IMG/VR virus record: IMGVR_UViG_3300017646_000001
Coordinates: 1 to 64,000 of that record
DNA from: a virus
DNA: 64,000 nt
Strand: one strand, 5' to 3'
The translations under genes and the position numbers were made by a program. The notes below the pieces were generated by a model. The model worked only from the letters and a program-made list of their open reading frames with translations. It had not been told where the DNA came from and searched no databases. Below, piece by piece: positions 1-64,000 of the stretch. Positions within the stretch are counted from its first letter, which is position 1. Each line of letters starts with the position of its first letter.

Positions 1-1
1 C

Positions 2-1294
2 GGAGCTGGGCCGTTCGCCGTGTCGGCTTCTGGTCTGGTGATGCGTTCGGACAATCGGGCTCTCGCCCCGTACCGGGATCAATTCATCGTTGAGCCCGCC
101 GCTGACCCGACCGTGGTGTTGCCTGAAGACGAACCAGGCGAAGTAACCGTAGTGGACGGCGGTCCGGTGTCGTTCAAGAATGAAGACGGCATGTTGCTAC
201 ATGGCATCGGTTATCCGGCCACCAAAATGGTGGTGGCGTCCAACACCAAGATCGAACTGGGCCTGTGCTCCGCGCCGTATCAGGCCAGCCCGGAAGATCC
301 TGCAGATGGCAAATACGCGCTCTACCTGCAGCCCGAACAAGACTGGAACGTGGCATTCTCGGCTGGCCTGCTGGAAGGCTCGACTCACCGAATCACCGAC
401 TTGTACGACGTGCGCTTGACCTTCTTCGGCAACGCGACCGGTGCGGAAGACGGCCATCGCCTGATTCTGCGTCTAATTCCCAAAGCGGGCGACCAGCTGG
501 GCTACGACTGGTTCGATGGCGGTGAAGTGCGGATTACCGATTCGACCACCGACGCAGAAGGTCGGGTTTCCCAGAACATCCAGCGCTACTCGTTCTATAA
601 CGGCTTCGTTTACCCCGTTCTGCAGCCTTATGCCAGCCCGCGCGGCACGTTCAAAGTGCGGCTGGAAGCCCGACTGCTGGCCGATCCTGAAGCCGACCCC
701 GTGGTGTCCGAGATCACTATCGAAGCCCTGAATCGTGACCAGCCTGGCGATGACGACACGCCGGAACTGGAGTCGATCGCTGTCACCGGGCTGGATGCGG
801 GCTTGGAAGTGGGCGGTACCGCTCAAGCCACCGCCACTGGCTCGCTCAACGACGGGTCCACCACCAACCTGACCGATGTCGTGACCTGGGCCTCGACCGA
901 CGAGGAAGTGGCCACGGTGGATGCCGACGGTCTGGTGACTGCCGTGGGTGCGGGCACTGCGTCGATCACCGCTACCCTCGAATCGGTAGTGGGTTCGGCC
1001 GAAGTGACGGTTACAGCTGCAGCCGTGGCTCCGACCATCTCCACCACTACGCTGCCGAACGGTACTGAAGGCGTGGCCTACGAGCAGACTCTGGCTGCGT
1101 CCGGCGACTCTCCGATCACTTGGTCCGTTTCCAATGGCGCACTGCCGGACGGTTTGAGCCTGAGCGCAGCGGGCGTGATTTCGGGTACTCCCACTACGGC
1201 GGCGGAAAACGTGGCGTTTCAAGTGACCGCCACCAACGACGCCGGCTCGGACACTCAAGATCTGACGCTGACGATCGAAGCTGCTGGCGAATAA
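2..1294 (+). CDS. Virion protein with C-terminal Ig-like domains (Big_2 plus putative Ig/He_PIG); probably 5'-truncated by the window edge
   Basis: C-terminal VTWASTDEEVATVDADGLVTAVGAGTASITAT (Big_2) and TTTLPNG..GVAY.QTL.ASG....WS...GALPDGLSL...GVISGTPT (He_PIG). The frame is open back to position 2. Confidence 0.8.
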   Translation, partial: GAGPFAVSASGLVMRSDNRALAPYRDQFIVEPAADPTVVLPEDEPGEVTVVDGGPVSFKNEDGMLLHGIGYPATKMVVASNTKIELGLCSAPYQASPEDPADGKYALYLQPEQDWNVAFSAGLLEGSTHRITDLYDVRLTFFGNATGAEDGHRLILRLIPKAGDQLGYDWFDGGEVRITDSTTDAEGRVSQNIQRYSFYNGFVYPVLQPYASPRGTFKVRLEARLLADPEADPVVSEITIEALNRDQPGDDDTPELESIAVTGLDAGLEVGGTAQATATGSLNDGSTTNLTDVVTWASTDEEVATVDADGLVTAVGAGTASITATLESVVGSAEVTVTAAAVAPTISTTTLPNGTEGVAYEQTLAASGDSPITWSVSNGALPDGLSLSAAGVISGTPTTAAENVAFQVTATNDAGSDTQDLTLTIEAAGE

Positions 1295-1309
1295 CCGGAG
1301 AACTACGCG

Positions 1310-2086
1310 ATGCCCGCTCCGGATCGCCTCAAAATGCTCAAGGGGATCATCTATGCCCCCTTGGGTGTTCCTGTACTACCTGTAGAGCTGGAGTTTAACG
1401 TCGACTTAGACGTGGCTCCGGCTCTCGCCAAGTACTATAAGTACTTGCCCATTCTGCACACCGAGTCCTATATCGTGAATCGAACGCGCGAGTTGCGTAT
1501 TCGGCACGCGGACATCATCTACAATTACGTGCACCGCCAGATTCCACAACCCGTGGATCCTGTGTACCCAGCGCCACCCGTACCGCCGCCCCAGCCGGAC
1601 GACCCGCCTGCAGACGAATTCTTTTACATCGGCGTGGCCGATCACAAGATTCGTCACCAGATCGGTCAAAACGCGTTTAACCAGAATTTACTCGGCTTAA
1701 ACGTTGGGGTTCCCATTGCTAACCCAATGGAGAACTTGCAGATGGCGACCATGATTGACATCAGCACGGGCGACACGTATATGGAGGAGGACTTCGTACG
1801 CGAAGAGACTCGTTTCACGTTCGGCGGCATGGGTAACTTTGCTGCTACCTACGCGCTCGGTTGCTGGGACTACAACAAGGTTCCGTTGCGCCACCTGGAG
1901 TATTTTGCAGCGATCGTAGGAGAGCAGTACTACGAGCGTATCTATGCCGTGCGCCAAACTGGTAGCTTTACTTCGTCTGACTTCAAGATTGACACCAATC
2001 AGCTTAAGAGCGTATTGGAAGCAAACAAGAAGAAGGTCGAAGATATGACGCAAAACTTGGCCTTGATGGCCGTGACGATGGGATAA
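1310..2086 (+). CDS. Putative neck/head-tail adaptor protein
   Basis: GGAG RBS, position upstream of the sheath gene, size; function inferred from synteny only. Confidence 0.45.
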   Translation: MPAPDRLKMLKGIIYAPLGVPVLPVELEFNVDLDVAPALAKYYKYLPILHTESYIVNRTRELRIRHADIIYNYVHRQIPQPVDPVYPAPPVPPPQPDDPPADEFFYIGVADHKIRHQIGQNAFNQNLLGLNVGVPIANPMENLQMATMIDISTGDTYMEEDFVREETRFTFGGMGNFAATYALGCWDYNKVPLRHLEYFAAIVGEQYYERIYAVRQTGSFTSSDFKIDTNQLKSVLEANKKKVEDMTQNLALMAVTMG

Positions 2087-2088
2087 CC

Positions 2089-2595
2089 GTGCCGTTTACT
2101 GACGCTAGCGAGCTGTATCAAATCCAGGAAGGGCGAGCCACCCGTTCCTTCACTGATTTGCTGGCCGGAACACGCATAATCAACCCGTTAATGTTGGATC
2201 GAGCCGACTCGTACAACTACCAGTACGGCGACCTCAAGGTTCAGCACAATAAACGGTTTAAAGCGGTCCAGTGCACGGCAGCTGTGCACCGTAAGGAATC
2301 TGAAAAGACCTACAAGTGCGTGATCGATTTCTTTGGCGTGGAGGACGGTGAAAAGCCTTCTTTTTCCAAGAGCCCGTGCCGCGTGTCGTGCTCCTGCCGC
2401 GCCTATTATTTCTACTTCGCGCATCCCAATACCATCAAAGATGCGCACGCTCGCGGTCGGATGCGTCCGTACGTCCCCAAGCCGCCACCCAAGAAGAAGG
2501 TCGGGCCGTGGAACCCAAACGACGTACCCGGCGTGTGCAAGCATCTAGCCGCGTTCGGCCAGCTTTTGCGCGACTCCAACTATTTACTCCCATAA
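2089..2595 (+). CDS. SWIM-type zinc-finger protein
   Basis: VSCSCRAYYFY ... GVCKHL matches CxC...CxH. Confidence 0.65.
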   Translation: MPFTDASELYQIQEGRATRSFTDLLAGTRIINPLMLDRADSYNYQYGDLKVQHNKRFKAVQCTAAVHRKESEKTYKCVIDFFGVEDGEKPSFSKSPCRVSCSCRAYYFYFAHPNTIKDAHARGRMRPYVPKPPPKKKVGPWNPNDVPGVCKHLAAFGQLLRDSNYLLP

Positions 2596-2607
2596 GGAAG
2601 AACATTC

Positions 2608-3201
2608 ATGCAAATCGCACGGCTCCCCGACCACGACGAGCAGGAAGTGGTGTATCAGGTGGAGGACCCCACTACGATCCAGCACGTGTTCTACCTATCG
2701 GTTAACACCGAGACTCGCACGATCTCGGTGTCCAGCATCGGCCCAGATGGCACGGCTGACGAAGCAGACACCGTGCTGGTAGCTTCCCGTCTCGACGTCT
2801 CCAGCTATGAGCCCGGAGATGAATCCATTTCCTGGGAATACAAGGGCGCAGCCGACTTGGCCGATAAGCTAGAGAAGCTAATCGGTCAGCATTCCGCCAT
2901 TGTATTGACTGATCTAGGCGTGTCCGCTGCTCAAGATCCTAACGATCCGGAGTGGCAGAGCGGTATGGAGCAGCCGGAAAACCCGACTCAGCTGCAGACG
3001 CCAGATTTGGCCCGAGTCACTGACATGGAAGTAAACTTCGATCCCTCTGAGTTCCCGGCTGCCGGGCCTGCGCCCGAAGACGAACCGAATGCGGCAGACG
3101 CTAATTCCTTCGAATTCGACCCCAGCGGTACAGGGGACGAGCCTCCACCTGAAGACGGTGGGGAAACGGATGACGGGGAAGAAGAGGAGAACCAATCATG
3201 A
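2608..3201 (+). CDS. Acidic hypothetical protein with low-complexity C-terminus
   Basis: AAGGAAG RBS, ATGA overlap with next gene, D/E/P-rich tail. Confidence 0.6.
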   Translation: MQIARLPDHDEQEVVYQVEDPTTIQHVFYLSVNTETRTISVSSIGPDGTADEADTVLVASRLDVSSYEPGDESISWEYKGAADLADKLEKLIGQHSAIVLTDLGVSAAQDPNDPEWQSGMEQPENPTQLQTPDLARVTDMEVNFDPSEFPAAGPAPEDEPNAADANSFEFDPSGTGDEPPPEDGGETDDGEEEENQS

Positions 3202-3866
3202 TTGGCGTCATCGATCCGCTACCCGAGTTCCGGTCTTTCAAGATCGGAACCGCGTTTAACTATACCAAGTCGGTAAATGACACCAACTTGCACGGTACGG
3301 CTGTGTTCCAAGGCGATCTACCTGAGCCACTGGAGTACGACAACGGGGCGTTTGAGTTCCGCATTACCCTGGATTCGACCATCGGCGACTTCATGTTCGG
3401 GGAGGTTGGCCTGTTTGACAACGCGGGACAGCTAATCGACTTAGCCGTCTCCACGGTGCGGTTACATAAGTTCAAGAGTACCGAAGAGCGCAGCGGAAAT
3501 TCGTTTATCGTCTCGCTCTTGTACGTGAAAAGCGAGTTCGGATACCAGCTCTACGTCAACTTCTACGAATTCGGCAATATCAATCTGGATGACTACCTGC
3601 ACTATGTAAGCTGCTGCGAGGATCGCGTACAGCTGCGCGGCGTGGATGGTACGCTGGTTACGGGCCTAGCGGACGGTGCGGTCGAGGAAGACTCTCGTGA
3701 CGCGGTAAACGGCCACCAACTGTGGTCAGTGCAGCAGGACGCCATCCAAGCTCTTACCGCGTTAACGCATGGCGTAGGGAATAACGCGGACGCCATACGT
3801 GGCTTGGGTGATCGCGTCCAGCTTTTGGAAGCCCAAGTGCAGACGCTAATGAACCAACAGGGATAA
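3198..3866 (+). CDS. Collar/fibre-like protein with YadA-stalk-like motif and coiled-coil end
   Basis: IGDFMFGEVGLFD parallels VGDFDYGEVCLY in the fibre at 18583; VTGLADGAVEEDSRDAVNGHQL is an adhesin neck motif. Confidence 0.55.
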   Translation: MIGVIDPLPEFRSFKIGTAFNYTKSVNDTNLHGTAVFQGDLPEPLEYDNGAFEFRITLDSTIGDFMFGEVGLFDNAGQLIDLAVSTVRLHKFKSTEERSGNSFIVSLLYVKSEFGYQLYVNFYEFGNINLDDYLHYVSCCEDRVQLRGVDGTLVTGLADGAVEEDSRDAVNGHQLWSVQQDAIQALTALTHGVGNNADAIRGLGDRVQLLEAQVQTLMNQQG

Positions 3867-3870
3867 CTCC

Positions 3871-4317
3871 GTGGCTGACCGCAACCACGTAACTACTCAC
3901 GACGTATACTTAGCCGGATTAAACGCGTACTCCGGTCTGCGCCATCAGTTCATCGAACAGCGTGGTATGGACGTAATTTTTCGGTCCAACCAGATGGTGA
4001 ATATCAAGGATGAGATGGGCGATATAATCAATGAGTCTACCTATGTGGACTCTCGGATTAAGCTCGTCTTTAACTTGGTAGAGTACTATTCGGTGCTCAA
4101 TGCTTACCTGCATGGCACGAATGAAAACGGCATGACGCTACGCGCTGCTTGCGACTTAGCGTTAGTAGTGCGTGCAGGGGATCGGGTTCGATTTACCCAT
4201 CAGCTCATTCCTGGCATTCATGAAGACAAAGAGTGGCAAGTCGTAGACGTGCCGGTGCAAATTCACGTGCAACCTGTCTCGAAAGCGCTTAAGCTGGCTC
4301 CGCTGCGAGACGTATGA
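3871..4317 (+). CDS. Putative head closure/neck protein
   Basis: Beta-rich, GDRVRF...WQVVDV pattern typical of head-closure proteins; synteny. Confidence 0.45.
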   Translation: MADRNHVTTHDVYLAGLNAYSGLRHQFIEQRGMDVIFRSNQMVNIKDEMGDIINESTYVDSRIKLVFNLVEYYSVLNAYLHGTNENGMTLRAACDLALVVRAGDRVRFTHQLIPGIHEDKEWQVVDVPVQIHVQPVSKALKLAPLRDV

Positions 4318-5228
4318 CCACCCCCACTTTTCGTTCCCCGTACGCTTCTACTACCTTAGTCGCCCTTACTTTGGGCGCACAAGCGTACTACGATCGTCTG
4401 AAGCAGTACGTCCCCAATTTGCGCGGCGTTACGATGACGGTAGAGGACGCGCCCGACGTCGATCTGGACCGCATCCGGGAAGTGAATCAGCGCATCGCTA
4501 CTGACCCCGATTCAGTAGAGCCCGCTCCGCGTCCCGTGCCGCCTGGGCCCGCTACGGACTCCCCCAACACGGTAGAAGAGCCCGAGCTGCTGAATCGTAC
4601 GCTGCTACCATACGTAGTAATTACCCCGATCGGCTTAGAGAGCATCCTTAAGAACGTCGTTCCCGAAAACAAATTTCAAGTCAAGTACTTGGACGTGAAC
4701 GGGGTGTGGAGATACGCTAGCACGCGCGCTGTGGAAATGCGTATCAAAGCGAAGATCTACACTACTAACTATCTGCAGGCCATGATGTTCATGGAGTACC
4801 TGCTGGCCACATTCCCCAACACGTTTCAGTTTCAGTACCCGCTGTTTAATCTTCCGTACGCTTCAGAAGACGACTCGGAAGTCGAGTCTACCGTGCAGGT
4901 CTCCACACCGGGCATCTCACGGATTAAGCGGCTGAAGGAAGACGGCCAGTTGTACCGCGTCGAACAGGACTTAACCTTCCGCGTAACCATGGTCGTATTA
5001 CCGCCCGGCAACCAGAACGACAACGGGTCCAGCATAGTACCCGACCCGAATGACCCATGCCAAGAATATAACAACGATCTCAAGCTAATCCAACGTATTA
5101 ACCTGGATATATGGCACGGCATGGTGCAAGCCGAAGACTTCTCCAATTGGATGGGAGGAGCCCGTATAACTGAATCGGGCACTCAAATCATGCAAAACCC
5201 GACCGCCAAGGATGGCCACAATGAGTAA
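4314..5228 (+). CDS. Putative tail terminator/sheath stabiliser (gp15-like)
   Basis: LPYVVITPIG motif, position just before the sheath gene. Confidence 0.45.
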   Translation: MTTPTFRSPYASTTLVALTLGAQAYYDRLKQYVPNLRGVTMTVEDAPDVDLDRIREVNQRIATDPDSVEPAPRPVPPGPATDSPNTVEEPELLNRTLLPYVVITPIGLESILKNVVPENKFQVKYLDVNGVWRYASTRAVEMRIKAKIYTTNYLQAMMFMEYLLATFPNTFQFQYPLFNLPYASEDDSEVESTVQVSTPGISRIKRLKEDGQLYRVEQDLTFRVTMVVLPPGNQNDNGSSIVPDPNDPCQEYNNDLKLIQRINLDIWHGMVQAEDFSNWMGGARITESGTQIMQNPTAKDGHNE

Positions 5229-5460
5229 CCAAAAGATCAAGGTCCGCAACCTTTCGCCGTTCGCTGTGCCGGTCTACACCGACGCCGGCCCTGACGCTGC
5301 GACCGTGATCCCAGCGCGCTCGACCGTGTGGGTGGACGGCACTGAAATCCAGCGCCCGACCGAGAAAGAGATTCAGGAGCGCGGCTTGAAGCTGCGCGTA
5401 ATGGATCACTATCCGGCTAAGTCGGACAAGCCCGCCAAGAAATCCACCGCGAACAAGTAA
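5221..5460 (+). CDS. Small basic hypothetical protein preceding sheath
   Basis: AAGGA RBS, biased codon usage, position typical of small pre-sheath genes. Confidence 0.55.
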   Translation: MSNQKIKVRNLSPFAVPVYTDAGPDAATVIPARSTVWVDGTEIQRPTEKEIQERGLKLRVMDHYPAKSDKPAKKSTANK

Positions 5461-5478
5461 CGCTGGAGAATCCAGATC

Positions 5479-7137
5479 ATGAGTAAGTATCTCGCCCCTG
5501 GCGTATACGGTAATGTCACCAACCTGAGCCAAATTACGGCGCTCGCCAGTGGCTCTACGGGCGGTATTGTGCTGCAGGCCAATCAGGGCCCGAAGGGCAT
5601 GTACTACGCCACCCAGGTCAAGCGCCTGCTGAATCGGTACGGTAACCCCGACTCGGGACGCGCCAAGGCGCTGTGGGCAGCAATGGCCATGATCAAGGCC
5701 GGCGGTCCGGTCTGGGTGAATAACGTTAGCCACGGTGACGACACCACGGCCTATGTAGCGTTTACGTCCGAAGACGCCACGCTGCAGACTCCGCTGTTTG
5801 ATCCGACCGCTCACGAATTCGCGGAAGGTGAGCTGTTCATCATCTACGCGGCCGGTCCGGGCGAGTTTTATTCGACTAAGGGAGTGCGCGTCAGCTCTGT
5901 AGCCGAAGACGGCAAGACGTTCACCCTACAGGTGGTGGATTCGGCGAACACCAACGTTCCGCTCGAAACCTTCACCGTATCGCTGGATAAGCGTACTACG
6001 CCGGGCGGCACGCAGACGTTCATTGAGAATGTTGTAAACAGCCAAAGCCAATACATTCGCGCCATGGTCAACCCCGAGTTGACCGGCTTGATGAACGGCA
6101 CGATCTCGTACGGCCAGAGCGGTGCGACCCTTACCGGCGTCGTGGTTGACCCTACCCCCGACGTACCGGGAATTAACGACGCCGAATGGGAAGGCATCAT
6201 TCAGGCCATCACTCCCGCCCCCAATGACCTGATTTATCTGTCGGGTGGTACGCTGGGCAGCTTGCTCACCAACGCTGACGTGATCAACGGTTGGGACGAG
6301 ATGCGTAAGGTGAACAAGTATAACGTTAACGTGCTGCTGAACGGCGGTTACGCGACGTTGGAAGTGCATCAGGCCATGATTAGCGTGGCTCGCGAGCGTG
6401 GAGACGCTTGGGCGGTGCTAGACGCGCCACCCGACGTGCGTACTCCCGAAGCGCTGGTGGCGTACCGCAAGACCTTGCCCTACGAACGGTGGGGCTCGCT
6501 CTACGCGCCCGAGTACACTATCTATTCGCCCTACACGGACGAAAACGTGAACGTGCCCGCTTCAGGCGCGGTGGGCGCGGTGACGGCCTACTCCGACTTC
6601 ACCAAGGACGTCTGGTGGGCTCCGGCTGGTCCGAACCGTGGTAAAGTACCCGATGCGATCGGTCTGCCCGTCGAATTCGAGCAAGAAGACATCGAACTGA
6701 TGTACCCCGAATCGGTGAATAATATCGTCAACCAAGACGGTATTGGCATCGCAGTTTGGGGCCAGCGCACCCTGCTCCAAGACGACTCCAGCCTGTGGTC
6801 GGTCAACGTGCACCGCCTGCTCTGCGTGCTGATGAAGAGCATGGCCTCGTACCTCAAGTACAGCCTGTTCGAACAGAACGACGAGATCACGCGCGAGGCC
6901 ATCACGGCTACCCTCAACCAGTTCCTGGAGAAGGTCAAAAACCGGCGCGGCCTGTATCGCTACAAGGTGGTGTGCGACGATTCGAACAACACGCCCCAAG
7001 ATATCGACGAACTGACGCTGAACGTGGACGTCTACCTGCAACCGACGCGTGCTGCCGAATTCATCGCGCTGAACTCGATCCTGACGCGCACCGGGGCCTC
7101 GTTCGAAACCACCACGGGCGTCGAAGCCTCTTTCTAA
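5479..7137 (+). CDS. Tail sheath protein (gp18-like)
   Basis: YLAPGVY start, WWAPAGPNRG, WGQRTL, VNVHRLL, VVCDDSNNTP, LQPTRAAEFI. Confidence 0.97.
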   Translation: MSKYLAPGVYGNVTNLSQITALASGSTGGIVLQANQGPKGMYYATQVKRLLNRYGNPDSGRAKALWAAMAMIKAGGPVWVNNVSHGDDTTAYVAFTSEDATLQTPLFDPTAHEFAEGELFIIYAAGPGEFYSTKGVRVSSVAEDGKTFTLQVVDSANTNVPLETFTVSLDKRTTPGGTQTFIENVVNSQSQYIRAMVNPELTGLMNGTISYGQSGATLTGVVVDPTPDVPGINDAEWEGIIQAITPAPNDLIYLSGGTLGSLLTNADVINGWDEMRKVNKYNVNVLLNGGYATLEVHQAMISVARERGDAWAVLDAPPDVRTPEALVAYRKTLPYERWGSLYAPEYTIYSPYTDENVNVPASGAVGAVTAYSDFTKDVWWAPAGPNRGKVPDAIGLPVEFEQEDIELMYPESVNNIVNQDGIGIAVWGQRTLLQDDSSLWSVNVHRLLCVLMKSMASYLKYSLFEQNDEITREAITATLNQFLEKVKNRRGLYRYKVVCDDSNNTPQDIDELTLNVDVYLQPTRAAEFIALNSILTRTGASFETTTGVEASF

Positions 7138-7155
7138 GCATCGGAGTACAGGACT

Positions 7156-7662
7156 ATGCCTCCCGTCGAAATTGGTCAGGTCACCGGAATCACCGACTTC
7201 CTGCAGCCGGATCACTTCAGCTTTTTGATTCCCGTCTTGCCTGGCGGCGGGGACTCGGAAGCGTTCCACATTCGGAACCTGACCGCCATTCTACCCGGTC
7301 GTGCCAACCAAGTGGTGCAGGGTGAAATGCACCGGTTCAAGATCAACCGCGCTGGCAAGCCTATCTACCAGCACACGTTCACGGCGACCTATATGGACGC
7401 TACGGACAAGAAAATCTTGGACGGCATTCAGGCCTGGCAGAACATGGTCAACAACCCGGAGACCGGCCTGCCCAACCCGAGCGACATGTACATGACGACC
7501 GGCTTGGCCATGCTGTATGACATGAACAATCGGGTGGTCGAGCGGCGCGAGTTCCACAACCTGTGGATCAGCAACTTCCAGGACCTCAGCCTGGATGGCG
7601 CGTCGGCTTCCATGGCCCGCTTCAGCATCCAGTTCACGTACGACTACTGGCTGCGTCGTTAA
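7156..7662 (+). CDS. Tail tube protein (gp19-like)
   Basis: Follows sheath; 168 aa; ends FSIQFTYDYW. Confidence 0.9.
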   Translation: MPPVEIGQVTGITDFLQPDHFSFLIPVLPGGGDSEAFHIRNLTAILPGRANQVVQGEMHRFKINRAGKPIYQHTFTATYMDATDKKILDGIQAWQNMVNNPETGLPNPSDMYMTTGLAMLYDMNNRVVERREFHNLWISNFQDLSLDGASASMARFSIQFTYDYWLRR

Positions 7663-7671
7663 TCGAACGCC

Positions 7672-8445
7672 GTGTTTACTCCTAACACTTCTAGCGTGAC
7701 GAGCGGGGTAGGTACTACCCTGTCTCGTACGCTTGACCAGTCGCTCGATAACGTGGTCCGCAACCTTGCAGGCTACGCGTCGGGCGCGGTGCAGGGTTGG
7801 GTACAAAACCAGATCGATCGACTACGTCTACGCATTCCATCCGAGATCGAAGGCATTCTCTCGTTCTTGCTGCGCGACTCCACCATGGATCCGCTGCAGA
7901 ACCTGATGTATCGCGTTCAAATCGGAGGGCAATCCTTTGACCCGGGCGTGATTCAGGGTGTAAACATCCCTCAAGTCCAAATCGAGTATCGGTCTCAAAA
8001 GCAGAAGAACCGCCGCGTTTGGTACCCGACTGGGAACATCAATATCGATGATCTGACGATTACGTTTTTAGAGAATCGTAACGGCGATATAGCTTCCTTC
8101 TTTGACCAAAATAGGCGTAGCGTATACAACCCCGAAACGGGACGCTACAACCTGCCCGGAATGTACAAGAAAGACATCCAGGTCTCTCTGCTGGGGTATG
8201 GTAATAACACCGAAGTAATCGGATTCAAATTCAAAGGATGCTCACCAGCCAGTGGTTCCACCTACAACATGAGTATTGCAGGTGGCTCCTTCATAACTCC
8301 TTCCCTGACTTGGAAGGTGGACGATTACTCCATCACGGTGGCCGGTCAAGAAATTGAATACGGCGCACTGGAAGACTTCATTCAAACCTTGGCCAACGAC
8401 GGCCTTAGCATTGTAAAAAGGGCCGTCTCTTACGTAGGACTGTGA
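7672..8445 (+). CDS. Tube-like baseplate/tail tube initiator (gp54-like)
   Basis: DDLTITFLEN...YKKDIQV...FKGCSP tube-fold pattern; synteny. Confidence 0.65.
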   Translation: MFTPNTSSVTSGVGTTLSRTLDQSLDNVVRNLAGYASGAVQGWVQNQIDRLRLRIPSEIEGILSFLLRDSTMDPLQNLMYRVQIGGQSFDPGVIQGVNIPQVQIEYRSQKQKNRRVWYPTGNINIDDLTITFLENRNGDIASFFDQNRRSVYNPETGRYNLPGMYKKDIQVSLLGYGNNTEVIGFKFKGCSPASGSTYNMSIAGGSFITPSLTWKVDDYSITVAGQEIEYGALEDFIQTLANDGLSIVKRAVSYVGL

Positions 8446-8446
8446 T

Positions 8447-9244
8447 ATGTCGCTCGAAGACGCTCCCGACAACATCTTCATGCGCCGTAGCTCGGCGCAC
8501 AAAAGTATTCGGGCTCGACAGGAACCTGTAGTCGCTCCCAGCGAGCCTGATCAGCCCGATGCTGCACCGACCCATTTACCCGTGTATGAAGTAGAGCTTC
8601 CTAGTAAGGGATACTTCTACAACGGCGTAAAACACGTGTCGGTAAGCCCGATGACGGTGAGCCAGATACGCCAGCTATACGGGTTGCGCACCGTGGAAAA
8701 TCAGTACAATCGGTGGCGTGGCATTGTGAACGTAGTAGGCCGCTGCTTACACGGGTTTGACGTGATGCGGCTTACTTGGCCCGACTTCGAGTTCCTGATG
8801 TACTGGATTCGGCTGAACACCTACAAGCAGAGCCCGTATATCATTGTGTGGAACTGGACACCGCCTGATTGGACTACGGCCAAAGAGGTGTCGACGCGGG
8901 TAATGTTCAACGATTTTGAGATCATTGAACTGCCTCCGCACCGCGAGTTTCGATACGGCTACCAGCGAGTCGAAGATCGGCTGTCCGCTATGCTACTAGA
9001 GGACGACAGCGCTCGCTGGGTAGCTCAGATGGCTGCTTGCTGGCCGCACGGCAAAGACCTGGAAGACAAGATCGCCCGTCTGGACCACCAACCTGCTGAA
9101 ACCTTGACCGACCTGCAACGACATTTGAACGAGGCGCGGCACGGCATCATTGCGTCGATCGAGCTGTCTGATCCAGACTACCCCGAACACGGTCCATTCC
9201 GCCACGAACTGAAGGTGGACGTCGACGATTTTTTCCCATCGTAG
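8447..9244 (+). CDS. Tail/baseplate hub assembly chaperone (gp26-like)
   Basis: YEVELPSKGYFY...PMTV, LTWPDFEFLMYWIRLNTY, C-terminal DDFFP; upstream of tape measure. Confidence 0.8.
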   Translation: MSLEDAPDNIFMRRSSAHKSIRARQEPVVAPSEPDQPDAAPTHLPVYEVELPSKGYFYNGVKHVSVSPMTVSQIRQLYGLRTVENQYNRWRGIVNVVGRCLHGFDVMRLTWPDFEFLMYWIRLNTYKQSPYIIVWNWTPPDWTTAKEVSTRVMFNDFEIIELPPHREFRYGYQRVEDRLSAMLLEDDSARWVAQMAACWPHGKDLEDKIARLDHQPAETLTDLQRHLNEARHGIIASIELSDPDYPEHGPFRHELKVDVDDFFPS

Positions 9245-9408
9245 CCGAGACCGACTTGATGTCCATGCGCACCTACCTTCTGCAGCATCGCTCTTATTAC
9301 TACCCAGACACCGGGCTGTGGAGCGACTTCGTGATGCTGTACGAAAAGACGGTCGACGACATCAATAAGGAAAACATGGCGAAGCAAGGGCTGGTTGCTT
9401 CCGACTAA
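9229..9408 (+). CDS. -1 frameshift extension of the chaperone (gp51/gpT-like part)
   Basis: Slippery T TTT TTC at 9229-9235; the -1 frame reads FFPIVAETDLMSMRTYLLQHRSYYYPDTGLWSDFVMLYEKTVDDINKENMAKQGLVASD to TAA 9408. Confidence 0.7.
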   Translation, partial: FFPIVAETDLMSMRTYLLQHRSYYYPDTGLWSDFVMLYEKTVDDINKENMAKQGLVASD

Positions 9409-9470
9409 AGTGCGCTCTACTCGGCGGCGCACTACTCTTTTGTATAGTTCAAATAAGCGAGCATAATGCT

Positions 9471-11372
9471 GTGGCCACGGGATTCGAAGTCAAAAAAATA
9501 TTCTCGTCGTTGCTAGGTGAGGAACAAGCTCGCCGCTCGCAAACCGACTCCGAAAAAGCTGATGAAAAAAATCAGCAAAAAGAGTCGATTGAACTGCTTA
9601 GAGAAATTAAGCATAACACCACGGCAGATGACCAGTCCACTCTGGCCCATCAAACCGAAAAGCAGCACGAGGAGTTGGTCCGTATCCTGCGCAAAGGCTT
9701 CAAGTTGGACGAGGCTGGGCAGGACGCTTCCAAGCTGCCGTCAGTGCGACCCGACCAAGACTCGGGCGGTTCATTCGGGTTAGGAGGAATACTAGACAGC
9801 GCGGGTACGTTCATTCTAGGTCCCGCGCTGTACGGTATCGTCAAGAAATTTGGCAGGGGATTGTCCAAGGCCGCGTCCCTTAGCCTGGCTGGGCTGAAGA
9901 AAATTCCAGGCGTGGCCGGCATCATAGAGAAAGCCAGTGCAGGTTTAGCGGCGGGCGGTAGCGTGTTGATGAAGGGTGCGCGCCTGCTAGGTAAACTAGC
10001 GCTCCCAGTTACCGCTATCGTGGGCGCGTTTGATGCCTGGAAAGGCTTTGACTCAGAAAAAGCCATTCAGTTGTTTGGCACCGACACCGTATTATCCAAA
10101 GTAGGATCCGCCGTATCCCATTTGGTGAGTGGTCTATTGTTTAACCTCGTGTCTCCCGAGCAAGTAGCTGAGGGAATGAAGTGGTTAAACAGTGTGGGCG
10201 AAGAAGCGGGCCGTACCGCTATGGCTTTGTTTCAATCGCTCATGAACTCCGTTACGGAAACGCTTACCGAATTAATCGGCGAAGACAACATCAAAGCGAT
10301 TTCTGACACCTTGATGGCCCCGATCCGGTATGTGTCCAAAGCGGCTGAAAAGGTGCTGGAGTATATAGAACAGAAGGTCAAGGAATACTTGCCGGACTGG
10401 GTTGTAGACGGCATAAGCGCTGTGGGAGGCGCAGTACGAGAGGGAGCGGATACAGTATCCGGTTGGGCTACCCGAGCGGGCAGTGCAGTAGGAGAAGCTT
10501 GGGACTCCGCTACTAGCACCGTATCGGGTTGGTTCGGGGGCAATGACGACAAAGACAAGCCCGCTTCTACTCCTACCTCTACCCCTATTGCTGCTACTGG
10601 ATACGGCGGTAGCGCTGCCGCTGTGGGCGCAAAACTGCCAGAGCGCACCGAAGCCGTAATTGAAGCTAAGGCCGCTCAATATGGGTTAGACCCTGCAACC
10701 ATGAAGGCCTACGCTTACATGGAGTCCAGAGGCGACCCTAATGCGGTGTCGCCTACCGGAGCGACCGGCGTATATCAATTCACTAAAGGCACGGCTAAGG
10801 GATACGGTCTCAAAGACCGTACCAACCTAGAAGATAACGTAGACGCCGGTATGCGCCTAGCGTTAGATAACGCTAAGGCCCTGTCTCGACGTTTGGGAAT
10901 TGACGTTAAAGACGTTACCCCTGAGATGCTGTATTTGGCTCACCAACAAGGTGCGGCTGGCGCGGCGGTTATCCTCAAGGCGGCGGCTGAAGGGAAAGAC
11001 ATATCAGATCTGCCTGCCCATATTCGCAGAAACGTGTCGGTCAATTATGGTGGGAAAAGCCGCACCGCTGCTGAGTTTGTGGCGGCTAACTCCGCCAAGA
11101 TTCAACAATATCGGGCCGCGTTTGATCCAGCTTCGGCCCAACAACCCAACGGCGCTGCTCAGCCCACGGCGTTGGCAGCTTCAGAAGAATATAAGCCGGC
11201 TAACCCTGTAGCCCCCGTTCCCGACGTTTCTCCAGAAGGAAATTCGGGCAGGTCAGGCGGCGCTGCCGCTGGTCCGGAGGGATTGTCTTCTCCAGAACTT
11301 TCACTGTCCAGTTTGCCGGCCGTACCCAACGATGAAAAGCTGGCTCTAATTAATATGGGAATCGTAGGATGA
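9471..11372 (+). CDS. Tape measure protein with soluble lytic transglycosylase domain
   Basis: G/A/L-rich helical body; AYMESRGDPNAVSPTGATGVYQF and YLAHQQG SLT motifs. Confidence 0.88.
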   Translation: MATGFEVKKIFSSLLGEEQARRSQTDSEKADEKNQQKESIELLREIKHNTTADDQSTLAHQTEKQHEELVRILRKGFKLDEAGQDASKLPSVRPDQDSGGSFGLGGILDSAGTFILGPALYGIVKKFGRGLSKAASLSLAGLKKIPGVAGIIEKASAGLAAGGSVLMKGARLLGKLALPVTAIVGAFDAWKGFDSEKAIQLFGTDTVLSKVGSAVSHLVSGLLFNLVSPEQVAEGMKWLNSVGEEAGRTAMALFQSLMNSVTETLTELIGEDNIKAISDTLMAPIRYVSKAAEKVLEYIEQKVKEYLPDWVVDGISAVGGAVREGADTVSGWATRAGSAVGEAWDSATSTVSGWFGGNDDKDKPASTPTSTPIAATGYGGSAAAVGAKLPERTEAVIEAKAAQYGLDPATMKAYAYMESRGDPNAVSPTGATGVYQFTKGTAKGYGLKDRTNLEDNVDAGMRLALDNAKALSRRLGIDVKDVTPEMLYLAHQQGAAGAAVILKAAAEGKDISDLPAHIRRNVSVNYGGKSRTAAEFVAANSAKIQQYRAAFDPASAQQPNGAAQPTALAASEEYKPANPVAPVPDVSPEGNSGRSGGAAAGPEGLSSPELSLSSLPAVPNDEKLALINMGIVG

Positions 11373-12148
11373 AGCCTGCAGATCTATCCCTCGAACACAC
11401 CGTCATATTCAAGTATATCACGGCAGGTAAGATTGCCTCACGTGGTGGCCCAGGTGGCGATGGTAACAGTATTATCGTGATTGGTCACGCTCCAGAGGAA
11501 TTCGATATTTCCATGGGCGGGCGTTGGGAACAAACCCTGTTGGGCCGCAAGGCTGAAGGGTTGACCAGCCGGCTCAACGAGTTTGGCTCGGCCACGTTCG
11601 GTGGCGGTTTGGGGGATCCTATTACTAGCGTACTGTCTTATCGTGGCAATGAAAACCCAGCCATGTCTGTATCGCTGGAGTTCAATGCTGAGGACGACGC
11701 TTTTCAAGACGTGGTTACGCCCATTATCAATCTGGCCAAGATGACTGTACCTAGCCGCATCCAGACCGGCCTGATCGAGTATCCAGGCCCCGTAGCCTAC
11801 GACGAGCTGAAGCGGTTTTACTCGGACTTTAAGACTAACTTGTTCGGCGGGGATTCTCCTCAAACGACGGACACCCAAAATCTAACCCGGGACGACTCGG
11901 GAAATACGGACCGAGATGGTAATGCTAACCAAAGCTCGCCCCGCATTAGCGTACGCTTGGGTGCTACCATGTACCTGCGCAGCGTGGTAATCCAAACCTT
12001 GGGCATCAAGCTGTCCAGCGCGGTAGATTCTAACCGACGCCCTATTCGAGCCGTGGCTACGGTCGGGTTCCGCCGGTTTATGGCCCCGTTGCGCGAGGAA
12101 ATCGAAGAAACCTTCATGAGCGGTGGAGCGCTGACCGATGGCATCTAA
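11369..12148 (+). CDS. Baseplate tail tube cap/initiator (gp48-like)
   Basis: Follows tape measure; SVSLEFNA...PIRAVATVGF pattern. Confidence 0.55.
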   Translation: MKPADLSLEHTVIFKYITAGKIASRGGPGGDGNSIIVIGHAPEEFDISMGGRWEQTLLGRKAEGLTSRLNEFGSATFGGGLGDPITSVLSYRGNENPAMSVSLEFNAEDDAFQDVVTPIINLAKMTVPSRIQTGLIEYPGPVAYDELKRFYSDFKTNLFGGDSPQTTDTQNLTRDDSGNTDRDGNANQSSPRISVRLGATMYLRSVVIQTLGIKLSSAVDSNRRPIRAVATVGFRRFMAPLREEIEETFMSGGALTDGI

Positions 12149-12554
12149 TCTTTCGATTGAGCGAATTCCAGCTGGCAAATTTTCTCGCGTAAACTTGCAA
12201 AGCGTGGTTACGCCGCCCGCTAACGACGAATCGGGGACGGATCCTTATCTCTCCGTACTGGACGGAAATACGGTCCAATTTATGCGCAGTCTGCGCGACG
12301 GCCAGATTCACGTAGTGGTAGCCAACGACGTGGGCGACCTGCCCGCCCTATCGTTTCGCTACTACAAGAACATTAACGGGTGGTGGATCATTGGCATGTA
12401 CAATGGGATTTTTGACCCATTTACCGACATGTATCCGGGTCAGCGCTTGAAAATCCCCTCGTTAGATTCTATTGAAGCCTACTTCCGAGCCGCTAAGGAT
12501 TCGCAGCGCGCACAGGTGGACGCCTCCAACCCGCAAGTGGTGTACCTGCCGTGA
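12138..12554 (+). CDS. Baseplate wedge LysM-like protein (gp53/gpX-like)
   Basis: DLPALSFRYY....WWIIGMYNGIFDPF.DMYPGQRLKIP. Confidence 0.85.
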   Translation: MASNLSIERIPAGKFSRVNLQSVVTPPANDESGTDPYLSVLDGNTVQFMRSLRDGQIHVVVANDVGDLPALSFRYYKNINGWWIIGMYNGIFDPFTDMYPGQRLKIPSLDSIEAYFRAAKDSQRAQVDASNPQVVYLP

Positions 12555-13678
12555 TCACAGTAGAAGGTCGCTCCTACGTTTCGGCTCGTGTAGACGGGTA
12601 CACGTTTCCGGACTCTATCCATCTAGTAGTGGCAGCAGTGCGGTCACACCCTGCTTTTAGCTTGCCTACTCTTACTCTTATCGTACTAGACACCAATCGA
12701 GAATTGCAAAACCGGCTGGTGGAAGGTGCTCAGATTGAAATTCTAATTGCGCAAAAGAAAGAGAATAATGCTGACTGGATGCCGTTTCGTGTCTTCAGCT
12801 ATTCCCCTTCCCCCGTGCCGACGTACGGGATGCGCTACATCATCCACGGTTACTGGGATTACAAGAGCTACCTGTATGATAAGGTAGTCAGGTCCTATTC
12901 TGGGAATTCTTCCTTCATCATTCGGCGGCTGGCCGAAGATGGCGGGCTACGCGCCTTGGTGGATGAGACCACCGAGGACGCCCAATGGTACTGCCCCTCT
13001 AAGACGCTGGCGGAGTTTGTCCGTCAAGACGTCGTCCCTATGTCCCACGGCCGCGAAGACGGCTACATGATGAGCGTAATCGACGCTCGTACTCGCGCTT
13101 GGTGTTACCGAGACTTGAATTTGGTCACAGAGAATAACCAAATCCTGTCGCGACTGGTGAATAGCTCGGCCGTGACTCCCGGAGAATATAACGCCTTCTT
13201 TTCCGAGTACGAGTACCACAACGACAGCGGATACAGCAACCGCTTGGCGTATAGCATGAAGAACGCCGTATATAACGCTGTTACTGGTACATACAGCGAG
13301 GATGCGGATATTCGAACTGTGAAGACCGACTCCAGGTTGTCTGTTAATACGCGCGACCTTCCTGAGCTGTCCCACGTGCTGTACTCCACGCTAGACTTTG
13401 GCAATAATGGGAATGGCCCTAAAAACCGTGGCCGAAACCTACGGCAGAGCGCGCTGTGGTCAATTAAGATGGACGTGTTGTTGTCCACTTATACCACGTT
13501 CCCGCTGTTAACTCTGCACCATATTGACGTGATCAATGGCCAACAGGGTAAAGACGAACGGCAGAGCGGCAGGTACGTATGCGTCGGGCGCGTGCTAGCT
13601 GCTACCAAGAGCGACTATAAGGAGCGCTTGTGCTTCATTCGTAACTCAGAAAACGTAGATAACTCGCACTTACCATGA
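12551..13678 (+). CDS. Baseplate hub protein (gp27/gpD-like)
   Basis: Position between gp53-like and spike genes; size; C-terminal SGRYV motif. Confidence 0.65.
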   Translation: MITVEGRSYVSARVDGYTFPDSIHLVVAAVRSHPAFSLPTLTLIVLDTNRELQNRLVEGAQIEILIAQKKENNADWMPFRVFSYSPSPVPTYGMRYIIHGYWDYKSYLYDKVVRSYSGNSSFIIRRLAEDGGLRALVDETTEDAQWYCPSKTLAEFVRQDVVPMSHGREDGYMMSVIDARTRAWCYRDLNLVTENNQILSRLVNSSAVTPGEYNAFFSEYEYHNDSGYSNRLAYSMKNAVYNAVTGTYSEDADIRTVKTDSRLSVNTRDLPELSHVLYSTLDFGNNGNGPKNRGRNLRQSALWSIKMDVLLSTYTTFPLLTLHHIDVINGQQGKDERQSGRYVCVGRVLAATKSDYKERLCFIRNSENVDNSHLP

Positions 13679-14220
13679 CCGTTGCTCGCAACTCCGCTAC
13701 CAAGCTATTGGGCCGCATTATGACCGGCCGCGTTGTCGCTAACTCGGGTGGTCCGGGCGGCAATAAATTCATACGGGTGCGCATCCCAGGCATCGATCGC
13801 GATGAAATTCCGGACGACCGTATCCCGTGGAGCGGCGTGGGTCGTCCTCTGTTCCGGGGTGGTGGCGACGGAGTAGGCATGGGTTCTATTCCGCGTATTG
13901 GTTCTAAGGTAGCGGGCTTTTTCGACGGCGGAAGCCGAGATTCATTTGTGGCTCTTTGGGAAATCGACGATCCCACTACCACAACTGAGTATGACCAGAA
14001 TACTTGGGGAATACGCGACGAGGCTGGTACATACATTACGGTGCGTGTGGGCCAAACGCTTACGATACACCACCAGGGAACCACCATTACGATCGATTCC
14101 AGCGGTAATGTAACCGAAAACGTGGCGGGAAATAAGGCCACCACGATTGCAGGCAACTACACGATCAAGGTTGGTGGTGATATGCGCGCTAACGCGTCCA
14201 ATATCTACCTGAACGACTAA
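13675..14220 (+). CDS. Baseplate central spike (gp5/gpV-like), no lysozyme domain
   Basis: GRVV...IRVRIP...PRIGSKV OB fold; C-terminal V.GN beta-helix repeats. Confidence 0.85.
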   Translation: MTVARNSATKLLGRIMTGRVVANSGGPGGNKFIRVRIPGIDRDEIPDDRIPWSGVGRPLFRGGGDGVGMGSIPRIGSKVAGFFDGGSRDSFVALWEIDDPTTTTEYDQNTWGIRDEAGTYITVRVGQTLTIHHQGTTITIDSSGNVTENVAGNKATTIAGNYTIKVGGDMRANASNIYLND

Positions 14221-14222
14221 CC

Positions 14223-14723
14223 ATGGCTGTACTGTGGACCCCGCCCTCCGGTACTCTGATTATAGACGCTAGTGAAGAGCAGGTTGGTGTATTCGCCGAT
14301 ATTGTAGTAGAGAGTCAGCCCAGCGCCACTGAGCCACCCGTTACAGAACCCATCGATCACTTGGATTGGAGTTGGTCGCCCGACACGCCGGGCAACGTGG
14401 TAGTAACCGATACCGAACTAACCGCCAGTTCTCGTCGCCTGCGCGTATTGTTTCCTGACTTTGCAGGCATATTTCCTCCGCGTCGTATCTCTTATATTCT
14501 AGGAGAGAGCCGAGAATCCGTAACGCGCTGGGTAGACTTACCAGCAGCGGCGCGGGATGTAACAGAGTTCTTGCCACACGAAACCAACATTTACGTGTGG
14601 ACGCTAGAAGTTACGGCTCAGCCCATGAACGAATCGGCCGTTTATACGATACGGGTTCGCGCCAACTATTCCCTAGGTAGAGATATTCTCGTCGCAGAAG
14701 TAAATGCGCGCCGCCGCGCCTAG
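14223..14723 (+). CDS. Baseplate-associated protein between spike and PAAR
   Basis: Tightly coupled ORF; synteny. Confidence 0.5.
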   Translation: MAVLWTPPSGTLIIDASEEQVGVFADIVVESQPSATEPPVTEPIDHLDWSWSPDTPGNVVVTDTELTASSRRLRVLFPDFAGIFPPRRISYILGESRESVTRWVDLPAAARDVTEFLPHETNIYVWTLEVTAQPMNESAVYTIRVRANYSLGRDILVAEVNARRRA

Positions 14724-14731
14724 GAGTAAAT

Positions 14732-15019
14732 ATGCCGTCTGTGGTGCGACTAGGGGATACTTGCACTGGACACGGTTGTTTTCCACCCCGGGCTAATGTC
14801 GCAGGATCCCCCAATGTATTCATTAATGGTCGTGGCGCGCATCGCGTAGGCGACGGCTGGGCTGTGCATTGCTGCGACGACTCCTGCCACGATTCTGTAC
14901 AGGCGATAGGGTCTTCTAGCGTCTTTGTGAACGGTCGCCCACTAGCTCGCATCGGGGACGCAATAGCGTGTGGTAGTGCGGCGGCAGTAGGTTCCAACAA
15001 CGTGTTCGCAGGCGGTTGA
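14732..15019 (+). CDS. PAAR spike-tip protein (gp5.4-like)
   Basis: RLGDTCTGHGCFPP, GSPNVFING, PLARIGDAIACG. Confidence 0.96.
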   Translation: MPSVVRLGDTCTGHGCFPPRANVAGSPNVFINGRGAHRVGDGWAVHCCDDSCHDSVQAIGSSSVFVNGRPLARIGDAIACGSAAAVGSNNVFAGG

Positions 15020-15020
15020 C

Positions 15021-15404
15021 ATGGCAGTAGTGTATTCCGACGTCAACCCCAACTACGGCGTATCCTCTACCCAGCTGATCCTAGTTAACGAGGAAGCGGT
15101 CAACGCCGAGCTAGAAAACTGCTTGGGCATTAGTGTGGGCGAACACTGGTGGGAGCCTACCTTCGGTTCCGACCTCCGCCTCTATCTATTTGAGCAGGTA
15201 GACGACATTACTGCTGCGCTCATTTGGATGGAAGTGCTGGATCGCATTCCTCTTTGGATGCCGCACATTACACTTCTTAAAGGTACCGGCGTGTACGCCG
15301 ACTACGACGAACAACTGTTTCGCGTCGAAATCAACTACGCAATCCGAGCTAACGGGGTGCGAGGAACGTTCGTCGCGGAGATGCCCGCTGGCTTAGGCTC
15401 CTAA
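15021..15404 (+). CDS. Baseplate wedge/sheath initiator (gp25-like)
   Basis: YSD...GEHWWEPTFGSDLRLYLFE. Confidence 0.92.
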   Translation: MAVVYSDVNPNYGVSSTQLILVNEEAVNAELENCLGISVGEHWWEPTFGSDLRLYLFEQVDDITAALIWMEVLDRIPLWMPHITLLKGTGVYADYDEQLFRVEINYAIRANGVRGTFVAEMPAGLGS

Positions 15405-15405
15405 C

Positions 15406-16833
15406 ATGTCCAACGACCTGATTATTTCTGATGTACTGCCCGACGTCAAGCTGAGTACGATTCGTCCTGATTATGCAGACCTGCGCGATCAGATGAACTC
15501 GGTGCTTAGTGTGAGCCCCGTTTGGCGCGATATCATTCCGGCCGCAACTGGCGAAATCCTGATTAAATTTGTGGCCGGCGTAGGGGCATACGGGCAGTAT
15601 ACGATCGAACGTGGAGTGCAGGAATGCTTCCTGGACACGGCCAAGAGTCCCCAGAACATTCTGACCTTAGCTCGATTATTGGGCGTACGCATCAAGCGCA
15701 AGACGCCGGCTCGGGTCAATGTGCGGCTGTCGCGCCAAGAAGTGACGTCCTCCTACACCATCGAGCAGTATTCTGAATTTAACATCCAATCTACTCGGTT
15801 TTACAACCCCGAAACCATCGTGTTTCTGAGTGGTGAAGACCACGTTGATGTAGAGTTGGTAGAAGGTCGAGTCGTAACTCACGACTACATCAGCAACGGT
15901 TCTGCCTTCCAAACCTATTATATCGGCTCTGGATTCACTACGTCCAACGAGCTGGTGCGGGTTACGGTGGACGGCGTGGAATGGGAACGCCTGGAAGGCG
16001 GCATTTGGATGGCCGACAATCCGGTCATGTCCACCGGCCAATACTTCTCGGACTTGACTACCCAGGGTGGATCGGCTCAGATCACGTTTGGCAACGATAC
16101 GGTGGGAGCGATTCCCACACTGGGCTCCGCTATCCGCATTCTGGAATACGTAGTGCGCGGTCCCGCCTCGAACGTGGCTGATTCGGGCCTGAGCGTGGCG
16201 TATTTGTCCGACTCTGCCATTTCGGGCACTACTACTGGTCCCATATACGGTGCAGAGGATGAGCCCTCCTCCGAGTTTTATAAAGCAGTCGGGGCTAAGA
16301 CGGGTCGATCCGACTCCCGGTTCGTGTCGCGTTCGGACTATAACTCCAACCTGGTGTTTTACCCCGGTGTGATAGATTGCCGCGCCGTGGGCGAGTGGGA
16401 AGAAGGTACGCAGTTGGAGTTGATGAATAAAATCAATCTCTATCTACTCACCACTGACGAGTTTCAGTCCGAGACCGACCCGCAGCAGTTCTTAGACTAC
16501 GTTTACGAACGCGGTATGTTGGCCACTCGGCATGAAGTGTTTTATGCCGAAAGCATTGTGGCTAATATAGCGGGGCAGCTGCTAATCGACCCGCGTTACT
16601 CGGTGAGCGACGTGTTGAATCGGGTATATAACGCGCTCATCGCCTTCTTTGCTCCCAAGTACGGTTCACTTAAGCGTCCCGTGTATCGACATGACATCGG
16701 CAAGGTAGTTCAAAGTGTCACGGGCGTACGTCACTTGGTGCTGAACGAACCAACAGTGGATTATTTACCTACCTTTCGGCAATGGGTGCGACTCGGTACC
16801 ATGTCCTTCTCCACTGTATACGCGGAGAACTAA
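15406..16833 (+). CDS. Baseplate wedge protein (gp6/gpJ-like)
   Basis: ECFLDTAKS..NI..LARLLG, ITFGND..GAIP, RFVSRSDY. Confidence 0.9.
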   Translation: MSNDLIISDVLPDVKLSTIRPDYADLRDQMNSVLSVSPVWRDIIPAATGEILIKFVAGVGAYGQYTIERGVQECFLDTAKSPQNILTLARLLGVRIKRKTPARVNVRLSRQEVTSSYTIEQYSEFNIQSTRFYNPETIVFLSGEDHVDVELVEGRVVTHDYISNGSAFQTYYIGSGFTTSNELVRVTVDGVEWERLEGGIWMADNPVMSTGQYFSDLTTQGGSAQITFGNDTVGAIPTLGSAIRILEYVVRGPASNVADSGLSVAYLSDSAISGTTTGPIYGAEDEPSSEFYKAVGAKTGRSDSRFVSRSDYNSNLVFYPGVIDCRAVGEWEEGTQLELMNKINLYLLTTDEFQSETDPQQFLDYVYERGMLATRHEVFYAESIVANIAGQLLIDPRYSVSDVLNRVYNALIAFFAPKYGSLKRPVYRHDIGKVVQSVTGVRHLVLNEPTVDYLPTFRQWVRLGTMSFSTVYAEN

Positions 16834-16836
16834 GTC

Positions 16837-18534
16837 ATGCGTGGAATGGAGCGCCGTTTGCCGCGCAAGATCCGGGCCACGCCGGCTTGGAAACAATTCG
16901 CTCAGGCCGTGGACGCCGTACTGGGGCACAATAACTTCGATCCCGCTCGCGAGATTGTTAACCTGCGCGACCCACGCAAGATTGAAGAATACTTCTTGCC
17001 GCGTCTGGCGAACCTGCTTGGGTTCGACATGTTCACCGACTATTATGACGAGGAGCAAAAGCGTCAAATAGTCGCGGCTCTGTACGAGTACTACGAGTAC
17101 GCTGGCACTCCCCAGCTCGAGCGTTTTATGGCGTTGTGCGCCAAATACATCCTACGTCTTAACCCCATGTGGACGCGGGATTACGTTAACTTTGAACGCT
17201 ACCCCAACGGTCCGACTATTTACGAGGATCCTGAGAACGGTGAGTGGTTCTTGACCCCACACATCGAGATGTACACCAACGGGTTGGAGTCATACGAACT
17301 CATAGAGCGCAATCTCACTGGACAACTGGGTACGCCTCAGTCCACGTTGGGAGAAGGTTTATATTTAGGCTCTGCCCCGTTCCTGGATCGCAGCTTTGAA
17401 GACTTGGTGTATCCACAGTTCATCCAAGACCTGTTTTATGACTTAGCTCCTGTACATCTGGTGCTAGAGCGCATTACTCGTGGATACGTTTGGGAAGGCG
17501 ACACCTATTGGTGTGGCGGGATAGGTACTCTAATCACTGGTGCGCCCGACGACACCATTTACCCTCCCCAAGAGCTTCCTGGTCCAGAGCCGGGCGAGGG
17601 TAATTATTACATTATTCATCCAGCTACTGCCGACACCGATCCTGATTATGTGCCAGAGGGTTATTCTATATACGCGGCCCCTGATAGTGCGGTGGCTCAA
17701 ATGCTGGGATTGCCCTCTGGTATGGAGCTGGGGTCAGTAGAGCAGGTTGGACTAGCGGGAATGCCGTTAGAATCTGTTATCAGTATGCGCGGCGAGGCTA
17801 CAGCAGCCACACAAGCATTCACTATGTTGTCAATTCATGCTCCGGGGTCGAATAGACTAAATTATAAGATCAGCCAACCGGACGGCACGACCGACGTCTT
17901 AGGACCTGTACGGGCTCTTTATTGGAACAACTATGGCAGCGAAACAGAAATCATGGCTACCGTGTTGGACAGCGATGCGGGCGGTCTGGATTTGATAAAC
18001 GGCCCGTATCGCGTTGATATTGACCCAGATACTCCGCCACTCACGACTCCGCCGGGTTTCGACTACAGTTGGGACATCACGGTAGACTATATCAACTACG
18101 CTCCTGGAAATACGGTGGGCGGATTTATGGTTTCTCCGCCCTACACCAACCCTAGTACGCGTTTCTTCCGTCCTGGCGGCGCAGCAGACGGTGGTTCTAT
18201 CACGCCGCACTTCGAGACGCCCGAGATCGCTCTGGCCTCCATTATGCTGTATTATTCGCCCAGTGGCGACCCCAACATACGCAACATTAGCGGCCTATAT
18301 TTTTATGGTACTAGCCTGATGGCCTATGAGTCGGGTGAAATAGTGGGCACGGCGTACATCAACGGCAACTTGGATTATCCAATACAGGTGTATCGTGACT
18401 ACTACGATCCTGGGAGCAACAATACTGTAGGAGCGGCCACGTCTGGCACTTCTATATCCATGGACTCTAGCCATCCGCTGTGGTCTGCCGTGGAAGTAGG
18501 CCAGGTGCTGAATGTCTCCCTAGTGCTCGCTTAG
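16837..18534 (+). CDS. Baseplate wedge protein (gp7/gpI-like) with long C-terminal extension
   Basis: DPRKIEEYFLPRLANLLGFD...YEYAGT; FYDLAPVHLVL; about 300 aa beta-rich tail. Confidence 0.75.
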   Translation: MRGMERRLPRKIRATPAWKQFAQAVDAVLGHNNFDPAREIVNLRDPRKIEEYFLPRLANLLGFDMFTDYYDEEQKRQIVAALYEYYEYAGTPQLERFMALCAKYILRLNPMWTRDYVNFERYPNGPTIYEDPENGEWFLTPHIEMYTNGLESYELIERNLTGQLGTPQSTLGEGLYLGSAPFLDRSFEDLVYPQFIQDLFYDLAPVHLVLERITRGYVWEGDTYWCGGIGTLITGAPDDTIYPPQELPGPEPGEGNYYIIHPATADTDPDYVPEGYSIYAAPDSAVAQMLGLPSGMELGSVEQVGLAGMPLESVISMRGEATAATQAFTMLSIHAPGSNRLNYKISQPDGTTDVLGPVRALYWNNYGSETEIMATVLDSDAGGLDLINGPYRVDIDPDTPPLTTPPGFDYSWDITVDYINYAPGNTVGGFMVSPPYTNPSTRFFRPGGAADGGSITPHFETPEIALASIMLYYSPSGDPNIRNISGLYFYGTSLMAYESGEIVGTAYINGNLDYPIQVYRDYYDPGSNNTVGAATSGTSISMDSSHPLWSAVEVGQVLNVSLVLA

Positions 18535-18582
18535 CCGTGTTCCGCTTTGCGACTCTTCAATTAAAGATTTAGCCGAGAAGAT

Positions 18583-20316
18583 ATGCGACTCCAAGTCACC
18601 AACGCCGGGATACAGGCGATCGCACACGCCATTGACGGCGGCATTAAGCTAGTAGTTACCGACTACGCGCTAGCAGACGGCTACGGATATGCTATCGACC
18701 CCGATCAGGATGCGCCGCGCGGGGAGATTCAGCATTGGGGCGTACCCAGCAATTATCGGGTTGACACTAGCAACCAGGTGCACTACACCTGCTGGGCCGA
18801 CGACACGGTAGGAGACTTCGACTACGGCGAAGTATGCTTGTATGTGCGCGATGAGAACGACGAACGTGTGCTCTTCGCCATCGGCGTGATGCCCTACTTG
18901 CAGCCTAAGCGACGTACTACCGCGTCGGTGCTGGGCAACGTGGTGAGTCAGGACGTGATCTTGAGCGTGCGCAATATCGCCGCCGCTATCGAGTACAACA
19001 TCCAGCAGCTTACCGAAGGAAAACTGCTAGAATTGGGTGGCATTTTCAACCTGCTGCCTCCGAACAACTCGCCGTCCAACGCTTACTTGATGACGGACGA
19101 CACGGATGACTACAACAATCCGTTGTATGCCTTCCGCGAGAACGACTTCCGCTGGTTCTTCCCAACCCACTCAATTCGCAAGGTTCCGGGCGGAATTACC
19201 CAAAGCGGTACGAATACCTCCGTTACCAGCTCCATGCTGGACGGTATCAGTTATGACTCCAGCGCGCCGGGAACTAACGTAGGGCGTTATATCATCCAGT
19301 TTACGTCCGGCAACCTGCGCGGCGAAGCCCGACTGTGTGCGTCCATTACGGGTGGGGTAGCTTCCTGGACCAATACGTTTGGTTCAGCTCCGGCCGCTGG
19401 CGATCAATTTGTGCTCTATCAGTCCACGCTGAGCTGGATTACCGAGCTACTCGGTGATTACTACACCAAGCCTGAGGTTGACGCCTTTTTGGCGCTTAAG
19501 GCCAATCTGGACTCTCCCGACTTCACGGGTACGCCGTCCGCGCCTACTCCAGGGTTAAGCGACTACAGCGGTCGTATTGCCAATACGCGCTGGGTGACGG
19601 ATAAACTCACCACGACGATCAACGCAGCGATCGCCGCTATCCCTAACGCGTCCACGTCCGTGCGCGGCTTGATGCAGGTTGGACAGGGCCTGGTGGTGCT
19701 ACCCGGTTCGCCGGTCGTGCAAGCCCACGGTTTACTGCACCCTGGCAACCCGGCTTCCGGCGGGACCATAATTCCGGGCAACAGCCTAACGTCCGCTCAC
19801 AACATGAACGATGGGCTGGCGTCAGGCGTATACGCCATCGTGGCGGATGGAAACCGTCCCGCTAATCTACCACCTGGTACCACTCGCGGCGGGCGGGTTG
19901 AGATTTCAAATTTCAATGGCCACATCCTGCAACAGTTTTTCCCCATGAGCGACGGTGGGGCTGCAGGATCGCCCAATATGGTACCCTGGTGGCGTATTTG
20001 GAACAATACCCAGGGTTGGTCTGCTTGGCAGATCATGGGCGGTGGTACCGTAGGCGCAAGCGGCACATTGACGTACTTGGGTGCGTGCAATAACTCGTCG
20101 ATCACCCACTCGACTACCAAAATTACTACGCTCACAATCCGCAACTCGCGTAGCGAGAGCCACATCTACATCTATGTGAATGGAACACACGTGCTGTTCG
20201 ACGACGGTGAGGGCGGCGGTGGCTTGAGCTTTACTGCTCCCAAGGGAGTATCGATACAAGCCCGCCATACGGGTAAGAGCGAAAGCTGCCCAGTGTACAT
20301 CATGCAGTGGGATTAA
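18583..20316 (+). CDS. Tail fibre protein
   Basis: N-terminal baseplate attachment domain (VTNAG...GDFDYGEVCLY...LFAI); KANLDSPDFTGTPSAPTP...IANTRWV fibre repeat. Confidence 0.9.
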   Translation: MRLQVTNAGIQAIAHAIDGGIKLVVTDYALADGYGYAIDPDQDAPRGEIQHWGVPSNYRVDTSNQVHYTCWADDTVGDFDYGEVCLYVRDENDERVLFAIGVMPYLQPKRRTTASVLGNVVSQDVILSVRNIAAAIEYNIQQLTEGKLLELGGIFNLLPPNNSPSNAYLMTDDTDDYNNPLYAFRENDFRWFFPTHSIRKVPGGITQSGTNTSVTSSMLDGISYDSSAPGTNVGRYIIQFTSGNLRGEARLCASITGGVASWTNTFGSAPAAGDQFVLYQSTLSWITELLGDYYTKPEVDAFLALKANLDSPDFTGTPSAPTPGLSDYSGRIANTRWVTDKLTTTINAAIAAIPNASTSVRGLMQVGQGLVVLPGSPVVQAHGLLHPGNPASGGTIIPGNSLTSAHNMNDGLASGVYAIVADGNRPANLPPGTTRGGRVEISNFNGHILQQFFPMSDGGAAGSPNMVPWWRIWNNTQGWSAWQIMGGGTVGASGTLTYLGACNNSSITHSTTKITTLTIRNSRSESHIYIYVNGTHVLFDDGEGGGGLSFTAPKGVSIQARHTGKSESCPVYIMQWD

Positions 20317-20321
20317 CAGAT

Positions 20322-20858
20322 ATGAAATATTACTTGTACAATGAACAGGGTTACTACACGGGCGAATCCGTGGAAAGCGAAGAGCCCGTAGAACGCGGGT
20401 TTGAATTTGAACCACAGTTTCAAAGCTTGCAACCCGGATTTGAACCCTGGTTTGATGGATTTGGATGGCGCGCAGCACCTAACTATCAATCCACCAAGTG
20501 GAAGTTTGGCGAGGCTAAAGAGCATGCACTAATGCTGGTGGCTGAAACTCGGTTTGTTTCGCAATCCCAGGAGAAATACTCGCCAGCCGAGCAGGCCACG
20601 TTCGACGCGCAGTACGCGGAAGCTCAAGTAGTGCAGAGTGGTGGTGAGCCAGGCGTATACTTACAGGCAATTTCAAACGCTACCGGAGAGCCGATAGCCG
20701 AGATCGCTTCCAAGATTATGCAGCAGCGCGCCGCTTACGACGCTGAGTTGGCACAGTTCGCTGCTCGGCTGCAGGCGCTGCGCCACCGCATCGTTCAGGC
20801 TCCTAACAAGTCCAAACTGCCGTCCTACGCTGAAATCATCCGTCTGCAAAAGGTGTAA
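20322..20858 (+). CDS. Tail fibre assembly chaperone
   Basis: YYLYNEQGYYTGE...WFDGFGW; YSPAEQATFDAQYAEA; follows fibre gene. Confidence 0.75.
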   Translation: MKYYLYNEQGYYTGESVESEEPVERGFEFEPQFQSLQPGFEPWFDGFGWRAAPNYQSTKWKFGEAKEHALMLVAETRFVSQSQEKYSPAEQATFDAQYAEAQVVQSGGEPGVYLQAISNATGEPIAEIASKIMQQRAAYDAELAQFAARLQALRHRIVQAPNKSKLPSYAEIIRLQKV

Positions 20859-20866
20859 CATACAAG

Positions 20867-22723
20867 ATGGCCACCAATTCCATACTCAGCGGTCTCGTCA
20901 GCATTCGGGGGACGATGAAAAACCGGCGCGGTACCGCGCTGGAGTGGACTGCGCTCAACCCAGTTTTGGCTAACGCCGAAATCGGGGTGGAGACGGATAC
21001 CCTGTATTTCAAAATCGGCGACGGAGTACGAGACTGGAACTCGCTGCCCTACTCTCAGGGCGACTTCATCGGCGTGATATCGGTAAACGGTCAGCAGGGC
21101 ATTGTGGTGTTGACCGCCGCTGACGTGGGAGCCCTCACACCGGAGGAGCTGGACGAAAAGGTATTCGACTCGGGCGTGCTGGAAAGCCTGGACCCAGACG
21201 CGCCCTACCCGCGCTGGAAGCATCGTCGCACTTTTAACGGCACTGTGGCTACTTCGGCTGACCTGGAACGCGGTGAGCTATACATCAGCTTTCCAGACGG
21301 CGTGTTGTACTCCAAGGACAGCGCGGATAACGTGGTACAGGTAGCGGTGGCTTTCAAAGACTACGCTACCGCTGCACGCGCTGGCCTGGTGAAAATAGAA
21401 AGCGGATCGGGCCTGACCTTGGGCACGGAAGGGGCGCTCTCGGCCAATGTGCGTTCGGTGCAAGGCAAAACGGGCGACGTTACCCTAAACGCGGACGAGA
21501 TCGGCGCGATCTCGGCCCTGTTGCTGGGGCAACCGAACGGGGTAGCCACGCTAGACGGCGCAGGCAAGGTTCCTATTGGTCAGATTCCGAACGGGAACGT
21601 CTACACTGTCAACTCCCAAGCCGGCATGCTGGCGCTGGCTCAAGCCCAGCGCGGGGACATCGCGCGTCGTACTGACAACAACACTAACTGGATCTGCTTA
21701 GGGACCGACAACTCCCAGCTCTCTGGTTGGGCTGATATCTTGTTCCCTACCGTGTCCGTGCCGGTAACTTCGGTGCTGGGCAAGGTAGGTGATGTTACGT
21801 TCGACATCAGCGAAGTACCGAACGTGGCGCAGGTAGCCATTTCCAACCAGTACAGCGACCTGGACGGTTTGCCCGACCTGGACGCGCTCACCGGACCGCC
21901 CGCTACCACCAGTTCGCTGGGTAGCGTGGTAGTGGGCGCGGGGCTAAATATTACAACGGGCGGCACGCTCTCTACCCAAATCCAAACGGTTAACGGTAAG
22001 AACGATCAAAACATTATTCTGACGGCCGAAGACATTGGCGCTTTGGATGCCACCACGATTGGCGCGCAGGGCGGCGTAGCTGGTCCGTTAGACGAAGACC
22101 CCGACGAAGACCCCGACGACCCCATTCTGTCCGACTACCAATACGGTCGGCTGCTGGAAGATCAGCTACCTATGAGCGGTTGGTTCACTGCTGGTACCTG
22201 GAATCCACTAAATGGGGTCACTACCCGCACCATTTCGTTGTCGGGTGGTTATACTGCTACGGTTAGGCTTAAGGACGGTGGCCTACTGCAGCTGGACTGG
22301 AACGACGGAACGGACGAACAAACGCTGGACGTGCCCGCTGATACCGGCGTATATGTGGTGTCTGGTAATCCTTCTGGTTCCACTGTTACTCTAGATGGGG
22401 TCACGGATTGGGGTCCAGGAGATCTGGCCGTAGCTGTAAACGGAGCGTGGCGACGGATTTCAACCCAACCACTAATGGATAGCTGGGTGGACCTTACGTT
22501 AAGCTCTGGAGCAACCGCCCCGCTAAACGGCTTTCCCGAGCATCTGTTGGATTTTACGTCTACAACGGTGTTGGTTCGAGTACAGGATGACGTGGACCCC
22601 GACAAGTGGTATGACGCCTCTGGCGTAGCTACTGTTACGTATGACGAATCCGGCAATTGGTCGCTTACCAACAACGATCCGACCCGCACGCTGAATTTCC
22701 GTTATCGATACGTGAGGCTGTAA
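20867..22723 (+). CDS. Fibre protein with Mtd_N-like N-terminus and VxSVNGxxGxV tail repeats
   Basis: RRGTALEWTALNPVLANAEIGVETDT..FKIGDG...WNSLPY; four V.SV.GK.G.V-type repeats; GVATLDGAGKVP. Confidence 0.85.
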   Translation: MATNSILSGLVSIRGTMKNRRGTALEWTALNPVLANAEIGVETDTLYFKIGDGVRDWNSLPYSQGDFIGVISVNGQQGIVVLTAADVGALTPEELDEKVFDSGVLESLDPDAPYPRWKHRRTFNGTVATSADLERGELYISFPDGVLYSKDSADNVVQVAVAFKDYATAARAGLVKIESGSGLTLGTEGALSANVRSVQGKTGDVTLNADEIGAISALLLGQPNGVATLDGAGKVPIGQIPNGNVYTVNSQAGMLALAQAQRGDIARRTDNNTNWICLGTDNSQLSGWADILFPTVSVPVTSVLGKVGDVTFDISEVPNVAQVAISNQYSDLDGLPDLDALTGPPATTSSLGSVVVGAGLNITTGGTLSTQIQTVNGKNDQNIILTAEDIGALDATTIGAQGGVAGPLDEDPDEDPDDPILSDYQYGRLLEDQLPMSGWFTAGTWNPLNGVTTRTISLSGGYTATVRLKDGGLLQLDWNDGTDEQTLDVPADTGVYVVSGNPSGSTVTLDGVTDWGPGDLAVAVNGAWRRISTQPLMDSWVDLTLSSGATAPLNGFPEHLLDFTSTTVLVRVQDDVDPDKWYDASGVATVTYDESGNWSLTNNDPTRTLNFRYRYVRL

Positions 22724-22724
22724 C

Positions 22725-24281
22725 GTGGCGCGCCTCACGCTAACACCGCCGCCCGGACTATACACGACGCCGCAAACCGTAGTGGTGTCTAGTTCGGACC
22801 CAGATGTGACCGGCGTGCTGGTTACTACGTCTGGGGATGATCCCGTTTTCGTTAAGACGGTAGCGTCATCTACTAAGTATTCCACTCCCTACCCTTATAG
22901 CCAAACAATCGAGGACGGGCGCGGCCGGGCGGTGTTCGATGGAGCATTTGCCAAGGCGTACAACTCTCACTGGAGCGCCATTACGCCCGCTCCAGCTTCC
23001 GCCAATGATTTGACCTCCGAATTGCGCTTATTGCACAACGGACTAAAATTCGTATTAAATGGTGGTACGCGCTTATTGGTGTTGGGTGATAAGGGAACTG
23101 TATCAGATTCGGGTACTACTAATTACTTCGTAAAAGGTACCGGCAACAGCGATTTTAGCACAGCATTAACAGGAGTGGCAGGAATACTAGGCGCTACCAT
23201 TACAATTAAGGATCGAGACGACTATTCGGACAACCTGCTAGACCCTACGTTTGCTGAGCTATCCAACTATGACGCCGTGTTGCTGATATCCAGCAACACC
23301 ACCGGCAGCACTCCAACGCCGCCTTCGCCACGCTACATTACTAACGCAGGCGTTTCCAATTTGGCTCAGGCTCGGCGGTCTGGTATGGGCATATATGTCC
23401 TGACAGATAACGGAGGCACGACAGAAGGTTCTGAAGATCGGTATCCCGAATCTTTTTATGCTACAGCCAATTATGTGCTAGCCGGTATTACCAACGCTAA
23501 TTTCCAGGGTCGATTTGATTTCTCACCCGGCGAAACAGTGTTGTACAATAAGACCGAGCATGGGGATTCCCCGTTATTCGAAGGCATGGCGGACACCGAT
23601 ATTGTGTTCGCTTCGACGTCAGACTCGTACGTCAACCAAGACGTAACCGCCCCAAGCACGCTGCCAGTTAACGTGTCCGTCGAAGAAGGGTACACCACCG
23701 TTAAATTTGCCGTACTGCTAACCGACGGCAGCATCGAGTTTGAGCAATACGGCTATAACGTAGGCCAGCCTCCTATTATCGAACTTATAGACGATAACGG
23801 AGACCCTATCGAGTCTTGGCCTCCTACTATACTGAAGTCTCGTGTTGTGCGCTTCGAGTACCTGCCCGGAGAGTTTGGCAACGCTTCTGGGTTTGTCAAG
23901 GTAGGAGACGTGGTAGTAGGAGAATTTTCCAACCTACCAGCAGGGGATATGTCGGGCATTTCTTGGCTGGATACTAGCTATACTAGCTCGTCCAACCCAG
24001 GCGTAATCACTACCCACGGCGATAGCCCAGACGTGCACGTAGAACTAACGGAACCGGTAGTGTTTGACTACGTGTGGAACATTAACCGCATGATTCCTGG
24101 AGCGCCCGACCTGTTGCGTCCGGCTGAATTCATTCAGAGTCTCAACCAGCTAGAATTCGCCTCCAATACCGACCCGTTAGGCCCTTTGCTAAAAGCGCGT
24201 GATTCTCTTAGCGGTTCGGTAGATCCCAGTCTGACGTTACCCGCTTTGTGCCTGTCGGTGTATGACGCTCTTATCGAGTAG
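22725..24281 (+). CDS. Virion-associated protein with N-terminal Fn3/chitobiase-like segment
   Basis: TPPPGLYTTPQTVVVSS...TTSGDDP; lies in fibre cluster. Confidence 0.5.
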   Translation: MARLTLTPPPGLYTTPQTVVVSSSDPDVTGVLVTTSGDDPVFVKTVASSTKYSTPYPYSQTIEDGRGRAVFDGAFAKAYNSHWSAITPAPASANDLTSELRLLHNGLKFVLNGGTRLLVLGDKGTVSDSGTTNYFVKGTGNSDFSTALTGVAGILGATITIKDRDDYSDNLLDPTFAELSNYDAVLLISSNTTGSTPTPPSPRYITNAGVSNLAQARRSGMGIYVLTDNGGTTEGSEDRYPESFYATANYVLAGITNANFQGRFDFSPGETVLYNKTEHGDSPLFEGMADTDIVFASTSDSYVNQDVTAPSTLPVNVSVEEGYTTVKFAVLLTDGSIEFEQYGYNVGQPPIIELIDDNGDPIESWPPTILKSRVVRFEYLPGEFGNASGFVKVGDVVVGEFSNLPAGDMSGISWLDTSYTSSSNPGVITTHGDSPDVHVELTEPVVFDYVWNINRMIPGAPDLLRPAEFIQSLNQLEFASNTDPLGPLLKARDSLSGSVDPSLTLPALCLSVYDALIE

Positions 24282-24314
24282 TCTCGATAACTGTTCCTGT
24301 AAATTGAGGTAAAC

Positions 24315-25076
24315 ATGGAACGACTTTACAACGGCGTGGTAGCGCGGCTAACGGCAGAGGTAGACGCCACCAATGATCTACTCGCGTTCGAGATGGTCAA
24401 GGGTACGATGCCAACCGAAGCCGAGTTTCGTGTTATCATCGGTGAAGAAATCTGTCGGGTGCTGGAAGTAACGGGCACTACGCTGCGAGTAGAGCGTGAA
24501 GCTGAGGGCACGACGTCCGCTTCTTATCAAATCGGCACGTACATCTACCTGATCGTCACGGCCGGAGCGCTGGAAGCACACCGCAATCAGCCTGTTCCCG
24601 ATACGCAAGCACTGCTGCACAAAGCGGCCGACGACGCGGTACGCTTTCTGGTAAGTTTATCTCAGCTGACGGAATCTCGTACCTATACGTTACCGAACAA
24701 AAACGGCGTGCTGGTGGTGTACTCTGACCTAGAAGGGCATATGAATGCCACGGGTTCAGACGTACACGGGCTAGGCACATTGTCCACCCAAGCTGCAGAC
24801 TCGGTGGACATATCGGGTGGTTCCATTAATGGAACCGAAATCGGTCAGAACGAGCCTGCCCCTGGTCGGTTTAGCACTCTGAATTCTGAAGAAATTATTC
24901 AGGTGGATGGCCAACCCGTCCTCAACACGCCAGCCCCCAACTGGCAGGAACCGCAAGGCTCAGACTCTCGGGTGTCTTTTGACCCCGCAAGCGTGGATCT
25001 GCCCACCCTGGCTACCGTAGTGGCCACTCTGATGCGGGACCTAATGAATCATCACCAAATCCTGAAGAAGACATAA
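24315..25076 (+). CDS. Putative virion structural/fibre protein
   Basis: GAGGT RBS; EEI.RV......L.V.R..EGT and GLGTLSTQAADSVDISGGSINGT.IG fibre motifs. Confidence 0.6.
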   Translation: MERLYNGVVARLTAEVDATNDLLAFEMVKGTMPTEAEFRVIIGEEICRVLEVTGTTLRVEREAEGTTSASYQIGTYIYLIVTAGALEAHRNQPVPDTQALLHKAADDAVRFLVSLSQLTESRTYTLPNKNGVLVVYSDLEGHMNATGSDVHGLGTLSTQAADSVDISGGSINGTEIGQNEPAPGRFSTLNSEEIIQVDGQPVLNTPAPNWQEPQGSDSRVSFDPASVDLPTLATVVATLMRDLMNHHQILKKT

Positions 25077-25094
25077 CCCGCGCGGTTTCGTCAT

Positions 25095-25580
25095 ATGGCT
25101 ACTAAACGATCTCCCCGCCGTTCCAGCTCGTCCTATTCCCGCTACCGTCGCTCTTTTTGGGACAATTGTCCTCAAACGGTGCGAGAAATCCTGGAAACCC
25201 TGTTTGAAGGAAAAACGGGTGCGTTAAGCCTGTGCTTATTAGTGTACAGCATCGTGTGGGCGGCGACGGTGATGATCCCCACGCCTCAAAATCCCAGCTT
25301 CTCCTATTCGTTGTGGTGGCTTAATATCGATCAAAAGATCTTTGCCATTGTACTAGTTACAGCCGCCATGGTGCAGTACTACTGTAGTCTGGCCTGCCGG
25401 TGTCCCGAATGGATGAAACTGTGTATTAGTCTCGTCGTCTTTTTCTTGATTGTCAACCTATCCTATCGGTCTGTCGTGGATTACGTGGAAAATCACACCA
25501 CTTCCTTGCCCGGCGACCTAGTAGTATTCTTTATTTCTATTCTAATCGTCAGCCGGCGCATTGCCCGGGTACGATTCTAA
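25095..25580 (+). CDS. Multi-pass membrane protein, putative holin
   Basis: About four hydrophobic segments, basic N-terminus, near endolysin. Confidence 0.55.
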   Translation: MATKRSPRRSSSSYSRYRRSFWDNCPQTVREILETLFEGKTGALSLCLLVYSIVWAATVMIPTPQNPSFSYSLWWLNIDQKIFAIVLVTAAMVQYYCSLACRCPEWMKLCISLVVFFLIVNLSYRSVVDYVENHTTSLPGDLVVFFISILIVSRRIARVRF

Positions 25581-25599
25581 CCGCGTAGGTTGACGCGCG

Positions 25600-25998
25600 A
25601 TGTCCGAAGATATGTCGACCCAGTGGATCGGGGAAATTCTTAAGGGTAGCCCCACTGCTGTCGGAGCTGGGTTCCTGGGAATCTTGTACTTCGCGTATCG
25701 CATATACTTGATGATTAAGAGCGATACGCGCTCCGAGCGGCAAGCCGATCAGTTGGCTAACGCCAACCAAACTATGATTGACAACTTGCAAAAGGAAGTC
25801 ACTCGCTTGGCCAGTATTGTGCAGGTCTGTCAGGACGATATCGGTAAGCTACGCGAAGATAAGCTGAATTTGCAAAGCGAGTTGCTCATTATCAAGTCGC
25901 AGAACACTCAACTGATTCAAGAAAATCAGCATCTACGTTCAATGCTAAACATGCCGCTGCGCACTGCCCCGCCGGGTGCGGTTCCTGGTACTTCATAA
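25600..25998 (+). CDS. Single-TM coiled-coil protein, putative holin/antiholin
   Basis: One N-terminal TM helix then heptads; directly upstream of endolysin. Confidence 0.55.
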   Translation: MSEDMSTQWIGEILKGSPTAVGAGFLGILYFAYRIYLMIKSDTRSERQADQLANANQTMIDNLQKEVTRLASIVQVCQDDIGKLREDKLNLQSELLIIKSQNTQLIQENQHLRSMLNMPLRTAPPGAVPGTS

Positions 25999-26034
25999 CC
26001 GGGCTTCACTTTTCCAGGAGACCGCATAGGTGCT

Positions 26035-26694
26035 ATGATGCAAATCACCCTGGAACAGCTACAGCGATGCACGGCGGGCATGAGGCCCGCCTTTGACTTA
26101 GAGCAAATCGCAGTATCGGTAAACGAAACCGCTGCTCGATTCGAATTGGACAGCAAAAGCCGACTAGCTCACTTTCTGGCTCAAGTTATCTACGAAACGC
26201 AAAACCTCACCAAGTTCGTGGAAAACCTGTACTACACTACGCCCGAGCGGTTGGTCACGGTGTGGCCCAGCCGCTTCACGATGACGCCGGATAGTGCAGA
26301 TGGTAAACGATACGCGCCTGACTACGTGCGTAATCCCGCTAAGCTGGCCAGCGCAGTGTACGCGGGTCGGTATGGTAACGGCGACGAGGCTTCGGGCGAC
26401 GGTGGGCGGTTCTTAGGTCGTGGTCCGATGCACCTGACATTCCGGGATAACTACGCGCGCTGCAGTCAGTATCTGTATAATAATGACCGTCTGGTGCAGA
26501 ATCCCGAAGAAGTGTCGGACAACATTGAAACCGGCATGCTTACGGCTGGTTGGTTCTTTGCCGTGGAAAAGAAGCTGAATCCGCATGCCGACCGTGGCGA
26601 CCTCGATACGATCACGCTGCGCGTGAACGGTAGTACGCGCACCGTGCCTGAACGCCGCGCTGTACTGACCAAGGTAGTGAGGGCGCTCGGATAA
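26035..26694 (+). CDS. Endolysin, glycoside hydrolase family 19
   Basis: LAHFLAQVIYET, ENLYY, YGNGDEASGDG.RFLGRG..HLTFRDNY. Confidence 0.93.
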   Translation: MMQITLEQLQRCTAGMRPAFDLEQIAVSVNETAARFELDSKSRLAHFLAQVIYETQNLTKFVENLYYTTPERLVTVWPSRFTMTPDSADGKRYAPDYVRNPAKLASAVYAGRYGNGDEASGDGGRFLGRGPMHLTFRDNYARCSQYLYNNDRLVQNPEEVSDNIETGMLTAGWFFAVEKKLNPHADRGDLDTITLRVNGSTRTVPERRAVLTKVVRALG

Positions 26695-27260
26695 TGGCCT
26701 TCCTGGACGACAGCCCGTTCGTACGCATTCAGGGCCAGCTCTCGTTACGCCGCTCCACAGCGGCTGAGTGGGAGTTTGCCAACCCAGTTCTGAAGGATGG
26801 GGAGTTCGGTTATGAACGCGACACTCGCTCGCTCAAGATCGGCGATGGCACGACGCCGTGGAACGAGCTTCCATACGTTAACCCCGGAAACCTCACCGCC
26901 AACATTTACCAGTTGGCCATCAGTATTCCCTACACGCTGGAAGGCGACACCACGCCTTACTACATTAAGCTCAACGAGCGGCTTCGGCTCACGGGAACCG
27001 ACCCGCGACACGTAGTGTCGGCCCGCCCAGGAGGCGCACCACAGGGCGGGGACGTAGAACTGAGCTTACGTCTTAACCAAGTGCACATCGGCGCGCTACG
27101 ATACTTGAACGGTAACCGCACCGGCCAGCTGGTCTTGGATCAAAACATCACTACTTTATTACCGGGTGCGGAGTTGTCCATTGTCGCCCCAACCAACGTA
27201 TACGGCTTAAACGGGTTGGGCATCGTGCTCAGCTTCGCCATTCTTCCCAATCCCGCTTAA
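26694..27260 (+). CDS. Short Mtd_N-domain virion protein
   Basis: RRSTAAEWEFANPVLKDGEFGYERDT..LKIGDGTTPWNELPY. Confidence 0.8.
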   Translation: MAFLDDSPFVRIQGQLSLRRSTAAEWEFANPVLKDGEFGYERDTRSLKIGDGTTPWNELPYVNPGNLTANIYQLAISIPYTLEGDTTPYYIKLNERLRLTGTDPRHVVSARPGGAPQGGDVELSLRLNQVHIGALRYLNGNRTGQLVLDQNITTLLPGAELSIVAPTNVYGLNGLGIVLSFAILPNPA

Positions 27261-27277
27261 TCACAGGAATCTCCACC

Positions 27278-28276
27278 ATGTTGCGCTTTTTCGACAGCTT
27301 CGCTCAATACGCTCCTAAGGGCACGAGCTTCGCCACGATCAACAACATCTTCTCCACCGGGTATATCCTGGAGACGAGCGGCGGTTCTATCGTGTTCAAC
27401 GACGGGTTTGAAACGGACGGTGTGGCGGTGTACCTAGGCCGCACTCCTTCGGGCACGGCACGCATGGAGCGCCGGTTCGAGTCGACCGACGACGTCGTAA
27501 TCATCGGCTACGAGTTCAAGAGCACGATCCGCGAAGCGGTGACGTTTCGCATCCCCGACGTCCTGGACCTGGAGTGGCCCGACAAAATGGGCATCAACGG
27601 CGTGTACGGCGGCGCAATCCCCATTCTGAACACGCCTTACTACGTCGAACTCAAGCTCACCAAGTCGACCAAAGAAGTGGTGATGAAGCTCAATGGGTAC
27701 GATTATCTGACTACGTCGTTGCCCAGCGAAGTTGAAATCCCCGACATTTTGCGCTGCATCTGGGGCTGGGACGCTACGGGAGCAACTGCTCAAATGGCCG
27801 TATCGAACCTATACTTCGCAGACGGTGCGGCAGGCAAATACACCGACTTCATTGGCCCGGTGGCAATCAAGACTGATCGGCCCACTGCTTCGTACGACGA
27901 TCCTCCGACCTGGACGCCGGTTCCGCCCGAAAAGACCAATGTGCAGATTATGAACAATCTGCCCCCGTTGGCCTCCGAATACACTCAAAGCGATCAAGTG
28001 AACTCGCGCGACTACTACACGTCGTCCAACCCCGTGACCGGCGAAGTTCTAGCTGTGGCGGTGTCGTCTCTGGTAGGCAAGACCGACATCGACGACCAAC
28101 GCGTGACGCTCGGCATCGAACACGACGACACCAACCGTGAAGGCGAAGAGATTCCCGTCGCTGTACAGCCCGGCTACATCCAAACCGTGTTCGAGCAAGA
28201 CGCGCTCGAACAAGACTGGACGGCGCAAACCGCGCAGGATGTTGCTTTCGGCATCACCATTCAACCGCGAGCGTAA
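27278..28276 (+). CDS. Virion protein paralogue 1 (lectin-like N-domain plus conserved C-domain)
   Basis: FFDSFAQY start; YYVELK; VLAVAV...WT....VAFGI end; strongly C/G-ending codons. Confidence 0.7.
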   Translation: MLRFFDSFAQYAPKGTSFATINNIFSTGYILETSGGSIVFNDGFETDGVAVYLGRTPSGTARMERRFESTDDVVIIGYEFKSTIREAVTFRIPDVLDLEWPDKMGINGVYGGAIPILNTPYYVELKLTKSTKEVVMKLNGYDYLTTSLPSEVEIPDILRCIWGWDATGATAQMAVSNLYFADGAAGKYTDFIGPVAIKTDRPTASYDDPPTWTPVPPEKTNVQIMNNLPPLASEYTQSDQVNSRDYYTSSNPVTGEVLAVAVSSLVGKTDIDDQRVTLGIEHDDTNREGEEIPVAVQPGYIQTVFEQDALEQDWTAQTAQDVAFGITIQPRA

Positions 28277-28279
28277 GCC

Positions 28280-29527
28280 ATGGCAGTCAAATGGATGGAT
28301 AACTTCGAGGGGTACGAAACTCCCCTTAACGGCAATTTAAACGGAAACGCTTTGCCGTTTCCGTCTGGATTTTTGCAGCGCAATTATCAAATTACCGGCG
28401 GATTTGCAAACGTTGGATCGGCATCTCAGTTCCCAAGAATTACCACGGGCGTGTCCACGGTGCCGGAAGATCGACCATGCTTATACGCTCCGCGAAACCT
28501 ACAAGCGCAATCTATTAACGATTGGCAGATTAGTCGACCACTTCGTAACGTGATTTCCGGCGACACTACTGTATACGTAGGTCACAAAATAGTAGGGTTA
28601 TTGTCTTCCAGCGCGGATGGATACAATACTGCTAACATGGGAGTGGCGTGGGTAGACCCTGTTGGCGGAACTGAGGCCAGTCTGATCTTAGGGATTTACA
28701 TTGTATCCCGCGCGCTAATTCGAGTTGTATATGCTGACTCGGATGGTACATGTCAGCACGTTAGCATCAGTCTATCCGTTCCGATGTCGGGCCAATATGA
28801 CACCATTGAATACGCCTTTCGCAAACGCAGCGAAATATTGGGTGACTACACCAACTTCACAATGTGGGTAAACAATCGCATTGCTTACTCTAGCGATATC
28901 TTTAACAATGTAGGTTCAATAGAAGGCCTACATTGGATGGTAATGGGAAATAAACGGGTGGTTGCTCAGGGCGGCAGCGTTCCAGAAGGGTATGTTTCCT
29001 TAGCAAACAACAATTATCTCACTATGGGATACGGCATCACTGACTTCTATATTTCTAACAACAAGGAAGGCGTAAACGTCGGTCGCATGGGCAAGGTACG
29101 CGTTACTAGTCGCATGCCAAACGCCGACGCCGGGCCCAATCAATTTACGCGTAGCGCAGGTGCAGTCGATATTCCTAGCAACGCGGGCGTGGTCGCGCTA
29201 ATTCCGCCGGATACGAACCGGTATTTGTATGGTGTGGGCGCGGGCGACCAAGACATGTACGGCGCGGCTCCGTTCCCAGCTCTGGGTAGTGAAGCCGTCA
29301 AGGCTGTCATGGTGCGGTTCGTAGGCTCTAAAAACGATCCTACCGGGTTTGATCTCAGCTCCGTGCTACGATTAGGCGAAGATGAGTACGAACAGCCGTT
29401 GACGCCGCTGGCTACCGAGCCCACTTACAGCAACGCAGTGCTGAACTTGAATCCGGCCACCAATCTACCATGGACGCCTACCGAAGCCAATAATACTCAA
29501 TTTGGCGTGAAGTTGGTCGGCGCGTAG
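28280..29527 (+). CDS. Virion protein paralogue 2
   Basis: WMDNFEGY start; VKAVMV...NPATNLPWTPTEANNTQFGV end. Confidence 0.7.
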   Translation: MAVKWMDNFEGYETPLNGNLNGNALPFPSGFLQRNYQITGGFANVGSASQFPRITTGVSTVPEDRPCLYAPRNLQAQSINDWQISRPLRNVISGDTTVYVGHKIVGLLSSSADGYNTANMGVAWVDPVGGTEASLILGIYIVSRALIRVVYADSDGTCQHVSISLSVPMSGQYDTIEYAFRKRSEILGDYTNFTMWVNNRIAYSSDIFNNVGSIEGLHWMVMGNKRVVAQGGSVPEGYVSLANNNYLTMGYGITDFYISNNKEGVNVGRMGKVRVTSRMPNADAGPNQFTRSAGAVDIPSNAGVVALIPPDTNRYLYGVGAGDQDMYGAAPFPALGSEAVKAVMVRFVGSKNDPTGFDLSSVLRLGEDEYEQPLTPLATEPTYSNAVLNLNPATNLPWTPTEANNTQFGVKLVGA

Positions 29528-29536
29528 GGGTACAGC

Positions 29537-30676
29537 ATGCCGATGGAAATTCTGTACGCTGAAGGGTTTAGCGGTGACGTTGGGCTAGTGTCCGCGCAAA
29601 GCGCCAGCACTAATAGCTTTTATGCGCGCACTGGTGGATTACGGTATGGGTTATGGCCGGCTGATGCCATAATATATGATCCTGTGGAGGCCCGGCCAGG
29701 CGGATCAGGTTATTATCTCAACATCGTAGGTTCATCGGGTAATACTAATATTCTAGCCATTGATAATACTACTGTGTACCGACCTACCGGTATAGGACTT
29801 AGAAGTTTGGCTAAAAACGGGCGTCTTTCTTTATCTTGGGCTGGCAAAGGCGCGCCTGTCTCTAACATCAACGGTATGGGATTTCGTCGGTTACCTAACA
29901 GCGGTACGACATATTTTGGCGTAACGATTAGCAGAAGTAATTTAGATTTATCGGTGATTTGCGGAAACGTGTATAATACCGGATACACAGTGGACCCTGC
30001 CGTCTGGAAGCATTATGAGATAATTTGGGAGGCGGATGATCCTTTAGCTGGGGATGGAGTAGGCAAAATTTACGTCGTGGCGGATGAAGAGCTGGTATAT
30101 ACGGGGGCCGCAACCCTACCGAATGTTACTGTAGAGCATGGGTTTTCCTATATCCGTACCAGTAGTTCTGGTAACACTAGCACTTCGGTAGGTCCGGCAC
30201 AAACACAAATTTCAGACCTAATCATTGCATGTGGCGGTAATCCTGGCGATCGCATCGGCCCTGCCTACGTGTTAGCGGCTACACCTACCGAAGTTCTAGG
30301 AGACGGGTGGAGCCCACAACCCACAGGAAACCTGTTGGGCAATGTGAATAAGAATACGGGACTAGATTTTGGGACGTATAATCGAACGGAACAGTACGAT
30401 AAGCGCCTGTCATTAAACTCTGGCCTGGAACTAGCCCCTGATGCTGCAGTTTTAGCGGTGCGAGTCCTGCAAAGCACTCAATCCACGTCCACTATAGATC
30501 GCACTGCAATTGATGTGAATGAAGAAACCGTGCACGAGTATGTGCACGCCAATGCTAATACTCCCGTACTATCGGTCACACCGTGGTTGTTTACGGATCC
30601 TACTGACGACCAACCTTGGACGCCTGAGAAAATCGAAAGCTTGACGTTTGGCGTCACCAAAAAGCAGGCGGCCTGA
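29537..30676 (+). CDS. Virion protein paralogue 3
   Basis: YAEGFSG start; WKHYEIIWE LamG-like strand; VLAVRV...DPTDDQPWT....LTFGV end. Confidence 0.7.
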   Translation: MPMEILYAEGFSGDVGLVSAQSASTNSFYARTGGLRYGLWPADAIIYDPVEARPGGSGYYLNIVGSSGNTNILAIDNTTVYRPTGIGLRSLAKNGRLSLSWAGKGAPVSNINGMGFRRLPNSGTTYFGVTISRSNLDLSVICGNVYNTGYTVDPAVWKHYEIIWEADDPLAGDGVGKIYVVADEELVYTGAATLPNVTVEHGFSYIRTSSSGNTSTSVGPAQTQISDLIIACGGNPGDRIGPAYVLAATPTEVLGDGWSPQPTGNLLGNVNKNTGLDFGTYNRTEQYDKRLSLNSGLELAPDAAVLAVRVLQSTQSTSTIDRTAIDVNEETVHEYVHANANTPVLSVTPWLFTDPTDDQPWTPEKIESLTFGVTKKQAA

Positions 30677-30678
30677 CC

Positions 30679-32295
30679 ATGGCGATGACCGTCTTAGCAG
30701 CGGCTGGTTGGGAAAACGAGTCGGAAGCGGGGCTCATTCTGCCCGATTCTTTTGGCGGAAATCGTTTCCAAATAATCTCTGATCCCGCTATTGTACGCCG
30801 ACCTGGATCTCAATGCATAACCAATTTAGATGCTTATGCTTCCGGCAGCGAGACCGTGGGTCGTTTACTAAATATCAATAAAAGCACTTCGGAATTCGTA
30901 AACGAGTATCATAGATTTAGTATTAGCTACAATATTCGGGGCAACCCAACGCGTAGCGGTGATCGCATTGGAGGGCCGGGATTGTATCCTTCTTTGCCTG
31001 CAGGGACGGTTGATAGTAACTTTCAATGCGTTTTTGGTCATTGTGTGTTTGTAAGTTTAAGCTTTATAGGGGCTTACAACGGCGCTGCCAATTATTTTGA
31101 TATTACCGCTACAAACAACCCTTACTTTCCAGATGCACCAAGTGACGACGTCTGGCGTCATGTCGAAATATTGTGGGAACAAACGTCTGGGCTGACTGGC
31201 AAGATTATGCTGTTCGTCGACGGAGTGCTTCAAGCTTCGCGCGATACGTGTACATTAGCGGACTACCCTAGGATTAATTTTCATGCCTATCGGTATGTTG
31301 GCGGAAGCGGGAATTTTTATTATCGGGGAAAGTTTGCGCCGTACATAGATGACGTCATCTTAGCTGTGGGCGGGGCGACAGGTGAACGCATGGGCATAAG
31401 CTATGTCTCGGCCGCTCCGCTCATCGCGGATATTAACACGGGATCGTTTACGGGTTCGGGCGGAGAAACCTCCGATTTGTATACCCTAGTCGACAAATTA
31501 GCCACCCCTAGCGTAGAAGAATATATAGAAACAGAAGTAACCGAAGACTCTGTTGTGTTTGGTCCGGTTGGTAATATACCTACGAACGCTATTATCCGCG
31601 CAGTTAATCTAACTGTAGAAGTAGCGTCTAATGGTGACCCTGCTGTAGCCCAATTAAAACTCAATGGTGTAAATTCACTGTCCACTAATTTGAATGAAGA
31701 TGGCACCCCTCGTTATGCTGAAACGTCGTGGAATAATGTAGACCCTGCTAATGGCCAGAATTGGAGTGCTGCAAAGCTGTCCGCATTGAGTGCTGCTATA
31801 AACAACACTTTGGATGCTGCTCCTATTCGGCACTTTGTCGGGCGCTACATGCGCCTAGCCATTTTGGCTTCAGGTAACAATAATACTTATCCTAATTTGA
31901 TTGAGGTTATCGCCAAATCTTACGGCGGTGATAGTGACGTATGTTTACAGCCAGGCACTACGGCATCAGCTAGTTCTACGTACGATAGTACCTACAGCGC
32001 TCAAGGCCCTATTAACGGCATAATTGAAAACGTAAATGTATCTACGAGTCGTCCAGATACTTGGTCCCCTACTGGCGCTAATATAGCTAGCGCGGATCGA
32101 TCCTGCTGGTGGCAAGTAGATTTCGGCTATCGTAAACAGATTGCAGAAATATACCTAGTAGCGAGGCAAAGCTTAGATAGGGTGCCAACCAGTGTGGCTA
32201 TTATGTATAGTGATGACGGAGAAAACTGGGCGGACGCTCTGGTAGCCTCTGGATTGACTTATGCTTCGGACACCACCCCCACTAGGATATACTAA
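30679..32295 (+). CDS. Virion protein paralogue 4 with extra C-terminal discoidin (F5/8 type C)-like domain
   Basis: WRHVEILWE...LFVDGVLQ; IRAVNL...DPANGQNWS; WWQVDFG...IMYSDDGENW. Confidence 0.7.
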   Translation: MAMTVLAAAGWENESEAGLILPDSFGGNRFQIISDPAIVRRPGSQCITNLDAYASGSETVGRLLNINKSTSEFVNEYHRFSISYNIRGNPTRSGDRIGGPGLYPSLPAGTVDSNFQCVFGHCVFVSLSFIGAYNGAANYFDITATNNPYFPDAPSDDVWRHVEILWEQTSGLTGKIMLFVDGVLQASRDTCTLADYPRINFHAYRYVGGSGNFYYRGKFAPYIDDVILAVGGATGERMGISYVSAAPLIADINTGSFTGSGGETSDLYTLVDKLATPSVEEYIETEVTEDSVVFGPVGNIPTNAIIRAVNLTVEVASNGDPAVAQLKLNGVNSLSTNLNEDGTPRYAETSWNNVDPANGQNWSAAKLSALSAAINNTLDAAPIRHFVGRYMRLAILASGNNNTYPNLIEVIAKSYGGDSDVCLQPGTTASASSTYDSTYSAQGPINGIIENVNVSTSRPDTWSPTGANIASADRSCWWQVDFGYRKQIAEIYLVARQSLDRVPTSVAIMYSDDGENWADALVASGLTYASDTTPTRIY

Positions 32296-33941
32296 TGCCG
32301 TTTAAGGTCATTTCCTACCTACCACAAGTTGTTTGGTCCGAGATTCTGCTCGACAAGACGGATGTAGCTCAGTTAATGGCCCAGGTGGTGGCGGGTTCGA
32401 CTGGTCCTGTGCCGGCTACTGCCGTGCGGGCGGCTCAGCTAGCAGTTCAAGTGGTGACCAGTTCTAGCACCGTACTGCCTAACCCGCCAACCAAGTTTTA
32501 TCAACAGCAGCAGTTCGCTCTCATACAAACCGAGCCGCCAGAATACACAGCCGTTCATCAGATAGAACACCTGGCGCTATGGGAAGACCCTATAATACCT
32601 GGTACTAACGCGTTCCAGGTGCAACAGCTGGCTCTGGCGGTTACTGAACCGCCCATTCCTAACATTCTGAACCAGGTTAGCCAGTTAGCCTTATATAATG
32701 AATTTCCGTTTGGCAACACCGAGCTCTATCAGCAGTCCACACTAGCGCTCATACTAATTGAGCCCCCGCCACTGATGGAGTTTCGTCAGCTATCCAGCGT
32801 GCGAAGTGCGGCGGTAGCCAAAGACTCTCCTAACCCCAACTATATTCTGTCGCATCGCACTCAACTTTCCGCGATTAAACAGCTGGCAGAATCTGCAGTT
32901 AAAGCCGATCCCGAAGAGATTCAGTCGCACACCGCTTTGTTGATGTTAGCAATACAGCGTGTAAAACCCGTTGTGATGCTAAACCCTGACTCTATTTTTG
33001 GTAGTGTGATTCAGCAGTCCGTCGTGCGTCAAGCCGTTCGAACCAAAGCCAAGTCTAACCCGGAAGACGTAATAGCGGCCTCACATTTGTATCAAAGCAC
33101 GCGCATGTCGGCGATAGGGTTGTTAAAATCCGATCCCAATAACGTGTTTTCTACCCAGGCATTGTACTTACAAGCACGTTTATTGCTCGCGTCTTCGGCC
33201 AAAGCGAATCCTAATTCAGTCATTTCAGCGCGTTCATTGCGGTCGGTTTCCAAGCAGGTAGTCAGGCCTCAAGTTTTATCCGACCCAGAATTCATTAGCT
33301 CACCTACTAAGCTGCTACATCAAGCGCTTCAGGTGGTGATTTCCACGGATTTCCGCAATCCTTCGGGTATTAATTCTAATACCAATCATTTTTACACAGC
33401 CAAGTTTTTAGCTGAGTCTAAAAACATGGTTGATCCGTCTGAAATTATTTCATACTCACAACTCCGGTATACGGCCAAGTTGAGCCCCGTGTCTAAGCCC
33501 ATGCTGGACCCTGACTCTGTGGTTTCTCAGCGTCGTTTGTATTCAGCACGCAAGATGTTTGTTCGGCCTGTCGAAATGCCAGATCCGGCTCAAACAGTAT
33601 CCCCCCAACAGGCGCGCGCAAACAATCGGCACGTTGCCGTAGCGCTAAATATGTTAGACCCGGGTCGAATCCTAAGCCACCGTCGCGTGATGTCCATGCT
33701 ACGTCAAATCTCGTCGAATAAGACGATGCCCGACCCTAATCAGGTGGTGGAAGGGCTGCAGCACTGGAGCGTGGGGCGTTGCACGGCTATTGCTAAGGAA
33801 ATGCGAAACCCAGCTAGCATTATTCCGTTCACTACTCACCACGTTGCTCGCCGGCTTATAGCCGAAAGTAAGATTATGCCTAACCCCAACGTAATGGGAG
33901 CGTCTAACATTCCCGTTACCATAATCAACATCTTGCGCTAA
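32295..33941 (+). CDS. Tandem-repeat virion protein (short Q-rich repeats, then 25-aa repeats)
   Basis: 15 [DN]P motifs spaced 25 aa apart, preceded by QxxQVV and QxxxLAL repeats. Confidence 0.75.
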   Translation: MPFKVISYLPQVVWSEILLDKTDVAQLMAQVVAGSTGPVPATAVRAAQLAVQVVTSSSTVLPNPPTKFYQQQQFALIQTEPPEYTAVHQIEHLALWEDPIIPGTNAFQVQQLALAVTEPPIPNILNQVSQLALYNEFPFGNTELYQQSTLALILIEPPPLMEFRQLSSVRSAAVAKDSPNPNYILSHRTQLSAIKQLAESAVKADPEEIQSHTALLMLAIQRVKPVVMLNPDSIFGSVIQQSVVRQAVRTKAKSNPEDVIAASHLYQSTRMSAIGLLKSDPNNVFSTQALYLQARLLLASSAKANPNSVISARSLRSVSKQVVRPQVLSDPEFISSPTKLLHQALQVVISTDFRNPSGINSNTNHFYTAKFLAESKNMVDPSEIISYSQLRYTAKLSPVSKPMLDPDSVVSQRRLYSARKMFVRPVEMPDPAQTVSPQQARANNRHVAVALNMLDPGRILSHRRVMSMLRQISSNKTMPDPNQVVEGLQHWSVGRCTAIAKEMRNPASIIPFTTHHVARRLIAESKIMPNPNVMGASNIPVTIINILR

Positions 33942-33943
33942 AT

Positions 33944-34366
33944 ATGCTTACGTGGTTTAAGTTTGCCTGGGACAATCGAGCCAACATTGCACTCGCCCTG
34001 CTTTTGTTGGCTGTAGGCGTGCAAACCTACCGTTTGGAATCTTCTCAGGAAGACTACACTAGGCTGGAGACTCAACACAATCAGGTTAAGCTAGACCTCA
34101 AAACCGCTAAGGAAGCTAACCAGATCTTAGCTACGGCGGTACGTCAAAACAACGAGGCCATTATAGAGCTATCTCGGCAACGACAAAGCCTGGATACGGC
34201 GCTTCTATTTGCACAAGACCAGAACCGCGCCGTGGAATCGCAACTAGCCACTACTCTGAAGCGTATTCAGGATGCTGATGTATCCGACAACGCGGAAGAA
34301 GCCATCCAATGGAGCTCGGAGATGAATAATGAATTGGCGAATGCTTGGAACCGCGCTGCTCGTTAG
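33944..34366 (+). CDS. i-spanin (Rz-like)
   Basis: N-terminal TM helix and long coiled coil; overlaps a lipoprotein gene. Confidence 0.8.
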   Translation: MLTWFKFAWDNRANIALALLLLAVGVQTYRLESSQEDYTRLETQHNQVKLDLKTAKEANQILATAVRQNNEAIIELSRQRQSLDTALLFAQDQNRAVESQLATTLKRIQDADVSDNAEEAIQWSSEMNNELANAWNRAAR

Positions 34367-34649
34367 TGTACTAACCGGGTGTAGCACTGCGTCTGAACCG
34401 CACACGGTGTTCCAACCCACTGAAGTGATAGTAGCCGAAGTCTCCGCTGCGAAAGAAATCCAGCTTCCTGCTCGACCCGTTTTGGCCATAGTGCCCGCTA
34501 CTGAAAAGCGGGACAGTCAAAAGGTTAAGATCATACAGTCCAACCTACAGCGTGTCTCCTCCTATGCACAACAGCTAGAGAACCTTATCTTGGAGTATAA
34601 CAAAGCTATACGGCGCAATGCCGCGTCATCTCCAGGAACACAGGAATAA
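34329..34649 (+). CDS. o-spanin (Rz1-like lipoprotein)
   Basis: Signal peptide with lipobox LTGC; LPARP.L and YAQQLE segments. Confidence 0.82.
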   Translation: MNWRMLGTALLVSVLTGCSTASEPHTVFQPTEVIVAEVSAAKEIQLPARPVLAIVPATEKRDSQKVKIIQSNLQRVSSYAQQLENLILEYNKAIRRNAASSPGTQE

Positions 34650-34876
34650 TGGACTACTCGGACGAAGCCACTCAACAAGAAGAACTTAACCTGCGCGTGG
34701 CTGCAGCCAATCAAGCCGCCCGTGCTGCGCAATCTCGGTTACGGCCATGCGGCCGTTGTTATTATTGCAACGAACCCGTAGCCGCTTCAGGATTATTTTG
34801 TGATGAGCATTGTCGGGACGACTACGAGGCCGAACAGCGTATTCGCGCTAATCAAGGCTTGCGCCGCGTGCATTGA
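34649..34876 (+). CDS. TraR/DksA-like C4 zinc-finger protein
   Basis: N-terminal MDYSDEA..QEE; CYYC...FCDEHC. Confidence 0.65.
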   Translation: MDYSDEATQQEELNLRVAAANQAARAAQSRLRPCGRCYYCNEPVAASGLFCDEHCRDDYEAEQRIRANQGLRRVH

Positions 34877-35371
34877 CTACGAAGCGTTGATGAGCATACG
34901 GGTAATGGCGTCCACTGGCATACCGTCCAGGGTGCGCACGCCCCACAGTCGGCATATTTGAATCGCGTGTTGTATTAGAATGCCGTTGTGCTCGGTGGCT
35001 TTCACAGTACGTCGGTCAATTGCTGCGCAGTCACCTACGGGCAATCCAGCTTGCAGTATAGCAATAGCAGGCCATTGGCCCTCATTCACGCCATACTCAG
35101 CGCGTAGCTTGTGATAAAGATGGGTATTGGTTTGTTCTCGCGAACAGTCTAAAGACCAATAGTCCGCTCTGCCGTCTTGCCCTAACCACCGCAAGGCTAA
35201 TTGTAAAGCTTGGGGTACGCCGTAGGCAATGATGCGCGCTTTGTGCTCACGAGCTAAGCCTAGTATCAACTGCGCGCCCGAATTATCCAAGCTGTTTTGA
35301 TAAAAGGCCGATCTCGTTGGATCGGCCAAGCCTGGGGCGTAAACCAACAGCGCAGGCTGGGTGGTTGTCAC
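34877..35371 (-). CDS. Hypothetical protein (possibly degenerate SLOG/DprA-like)
   Basis: ATGA-coupled operon member; weak HAIQICRLWGV resemblance only. Confidence 0.45.
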   Translation of the reverse strand: MTTTQPALLVYAPGLADPTRSAFYQNSLDNSGAQLILGLAREHKARIIAYGVPQALQLALRWLGQDGRADYWSLDCSREQTNTHLYHKLRAEYGVNEGQWPAIAILQAGLPVGDCAAIDRRTVKATEHNGILIQHAIQICRLWGVRTLDGMPVDAITRMLINAS

Positions 35372-35595
35372 GCTGGACTCCCGAATTCAACCTTGAGTTC
35401 TTCGGGCAGGTGTTCCCAAGCGAATCGGCGCAGCAGGTCGAACGAGACGCTGCTGGCCGTAACGGATTCCTTGCGGAAGCGCAGCGTTGGGTGCTGCCGG
35501 CGGGCGAAAATCAGCATGCCCATAGCACGTACATGTTCCATGTTCTTCGGATCGAAGTCCACTTCGTTCATGGCGGGGTCTTTGAGAATAGCCAC
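35368..35595 (-). CDS. Hypothetical early protein
   Basis: GGAGG RBS, operon tiling. Confidence 0.55.
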   Translation of the reverse strand: MAILKDPAMNEVDFDPKNMEHVRAMGMLIFARRQHPTLRFRKESVTASSVSFDLLRRFAWEHLPEELKVEFGSPA

Positions 35596-35597
35596 GG

Positions 35598-35849
35598 TTA
35601 TGCCTCCAGTTTGAGGGCTTGACTTAGCATCAAACCCAGATTGTGAAAGTACAGAGCCGAGCGCGGCGCGCCTTCAGGCTCTGTGGGAAAACGAATGTAA
35701 CCGTCCCGCCCTACTGCGCCAGTAGGGGCTACTGTAGCGAATTCGTGCAGGCCGGCTTTGTTTTGACGCACTACAGCCTTGACTTGGCCTTGATACCGGC
35801 ACAGCAGGCCATTCATGGAAGATACGAAACTCCACTTGGACTTCATCAC
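35598..35849 (-). CDS. Hypothetical early protein
   Basis: GTGA-coupled to upstream ORF. Confidence 0.55.
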   Translation of the reverse strand: MMKSKWSFVSSMNGLLCRYQGQVKAVVRQNKAGLHEFATVAPTGAVGRDGYIRFPTEPEGAPRSALYFHNLGLMLSQALKLEA

Positions 35850-36199
35850 GCCACCCAGTACTCTAGCGCGCGCTTTTCGGGCAGCGGGATGGACAGAATG
35901 TGCGACAAGTATGCCATGCCACGGGGCTCCAGCGTCACGCTTTCGATCACGGGTCCGCTGCTGGGACCGCCATCCACTGCAACATTAATCAACTGATTGG
36001 ACAGCAGCTGTTGGATGGCTATTTGTTGGGCTTCCGTCTGCGCGCGTCGGCTGGATGGAATGTAGTCGGGCAGGACGCTGCGCACGTGAGCAGATAGCAG
36101 AATCTCTAACTGCATCGGGGTCACGACGACAGTGTTGTTAGAGATTAGGACGTGCTCTTTGCCCACTTGACACAAGGTTTTCATGGTTGAATTTTGCAC
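35846..36199 (-). CDS. Hypothetical early protein
   Basis: AAGGAG RBS, operon tiling. Confidence 0.6.
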   Translation of the reverse strand: MQNSTMKTLCQVGKEHVLISNNTVVVTPMQLEILLSAHVRSVLPDYIPSSRRAQTEAQQIAIQQLLSNQLINVAVDGGPSSGPVIESVTLEPRGMAYLSHILSIPLPEKRALEYWVA

Positions 36200-36519
36200 G
36201 AAGTATACTCCTTCTGGTTGGCGATCCGGGCCAGTTGGCCTGCGTACTTCATCAAACGCTCGCGTACCAGGGAAATTCGTCCTGGAGTCAGAGAACCAAA
36301 ACGCAGTAGGTATTGCGCCTGCACGGTCATGGCTTTGGCGTCAAAAGCGTTGAATCCGACGCCGTTGTGCTCCAGGGTCTCTTGCGCGCCACGCTCCTGG
36401 TCGGTCTGAAGCCGATAAATAGCCAGGAGACCCCGCTCCACCGCTCGATCGCGAGCGGCGAGCATCTCCTGTATGGCTTCTTTCGTCCAGGCCCGACGCG
36501 GTTGGGCTCGGGCCGTCAT
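36181..36519 (-). CDS. Phage hypothetical protein
   Basis: RGLLAIYRLQT..E....T.EHNGVGF...DA...KYAGQL looks like a recurrent phage family; GAGG RBS. Confidence 0.65.
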   Translation of the reverse strand: MTARAQPRRAWTKEAIQEMLAARDRAVERGLLAIYRLQTDQERGAQETLEHNGVGFNAFDAKAMTVQAQYLLRFGSLTPGRISLVRERLMKYAGQLARIANQKEYTSCKIQP

Positions 36520-36522
36520 GGC

Positions 36523-37062
36523 TTAGGCCTCGACTGCGTTCGGTCGACCCCAGAGGCTTTCGGCCAGCTTAGCCAGCTTGCGGCGCAGCTCGGGAATCTT
36601 GCCGCTCGACCCGTTGGCGCGCGGCTTGAAGCCCATCCAGAGCACGATGTCGCCGATCTTTTCGGGTTCGAAGTCACCCAGAATTTCGACCGAGCGCAAC
36701 AGGTTTTGGTCGTTGTAGTATTGGTCCAGTTCTTCCAGTCGGCAGACAGCGTACAGGAACTTGCGCTCCTGCTCGTCGCCCGCGTCGTGCAGACGCTGGA
36801 CCAGTTGGTTGAACAGCACAAGGTCCAGGGCCGACGTCTGGCGCTCGTCTTCGAACAGATGCTTTTGGTCGTCCCAGTGGTCGGTGGCTTCACGGGCCGT
36901 GTACTGGCGGTGATAGTCGATGGCGTGGTTGCGCGCCGACGTGTGATCCTTGCCCAGGCACACCCGGGCATAGCGGTATTCTTCTTGGAAGATGGACGTG
37001 GTTTTGACGGTCGAGTCGGAAGCGGATTGGACGACGTTGGAGAGGGAGTCGTAGCGTGACAT
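36523..37062 (-). CDS. Hypothetical early protein
   Basis: Strong codon bias, operon tiling. Confidence 0.7.
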   Translation of the reverse strand: MSRYDSLSNVVQSASDSTVKTTSIFQEEYRYARVCLGKDHTSARNHAIDYHRQYTAREATDHWDDQKHLFEDERQTSALDLVLFNQLVQRLHDAGDEQERKFLYAVCRLEELDQYYNDQNLLRSVEILGDFEPEKIGDIVLWMGFKPRANGSSGKIPELRRKLAKLAESLWGRPNAVEA

Positions 37063-37097
37063 AGTATGTGCTCGTCTGTGGTCTGTGTGGATAGGGA

Positions 37098-37697
37098 TTA
37101 GGCCAGGTTCAGCTTCGCACCCTTCTTGATCAGGGCGCGGGCGCGGATCGTGATGTTCATCTTGATCAGGCCGTACTGACGACCTTCCGCCTTGTAGGCC
37201 GCGATCGTGGCGAGATAGTCATCTTCGATCTCGGGCGGCAGAGCCATGCCCCGCACTTTCGCACCCAGCGTGTCGTAGTCGGTTGCACCGCGCAGGTACA
37301 CGGCCAACGCGTCACCCACGTCCCTCTTGCCTGCCGTCTTGGCGTTGGCCGGCTTCTTGACCGGAGCGGCTTCCACTGCTTCTTCTTGCTTGCCTGCCTC
37401 GATGGCGTCGTCCTGCTTGGCTTTCACTTCCACCGCACCCGCCGCCTTGAGGCCGGCGTCGGCAGCGGCTTGAGCCTCTACCAGGGTCAACTCGCTGGGA
37501 CGGAATTCGGCGCGGTAGCCATCTTCCACACGCTCAGCAAAGATGCGAAAGCCGACGCCCATCGGACGCGCACCGATCACTTTGTACTCGCGGTCGAACA
37601 CCGAAACGGACAGGCCCAGTTCGGCCGGCTTACCGCCAATCATGGCGCGCTTGCCCGAGCTGTTCACGAAGGTGGTGGGGATGGTCTTGGTCGTCAT
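37098..37697 (-). CDS. Highly expressed early protein, A/K-rich, first in operon
   Basis: AGGAG RBS, strong codon bias, directly behind consensus promoter. Confidence 0.75.
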   Translation of the reverse strand: MTTKTIPTTFVNSSGKRAMIGGKPAELGLSVSVFDREYKVIGARPMGVGFRIFAERVEDGYRAEFRPSELTLVEAQAAADAGLKAAGAVEVKAKQDDAIEAGKQEEAVEAAPVKKPANAKTAGKRDVGDALAVYLRGATDYDTLGAKVRGMALPPEIEDDYLATIAAYKAEGRQYGLIKMNITIRARALIKKGAKLNLA

Positions 37698-37754
37698 GTT
37701 AATCTCCTAGAGGAAAGGGGCGAAGGATGCTGTGGGAGTGCTCCTTCAGATTAA

Positions 37755-37783
37755 ATTATAACATGACTTTGCGTCTTACGCAA
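37755..37783 (-). promoter_or_regulatory. Sigma70-type early promoter TTGCGT-17-TATAAT with extended -10 (TGn)
   Basis: Minus strand reads TTGCGT aagacgcaaagtcatgt TATAAT, followed by a short 5' hairpin and AGGAG. Confidence 0.85.
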
Positions 37784-37876
37784 CCCCTGAAAGTTGCTTG
37801 AAAGACAAGAATTTTCACTGAAGACCCATGTTCTTCATCGTGACTCGAAGTCATATCAGAATTTTCTTCGTAATGT

Positions 37877-37948
37877 TTTCAAGTTTGATGAAGGACAAGG
37901 CACTTCGAGATATATTCTAAAAAATCTTGTCCTTCATCAAACTTGAAA
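37877..37948. repeat. Perfect 23-bp inverted repeat with 26-bp spacer
   Basis: tttcaagtttgatgaaggacaag (37877-37899) and cttgtccttcatcaaacttgaaa (37926-37948). Confidence 0.95.
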
Positions 37949-37965
37949 TTATAAGCGCCGCTTCA

Positions 37966-37989
37966 GAACGTTGCGTCGACGCAACGTTC
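37966..37989. repeat. Perfect 24-bp palindrome
   Basis: gaacgttgcgtcgacgcaacgttc, overlapping the primase stop codon. Confidence 0.95.
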
Positions 37990-38953
37990 ATAATATGGAC
38001 AACGAGTGTGACCGGGCTAAATGCAGCATGCGGTCCCAACTGCGCTGATCCATATCCTTTAGTCCTACTAATATAGACCGAGTGGAATTGTTCACCGGCA
38101 GCATATGCTTGCGCGTGTGGCGCAGCCACCGATCAAAACCCATGGAGTTCGGGTCTTGGCCCATGGGCAGCACCGCTATAGACACCTGTTTGCCTGCCGG
38201 CAGTAAGCTCTCAGCTGAATTCATTAATGCTTCGATCTCTCCCCCGTCGTATACTATGCAGATGTGTTCTACAGGCAGATCGGCAATAGCTCTTAGCTGT
38301 CGATAGGTAGCGCTCTTGCCATACGTGGCCACGCTACCCCAACCCGGCACACCGTGCGTGCTAATTGCGCTAAAGCATCCTTCTCCTACAAACACGCCTA
38401 CGTCGTTCGGTTGGCACAGTCTCAACCCATACACGGGCTTATCCGCTTTGGAGGGGGACACGTATTTGATTTTATCCGCTTCCAGATATCGGGCCTGGAA
38501 GAAATTGGTATATTGTCCATCCACCACATCGGGCAGCACGATCATGCGCTTGGGAAACTCGGCGGCGCGCATTTCCCAACGTGCGATGGTGTCTAGATCA
38601 AATCCGCGCTTTTGCGTTAAATATTCCAGCGCCCAGCCCACTTCATGAGCAGGTTGTGTCCAGGAGAGATTATATTTCTGTTCTTTGGGTTTCTTGCGTT
38701 CTTCAAGAGCAATATGGGATTCGTACAACTGGGTTACCGTGGGTACGGTATCATCCACGATTACCGTCTTGCACTTCTGGCAAGAGCCCACGCGCTTAAC
38801 AGGATTCCAGTATAGCCGCCGGCCCTTGTCTGGTTTGCCTCTAACCGACTCGCAGAATGGGCAGTTAATACTCCACTCGTGTGCAGTGCGATGCCATTCA
38901 CCCCGCACTTCCCAGAAAGAACGAGGCTTGGCTTTACGTTCCAAATAGGCCAT
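37988..38953 (-). CDS. DNA primase (zinc finger plus TOPRIM)
   Basis: CPFC...CQKC; VFVGEGCFSAIS; IVYDGGE; PMGQDPN. Confidence 0.88.
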   Translation of the reverse strand: MAYLERKAKPRSFWEVRGEWHRTAHEWSINCPFCESVRGKPDKGRRLYWNPVKRVGSCQKCKTVIVDDTVPTVTQLYESHIALEERKKPKEQKYNLSWTQPAHEVGWALEYLTQKRGFDLDTIARWEMRAAEFPKRMIVLPDVVDGQYTNFFQARYLEADKIKYVSPSKADKPVYGLRLCQPNDVGVFVGEGCFSAISTHGVPGWGSVATYGKSATYRQLRAIADLPVEHICIVYDGGEIEALMNSAESLLPAGKQVSIAVLPMGQDPNSMGFDRWLRHTRKHMLPVNNSTRSILVGLKDMDQRSWDRMLHLARSHSLSIL

Positions 38954-38957
38954 GGAG

Positions 38958-39509
38958 TTAGTAGAATTTCAGCTCAAGTTCAGAGTGATCTGCACGTACG
39001 CGGTGTCCAGACTCTCTGATACGGTTCCACAGCGCAATCTTTTCGCTAGCCGTCATGCGATAATCAGCTAGTTTATCCACCACTTCGTTAAACCGATTGC
39101 CGACGTGACCGCGCGTGTGCGCCCACCGTATTTTGAACCGTATTACTCCCATCATGATGGAGATGGCTTTCCACTCGGGTTGGTTTTTGATAATATCGCC
39201 GCCGTGGCCGCGCCAATCAGATTCTAACCAGTGTCGCAGTCTTAGAGCTGCGCCCTTGATTACGTATTCAGAGTCTGACACCACTATCAGCGAGTGATCA
39301 CGCGGCTTCTCTTTCCATTCATGGTAAGCGAGCAACCCTTGAATTACGGCGCGAAGTTCCATCTTGTTAGAAGTGGTATCTTCGATTGGCTGCTCGTTAT
39401 ATCCCACTCGATGGATATGACCGTCCATGACGACGGCGTAGCTCCAGCCACCCACCCGCTTGGTGTTGTGGCCAGAGCCGTCCGCGTAAACGTAGACCTC
39501 CTTATACAT
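38958..39509 (-). CDS. rnhA: Ribonuclease HI
   Basis: YADGS, TSNKMELRAV, SDSEYVI, HTRGHVG.RFNE.VD.LA. Confidence 0.95.
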   Translation of the reverse strand: MYKEVYVYADGSGHNTKRVGGWSYAVVMDGHIHRVGYNEQPIEDTTSNKMELRAVIQGLLAYHEWKEKPRDHSLIVVSDSEYVIKGAALRLRHWLESDWRGHGGDIIKNQPEWKAISIMMGVIRFKIRWAHTRGHVGNRFNEVVDKLADYRMTASEKIALWNRIRESGHRVRADHSELELKFY

Positions 39510-41014
39510 CAGAAGCCCGCCGGGTTAGCCTGTGCCCACTCCTCGCGTTTCGGTGGCGCGTTCGGCGAATCATCGAACCGGCCCACCGTGCCAAGAGCGC
39601 CGACCGGACAAATCAGGTGCTGTTCAGCGCGAGTGACGCCCACATACAGCAAATTAAGCTCATTTTGCAGTGCGGATTGCTTGGCAGGAAACCCATCCAG
39701 CACATCGTAGTCGCTCTTAAACTCGCGATAGTCGTAGAAGTCATCGAGCAGTTCGACTCGCTCGTATTCTTGTCCCTTGGCTTTATGGCCCGTGCCGAAG
39801 ATCATGTCGGCTTCGCCGCGTCGTTCGGTAACGTTGGTGCGCACCCGTTCGACCAGGGTAGGGATTTTGTCCCGATAGGTTTCGACGAGGTTGTACAGGC
39901 CGTGAATCTCAGGATCGAGAGACAGCTTGGTGCCATTATCACGTTTGTGCGTCGTTTCCTCGACGTACTTCTTCAGTTCGCCGTAGCTCTTGAAGTTGTT
40001 CTTGATATACTGGTCTTTGATCGAGTAGACGTCGCCCTTCCACAGGTAGTAGACGTCCAGAATCGGATCGAACTTGTAGCCGTCCTTGCCGCCGATGAAG
40101 TACAGCCGCGAATCGGGTCGATCGTACACCTGTTGAATCATGCGCGCCATCAGGCCAGCGTTGGTGCGCCCCAGCACAGCCCACTGGCGCGTGGTCACTT
40201 CGCGCTCGGGCTTCATGCCCACGATCGGATGCTTGTTGCCGCGCACGTTCAGGATGCGGTTGGCAACATCGGCCACGCCTTGGTGAAAGCGCCAGCTCTG
40301 CGTCAGGTGAAACTCTGCGCCGTCCACCATTTCCAGCGCGTTCACTGCGCCCCGAAAGGCGTAAAGCTGTTGGAACTCGTCGCCGACCAGCAGTCGTTTG
40401 CGGTCCTGCTTGAGCAGAATGTCCAGCATCACAGGGTTCCAGTCCTGGGCCTCGTCGACCACGATCCAGTCGATATCCAACACCGGTTTGGACAATTGAT
40501 ACTGCTTGAGATACACATCGTGCGTGGCCGGAAACCGGTCGAGCGGGTTGGTAGCACGCTCCCACATGTCTTCCACGAACTTGCGCACCTTGGCGTTCGT
40601 CCGTTCCAGCAGATCGCTGAATTCTTCCATGGTCTTATCCGACGCCAGGAACGCATTGAAGGCTTCTTTGGTCTGATAGGCCAGGTAGTACTGATTCCGC
40701 CCCATGCCCAGGGTTTCGACGATTTCCTTGAGCCGGTAGGCGTTGATCAGCTTGTGCTTGAGCGCCCGGCCGGTATAGGCGAAGGCGTGCGCGTGCATCG
40801 TCGTGTTGTACGAGTTGGACGGCATACGCAGGTTGGCTTCCTGAGCCGTCGAACGGTTGAACACGACGTACATGAAGCTTTCATGCGGCCGCGCCAGCAT
40901 GAAGTTTTCGCACAGGGTAGTTTTACCGGTCCCGGCGCGAGCTTGCACCTTGATAACCGGTTCTTGGCATTGAATTACAGCAGCTTGTTCGCTGGTAGGC
41001 GAAAACTTGGACAT
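39509..41014 (-). CDS. UvrD/Rep-family SF1 helicase
   Basis: ARAGTGKTT, VDEAQD, VGDEFQQLYAFRGA, LTQSWRF, HKAKGQEY, LLYVGVTRA. Confidence 0.95.
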   Translation of the reverse strand: MSKFSPTSEQAAVIQCQEPVIKVQARAGTGKTTLCENFMLARPHESFMYVVFNRSTAQEANLRMPSNSYNTTMHAHAFAYTGRALKHKLINAYRLKEIVETLGMGRNQYYLAYQTKEAFNAFLASDKTMEEFSDLLERTNAKVRKFVEDMWERATNPLDRFPATHDVYLKQYQLSKPVLDIDWIVVDEAQDWNPVMLDILLKQDRKRLLVGDEFQQLYAFRGAVNALEMVDGAEFHLTQSWRFHQGVADVANRILNVRGNKHPIVGMKPEREVTTRQWAVLGRTNAGLMARMIQQVYDRPDSRLYFIGGKDGYKFDPILDVYYLWKGDVYSIKDQYIKNNFKSYGELKKYVEETTHKRDNGTKLSLDPEIHGLYNLVETYRDKIPTLVERVRTNVTERRGEADMIFGTGHKAKGQEYERVELLDDFYDYREFKSDYDVLDGFPAKQSALQNELNLLYVGVTRAEQHLICPVGALGTVGRFDDSPNAPPKREEWAQANPAGF

Positions 41015-41136
41015 TTCATCGCTCCCACGGTGTTAAAAGAGTACTACCCTAATCAACGGCCACACATGGTGGTTTCACCTGAAAGCACCACTATTTTCAT
41101 TCGAGAGCGGTAAGATTTGTACTGTTACCCGTTACC

Positions 41137-41364
41137 CTATTGCTCCAAAGCGCGGAGCCGTACCCCCTGCGTCAATAGTGAGCCTGACATGGGCTGCTGG
41201 GGAGAAAACACCGTCTGACCCAACCAGACGTTCGAGATAGCGGCGGGTGCAATTCCCATAATACCAGGCTGGTAACCTGGGCCAGGAGCGAATCTCAGGC
41301 TAGTCGAAGCTACAAGCCAGAGCAGTGGGTTGATTCGGAAGTTGGATGTCCCGCTTATGTAGCT
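41137..41364 (+). ncRNA. Candidate structured non-coding RNA (family not recognised)
   Basis: Several nested complementary helices found by eye; G-U pairs favour the + strand. Confidence 0.4.
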
Positions 41365-41388
41365 GCCTCTCCGAGGCCTCTCCAGTTT

Positions 41389-41492
41389 TGGAGAGAAAAG
41401 ACCGCTCTCCCTCATGGTCCTCTCCACGTCCGTCCCCGCACTCGCGGGGCGGGCCTCCGGCGGGGTAGGGGGAGAGCTGTCTTTTCTCTCCA
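41389..41492. repeat. 23-bp inverted repeat (1 mismatch) enclosing a G-run cluster
   Basis: tggagagaaaagaccgctctccc (41389-41411) and gggagagctgtcttttctctcca (41470-41492). Confidence 0.9.
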
Positions 41493-41677
41493 GAAAGAAA
41501 AGAAAAAGACTCATAAATCTTTCCGCGAGCGCGAAGAGACGACCCCGCCGACCACTCTGCTTTCCGCTGTACTCCCCTGATCTTCGCTCGTCTTCCTGTG
41601 ATTCGTCGATTCCACGACGTTTCTGGTAGGAACTCGCCAATGCAGCGACTCCACTCTCCCACACAGGAATCTCTCTC

Positions 41678-41986
41678 ATGTCCATTAGCACCCGCAATAC
41701 CTTCGCTCCGGTCTACAAAGAGATTGCAGATAAGCGCGCTCATAAGCTGATGCCCGTTCGCCCCACTTACAAAGACCCCACTCCGGGAATCTATCGACAT
41801 CATTCTGGCCGTATCGTACACCTGCTGCGCGTAGAAACCCTTCCGACCCGGCAAACCCGAGTCGCGGTGTATTCGGCGGATGGTTCTGAACACCGGCTGC
41901 AGCGCCTGCCCGTCGCCAAGTTTTCCGAAATGCTGTTAATCGGCGGTCGAGCGGTGAAGCGCTTTGAGCCGGTGACGCAACAGTGA
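41678..41986 (+). CDS. DUF1653-like protein
   Basis: PGIYRHHSG...VAVY...P...FSE.......RF; AGGA RBS. Confidence 0.6.
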   Translation: MSISTRNTFAPVYKEIADKRAHKLMPVRPTYKDPTPGIYRHHSGRIVHLLRVETLPTRQTRVAVYSADGSEHRLQRLPVAKFSEMLLIGGRAVKRFEPVTQQ

Positions 41987-42021
41987 TCAAACGTTACGGG
42001 GTTTAGACTGGAGTCACAGCT

Positions 42022-42612
42022 ATGCCCCGTATCCTTTTGGTGGGAGCTTCTTCCACCGGTAAAACCACTCTCGCCCGTGAAATCGAAGCCAAGCTCGGCA
42101 TCCCGTTCGTATCGGTGCAAACCGGCGACTTGATGCGCGAGTGCGGCGTCCACAGCCACCCTGACCTGCTGCGCCGAACCCCGGAATTTCAGGCCGAATT
42201 TCAGCTTCGACTCGCCCTGGACCGCCTATCCCTGATGCGCCAGCACGAAAATTGCGTGATGGACCGTAGTCCCTTGGACGCCTACGTCTACTACCTGCTC
42301 GGGCCGGCCGCACACCTGAACGCGGAACAAGGCGACTTGCTAGTCGACGCGATGCGCCAGGCGCTGCAACTGTCCGACCTGTCGGTCTACTACAAATTTG
42401 GGTCGATCCCGCTATCGGCCAACGACTTGCGGTCGACCAATCCGCATTTTCACCAAGCCACGTGCGCGTTGTACGGTCACCTGCTGAGCCAGCTTACCAT
42501 GGATGCTCGTCGCCCGTACCGTACGTCGCGCGTGTCCAAGCTGGAGCACCGACTGGCCGAAATCGTCGCATACCTCACTCCGGCTGACCCCTGCTGCGCT
42601 GAGGCTTCGTAA
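42022..42612 (+). CDS. P-loop nucleotide kinase-like ATPase (AAA_28 type)
   Basis: GASSTGKTT; VMDRSPLDAYVY. Confidence 0.85.
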   Translation: MPRILLVGASSTGKTTLAREIEAKLGIPFVSVQTGDLMRECGVHSHPDLLRRTPEFQAEFQLRLALDRLSLMRQHENCVMDRSPLDAYVYYLLGPAAHLNAEQGDLLVDAMRQALQLSDLSVYYKFGSIPLSANDLRSTNPHFHQATCALYGHLLSQLTMDARRPYRTSRVSKLEHRLAEIVAYLTPADPCCAEAS

Positions 42613-42659
42613 AGTTTTGGGGGTTAACCGTTTTATGGAGAAAAACTCCAGGCAGCATC

Positions 42660-42974
42660 ATGTCTACCCCCAAAAACCTTACTCGGTTCTTCGATCAGCG
42701 CACGCCTGACCTACAGCAGTGGGCGCGTGTAGACCCAGACCAGCACCCGCTCGCCCGTTTGGAGCAGGCAGCGGGTATTACTGCCAAGGAAGCGGCCCGA
42801 CGTTTGGGAATCAGTGTGCGGCAGTACATGCGCTATAAGTCGGGCAAGATTCGCATTTCGGATACGGTACTGCTGCTGATTGACAGCGGAGCCCTGACCC
42901 GGCCGCGCACGGAGTTGGCAATCGAGCGGGAGTTGCAAAAATGGCACAAACGCAGCAATACTTCCAACGACTGA
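42660..42974 (+). CDS. XRE-type helix-turn-helix protein
   Basis: GITAKEAARRLGISVRQYMRYKSG. Confidence 0.8.
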   Translation: MSTPKNLTRFFDQRTPDLQQWARVDPDQHPLARLEQAAGITAKEAARRLGISVRQYMRYKSGKIRISDTVLLLIDSGALTRPRTELAIERELQKWHKRSNTSND

Positions 42975-43068
42975 TACTGGATGTGCGTTCCGTGTACGCG
43001 CGGCGCAGTCTGGTAGGCCGTATGGTACGTGGCATGCGGTCTGCGCGGCGCGTTTTAGGAGACCAGCC

Positions 43069-44547
43069 TTGGTAGTGGAGCCACGCCTCTACGGCTACTA
43101 CGCGGCCATCTCGACAGAGTTGGCCGCTCGATTATTTGTAGCTAGCGATGACGTTAAGGTGCGCGGCGCAAAGGGCATGATCCAAAACCGCCGTGTGCAA
43201 CGTGCGTTGTATCGGGACAGCCCGGTAGACGGATACTCGCTCGTGCCGGTTGGGTTATTGGGCAGGCCTCAACGCATAGCAGGAGAAGACGTACAGTTCG
43301 CGCTCCCACCGGTCGAGGCCGTGCCCTTTGACGCTGTACCCGAAATTCGTTGGGACTCGTTACGCTCCTACCAGTTAGAAGCAGTAGAAAAAGCGGTGTC
43401 GTCCCGCTCTGGCATGATAGAAATGCCGACGGGTTCTGGTAAGTCCAGGGCGCAGGTGGTTTCTTGCCTCTTGCTGGCTACGATTGGCCCGGTGTATTAC
43501 ATGACGCCAGGCCACACTGTGGTGGAAAATTTCTACGAAGAGTGGGAGAGCCTGCAACAGGAATGGGGAGTGCGCTTTACTCAGCGGTTAGTCGAATACG
43601 ACGCCGTGCGCGCTGGTTATCAGCTAGGTTTGGGCGACATTCTGGTCGGCCCTTCCATTAAGCTTGTTAACGACGGTCGTCCGCTAAACCGCGTGCGCAC
43701 TTTGATCACGGACGAGGGCCACCACTGGACTTCCGATACCAATCACGCCGCACTCGCTCTCATGCCCGACCTGGAGCGTTCGATCTCCTTCTCTGGTACT
43801 CCGTTTGATGGCAAGCTTAACCCAGATAGCATTCGGCATACCGATTATGACAACGCGCGTATTATTGCGGGCTCTGGATATTCCATTCACACCACGTTAC
43901 CGGAAGAAATCAGCGAGTACGTAGACTTACCGGACGTGTGCAACCTGATGTTTCAATGGACGCCGGCTGAACTAAAGGGAGTACAGAACACCAACAACTG
44001 GGTGGCTATCTCTCGTGCTATGAAACGCAACGATCGCCGCACCCGGCTAATCGCCGCCGTGGTAGATGGACTGTGCGCGTTAGGTCGTACTTCGGTGACT
44101 CCGTTTTCTTCCAAGGACTACGCGTTGGCTGTGCTAGAAGCCTCAAATGACCCACGCGTGGTGTGCTGGTTCGGCGATGGCGTGCTCATCCACCGTGGCA
44201 ATAATGTAGAACGCTGCTCCATCGAGCAAGTAAAGGAACGCGTCAACGAGGGAACGTATGCTTCGTTGTTGACCACGTCCCACGTGGACGAAAGTCTAAA
44301 TATTCCCAAAATCAATACGACTTTCTTGGCCGAAGGCAAGAAGCTGCGCCGCGTGAAGCAGCGCGCCGGCCGCGCCATTCGTAAGGGCGAACTGAAAAGC
44401 ACTATCATTAACATGTACGACATGGGTCAAGAGGTGCTGCGCGCTCAGGCCCGGTATCGTGCTGACGAATTGACTGCTTACTATAAGACGAAGCAGTATC
44501 GGTTCAACCACCCGTTAGAGTTGGTTGACTATCTCGCTTCTCTCTAG
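43069..44547 (+). CDS. SF2 helicase (UvsW-like)
   Basis: LRSYQLEAV, MPTGSGKS, DEGHH, FSGTP, QRAGRAIR; TTG start with AGGAG RBS. Confidence 0.9.
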   Translation: MVVEPRLYGYYAAISTELAARLFVASDDVKVRGAKGMIQNRRVQRALYRDSPVDGYSLVPVGLLGRPQRIAGEDVQFALPPVEAVPFDAVPEIRWDSLRSYQLEAVEKAVSSRSGMIEMPTGSGKSRAQVVSCLLLATIGPVYYMTPGHTVVENFYEEWESLQQEWGVRFTQRLVEYDAVRAGYQLGLGDILVGPSIKLVNDGRPLNRVRTLITDEGHHWTSDTNHAALALMPDLERSISFSGTPFDGKLNPDSIRHTDYDNARIIAGSGYSIHTTLPEEISEYVDLPDVCNLMFQWTPAELKGVQNTNNWVAISRAMKRNDRRTRLIAAVVDGLCALGRTSVTPFSSKDYALAVLEASNDPRVVCWFGDGVLIHRGNNVERCSIEQVKERVNEGTYASLLTTSHVDESLNIPKINTTFLAEGKKLRRVKQRAGRAIRKGELKSTIINMYDMGQEVLRAQARYRADELTAYYKTKQYRFNHPLELVDYLASL

Positions 44548-44556
44548 GAACATGTA

Positions 44557-47361
44557 ATGAAAATTTGTCTCTCGGCGGATTGGCATTGTCATCCGTGGTC
44601 CACTCACGCTCGGTATAACGAATTTGGTGTTCCGGATCGGTTGGAGCTGTTTCTGACACTGGCGCAAGATATTCGCCAGTTGTGCGCGCAGCGCGGCGTG
44701 GAACACCAAATCGTAGCGGGCGACATCCTGCAAACGCATTCCCCCAAACCGATGGTGTCGAACACGGTGCGCGCCATGTTCGATGTGTTCGAAGAAGCTG
44801 AAATCCACACCTTGGTTGTGGTAGGCAACCACGACGTCGATCAGAAGTCAGGGCGGTTTGACGATATCCACTCCGGCCTAGCCGCTTTGGTGCGAGGGTA
44901 TAAGCACGTGGAATACTACGGTGCGCCGGCTACGGTCGCGTTCGCCGGTCAACGGGTTTATATCCACCCGTGGGTACACGGCGAACCTAACTACGACGCC
45001 ATGCCGGAGGCTGACATCTTTGTCGGTCACGGCATCGTTCAGCAGTCAACCGACCCGCATGGACACGTATTCGAGAATGGGTACGACGCGCGACGTTTGG
45101 GCGAGCACTTCCGATTTTCGGTTATCGGGGATATCCATCGTGGCCAAGTATTGCACGGTGAGAACGGCAGCAAGACGCTGATTCCTGGTCAGCCAATGCA
45201 AATTAACCATGCTTCAGATCCTAATTCCGGTATTTGGTTTCTGGATACCGAAGACTATAGCTTGGAGTTCGTGCCGACCACTGAATTCCCGTCTGCTGAT
45301 CGGTACCACCGGTTTCTTTCTGTAGAAGGAGAGCCGCCTACCGATGCGCCTGCCAACGTGCACTATAAGCGCAAGATGTCGCGTAAGAGCGCAGACCGGC
45401 AGCAGGTGGAAACCGAAGTCGTGCAGGTGGCTCAGCAAAACCTGCTGGACGTGGCTCTGTCCGAGTTCCATATGCTCAAGCCCGAGCATGCTGAAGAGGG
45501 TGCACAACTTCTGAGGGACGCCTACGAGCAAGTGCGCGAGATGGCCCCTAAGGAGCGCATCCACTCCAACCAGCGTTTGGGCCGTTTGGAGATCCACGAC
45601 TTCTACTCCATTCCGGACTACGTGCTGGATTTGCAGCAAATGGAAGGCGACGTACTGATCGTCGGAAAGAACGGACACGGCAAGTCCAGTCTGGTAGAGG
45701 CCGTGTTTTGGTGCTTAACGGGCGAGAACACCAAGCGCACGCCGGTTGATCAAATCTCGAACAATGTCACCGGTCAGCCAGCACGGGTTTCTCTGGAAGT
45801 CTTGGATGGCAAGGATGTGTGGAAGATCACACGTTCTCGTGCCGAGCCGTTGCTCACTCTGGAGCAAAATGGAGTCAGCCAGACTAAGGCCAAGACGATC
45901 GAAACCCAGGAACAGATTTATCAGCTGTTGGGCATGCGCGGCGCGTCCGACCTACTGTCGTTGATTTATTTCTCAGTCAATCAGAACAAGTCGTTCTCGG
46001 ACATGTTGCCCAGCGAACAGCTGGAGTTTTTGGGTCGCTTGACTGACTCCGAACAGTTCGAGGAGTTCAAGCGCATCCTGTCCGAACAGGAAGTCGAACT
46101 ATCGCGTCAATACTCGGAGCATTTGATCGAGCAGCGTACGGTCCAAGGTTTGATCGAACAGCGAGAAGCGCAGATCGCTGAGCTTTCCCAACGCTCTGCG
46201 ACCGACGTAGAGCAGGCCGCTATCGCTCGCGTCAATGAGCACTATGGGTTGGAATTGACCAACTCCGCCGACGCCAAACGCGCGTTACAGGCGGTGCAAA
46301 CCACGCTGCAACAAAAGGCCGACGCCTGCGCTACCGAACAAGAAGCCAGTAATGCTGAAAACGCGTTGCGCATTACTCGCTCAGCCATCACGCAGCAGGA
46401 AAACGCGCTTTCCCGAACTCAGGTCGAGCTGACGCGCATAGAAGGCGACATCGGCACTCTGACGCGCCGTTACGAGCAGGCTCTGTCTAACAAGTGCCCT
46501 GAGTGCGGTCAGGCTGTGCACGACCCAGATATCCAAAACCGTATTCTGGCTCAGGTTAAGGAAGTAGGACAACGGCGCAAGTCTCTACTAACCGAAGTTT
46601 CCGCGATCGAGCAAGAAATCTCGGCGCTGCGTCAAAAAGAACCCGGTCAAGCTACGCTTGCCGCTCAGATGCGGGAGAGTGCTACCAATCGTGCCGGGTT
46701 CGAATTTCAAGTCAAGCAGGCTGCCGCTCTGCTGTTGGAGTTCGAAGCCGAAGTCACGGACCACGCTGCCAAGATACAACATTACCAGGATGATATCAAG
46801 CAGCTCAAGACACGCTTGGCTAATTCCCGCGCGGAGTCTGATAAGTTGGAACCGCGTTATCGCGCTGCTCAGTTAATTAAGAGCAAAATGCTGGTGAAGA
46901 ACTCCAGCATGGTGCAGCAGATGGTGTCTGGTGTCTACGCTGCGTTAGTACAGACCATGAACGACATGGTGGGTGACCGCCGCTTGTTTCATGCTAAGGC
47001 TGTGACTGGCAAAAAGCTGGACATGAAGGTGTCGTTCCGAGGCGAGAAGCCGGTCACGATGCGTGGCATGAGCGCGGGCGAACGCCGCTTGCTCGATATT
47101 CTGTCCCTCTTCGCTCTGAACACTATGTTTGAGCGCCGGTTTGGGCTGCAAGACGGCATTCTTGGCGTAGCCTTCTACGACGAAATTGTCACCTACCTGG
47201 ACCCCGAATACCTGGATATCGTGTTCTCTGCTATCCAGAATCTGCAAACGCGCCTTCGCGTCATGGTGACACACGACGAGAACCTGATGAGCTACTACGA
47301 TAAGATCATCCGTGTTGAGAAGGTAGATCGACTCACCCGATTCACGATGATAAACATGTAA
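44557..47361 (+). CDS. Fused Mre11/SbcD nuclease and Rad50/SbcC ATPase (gp47-gp46 fusion)
   Basis: ADWH, AGD, GNHD, GDIH; GKNGHGKSS; coiled coil with CPEC hook; MSAGE; YDE; VTH. Confidence 0.93.
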   Translation: MKICLSADWHCHPWSTHARYNEFGVPDRLELFLTLAQDIRQLCAQRGVEHQIVAGDILQTHSPKPMVSNTVRAMFDVFEEAEIHTLVVVGNHDVDQKSGRFDDIHSGLAALVRGYKHVEYYGAPATVAFAGQRVYIHPWVHGEPNYDAMPEADIFVGHGIVQQSTDPHGHVFENGYDARRLGEHFRFSVIGDIHRGQVLHGENGSKTLIPGQPMQINHASDPNSGIWFLDTEDYSLEFVPTTEFPSADRYHRFLSVEGEPPTDAPANVHYKRKMSRKSADRQQVETEVVQVAQQNLLDVALSEFHMLKPEHAEEGAQLLRDAYEQVREMAPKERIHSNQRLGRLEIHDFYSIPDYVLDLQQMEGDVLIVGKNGHGKSSLVEAVFWCLTGENTKRTPVDQISNNVTGQPARVSLEVLDGKDVWKITRSRAEPLLTLEQNGVSQTKAKTIETQEQIYQLLGMRGASDLLSLIYFSVNQNKSFSDMLPSEQLEFLGRLTDSEQFEEFKRILSEQEVELSRQYSEHLIEQRTVQGLIEQREAQIAELSQRSATDVEQAAIARVNEHYGLELTNSADAKRALQAVQTTLQQKADACATEQEASNAENALRITRSAITQQENALSRTQVELTRIEGDIGTLTRRYEQALSNKCPECGQAVHDPDIQNRILAQVKEVGQRRKSLLTEVSAIEQEISALRQKEPGQATLAAQMRESATNRAGFEFQVKQAAALLLEFEAEVTDHAAKIQHYQDDIKQLKTRLANSRAESDKLEPRYRAAQLIKSKMLVKNSSMVQQMVSGVYAALVQTMNDMVGDRRLFHAKAVTGKKLDMKVSFRGEKPVTMRGMSAGERRLLDILSLFALNTMFERRFGLQDGILGVAFYDEIVTYLDPEYLDIVFSAIQNLQTRLRVMVTHDENLMSYYDKIIRVEKVDRLTRFTMINM

Positions 47362-47387
47362 CGTCGAATCGTTAATAGTTGGACCGT

Positions 47388-47435
47388 GGGCGCTCCAAAC
47401 AGGGGTGAGCGTCTCGGCATAGTGCGAGTACCCCT
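47388..47435 (+). promoter_or_regulatory. Predicted H-type RNA pseudoknot in the SSB leader
   Basis: S1 gggcgctc/gagcgtct; S2 aggggt/acccct; ends 5 nt before AGGA. Confidence 0.6.
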
Positions 47436-47451
47436 AGATTAGGAAAAAGAC

Positions 47452-48450
47452 ATGAGTGAAGCTCCCAAGCCTATCCGCAACCTCGAAATGACGGATGCGG
47501 ACTTCGAGAACATCGAGCTGTTCTCTGGCGTACAACAAGACGCCGAGCAATACCGTGACCAGAACTCCGACGACGACCGCGCCCCGACCGCCTACATCGA
47601 CGAAGGCAACTACTGGGTGCGCCTGTACCCTGAAATGATCATCAACGAAGCCGGCGCGCGTCAACTCGTCGTGGTACGCCGCTTCTGGTCCTACCAGCGT
47701 GCCTTCGGTGTACGCCGCCTGCCCGCTCCCAAGGACGGTGACTGCCCGATCCGCCAGCAAGTGCAGCGCCTGAAGGACGCCAACTACGACGAGGCTTGGA
47801 AGTATACGGCCAAGGAAGAAGGCCTGATCAAGCTGTACATCTACAAGATGTCGCTCAAGGACCACAAGTACATCAAGGTCAAGACCCCGATGTTCTTCAT
47901 CTTGCGCCGCAAGCAGCTGACTGCCCTGGCCGACTTCCTGGCCGACCTGTCGCCCGAAGACCTGCGCAACATCATGAACCCGCGCGTGGCTGCGCCGCTG
48001 ATCAAGTTCTCGTTCACCAAGGGCTCCGGCGGCTCGTCTTCGTTCGGCTTCGATCTCGCTCGTGAAGAGCTGCCTCCGCTGCCCGAAGACTTCCCTTCGC
48101 TGTACGATGTGGTCATGCCCGAATCGGACGCCAAACCGCCCACCGACGAAGAAATCGCCAAGTACAAGAAGGGCATCAGCGCCTTGCTGGCTGCCGGTAC
48201 CAACCTGCTCAACCCCGACGAGCAGGAAGGCGGCGAAAACCCGATGGCGCGCGCCAAGGCTGCTGCCGCTGGCTCGGCCAAGGAGCTGGTGAACAACGTC
48301 AAGAGCGCCGCCGCTCAAGCCGCTGCCGCGTCGGGCCTGGCTGGTGGTGCAAAGCCGGCCGAAGAGGCGGCTCAGACGGAAACCCAGGTCAACGCCAGCG
48401 ATCCGAGCGATGCGGCGCGTCGCGCCGTACAGGCTGCGCTGGGAGAGTGA
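47452..48450 (+). CDS. Single-stranded DNA-binding protein (gp32-like)
   Basis: GNYWVRLYP, DCPI.Q, flexible A-rich/acidic tail, extreme codon bias, between Rad50 and RecA. Confidence 0.75.
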   Translation: MSEAPKPIRNLEMTDADFENIELFSGVQQDAEQYRDQNSDDDRAPTAYIDEGNYWVRLYPEMIINEAGARQLVVVRRFWSYQRAFGVRRLPAPKDGDCPIRQQVQRLKDANYDEAWKYTAKEEGLIKLYIYKMSLKDHKYIKVKTPMFFILRRKQLTALADFLADLSPEDLRNIMNPRVAAPLIKFSFTKGSGGSSSFGFDLAREELPPLPEDFPSLYDVVMPESDAKPPTDEEIAKYKKGISALLAAGTNLLNPDEQEGGENPMARAKAAAAGSAKELVNNVKSAAAQAAAASGLAGGAKPAEEAAQTETQVNASDPSDAARRAVQAALGE

Positions 48451-48477
48451 TCGCCCGATCCGGTTGATGCAGTCAGA

Positions 48478-48512
48478 GAAAACCCCGGCCAGTCCGGGGT
48501 TTTCTTGTTTTT
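48478..48512 (+). terminator. Intrinsic terminator after SSB (possibly bidirectional)
   Basis: gaaaaccccgg-ccagt-ccggggttttc followed by ttgttttt. Confidence 0.85.
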
Positions 48513-48650
48513 CGACCGATCCCGCTCGTTCGGTCGGCAATCCGGACACATCGGGCTATCACCCAGACTGCCTGTTTTGCGAGCACTACGAAGCCTGCGT
48601 AGATCTGCTGCTCCCGGACGTTCCTTACTAGCCCCACTCTTTAGAACGTC

Positions 48651-49190
48651 ATGGCCCCATACAATCCTCAGGAAGACATGCTGCCACAATTGGTGCGCTC
48701 CCAACAAAAACGGGAGCTGTATCACCAGTTGTGGATGGATATGGCGTGGCGTGCTTCCTTAATGTCCCATTCGGTCAAGCGCCGAGTGGGTGCTGTCTTA
48801 GTAAAGGATGGCGACCCGATTTCCATCGGTTGGAACGGCATGCCGTCTGGCTTGCCCAACGCGTGCGAACGCTGGGACGACGCGTTGCAGAAATACGTCA
48901 CCTTGGACGGCGTTCTGCATGCGGAAGAAAACATCGTGCGCAAGATGGCGCGCTCCGCGTCCTCCAGCACTGGAGCTACCCTATACATCACGTACGCGCC
49001 GTGCGACAAATGCGCTCGCCTAATTTGGGGCATGGGCGTGGCTCAAGTGTACTACGACCAAAGCGATACCAATCCGGACGAGCCTGGAGTCACACTACTG
49101 CGTGCCCTGGATGTTCCCGTATCACAGTTTCAATCTTGTAATGCTGCCATGATTGACAGCCTTAAGCCTTACAATAGGACCATAGCATGA
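48651..49190 (+). CDS. dCMP deaminase
   Basis: VGAVLV, GWNG.PSG, HAEEN, PCDKC. Confidence 0.95.
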   Translation: MAPYNPQEDMLPQLVRSQQKRELYHQLWMDMAWRASLMSHSVKRRVGAVLVKDGDPISIGWNGMPSGLPNACERWDDALQKYVTLDGVLHAEENIVRKMARSASSSTGATLYITYAPCDKCARLIWGMGVAQVYYDQSDTNPDEPGVTLLRALDVPVSQFQSCNAAMIDSLKPYNRTIA

Positions 49191-50431
49191 AGCCTACTGC
49201 CAGCCACCTGCAACTGTTGCGTTCCTTCCCGTTTGATCCCAACCTGCACCGGATGCGCACCGCTTCCGCCTACATCAACATCGCCGGGTGCGGTGGCCTG
49301 GACTGGGGATCGATGGTAGAACTGCAGGGCCCGCCCTCCGGCGGCAAGAGTACGTATGCCTATCAGTCGGCCGAGTGTTTCTTGGAAGACTACGGCGACC
49401 TGGGCGAAGTGCTGATTCTGGACCCCGAAAACTCAGCTAACCATCTGCGCCTGGGTAAGGTATTCAACCTACACATCAACAATCACCCGTCGGTGCGCAA
49501 CCCCGACCCTCGCGTCAATCTCGAATTCGCTCCTACTTACGAGTCGGCGGTTGAAATCGTGTCTCGGTACATTCGCCGCATCAAGGCCGAAGGCAAGTTC
49601 TTGCTCATCATCTGGGACTCGATCACGATGTCCAAGCCCAAGAACGAGTATGAGTCGATTTCGGCCACGCTCAAAGCACAGGAGGACAAGCCCAACTCCA
49701 AGGAAGCTAAAGAGGGTCTGGGTATGAAGATGAACGATAAGATGCTGCGCCCCCAGATTATGAAGTGGGCGGTCAACCAGATTATGACCGAAATGTACCG
49801 CGCGCCGGTCATCGCTTTCTTGATCAACCAAGCTACCACGCAGTTTACCATGTTCGGTGCGGTTGAAGGCTCGGGCGGCGGATACGGATTCAAGCACGGT
49901 ATCCACTACTCGCTCAAGTTCAAGAAAATCAAGAAGATTGACGGCAGCAGCAAGCTGTTCAGCGTCGGTACGCTCACCCGCATGAGCATTGAGAAATCCA
50001 AGGTGATTCCTTACTTGGACAACATCGAAATCCTGATCCGCGACGATCAGGGTGGTCGCATTGACTCCAACATGGAGATTTTCAAGAACTCGGTCACGTC
50101 CGGGTTCATTCACGCCAAGAACGGCGGGTGGTACATGGTGGACCCCGCGCTGGTCGAACAACTGCTGCCCACGCTCACACCTGAACAAATTCAAGCCCTG
50201 CAAGAGGAGACCGGCTCAACCGACTTCCAGTTCGACAAGAACCGCAATATGCGGGACTTGGCTGATCACGCTCCCTCGATCGCTATCCTAGAGAAGGCCA
50301 TCGAGCGCGACCTGCGCGCCAACTTCCAGCTGTTGAACTGGGCGTACGAAGAACTGGATTTGACCTTGGAGGACTACAAGAACCGCCCCGTTCCAGCCAA
50401 GAAGGCTGCAAAAGCTAAGGCGGAGGCATGA
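49187..50431 (+). CDS. uvsX: RecA/UvsX recombinase
   Basis: GGL..G.MVELQGPPSGGKST, LDPE, WDSI, INQ, SGGG.GFKH. Confidence 0.92.
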   Translation: MKPTASHLQLLRSFPFDPNLHRMRTASAYINIAGCGGLDWGSMVELQGPPSGGKSTYAYQSAECFLEDYGDLGEVLILDPENSANHLRLGKVFNLHINNHPSVRNPDPRVNLEFAPTYESAVEIVSRYIRRIKAEGKFLLIIWDSITMSKPKNEYESISATLKAQEDKPNSKEAKEGLGMKMNDKMLRPQIMKWAVNQIMTEMYRAPVIAFLINQATTQFTMFGAVEGSGGGYGFKHGIHYSLKFKKIKKIDGSSKLFSVGTLTRMSIEKSKVIPYLDNIEILIRDDQGGRIDSNMEIFKNSVTSGFIHAKNGGWYMVDPALVEQLLPTLTPEQIQALQEETGSTDFQFDKNRNMRDLADHAPSIAILEKAIERDLRANFQLLNWAYEELDLTLEDYKNRPVPAKKAAKAKAEA

Positions 50432-50631
50432 CCGTGCTGCTGTGGTTGTTGTGTCTGTACTTCGTGGTGGGCGGCGTTTTTTGGAGCTATGCTATCGTCT
50501 ATAATTGGTGGACTTGTCGGGCTCTAAGCGCGGTTAGCTTGCTGCGCGCTTATACGGTGATTTTTGTAGGGCTGCTGTGTTGCCTCATTGCTTGGCCCTT
50601 TTTGGCCTATGAATTCTTTTCTCGCAAGTAG
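50428..50631 (+). CDS. Small two-TM membrane protein
   Basis: GGAGG RBS, ATGA coupling, two hydrophobic helices. Confidence 0.65.
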   Translation: MTVLLWLLCLYFVVGGVFWSYAIVYNWWTCRALSAVSLLRAYTVIFVGLLCCLIAWPFLAYEFFSRK

Positions 50632-50634
50632 AAT

Positions 50635-51057
50635 ATGGACCCCATTACCGTAGATTCGACTGAATACCTAGACCTGTTGGGAGAACGCGAACGTCAGATC
50701 GTATACGGGGCGCAGTCGTTGATCCGCGCCGCGCTCCCTACAGGCAATGAAGTACTGGCGTACGCCCGTCTGAACCTGGAGACGCAGGACGACCTCAACA
50801 ATCTGTTGAGCAACGTCACCATGGTGTACAACCGCAAGTACTCCCAAATGCGTACCTTGGAGTCACGTCTTCGCGACTCGTATAAAGAAGATGGCATCAA
50901 GGCGCGAGAAGAACGCGACGTAGCTGTGCACTCCGACTCCAAATGGGTAGACCTGCATCTAAGTGCGAGTACGTTGCAGGTGCTGATGCGCCGGCTTGAA
51001 GCTCTGTCCTGGAACCTCCGCAACGCTCTCGCTATCGTCACGCACAGCGCCAAATGA
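50635..51057 (+). CDS. UvsY-like recombination mediator (putative)
   Basis: All-helical 140 aa near uvsX; YKE.......RDVAVHSD.KW pattern. Confidence 0.5.
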   Translation: MDPITVDSTEYLDLLGERERQIVYGAQSLIRAALPTGNEVLAYARLNLETQDDLNNLLSNVTMVYNRKYSQMRTLESRLRDSYKEDGIKAREERDVAVHSDSKWVDLHLSASTLQVLMRRLEALSWNLRNALAIVTHSAK

Positions 51058-54000
51058 ATATTACCATCCTCTCCGACCAAGAAGGCTCCGACCTCATCCC
51101 CGACTTGCTGCAAGAGGCTGGGCTAGACCCCAACCTTGTTAATATCATGTCGTATCGTAGTCTGGGGTATAATCAGGCCACGGTGCTGGCCGATATGAAC
51201 GCCCGTGCTCACGACCTGATCATTTGTTTGGGGTCTTATGCGCTGTCCGTATTGGTTCCTGGAAGGGAAGGCGATAAGATCGGCAAACTGCGTGAAGACG
51301 AGACGATGGAGTGGCACGACATACCAGTGCGGATGTCGTACTCCACCAAGTACCTATCCAAACGTGGCGGCAAGGGCAGCCGTGATTTCCAGCTGGTGGC
51401 ACACGACATCAAGCGGTTCGCCGCCTTCAACGTCCGTGCCGAAAACAACTTCAAATACGAGCTGTTTGGCCCGAATCAAGTATACGAGTTTCTATCCAAG
51501 TTCATTGACGCGGAGCACTGTGCCCTCGACTATGAAGGTAGCTCGCTTGAGCCAACAATTGCCGACTTCCAGCTGGGCGGCATTGGCTTGGCTAGAGAGG
51601 GATACGCTGCTTACCTCTGCTTCAAGGATTTCGGCGACCTGGAATACAAGCTCAAACCTGAAGACGCTAAGCTAATCGGTAAGTTCCTCAAGATGAAGAA
51701 CGACCGGGCTAAACTAATGGTGTTCAACCTGGGATACGAGGTTCCAACTACGCGGGCCGTGTTCCACATGCACCTAGACAAAATTATCGACGTGATGCAG
51801 ATGTATCGCACACTGGACATCACAGGCGGTCTGAAGGAAATCTCCAAGTATCACTTGGGTTCGATCGGTTGGACCAAGGAAGTCGATCAATGGCGCGATG
51901 CCTTCATTGCTCTACTAGGTGCTCTTAAACCTACCAAGCTGCGTAATCAGCCCGAGTATAAGCCTCTGACTGAAGGCGGCATAGCTGCTGTGGTACAGTT
52001 CTTGCAAGACAAGGTAGAGAAAGCGCGTATTGCGGCTGAAAAAAAGGGGGAACAGCCTAAGCCTAATATCCGGGTTGATAAGCTATTAGAGCTAATTGAC
52101 CGTGTGCTTAACATGGCACGCCAGTATTACGGCGACGAAGCCGAGCAGAAGGTGACTACCTATCTGCTACACAAGTTGGAGTTGCGCGAGTATGAATGCA
52201 ACTACACCGAGATTCCCAAGGAAATCACCGGTCCGTATTGCGGCGCTGACTGCCATAATACTCTTGAGTTGTACCACAAGATACTTCCCAAGATCGTGGA
52301 ACAAAAGCTGGAGCCAGCTTTTGGTTACTACAATCGGCATATTTATCTCGGCACAGCCATGGAGCAAAACGGCATCGCTTGGGATGACACGCGCGCTTCT
52401 CAGATCGAGGCTGAGCACAATGAGGTCATGGTCGACTCGATGCGCCGTTTCTTGCTATCCGAGTCGGTGCGCCGAGCCCTACGCGTTCCGGACGGCAACG
52501 GTGGTACCCGCCCGTTAAGCAACCAGGACTTTGTGGATATTCAGTCTAGCACTGACCTGAATTTCCTCAAGGGGTATTTTAACCCCGATTCCACGGCCCC
52601 GGCGAACACCCAGCTGTTGAGCCGTATTATGGTCACGCCGCTCACTCGCATTGCTCTGATGTTGCACGAGATCGGTACTGAGTACCAATCCGACCCTGAA
52701 GGTGCAACCGAGAAGTGGCCTGCGCTGGTGGAGCTGATCAAGATGATCTACCAGACGCCACAAGACCAGCGTGGCAGACACACGCTTAAGCAATTCTTGG
52801 ACGCGTTTGCGACACTCAAGGATGGCGGGTACCTTCAAGACAAAGAGCTAGACCTGTACGCCAAGTATGCGTCCTATCACCTGCCTGACGCCAGCGGCGA
52901 CACCATCCAGACGCTGATGGACGCCTACACGATGTACACCGGAGCCGACCTTAATAAACGGGAAAGCTGGATTCCCGAGGTCGAGCCCGTTTTTTACTAT
53001 AAGTTGTTTAAGAAGACATCCAAGGCAGTATCGTCGTTCTTGAATGGCGCTGGTGGACGCAAGGCGGTGCGCATTGCTCGATACGACGCCGAATCCGACC
53101 AGTATAAGCTGCTGGCACGGTACGAAGATCGACCCCTGTCAGACGGGGAAATATATTTGTACCAACCCAGTTACGGGGTAAACCGCGCTAAAACTAAGCG
53201 CTGGACGTCGGCTTACCACGGTATACCGTCCATGTCCGAGAGCCGTCAGTGTTTTGTGTCGCGCTATGGCGACTCGGGCATCTTTATGAAGGGCGACTTC
53301 TCGCAGCACGAACTGCGTATTATCGCCGCGCTGTGCCAAGACCCAGGGTTGCAGGAAGCCTTCATTAACAATCGAGACTTGCACCGCATGGTTGCAAGCA
53401 AGATGTATGACAAGCCGGAAGACGAGGTTACCGATAACGAGCGGGCCGTGGCTAAATCGGCGAATTTCGGGATTGTGTATCTGAAGACACCCGAATCGTT
53501 CGCCATTGATTACCTTAATGGCGATGTAGAAGCCGCGCGCCGCTTGTTTGGCGTGATTTTCGACATGTTCCCATTACTGCGTGAATGGCGGGATCGTCAG
53601 ATTGCTAGCCTGCATGAGCAGATCGCGGCGCAAGGCGGTCAGTTCGTGCGCTTCCCGATCCATACCCTATGGGGCGATCCGATCTGGCACGAGTTCGATG
53701 CCACCAAAAAGATGGAACTGATCGACGCTGAGCGCTACGCCGTGAACTGGCAGGTGCAGAGCACTGCTTCCAACCTTGCTGGTCTGGCTTTGGCTGAAAC
53801 CGATGTGTTCCTCACGAGCGGTGGCTATAAGACCAAGGCTTTTGGTTTCACCCACGACTCGGAGGAATTTGATGCTCATTTGGACGAATTCTTCCTGATG
53901 CTGAACAAGGTACCGGAAATCTCGGAAAAATACCTGTTCGATCAGTTCAAGCTGCCAGTTAAGCTGGACATGGAAATGGGCATTAACCTGGGATCGTTGG

Positions 54001-54263
54001 TGGAGATTGGTCGCGTTAAGGGCAACGACTCGTTCTTCAATGCGGATGGCCACGCTCATCTGAACCTCAGTGGCGCAGTAGAAGATATGGAAGCGGCAAT
54101 CTCTCGCTTGTCCAACCGTTATGATGTACAAGTGTTGGGCGGCAGTGAAAAGGAAAAATACGACAGTTGGAGCACCGTGTTTTCCGCTAAGGGGTGTTTC
54201 TATAGCGGTATTGGTCAGACCTCCATTGTCGGCAAGCGCGAAATCCTTGTCGTTCAGCGATAA
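51054..54263 (+). CDS. Family A DNA polymerase with N-terminal UDG-like domain and 3'-5' exonuclease
   Basis: IICLGSYAL (UDG-like); DYE, FNLGYE, YCGAD (exo); DFSQHELR, R..AKSANFGIVY, HDS (motifs A-C). Confidence 0.95.
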   Translation: MNITILSDQEGSDLIPDLLQEAGLDPNLVNIMSYRSLGYNQATVLADMNARAHDLIICLGSYALSVLVPGREGDKIGKLREDETMEWHDIPVRMSYSTKYLSKRGGKGSRDFQLVAHDIKRFAAFNVRAENNFKYELFGPNQVYEFLSKFIDAEHCALDYEGSSLEPTIADFQLGGIGLAREGYAAYLCFKDFGDLEYKLKPEDAKLIGKFLKMKNDRAKLMVFNLGYEVPTTRAVFHMHLDKIIDVMQMYRTLDITGGLKEISKYHLGSIGWTKEVDQWRDAFIALLGALKPTKLRNQPEYKPLTEGGIAAVVQFLQDKVEKARIAAEKKGEQPKPNIRVDKLLELIDRVLNMARQYYGDEAEQKVTTYLLHKLELREYECNYTEIPKEITGPYCGADCHNTLELYHKILPKIVEQKLEPAFGYYNRHIYLGTAMEQNGIAWDDTRASQIEAEHNEVMVDSMRRFLLSESVRRALRVPDGNGGTRPLSNQDFVDIQSSTDLNFLKGYFNPDSTAPANTQLLSRIMVTPLTRIALMLHEIGTEYQSDPEGATEKWPALVELIKMIYQTPQDQRGRHTLKQFLDAFATLKDGGYLQDKELDLYAKYASYHLPDASGDTIQTLMDAYTMYTGADLNKRESWIPEVEPVFYYKLFKKTSKAVSSFLNGAGGRKAVRIARYDAESDQYKLLARYEDRPLSDGEIYLYQPSYGVNRAKTKRWTSAYHGIPSMSESRQCFVSRYGDSGIFMKGDFSQHELRIIAALCQDPGLQEAFINNRDLHRMVASKMYDKPEDEVTDNERAVAKSANFGIVYLKTPESFAIDYLNGDVEAARRLFGVIFDMFPLLREWRDRQIASLHEQIAAQGGQFVRFPIHTLWGDPIWHEFDATKKMELIDAERYAVNWQVQSTASNLAGLALAETDVFLTSGGYKTKAFGFTHDSEEFDAHLDEFFLMLNKVPEISEKYLFDQFKLPVKLDMEMGINLGSLVEIGRVKGNDSFFNADGHAHLNLSGAVEDMEAAISRLSNRYDVQVLGGSEKEKYDSWSTVFSAKGCFYSGIGQTSIVGKREILVVQR

Positions 54264-54280
54264 CACACAGCGAGAAATTC

Positions 54281-55582
54281 ATGACGGATAATCAGTACGT
54301 TGACTTTTACGACTTTTCGCAGCTGGTGCGAGACTTACGCGCTACAACCAAGGCCAACGAAAAGAAAGCCACCCTACAGCGGGTTAAAGAGGGCTCAGTG
54401 GCTTATAAGCTGTTGGGTATGACTTACAACCCGTTCTATACGTTCTACATGCAGAATGTGCCAGCTCCATCCGGTTCAAGCGAAGTTTTGATGGCAGAGC
54501 TGGCAGGCGTGATGGCGCTGGATCTTCTGGATTCGCTTAATCAGCGCAGCCTGTCGGGCAACGCGGCCAAGAGTGCTGTGTCCAGGTTCCTGGGCATGAT
54601 TCGCGAAGACAGCCGAGAAGCCTTCTGTCGTGTCTTGCAAAAAGACCTGAAGGCTGGGATCGGCGACAAGACCATCAATTCAGTCTTCAAAGACTACATT
54701 CCGATTTTCCCCGTTCAGCTTGCTGTAACGCTTAAGCCCGGCGTGATCGAGCAGCTGGTGTACCCAGTTATCGCCGAATATAAGTACGATGGCGAGCGCA
54801 CCGTAGTCCGTACTCGCGACGGCGCAGTCGAATACCGTTCTCGCTCTGGTTTCATGCAAGAGCACTTGCTGGGTCAGTTTGACGAAGACGTACAAGCTCT
54901 GCGACTGCTGGTGGGTGAAGACATTGTGATCGACGCTGAAGTTATGTCGTCTTCCTTCCGCGCGCTGGCCAAAAGTCGAGGCGCTAATGCGGATAAAAGC
55001 GGTCTGACGTTGGTGGCGTTTGACATTATGCCAGCATCCAGTTGGGATCGGCGTGAATCCAGCCCGCAAGCCCAACGTTCTCAGTTTCTCAGCCAGTTGA
55101 TCTCCAACTCTCGGCTGCAGCGCGTCGTGCGGTCTGACATGCGGATCGTGAATAATGCAGTTGAGCTGCAGGCGTACTACGATGAAGCCATTGGTCTAGG
55201 CCTGGAAGGCCTCATGATCAAGTCCATGCATGACGCCTACCAGTTCAAACGGGCCAATAACTGGTGGAAGTGGAAGCCGGTTAATCCAATTGACCTGTGC
55301 TTCGAAGATTTCGTAGAAGGCCTGCCTGGTACCCGGTTTGTGGGATCGATGGGCGCGGCCGTGATGAGCGGGTACACTGACGACGGTCGGTTCGTGCGCA
55401 CCAACGTCAACTCTGGGTTTCCGGATAGCCTGCGCCAAGAAATTTGGAATAATCGCGAAGCGTGGCGCGGCAAGTGCGGCGAAGTGTTGTACGACTGCTT
55501 GACTCAGAATGAGCAAGATGCCGAAGTCTGGAGTCTGCGTTTTCCGCGTTGGAGCAAGCTCCGGTCTGACAAGACGGCATGA
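54281..55582 (+). CDS. ATP-dependent DNA ligase
   Basis: EYKYDGER, IDAEV, AFDI, EGLMIK, WWKWK, SLRFPR. Confidence 0.96.
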   Translation: MTDNQYVDFYDFSQLVRDLRATTKANEKKATLQRVKEGSVAYKLLGMTYNPFYTFYMQNVPAPSGSSEVLMAELAGVMALDLLDSLNQRSLSGNAAKSAVSRFLGMIREDSREAFCRVLQKDLKAGIGDKTINSVFKDYIPIFPVQLAVTLKPGVIEQLVYPVIAEYKYDGERTVVRTRDGAVEYRSRSGFMQEHLLGQFDEDVQALRLLVGEDIVIDAEVMSSSFRALAKSRGANADKSGLTLVAFDIMPASSWDRRESSPQAQRSQFLSQLISNSRLQRVVRSDMRIVNNAVELQAYYDEAIGLGLEGLMIKSMHDAYQFKRANNWWKWKPVNPIDLCFEDFVEGLPGTRFVGSMGAAVMSGYTDDGRFVRTNVNSGFPDSLRQEIWNNREAWRGKCGEVLYDCLTQNEQDAEVWSLRFPRWSKLRSDKTA

Positions 55583-55624
55583 TCACTATTTTCATTAGTG
55601 ATAACCCAGCTCGTCGGAGATACC

Positions 55625-56110
55625 ATGGCTAGCGCAGCACCCAAAAAGACTACTGCTTCTAAACCCGTCGCTAAAAAGAAACCCATCAATTCCCGCGCTC
55701 GCGGTCTGAGAGGCGAGCGGGAGTTGAAAAACATGTTGATCGAGTCGTTCCCTGAGTATGCAGATAAGATACGACGGAACCAGGATCAAAGTGAGCGCGG
55801 CGGACATGATTTATTCGGGCTCCCAGGTTTTGCTCCCGAGTGCAAGAACGTCAACGATGTGCGGTTTTTTATCGTCCCGTTCTGGAAACAAACTGTGGAT
55901 CAGGCTGAGCGCGAAGATTGTATTCCTGTCCTTTTCAGGAAGCGCGATTTTCGTGGGTGGACGGTTTATATCCACCTTAAACATCTGTCTCCGGCTGTAT
56001 TTGGCGAATCGCTGGTACGCGACGTATCGCTCGTGGCTCAAATCAGCTACGACGCTTTCGTTCTTTGGGCGCGTGAGTACATTCGACAACGCGCTTCTCT
56101 TTCCAATTAA
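55625..56110 (+). CDS. Holliday junction resolvase (PD-(D/E)xK, Hjc-like)
   Basis: SRARG.RGEREL...HDL...ECKN...WKQ. Confidence 0.8.
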   Translation: MASAAPKKTTASKPVAKKKPINSRARGLRGERELKNMLIESFPEYADKIRRNQDQSERGGHDLFGLPGFAPECKNVNDVRFFIVPFWKQTVDQAEREDCIPVLFRKRDFRGWTVYIHLKHLSPAVFGESLVRDVSLVAQISYDAFVLWAREYIRQRASLSN

Positions 56111-56137
56111 AACACACCACAGCAGGAATTATCTGGT

Positions 56138-57484
56138 ATGTCTACGCCCGTAGAGCGGTCGATTATTAGTTATTTGATGCACCCCGAAATCCGGGACATC
56201 ACGATCGGGTACTTCGCTGATTACATGTTCCAAACCCCATACTTAGCCGCCATGTGCAACGTGCTGGGTCGGGAAGAATATCGTGGGCAAGTGCCTAACG
56301 TCAACAGCTTCGTACTCAATCTGCATCAAACGCAAGATTTAGACGAAGAAGGCCTGGAGTTCGCTGCTGCACTAGCAATTGAATTTACGCAGTCTCGCGA
56401 CCGTGCACCAACTAAAACCGAAATCGAGTCTGCTATCAGCCAGATCGAGTCGTTCATTCGGGACCGAATGATCGATTACGGCATGGAGAAAATCGCTACG
56501 GCCGGTTCTAGTTCTTCCCAGGCGCACGCCGGTCGAGAAGTGCTGTCTCAGGCGCTCAACTTCGCGATTTCCACCGATCTGTTCTACGACTTTTCAGACC
56601 CACAGATGATCTTGGAGGCCCGCAATGCGGACTTCCCAGCCGGCGGCGTTGTAATCAAGAGCCATTTCTCGCTGGTGAACAAAAGCTCGTCTATTAAGGG
56701 CTACAAGTATGGCGACTTGGTTGCCGTAGTGGCTAAGCCTGGCGTGGGCAAGTCCACTGGCATGGTGGACGAAGGCGCATACGCCATTCAACAGGGGTTC
56801 CGCGTCTGCCACCTGTTCTTGGGCGATATGTCCGAATACGACGGCTTCGTCAAGTACATGTCGTATTGGACCGGTGCGAGCAGCGATGAGCTGATTAACG
56901 AGGGGCACGACGCGCACTGGAGCCCCGAAGTTGCTGATAACTTCAGTCGTCTGCGTGTTAAAGCCCTGCCTGCCGACCAGTATGACATTTATCAGATCAT
57001 TGCCAAGCTGAATCAAATTCGGCGTTCCTTCAAGTTTGATATGGTGATCATCGACTACGACGCCAATATCAAAAGCCAAAACTCGGACAACATGTACGGT
57101 GAAGGCGGTAATATTTACGCCAACCTTAAAAGCTACGGCAAGGGCAAGTGCGTAGTTATGATTGGTTCCCAAGCTAAAACCGTATATTGGGACCTCGAAA
57201 TCTTGCCCATGGATGCGCCGGCCGAAAGCTCGAAGAAGGGTCACCACGTCGATATCATGCTCACCATCGGCCGCAATAAAGTGTGCCCGCACTTGGGCAC
57301 GATCAATATCGCCAAAATGCGGCGCGGCCAGGCCGAGCGACAGATGCGACTACATTTTGACTATGCCAAGTGTCGTATGCGCGAAATCGGCCCGTTAAAG
57401 TACGATGAAATGCTGATTGCGCACAAGACTAAGTCAGCCCAGTCCGAAGCGGCTGGCATATACGACGAACCTTCTGACGAATAA
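56138..57484 (+). CDS. Replicative helicase (DnaB/gp41-like)
   Basis: AKPGVGKS, IIDYD, GSQ, AESSKK.H.VD, KMRRG. Confidence 0.92.
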   Translation: MSTPVERSIISYLMHPEIRDITIGYFADYMFQTPYLAAMCNVLGREEYRGQVPNVNSFVLNLHQTQDLDEEGLEFAAALAIEFTQSRDRAPTKTEIESAISQIESFIRDRMIDYGMEKIATAGSSSSQAHAGREVLSQALNFAISTDLFYDFSDPQMILEARNADFPAGGVVIKSHFSLVNKSSSIKGYKYGDLVAVVAKPGVGKSTGMVDEGAYAIQQGFRVCHLFLGDMSEYDGFVKYMSYWTGASSDELINEGHDAHWSPEVADNFSRLRVKALPADQYDIYQIIAKLNQIRRSFKFDMVIIDYDANIKSQNSDNMYGEGGNIYANLKSYGKGKCVVMIGSQAKTVYWDLEILPMDAPAESSKKGHHVDIMLTIGRNKVCPHLGTINIAKMRRGQAERQMRLHFDYAKCRMREIGPLKYDEMLIAHKTKSAQSEAAGIYDEPSDE

Positions 57485-57565
57485 TTCCGTTGTATGACGA
57501 ATTGTCCATATAATGGTTTCAATGAACTTAAATTTTAACGAATCGTATCGAGTTGTAACAAATAG

Positions 57566-57595
57566 TTGCGTCTTTTTTTAAATTCGTGTTATAAT
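57566..57595 (+). promoter_or_regulatory. Sigma70-type promoter TTGCGT-18-TATAAT with extended -10
   Basis: Same TTGCGT...TGTTATAAT architecture as the promoter at 37755-37783; AT-rich intergenic region. Confidence 0.75.
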
Positions 57596-57633
57596 GTAAA
57601 AAGGACGTGCTGTCCTTTGCTCTGGATGATTTT

Positions 57634-57906
57634 ATGAATATGCACTCCATTATCGCCCGCACATGCGACGTCCCAGAGGAGGTGGTGCAGCAAGTCCTGC
57701 TGGCCCAGACTCAGTACGCCGCTGTGCATGCCGTGTTCAGCGGGCCGGTACAAACCCCGTTTGGCAAGATTGCCTTTACTGACGGGAAGCTGTCCATCAT
57801 CGAGCAGAACCCCGAGTTCTTGTGTCTCACGCAATCCAAGTTCGATCAGGTGGAATTTATGGAGCGCATGGGGCAAATTTTGCTCTCTAACCGATCGGAG
57901 AGCTAG
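57634..57906 (+). CDS. HU/IHF-like small DNA-binding protein (divergent)
   Basis: IIARTCDVPEEVVQQVL...GPVQTPFGKI; start uncertain (57607 or 57634). Confidence 0.45.
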   Translation: MNMHSIIARTCDVPEEVVQQVLLAQTQYAAVHAVFSGPVQTPFGKIAFTDGKLSIIEQNPEFLCLTQSKFDQVEFMERMGQILLSNRSES

Positions 57907-57907
57907 C

Positions 57908-58609
57908 ATGACAGCCGAGCTCCCAGTCAAAAAGCCGGCTAGAAAGCCTTCAGAAAACAAGCCACATGAAAACCGAATACGCGAACTGTGTATTCAGCTC
58001 AAGACCGAAACTCGCCCCGCGCACCGGTCTGCCATCGAGCGCGAAATTTATAAAAACCTGCATATTCTAACCAAGAATATTGCCATCAAAAAGTACGGTA
58101 AGGGCAGCCGCATCGATATCGACGATATCGTGCACTCTGTGGCCACTTCCGCCATCATGACCGTGGTGTTGCGCGACAAGGAAGTCCATTCCTGGGTGCA
58201 TCTAATCCGCAAAATGACCTTCGACTGGGCCAATAAGTGGATGAAGACCAACTTGTATGGGCGCGATAAGGATAATGTGTCCTTCTCCGAGCCAGGCGAA
58301 GATGGAGAAGACGACGATCGTGGGTTCGGGTTCTATTACCACGATATGGATACCCGCGTCACCAGTTCTTATCTGTCGTACGTGCGCGGCCAGGTGCGTA
58401 AACTGGCCGATCAAATAAATGAACTGCAGGGCCCACGCGGTAGTATTATCAGCCATCTAGCCCTACACCACGTGCTGTACGGCGACCACCCGCTCATGAT
58501 TCTTTTGCCGGTTGCTCAGCGCAACCGAGTGCGGTTTTACTCGTATCAATTCCGGCAGATTATTTCGCCCGTTCTTAATCACAATCATTTCGCCAAGGAA
58601 TTCCTATGA
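57908..58609 (+). CDS. Putative phage sigma-factor-like protein (region 2)
   Basis: LHILTKNIAIKKY...DIDDIVH...SWVHLIRK...DWANKW helical pattern. Confidence 0.5.
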   Translation: MTAELPVKKPARKPSENKPHENRIRELCIQLKTETRPAHRSAIEREIYKNLHILTKNIAIKKYGKGSRIDIDDIVHSVATSAIMTVVLRDKEVHSWVHLIRKMTFDWANKWMKTNLYGRDKDNVSFSEPGEDGEDDDRGFGFYYHDMDTRVTSSYLSYVRGQVRKLADQINELQGPRGSIISHLALHHVLYGDHPLMILLPVAQRNRVRFYSYQFRQIISPVLNHNHFAKEFL

Positions 58610-58992
58610 GCTTCAAACCGCACCTACCCGCAGACTTGCACGAGCGAGCAGAATTTTTTGCCACCGCTCTCTCCGTGTTCCTCAGTCGCAACGACAAGGC
58701 CATCCTGCCTGAAGTATTGTACTTCCTCAACCCGGATCAAGTGCTTACCCTGATCAATACTTTCGGTGGTACCTCGGTCAAAATACCGACCATGAAAGAA
58801 TTCGGAGAAGACCTGATCACCACCTTGGTCATCTTTTACCACGAAGTACGCGGCATGTCATACGACGAAATTCAACGTCGACTGGATATTCCTCAGGCGC
58901 GTTGGGAAGCCGTCATGCGCAAAACCGAGGTATGGAAAGAATTCGTCAAAGACGAACTGGTGTTGAACCGCGACCGGATGAAAGCAGCATGA
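58606..58992 (+). CDS. Mor/C-like HTH transcription regulator (putative)
   Basis: LINTFGGTSVKIP then GMSYDEIQRRLDI. Confidence 0.6.
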   Translation: MSFKPHLPADLHERAEFFATALSVFLSRNDKAILPEVLYFLNPDQVLTLINTFGGTSVKIPTMKEFGEDLITTLVIFYHEVRGMSYDEIQRRLDIPQARWEAVMRKTEVWKEFVKDELVLNRDRMKAA

Positions 58993-59486
58993 GCGATCCT
59001 ATCCAATACCACGATACTGAAAAAGAAGCTATGATGCTGGCCGTGGAGGGTACGTCTCACCGACTACCCGATCTTGCCGCGCTGGCTCAGTCCTTCTTAC
59101 ATCGCCGCATGGCTAACGCCAACACTATGGAGCGCGCCAAGCTACAGGCGTTAAACCTGTTGCTCGATAAGATGGAGAACGAACCCGATAAAATCTCGGC
59201 CACCAAGCTGCTGGAGATTATCGAAACTATTTCCACTCATACCGGCTCCGATCTCAAAACCATCATGGACACCCAGGTTGCCCTAGCCAATGCGGGGGGT
59301 AAGTCTGGCTCAAATCAGCCGGCTCCAGGTTTAATGACTGGCCTGTTCGGTGGAGGACAATCTACGCCAGCTCAACCCGTGCACCCTGTTAGCCGAGAAA
59401 CCTACAAGCTGTTGGATGGCTTAAATCAGGTGGCTGAAAACGTGGTGGCCCGAGCGCAGAGTGGCGTTGTAGAAGCTGGCACGTAA
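58989..59486 (+). CDS. Putative terminase small subunit
   Basis: Helical, ATGA-coupled, immediately upstream of the large subunit; positional inference. Confidence 0.5.
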   Translation: MSDPIQYHDTEKEAMMLAVEGTSHRLPDLAALAQSFLHRRMANANTMERAKLQALNLLLDKMENEPDKISATKLLEIIETISTHTGSDLKTIMDTQVALANAGGKSGSNQPAPGLMTGLFGGGQSTPAQPVHPVSRETYKLLDGLNQVAENVVARAQSGVVEAGT

Positions 59487-59496
59487 AGTCGTACTT

Positions 59497-61434
59497 ATGA
59501 TCCTCAACGAGTTACAACAGGAACAGCATAAAGCCGCCATGGAGCGGCTTTACAATTCTCCTGAGTACCGAGAACTAGAGCGCCAAATCTCGGTTAACAA
59601 CCCGCGCATTCAAAATCTTAAGCCGGCGGTCCGGCTTACTGCCATATATTTGCTCAAGTATGGCGGTGAGTTCATGGTGGATGATCTATGGCGGCTGTTT
59701 TATAAGCGTCGTCCTCCTACTATCGAGGAATACCTGTCGCCTAAGGTGCTGCCCGAAACAAACCAAATCTTGTACCCCAAGTGGCGGCAAGAGGCCCATG
59801 AGATTTTTGCTACGGGTTCTACCTTCTTTGAGGTTGTCATCGGAGGGGCCATTGGAGGCGGCAAATCGACATTTGCCACCATTTTGCATTTGTACAACCT
59901 GATTCGTGTAGCCCTATTACTCAATCCACACGCCACTCTGGGTTCGGCTCCAAACAAGACGTTAATTTTATCGCTCTTTACGATTACTCTGCCAAAAGCG
60001 CGTAAAGCGTTGGTAGAGCCATTCCTTGCACTAATGAAGGAATGTGAGGAATACTTCGAGTATGTTGAGGACCGCCGCGAATGCAAGGCCGGCTTTCCCT
60101 CGTTTGCTAACTCGGACAAAATTCCTTTTTACGACAACAATACCGAAATTATCCTGCCTAAGTCGGTCAACGTGATGCTGGGTTCCCAGACCACGCACGC
60201 GTTGTCGTTTGATATGTTTGGGGCTTTCCTGGACGAGGCCGAATTTCGAGGCGATGCAGGCGGGGCTGAAAAAGCCATGGAAGTGTGGAACTCGTTGCGC
60301 ACTCGCGTAACGTCTCGCTTCTTGGATTCCCGTTTTACGTTCGTATCACTCGTATCGTCTGCGCGATACGCGACCGGGGTGATGGCGACTTATACCAAGT
60401 CCATCTCACCCGACTCTAAGGTTTCCAAATACTTGTCGTATCCCATTTGGGAAATCAAGAGTTTCGATTCCTACAAACAGGGCCATTTCTATATCCTGCG
60501 TGGTAATTCGGCTAACCCTAGCCGCATGCTAGAGGTAGAGCATGACAGCATCGAAGCTGGACAGTATGTGGTTCCAGAAGGATGCGAGGTAGTCAAGGTA
60601 CCTAAGGTTTACTACCGCGAGTTCAAGTTCGACTTAGAGAACTCTATTCGCGACCTAGCAGGGATGCAAACGCTTAATGCGGACTTCCCGTTCCAGAAAA
60701 CCTCGCATATTGAAGCCCCATTCCTGACTCCTGAATTTGTGATTCAGGCTCCGTTGGGCGAAGGTATCCCACTCATTAACAAGCTACCGGAGCAGCTGTT
60801 CACTGAAACCCCCTCCGGGTTGCGTTTGGCGCGATACGGGTCGGTATACCGATATGCCCACGTGGACTTAGCCGAAGCTAACGTGGCGGGCTTGACTATA
60901 TCGCACAAAGAAAGCTATAAAGGGCGCACGGTCTACGTAGTGGACCTTACATGCGAAATTAAGTCGCCTACTCGTATTGACATCAACGCGATTGAACAGC
61001 TATTAATCGACTTGCACCATCAACGCGGAGTGTTATTTCATACCATTACCGCTGACCAGTACCAGTCTACTGCCATGAGACAGCGGCTGGAAGTCCTAGG
61101 TGTAGCGCAGAAGGTAGAGCTGCTGTCGGTTGATAAGACTCTGGTTCCCATAGGCGACGTAGCGCGCCTTGTGATAGAAGACCGCCTGAAAATAGGCCCG
61201 TGTCCACATTTACGCGAGCAGATGGAACAGCTGCGCGTAGACCCCGCCGCGTCGGCTAAAAAGGTAATACGTGGCCCCGCTGGTAAGGACCAATTTGACT
61301 CCATGGTAGGGTCTATTACTAACGCTATCGCGAACATCGAAGACGTGCCTAGCGTGGAATATGAAGAGCTAAGCACAGACGAAAAATTATCTGCACGCTT
61401 AGAGTCTGTGTTTGACGGGTTAAACCTGATTTGA
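59497..61434 (+). CDS. terL: Terminase large subunit
   Basis: GAIGGGKS, FLDEAEF, LVSS, HVDLA, TADQYQS, KDQFDS. Confidence 0.93.
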   Translation: MILNELQQEQHKAAMERLYNSPEYRELERQISVNNPRIQNLKPAVRLTAIYLLKYGGEFMVDDLWRLFYKRRPPTIEEYLSPKVLPETNQILYPKWRQEAHEIFATGSTFFEVVIGGAIGGGKSTFATILHLYNLIRVALLLNPHATLGSAPNKTLILSLFTITLPKARKALVEPFLALMKECEEYFEYVEDRRECKAGFPSFANSDKIPFYDNNTEIILPKSVNVMLGSQTTHALSFDMFGAFLDEAEFRGDAGGAEKAMEVWNSLRTRVTSRFLDSRFTFVSLVSSARYATGVMATYTKSISPDSKVSKYLSYPIWEIKSFDSYKQGHFYILRGNSANPSRMLEVEHDSIEAGQYVVPEGCEVVKVPKVYYREFKFDLENSIRDLAGMQTLNADFPFQKTSHIEAPFLTPEFVIQAPLGEGIPLINKLPEQLFTETPSGLRLARYGSVYRYAHVDLAEANVAGLTISHKESYKGRTVYVVDLTCEIKSPTRIDINAIEQLLIDLHHQRGVLFHTITADQYQSTAMRQRLEVLGVAQKVELLSVDKTLVPIGDVARLVIEDRLKIGPCPHLREQMEQLRVDPAASAKKVIRGPAGKDQFDSMVGSITNAIANIEDVPSVEYEELSTDEKLSARLESVFDGLNLI

Positions 61435-61476
61435 CGACCGTTATATAATTTTGGTCCAATTTCATAGGGATACACC

Positions 61477-61752
61477 ATGGCTCATTCGGCTCAGCGCGTA
61501 CAGTACACCAAGGAAGACGGCTCCAGTACCGAGCGCGTCCTCATTCTCGATTCCAACGATACCGTTCTCGCCCTCGACGTGACCGATCTGACCGAAGAGC
61601 AGCGCCGTATCGTTGAGGAAGAAAACGCCAAGCACCAAGAATCCATCAAGGAGGCAATCAAGGCGCTGCGCTCCATGAAGGATCGACTGGCTCCTTACGG
61701 TATCGAACCCAAGTGGCGCTCATTCAAGCGCTCGGGGCTGAAGAGCCTGTAA
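61477..61752 (+). CDS. Hypothetical protein (WYL/SH3-like pattern)
   Basis: QYTKEDGSSTERV...WRSFK; strong codon bias. Confidence 0.65.
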   Translation: MAHSAQRVQYTKEDGSSTERVLILDSNDTVLALDVTDLTEEQRRIVEEENAKHQESIKEAIKALRSMKDRLAPYGIEPKWRSFKRSGLKSL

Positions 61753-61757
61753 CCGCC

Positions 61758-62093
61758 ATGGGCGTTCAAACGCACGAGTGTCCCTTGGCGGGCATTCAAC
61801 ATCACGACGTCGACTCGGTACGGGAACAGCTGCGTGAACTCGCTCCGCTGCAGCTGCGCCCTGAGCCCGAGAACGAGTACGATCCCAACGCTGTGGGAGT
61901 GTACTACGAGGGCCACAAGCTGGGGTTTGTCGCTAAAACCGTAGCCGCCCGCATCAGTGCTCTGCTTCGGGGTGGCGCGCCCTACTCAGCCGTGATCAGT
62001 CAAATTGATTGGTCGGCTCAACCCTATCATCAAGTCCATATGGTCGTCGCCGTTCGTACCCCGGACGTAGAAGGCGAAGGAGTCACTGAATGA
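61758..62093 (+). CDS. HIRAN domain protein
   Basis: LAGIQHH...LRPEPENEYDPNAVGV....KLGFV. Confidence 0.9.
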   Translation: MGVQTHECPLAGIQHHDVDSVREQLRELAPLQLRPEPENEYDPNAVGVYYEGHKLGFVAKTVAARISALLRGGAPYSAVISQIDWSAQPYHQVHMVVAVRTPDVEGEGVTE

Positions 62094-62401
62094 CCAGAGC
62101 CGCTGAATACGCTATTCGAAATCTGTTTAGCCAGATACCCGTGTCGAACTTCATGGTGTCCAACCGGGATTCGGCCGAAGCCGTGCGTCAGATGCTGTGC
62201 GACCGGGTGGTAGCTGAACTGCCGCCTGAAAACCCTGCTCCGCCGCGCAGCGTTTGGCGTGATCCCATCACCGATGCACCCAAGGACGGCGAACGCGTCC
62301 TGGTTAAAACCAACACCGGCAACGTTATGATGGTGAACTGGTATGGTCCCAGTATCATCCACCGTGCTGGCATCATCGCATGGTGTTACGAACCAGCATG
62401 A
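62090..62401 (+). CDS. DUF551-like hypothetical protein
   Basis: W..PITDAPKDGERVLV...IIAW. Confidence 0.55.
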   Translation: MTRAAEYAIRNLFSQIPVSNFMVSNRDSAEAVRQMLCDRVVAELPPENPAPPRSVWRDPITDAPKDGERVLVKTNTGNVMMVNWYGPSIIHRAGIIAWCYEPA

Positions 62402-63651
62402 GCATATACCACCCCCTCACTTGGAGAAATCAGTTGGGTACCAAAGACAAGAAGCAAGGCCTGTTCCACATCTTACTGGACGGTGGGCATGGATCGAGCG
62501 GGAAGGGAGCGGCTGTGTGCCGTCTTGCCGAACTGCTGAAAGTGCAGAACTCGTCGGCCAACCACTCAGCCAACGCGGGACACACCATGGTACGCCCGGA
62601 TGGCGAAGCCTACGTGTTTAAGGCGCTGCCTTCGGCCGCTGCTCTGGGCTGGATGGGTTCGGAAGTGCGACCGCGACTCTGGGTGGGCCCCAACTCGGGA
62701 TTCGAAGAAGCCCAGTTCCTGAAAGAAATCCGGGACATGAAGCTGCGCATGAGCGACGTATTCGTCCATCACCGCGCCGCTCTCGTTCAAGACCACCACA
62801 AGCAGCTGGAAGGTCCGGGCGGCGCGCTGAGTACGCTGCACATTTCGTCCACCATGTCCGGTGCAGGTGCGACTTATGCGTCCAAAGCGATGCGCCAGCT
62901 CGACACTCTGTATGCAGGCGAAGTGGATTCGATCAAGGGTGTGGCTACCGTTGGCCGACCCGACTCCTTCTGGCGCGCCATTCAGTCGCGTTTGCAGAGC
63001 GGCGAAAGCTTCCTGCACGAGGTAGCCCAGGGCTTCGCTCTCTCGCTCGACTACGGCAACCACGACCGCCACGGTACGTTCCGCAACTGCACCGCGCAGC
63101 AGGGCGCGGCCGACATGGGTATCTTGCCGCATCAAATCGGCAACGTCTACCTCAACCTGCGTACTTACCCGATCCGTGTCGGCAACAACTTCGACGCCGA
63201 TGGCAACCGCGTTGGCTATTCGGGCGACTGGGAAGCCGACCAGCAAGAGCTGGACTGGGAAACGATCGGCCGCGCGGCCGGTATGCCGGAAGAAGAAATC
63301 CAGGCCCTCTTCTACAAGGAAAAGACTACCGTCACCAAGAAGCTGCGCCGCGTGGCTTCGTTCACCATGACCGGTACCAAGTTCGCCGCCGCGTTCAATG
63401 GGGCGACGCACCTGATCCTGAACTTCACATCCTACGTGGACTGGGCCTCGACCGACGTTAGCGGGGGTCGATCGGCCTACCAGGGCCTGTCGCGCCGCTT
63501 GCGCAAGTTCGTCGAAGATATCGAGGATGGCGTGGGCCTGCCCGTGGTGATGCTCGGTACGGGTGCGAAGCACGACTCGTTTATCTTGCCTTACGGTGAT
63601 ATCAACGTAGGTTCTCCCGCGTTGAGCCGCCAACCGAAACAGGCCGCGTAA
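62398..63651 (+). CDS. purZ: PurZ-type N6-succino-2-amino-2'-deoxyadenylate synthase (PurA paralogue)
   Basis: GSSGKG instead of PurA GDEGKG; NAGHT; E.AQG..LS; RTYPIRV; TTVTKKLRRV..F; LNFTSY instead of PurA TKLD. Confidence 0.87.
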   Translation: MSIYHPLTWRNQLGTKDKKQGLFHILLDGGHGSSGKGAAVCRLAELLKVQNSSANHSANAGHTMVRPDGEAYVFKALPSAAALGWMGSEVRPRLWVGPNSGFEEAQFLKEIRDMKLRMSDVFVHHRAALVQDHHKQLEGPGGALSTLHISSTMSGAGATYASKAMRQLDTLYAGEVDSIKGVATVGRPDSFWRAIQSRLQSGESFLHEVAQGFALSLDYGNHDRHGTFRNCTAQQGAADMGILPHQIGNVYLNLRTYPIRVGNNFDADGNRVGYSGDWEADQQELDWETIGRAAGMPEEEIQALFYKEKTTVTKKLRRVASFTMTGTKFAAAFNGATHLILNFTSYVDWASTDVSGGRSAYQGLSRRLRKFVEDIEDGVGLPVVMLGTGAKHDSFILPYGDINVGSPALSRQPKQAA

Positions 63652-63712
63652 CCGGCAGCGCGTTCCACCTAGCCCGGCTTCGGCCGGGCAAAATATCTCG
63701 GAATCCATTGAG

Positions 63713-64000
63713 ATGAATAACAGACAGTTTCAACATTTGCTGAACCAAGTCTTCGACCGGCTACAACAGCTTTCAGCTACCAAGGGACAAGAATATACCC
63801 AAGGCGAAGCCGGTGGCGAACGGCTTCGCAACTTCAAGCGACCCGCTGAAAACGTAGGTGATCACCCACTCAAGGCATGGTGGTACTACCTCAACAAGCA
63901 CTACGAGTCGATTACGACCTTCGTTAAGCAGGTGAGCGACGGCACGTTTGCGGGTCACGACCAGCTTTCTGAACCGATGGAGGGTCGTTTCCACGACCTG
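63713..64000 (+). CDS. MazG-fold nucleotide pyrophosphatase, MazZ-like (3'-truncated, absent from the ORF track)
   Basis: Hand translation MNNRQFQHLL...TKGQEY...RLRNFKR...YLNKHYESI...SEPMEGRFHDL, open to window end; adjacent to purZ. Confidence 0.65.
   Translation, partial: MNNRQFQHLLNQVFDRLQQLSATKGQEYTQGEAGGERLRNFKRPAENVGDHPLKAWWYYLNKHYESITTFVKQVSDGTFAGHDQLSEPMEGRFHDL

Follow-up and report, generated by a model that had tools for sequence, protein, structure and literature searches.

The window, the 64,000-nt stretch of DNA analysed here, derives from a large, contractile-tailed phage and bears a six-gene host-adhesion cassette, encoded on the plus strand, that is also found in the flagellum-riding phage Chi. 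The cassette opens with p0 (26694..27260), which encodes an anchor fibre protein of 188 aa with an N-terminal Mtd_N motif (residues 18-54), and continues with four paralogues, p1 (27278..28276; 332 aa), p2 (28280..29527; 415 aa, with a larger and divergent N-domain), p3 (29537..30676; 379 aa) and p4 (30679..32295; 538 aa). Its last gene (32295..33941) encodes an uncharacterised, strictly periodic protein of 548 aa, referred to below as the repeat protein. The genes are closely packed, with gaps of 3 nt (p1-p2), 9 nt (p2-p3) and 2 nt (p3-p4) and an overlap of 1 nt between p4 and the repeat gene. A GH19-type endolysin gene (26035..26694, plus strand; phrog_181, E 4e-54; PF00182) lies directly upstream, while two overlapping small genes directly downstream on the same strand (33944..34649; 33944-34366 and 34329-34649) are likely a spanin pair, judging from a lipobox-like LTGC read in the translation; the second of them weakly matches the Rz-like family phrog_1267 (E 0.009). 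The cassette splits the lysis genes. The first-pass annotation had let the cassette begin at 27278, which proved one gene too late because p0 belongs to it; the membership of p0 is new relative to that annotation. Besides the Mtd_N assignment (Pfam PF18454; 44.6 bits, cut-off 26.3), p0 has matches to PHROG tail-fibre families. Its C-terminal domain of about 115 aa is common to the gene preceding the paralogues in every related cassette; an alignment and HMM of 11 equivalents, the longest of 826 aa and the shortest, truncated by the end of its contig, of 123 aa, revealed one common C-terminal domain regardless of protein length.

The paralogy of the four tandem genes was borne out, as all of them match both phrog_2448 (E 2.6e-49 for p1, 2.5e-22 for p2, 2.5e-7 for p3 and 8e-5 for p4) and a C-domain HMM built in this analysis (E 1e-53 to 8e-6; p2 2e-25 at about 266-412, p3 9e-14 at about 238-374, p4 8e-6 at 237-371, a weak match). 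The sequence features initially ascribed to the whole set are less uniform. An 'AV' pair is invariant in all four C-domains, but the [DE]xF-type start is replaced by AAGW in p4, the [DN]P....W[TS] motif is restricted to three paralogues (p1 has no [DN]P), and FG[VI], likewise present in three, is absent from p4. The conserved C-domain itself is common to all four, although it is not C-terminal in p4, where an F5/8 type C (discoidin) domain has been added (PF00754, residues 429-522, nt 31963-32244; 42.4 bits, cut-off 28.2). Extra carbohydrate-binding-type domains, namely discoidin, Laminin_G_3 and DUF285, are carried by p4 and relatives, and we infer that p1 to p4 bind glycans. The proposed LamG/ConA-like domain is predicted for p1, the AF2 model of which (pLDDT 76.6) contains a ConA-like jelly roll, also recovered by Foldseek and superimposable on 5mqs_A (VIA Z 18.0, rmsd 2.4, 167 aligned). 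The same fold is putative in p2 to p4 because their N-domains are barely similar in sequence to that of p1 (E 0.016, 2.5 and 0.024, respectively, with an N-domain HMM). In codon usage p1 resembles the sheath and tube genes, as had been noted (GC3 0.735 compared to 0.759 and 0.821), while p2, p3, p4 and the repeat gene show values of 0.53, 0.45, 0.42 and 0.53. A ribosome-binding site considered peculiar to p1 is not distinctive, given that AGGA-like sites are also found upstream of p3 and the repeat gene.

From these features it had been proposed that the repeat protein resides in the virion as a ruler whose repeats each donate a beta-strand to a subunit C-domain, so that repeat classes set the order and the numbers (15:5:3) of the subunits. 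The resemblance of p1 to abundant structural genes in codon usage is in line with this proposal, and so is the p1 model, in which the jelly roll (residues 1-182) is followed by a C-domain (about 188-307) that is its least confident part (pLDDT 61-80 at 190-307) and by a conserved tail (308-332), the last 25 residues, that was not placed (pLDDT below 50). The p1 C-domain is thus not confidently predicted as a complete sandwich; AF2 worked from alignments of only 12 and 6 sequences, however, so that low confidence may partly reflect their depth. The paralogues retain a conserved C-terminal FG strand in their own sequence, which argues against a strand donated from elsewhere.

The periodicity of the repeat protein is exact. 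Its C-terminal part (residues 169-548; 32799..33941) consists of 15 units of 25 aa (169-543), after which five more residues precede the stop codon, and the 15 [DN]P motifs (180, 205 ... 530) are separated by exactly 25 residues in 14 of 14 successive gaps, as the first reading had it; 14 such pairs at lag 25 compare with a maximum of 3 in 20,000 shuffles. The N-terminal part (residues 1-168; 32295..32798) contains eight short cores spaced by 19 or 22 aa. Five of these, previously described as units of variable length, turned out to be more regular than noted, with [FL]AL at 74, 93, 112, 131 and 150, exactly 19 residues apart and with E..PP or E[DF]P after each of them. The other three are QVV cores (11, 30 and 52), but QVV also occurs within the 25-aa array (321, 346 and 483), and the three supposed repeat classes are therefore one common core with linkers that differ in length (19, 22 or 25). 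Consequently, class-specific recognition of subunits has as yet no basis in the sequence. Counted from [DN]P, the 25-aa unit has the consensus D-P-x-x-[IV]-x-S-x3-L-[YR]-x3-[RK]-x-V-V-x4-[KM]-x; the units are only 22% identical pairwise, and no tandem repeat was found at the DNA level in the repeat gene. In 6 proteins with only 19-25% identity to the window protein, 55 units retain the spacing of 25 aa.

Neither AF2 (pLDDT 27.6, pTM 0.15) nor the ESM Atlas (pLDDT 0.51) predicted a fold for the repeat protein, which speaks against an autonomous solenoid and, like the exact periods, is compatible with a chain that lends strands to its partners. The short N-terminal cores (L-A-L-x-hydrophobic) resemble one-faced strands, and the low-confidence AF2 model contains short strands at 110-114 and 148-152. 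However, only these eight cores look strand-like. The 25-aa units show a heptad-like 3-4-3-4 hydrophobic spacing and helix as the sole modelled secondary structure; they suggest an amphipathic helix combined with a Pro linker and would therefore be poor pilus-type donor strands.

The same gene order was found in the Chi-like siphophages (Casjensviridae) Siskin (gp31-36), AchV4 (gp24-28) and pEp_SNUABM_08 (gp30-36), in Pseudomonas phage QdP_Psa3 (CDS0054-0052) and Brevundimonas phage Leszy (00080-00110), and in three metagenome loci (L010, L011 and L013). As in the window, the Chi-like cluster comprises a fibre protein with the common C-terminal domain, three to five phrog_2448-type paralogues and a terminal repeat protein in which short N-terminal cores precede an array of about 25-aa [YF]PDP-type units, and it adjoins lysis genes. 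These siphophages differ from the window phage, a myovirus of 117.7 kb, the p1 of which is only 29-30% identical to the Chi-like paralogues. The periods of its repeat protein are exact (25 and 19), whereas the spacing in the arrays of Chi and AchV4 varies (25-26). The PHROG families of the Chi-like cluster (phrog_2448, phrog_10924 and phrog_7226) are all annotated as 'unknown function', and no description of these cassette families was found in the literature. A PHROG search with the window repeat protein gave no match reaching phrog_7226, and tblastn returned none for p3 in 50,697 phage records, nor for p3, p4 or the repeat protein in cultured phages. Homologues of p1 and of Chi gp36 appear to go together: they are present in 161 and 160 phage records, respectively, and are almost equally numerous in each of the five commonest host genera.

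Across cassettes the repeat protein measures 333-731 aa, and its length rises with the number of paralogues (rho 0.87, n=7, permutation p 0.011, no phylogenetic correction), which speaks for a ruler. An exact duplication of 22 aa is present in Siskin gp36, and many Chi-like gp36 matches span 2127 nt compared to 2193 nt in Siskin, which suggests that the unit number varies between close relatives. However, repeat classes do not match the number of paralogues: three classes face four paralogues in the window, about eight short repeats a single paralogue in QdP_Psa3, and two classes six jelly-roll genes in L011. Moreover, a protein of Lu11 matches phrog_2448 strongly (E 6e-82), but no comparable periodic protein is found among the ORFs of this phage, the most periodic of which are collagen-like. 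Together with the homologue missing from virion proteomes (see below), these observations make strand donation by a resident ruler highly improbable.

Virions of AchV4 contain gp24, gp25 and gp26, the equivalents of p0, p1 and p2, according to LC-MS/MS data in the accessible parts of the report, in which all but two of 21 structural proteins, one of the two being a 7-kDa protein, were detected and gp28, the repeat-protein homologue, is absent from the proteome (PMC7996906). Likewise, the virion proteome of pEp_SNUABM_08 lacks the repeat homologue gp36, but also all five paralogues, with only 12 proteins detected. The proposed multi-lectin virion module is supported by the ConA-like fold of p1, by the additional domains on p4 and relatives, and by the equivalents of p0 and two paralogues in AchV4 particles. 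A missing homologue is what would be expected if the repeat protein were a large non-virion chaperone or transient scaffold that holds p0 and the lectin subunits or arranges them while they are assembled and then leaves, by analogy with tail-fibre assembly proteins that are encoded at the end of fibre operons and released after assembly. In all cassettes seen, the repeat gene indeed closes the fibre cluster, its product has a disordered-like monomer prediction, and it evolves much faster than p1 (22-25% versus 43-58% identity in the same relatives). However, its size is far above that of known fibre chaperones, a transient chaperone would hardly account for 15 units that strictly conserve a period of 25 aa, and the proteome evidence is negative and comes from two studies, one of them shallow. 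We consider such an assembly factor unlikely.

The repeat protein could instead be a receptor-binding thread, its period matching that of a host polymer such as the flagellar filament lattice, O-antigen or a pilus, with the lectins acting separately at the cell surface. Cassette phages were isolated on Salmonella, Proteus, Providencia, Serratia, Cronobacter, Achromobacter, Erwinia, Pseudomonas and Brevundimonas, genera that are typically flagellated, and an exact period without a monomer fold is reminiscent of filament-binding rulers such as nebulin. In addition, Chi-like phages possess a thin, curly fibre of about 220 nm that wraps flagella (PMC4342425), and for the distal part of the Chi fibre no structure was found in the literature as far as it was accessible. 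However, immunogold labelling, cited second-hand in the accessible text, assigns the YSD1 fibre to YSD1_29 (PMC12264135), and AchV4 adsorption persisted after proteinase K treatment of cells, the authors' test for a protein versus a carbohydrate receptor, as far as the accessible text goes (PMC7996906). The window phage moreover has no known host, the periodic protein was not detected in the above proteomes, and the match in length is numerology. We regard such a thread as quite improbable.

Similar principles are known from other systems. In the branched receptor-binding complexes of Vi01/CBA120-like and RaK2-like phages one protein docks several tailspikes, and there, as in the window, adjacent genes encode several distinct binding proteins that are presumably presented together on a single appendage. 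However, that platform is built from globular N-terminal spike modules rather than a periodic non-globular chain, and no sequence or fold similarity of the cassette to these complexes was found. Chaperone-usher pili link subunits by a donated strand, which the one-sidedly hydrophobic LAL-type cores recall, but each pilus subunit donates its own N-terminal extension instead of drawing on a separate multi-strand chain, and the cassette has neither a chaperone nor an usher in addition to its helical-looking 25-aa units. The accessible literature on donor strands in bacteriophage tail fibres yielded only apparently unrelated work on an archaeal virus. Molecular rulers with exact repeats, such as nebulin on actin and phage tape-measure proteins, share with the repeat protein a strict residue period, low repeat identity, the lack of a monomer fold and, as far as the variation among relatives suggests, length change by whole units; in contrast to them, the repeat protein has no identified partner polymer, and there is no sequence relation. 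A tape-measure-like gene of the window lies elsewhere (9471-11372).

In summary, we tentatively favour, with a probability of roughly 0.45, that the cassette is a mobile accessory-fibre or host-adhesion module and the periodic protein its partner-dependent extended backbone or organiser. This reading is supported by the gene order retained in distant phages, the paired occurrence of p1 and gp36 homologues, the common C-terminal domain of the p0 equivalents, the ConA-like fold of p1 with the extra domains on p4 and relatives, the AchV4 virion proteins, the exact periods, the absence of a predicted autonomous fold, the relation of length to paralogue number and the probable variation in unit number. 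Several observations weigh against it. The repeat homologue is missing from the AchV4 and pEp_SNUABM_08 proteomes, as far as the former is documented, Lu11 manages without a comparable protein, and no fused paralogue-repeat protein was found, although this is a weak test. The repeat protein also contains 2% Gly and 8.4% Pro, and so little Gly with this much Pro is unusual for known beta-structured fibre shafts. Furthermore, secondary sources, in their accessible parts, describe the Chi tail tip in cryo-EM without side appendages and attribute the long fibre to YSD1_29/BH2P (PMC12724387, PMC12264135).

According to the accessory-fibre reading, the Mtd_N-type N-terminus of p0 would plug into the tail, while its conserved C-terminal domain would be the constant partner of the downstream products. 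That the six gene products associate physically is likewise an inference, as is whatever role the periodic protein plays. The last gene would provide a non-globular chain in which 23 hydrophobic cores of the 'QVV/LAL' type follow one another at distances of 19, 22 or 25 residues. This chain would serve the appendage that also includes p0 to p4 as its extended backbone or organiser and may become ordered only with partners, be it its own copies, the conserved domains of p0 and p1 to p4, or both. The more units the chain has, the larger the assembly would be, and p1 to p4, as putative lectin-type subunits that combine a ConA-like jelly roll with a common C-domain of about 140 aa, plus discoidin in p4, would give the virion several different glycan-binding heads.

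The window takes up the first 64 kb of its source record, which is complete (117,656 bp, with direct terminal repeats). The phage is a myovirus, to judge from a sheath gene at 5479-7137 (phrog_23, E = 2e-75) and a gene for a baseplate wedge protein at 15406-16833; the closest cultured sheath, that of Xanthomonas phage phiXF1, is only 34% identical. The cassette opens with p0 (26694-27260, 188 aa), a small fibre protein encoded directly upstream of p1 that carries the Mtd_N fibre motif (PF18454) in residues 18-54 (44.6 bits against a gathering threshold of 26.3). Four paralogues, p1 (27278-28276, 332 aa), p2 (28280-29527, 415 aa), p3 (29537-30676, 379 aa) and p4 (30679-32295, 538 aa), and the gene for a periodic protein of 548 aa (32295-33941) follow in the same direction and are closely packed. 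The cassette is inserted within the lysis genes (26035-34649), flanked upstream by a GH19-type endolysin gene (26035-26694) and downstream of the repeat gene by two overlapping spanin-like genes (33944-34649). In the Chi-like phage Siskin and in AchV4 the equivalent cassette lies directly ahead of the lysis genes (of the holin gene in AchV4), and in the metagenomic locus L013 a first cassette is followed by holin-like genes, an endolysin gene and a second set of p0 plus paralogue.

The genes preceding the paralogues encode proteins of 123 aa (a gene that ends at a contig edge) to 826 aa with a common C-terminal domain of about 115 aa. In the relative loci L009 (322-2802) and L014 (3112-7425) the gene ahead of the first paralogue encodes a long fibre protein of 611-826 aa whose C-terminal domain of about 115 aa is the same as that of the 188-aa p0, and L014 has two such long genes consecutively. 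A second Mtd_N protein, of 618 aa, is encoded at 20867-22723 in the main baseplate and fibre region of the window, and does not figure among the matches that an HMM for the C-terminal domain of the p0 type gave at E <= 0.01. With this protein and p0, the phage possesses at least two fibre systems with an Mtd_N N-terminal motif.

Full-length homologues of p1 with 29-30% identity were found in 161 cultured-phage records, mainly from phages of Salmonella, Proteus, Providencia, Escherichia and Serratia. For Chi gp36, the last gene of the equivalent cassette, 160 records hold homologues, and the counts in the top five host genera nearly coincide with those of p1. The Siskin cassette consists of gp31, a DUF2793 'tail fiber protein' at the position of p0, gp32-35 (three phrog_2448 members and one member of the distantly related phrog_10924) and gp36 (731 aa, phrog_7226; L001:12247-14442), behind which the lysis genes lie. 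Likewise, AchV4 carries gp24, gp25-27 and gp28 (578 aa), and pEp_SNUABM_08 carries gp30, gp31-35, all five of which match our HMM of the conserved C-domain, and gp36 (706 aa). Smaller versions occur in the Pseudomonas myophage QdP_Psa3, in which a p0 equivalent and a single paralogue are accompanied by a protein of 333 aa with roughly eight short cores, and in the Brevundimonas phage Leszy, which has two paralogues next to its p0 equivalent and a terminal protein of 449 aa in which a Gly-rich domain precedes about ten cores of 17 aa. A search of the metagenome contig collection added six relative loci, among them L013 (three genes and a repeat protein, 446 aa long, that holds about 14 of the 25-aa units), L011 (two clear paralogues, four more genes whose products start alike at the N-terminus, and a repeat protein no shorter than 419 aa) and L010 (p0 and at least three genes); no relatives were found in the genome contig collection, or in the viral contig collection searched with p1 and alignment A2. 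The six-gene set, which is directly established, is therefore conserved and mobile between sipho- and myoviruses, with one to at least five lectin-type genes per cassette.

The first-pass annotation, made from the window alone, had described p1-p4 as tandem paralogues, and this description holds. All four match phrog_2448 (E = 2.6e-49, 2.5e-22, 2.5e-7 and 8e-5 for p1 to p4), with the match spanning the whole of p1 but, in p2-p4, only some 150-200 positions at the C-terminus; a genome-wide search with this family returned p1-p4 and no other gene. All four also match an HMM of the C-domain that we built from 13 family members (E = 1e-53, 2e-25, 9e-14 and 8e-6). The sequence motifs assigned to the paralogues were each borne out in three of the four proteins and are missing in one, while the postulated ConA/LamG-like domain was recovered as a predicted fold in p1, but not as a Pfam Laminin_G_3 domain (PF13385) above the gathering threshold in any of p1-p4. 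The AlphaFold2 model of p1 (12 sequences, mean pLDDT 76.6, pTM 0.77) has a confident jelly roll in residues 1-182 (pLDDT mostly 80-95). Its best VIA matches are the sialidase BT_1020 (5mqs_A; Z 18.0, rmsd 2.4, 167 aligned) and Cip1 (3zyp_A; Z 17.6), followed by GH131, legume lectins, calreticulin and GH16, and Foldseek also returned ConA-like domains (E = 3.7e-7 and weaker); these searches are driven mainly by residues 1-198. The lectin-type fold of p1 is thereby established at the level of a model. In a viral model library, p1 as a whole resembles uncharacterised proteins of JS26, Kokobel1 and AchV4 and, more weakly, proteins of Sphingomonas phage Kharn, Vibrio phage VpV262 and a Roseovarius phage.

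Sequence searches of p1-p3 gave nothing in Pfam (E <= 0.1) and no match in NCBIfam or among PDB sequences. In p4, Pfam detected an F5/8 type C (discoidin) domain in residues 429-522 (42.4 bits against a threshold of 28.2), and additionally Collar below threshold. Longer paralogues carry Laminin_G_3, DUF285 or F5/8C beyond the conserved C-domain; in the proteins encoded at L011:5380-6858 and L010:8560-10257, for instance, Laminin_G_3 is an extra C-terminal domain. Since these additions follow the C-domain, the conserved part of the paralogues looks like an attachment module and their ends like variable binders. The C-domain of p1 (residues 190-307) was modelled with few strands at a pLDDT of 61-80, and residues 308-332 (nt 28199-28276, pLDDT below 50) are the sole part that AlphaFold2 left unplaced. 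G325, within the FG motif, is invariant in both family alignments and W314 among 12 close relatives. This tail, conserved in the family yet not placeable in the model, may be an interface element, possibly between subunits.

The codon bias of p1 is, as had been claimed, similar to that of the sheath and tube genes (GC3 0.735, compared with 0.759 and 0.821), while its "own RBS" proved not to be distinctive. GC3 steps down along p1-p4 (0.735, 0.533, 0.449, 0.422), and p3 and p4 had no tblastn match in cultured phages. The gradient could mean that expression is graded, or that p3 and p4 were acquired more recently from a foreign source; the GC3 of p1 itself fits a high expression of this gene and, equally well, a later acquisition of p3 and p4 from outside.

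The periodic protein shows 15 [DN]P motifs at positions 180, 205 and onward to 530, with all 14 successive gaps exactly 25 residues as first reported, and 14 pairs at lag 25 compared with a maximum of 3 in 20,000 shuffles. The five units ahead of this array are also present, but their spacing is not about 18-21 aa but exactly 19 ([FL]AL at 74, 93, 112, 131 and 150). Similarly, the three QVV cores at 11, 30 and 52 were confirmed, but QVV is not confined to them and recurs at 321, 346 and 483 in the 25-aa array. Because of this recurrence, and because a core of [RK]-Q-hydrophobic-hydrophobic occupies the same place in every 25-aa unit, the supposed three separate repeat classes can be reread as one, and the protein as 23 copies of a single putative core with three linker lengths (19, 22 and 25). 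Core-to-core spacings, with motif positions read by eye, take these three values only, that is, they differ in three-residue steps. The protein is rich in Ser, Leu, Ala, Val, Pro and Gln, with only 2% Gly. A recent tandem duplication was rejected, as TRF found 0 arrays at a minimum score of 30. Given that there is no repeat at the DNA level and that the 25-aa units average 22% identity, the array is probably old and its length kept by selection. A mimicry of the paralogue tail ([DN]P....W[TS]...FG) by the 25-aa units was also rejected, the profile-profile score being negative at every shift (55 units against full-length tails: best -3.2 at shift 8, a value reached in 37 of 2000 column shuffles).

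No fold was predicted for the periodic protein by AlphaFold2 from a shallow alignment of 6 sequences (pLDDT 27.6, pTM 0.15), and the ESM Atlas model was also poor (pLDDT 0.51, pTM 0.40). Exact periods together with the lack of a predicted monomer fold are thus established for this protein. In the low-confidence AlphaFold2 model, two LAL cores form short strands, and the 25-aa units contain helix (at 185-200, at 206-221 and in some shorter segments). After the DP, hydrophobic positions in the column profile of these units are spaced 3-4-3-4, which suggests that each unit forms an amphipathic helix of about 16 residues plus a Pro-containing linker. These features bear on the mechanism initially proposed, in which class-specific repeats donate strands to the C-domains in the manner of pili. 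The models do not contradict it in two respects: no autonomous solenoid is predicted for the periodic protein, although with so shallow an alignment the protein may still be an obligate oligomeric solenoid, and the C-domain, approximated by that of p1, is not confidently complete. However, the alternating hydrophobics of a donor strand fit only the eight short cores, the fifteen 25-aa units having helix-like spacing; moreover, all "classes" are built on a shared core, their number disagrees with that of the paralogues, and the equivalents of the repeat protein went undetected in both available virion proteomes. Strand donation is therefore very unlikely.

By sequence, the periodic protein is nearly isolated. 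It had no Pfam repeat family at E <= 0.1, no match in PDB sequences or NCBIfam, no tblastn match in 50,697 phage records and no PHROG match at E <= 0.01, including phrog_7226, the Chi gp36 family, to which Siskin gp36 and AchV4 gp28 belong by their matches. A phmmer search of 1.84 billion representatives gave four matches (best E = 1.2e-8), whose profile found nothing further in the 5.8-billion set, and BLASTP against AchV4 gp28 gave E = 0.015 in a single comparison. The L013 repeat protein and that of the window can be aligned in register for 450 residues (E = 4e-22) at 22% identity, and one 25-aa consensus is common to 55 units from 6 proteins. Like the phrog_7226 proteins, the window protein is encoded last behind the paralogues and has short N-terminal cores followed by a Pro-containing array of about 25-aa units; in Chi gp36 and AchV4 gp28 the short cores are of the GEAL/CEAL and AQFAQVL types, respectively, and the array consists of 25-26-aa [YF]PDP units. 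The equivalence of the window protein to the Chi gp36 family rests on this synteny and shared architecture.

In Siskin gp36 (L001:12247-14442), a stretch of 22 aa is duplicated exactly in tandem. The tblastn matches of this protein in many Chi-like phages span 2127 nt compared with 2193 nt in Siskin, a difference of 66 nt or 22 codons. Taken together, these observations suggest that the unit number of gp36 varies between close relatives, the match spans being compared unaligned. Across the seven complete cassettes, with 1, 2, 2, 3, 4, 4 and 5 paralogues and repeat proteins of 333, 449, 446, 578, 548, 731 and 706 aa, respectively, protein length rises with paralogue number (rho 0.87, permutation p 0.011), in a sample of about four independent lineages taken without phylogenetic correction. 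A Rosetta-stone test, a weak one here, found no fused paralogue-repeat proteins among 8000 long candidates.

Together with their co-occurrence, the rise in length with paralogue number and the suggested variation in unit number among Chi-like relatives speak for an association of the chain with the subunits. We favor, with a probability of roughly 0.45, the reading that the cassette encodes an accessory fibre or adhesin, in which p0 would anchor the appendage, p1-p4 would supply different predicted glycan-binding heads, and the periodic chain would be an extended backbone or organiser that becomes ordered only with its partners. LC-MS/MS of AchV4 virions found gp24, gp25 and gp26, so that three products are directly established in the virions of one relative, while gp27 and gp28 are not listed in the available portion of that report, where AchV4_0028 is listed as hypothetical, with 15 homologues but without any domain (PMC7996906). 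The available portion of the pEp_SNUABM_08 study gives 12 virion proteins, gp30 among them and none of gp31-36 (PMC8310351). Furthermore, Lu11 has a strong paralogue (phrog_2448, E = 6e-82), yet its most periodic ORFs are collagen-like fibres. The two negative proteomes and a paralogue without a comparable periodic ORF argue against a stable virion scaffold, and it is possible, if unlikely, that the periodic protein is an assembly factor released after use.

For Chi, the genome note reports one curly fibre, 220 nm in length, and is silent on the cassette genes (PMC4342425). According to second-hand statements in the available part of a later paper, the fibre was attributed by immunogold to YSD1_29/BH2P and flexibility prevents its distal part from being resolved (PMC12264135). 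According to another study, Chi-like phages require LPS as well as flagella (PMC6631126). That the periodic protein is a thread binding a periodic host polymer appears quite improbable. Somewhat less improbable is that it works in the manner of nebulin, as the ruler and backbone of a thin, elongated appendage with units that dock partners. In such a ruler, one partner would be docked per QVV-core unit (of 19, 22 or 25 aa), be it one of the lectin-type subunits or a building block of a filament of the host, for example the flagellum, and unit number would set appendage length and valency; the curly, flagellum-wrapping fibre of about 220 nm in Chi-like phages would then derive from the cassette and not from the J-like protein alone. 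Siskin gp36 has about 31 units, counted by eye, which with a fibre of about 220 nm corresponds to roughly 7 nm per unit.

In kind, a phage receptor-binding cluster with lectin-type proteins is known. The literature searched contains no description of the cassette, in particular of its periodic terminal protein, or of phrog_2448-type or gp36-type proteins, despite relatives in a textbook phage: the cassette is carried by Chi, among the oldest model flagellotropic phages, and by about 160 sequenced relatives. Despite this wide occurrence, its PHROG families are all annotated 'unknown function', and no PDB chain matches them by sequence. The anatomy of the cassette is solid and unusual. Its terminal protein keeps exact periods of 19 and 25 residues although identity is down to about 22%, which implies a strong and as yet unexplained structural constraint. 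Were the periodic protein an assembly factor only, its size and regularity would nevertheless set it apart. If instead the heads are organised by the chain, or the chain itself forms the fibre, the cassette would represent a new route to multivalent, length-tunable phage adhesins and would provide a handle on the binding of Chi-like phages to flagella and LPS.
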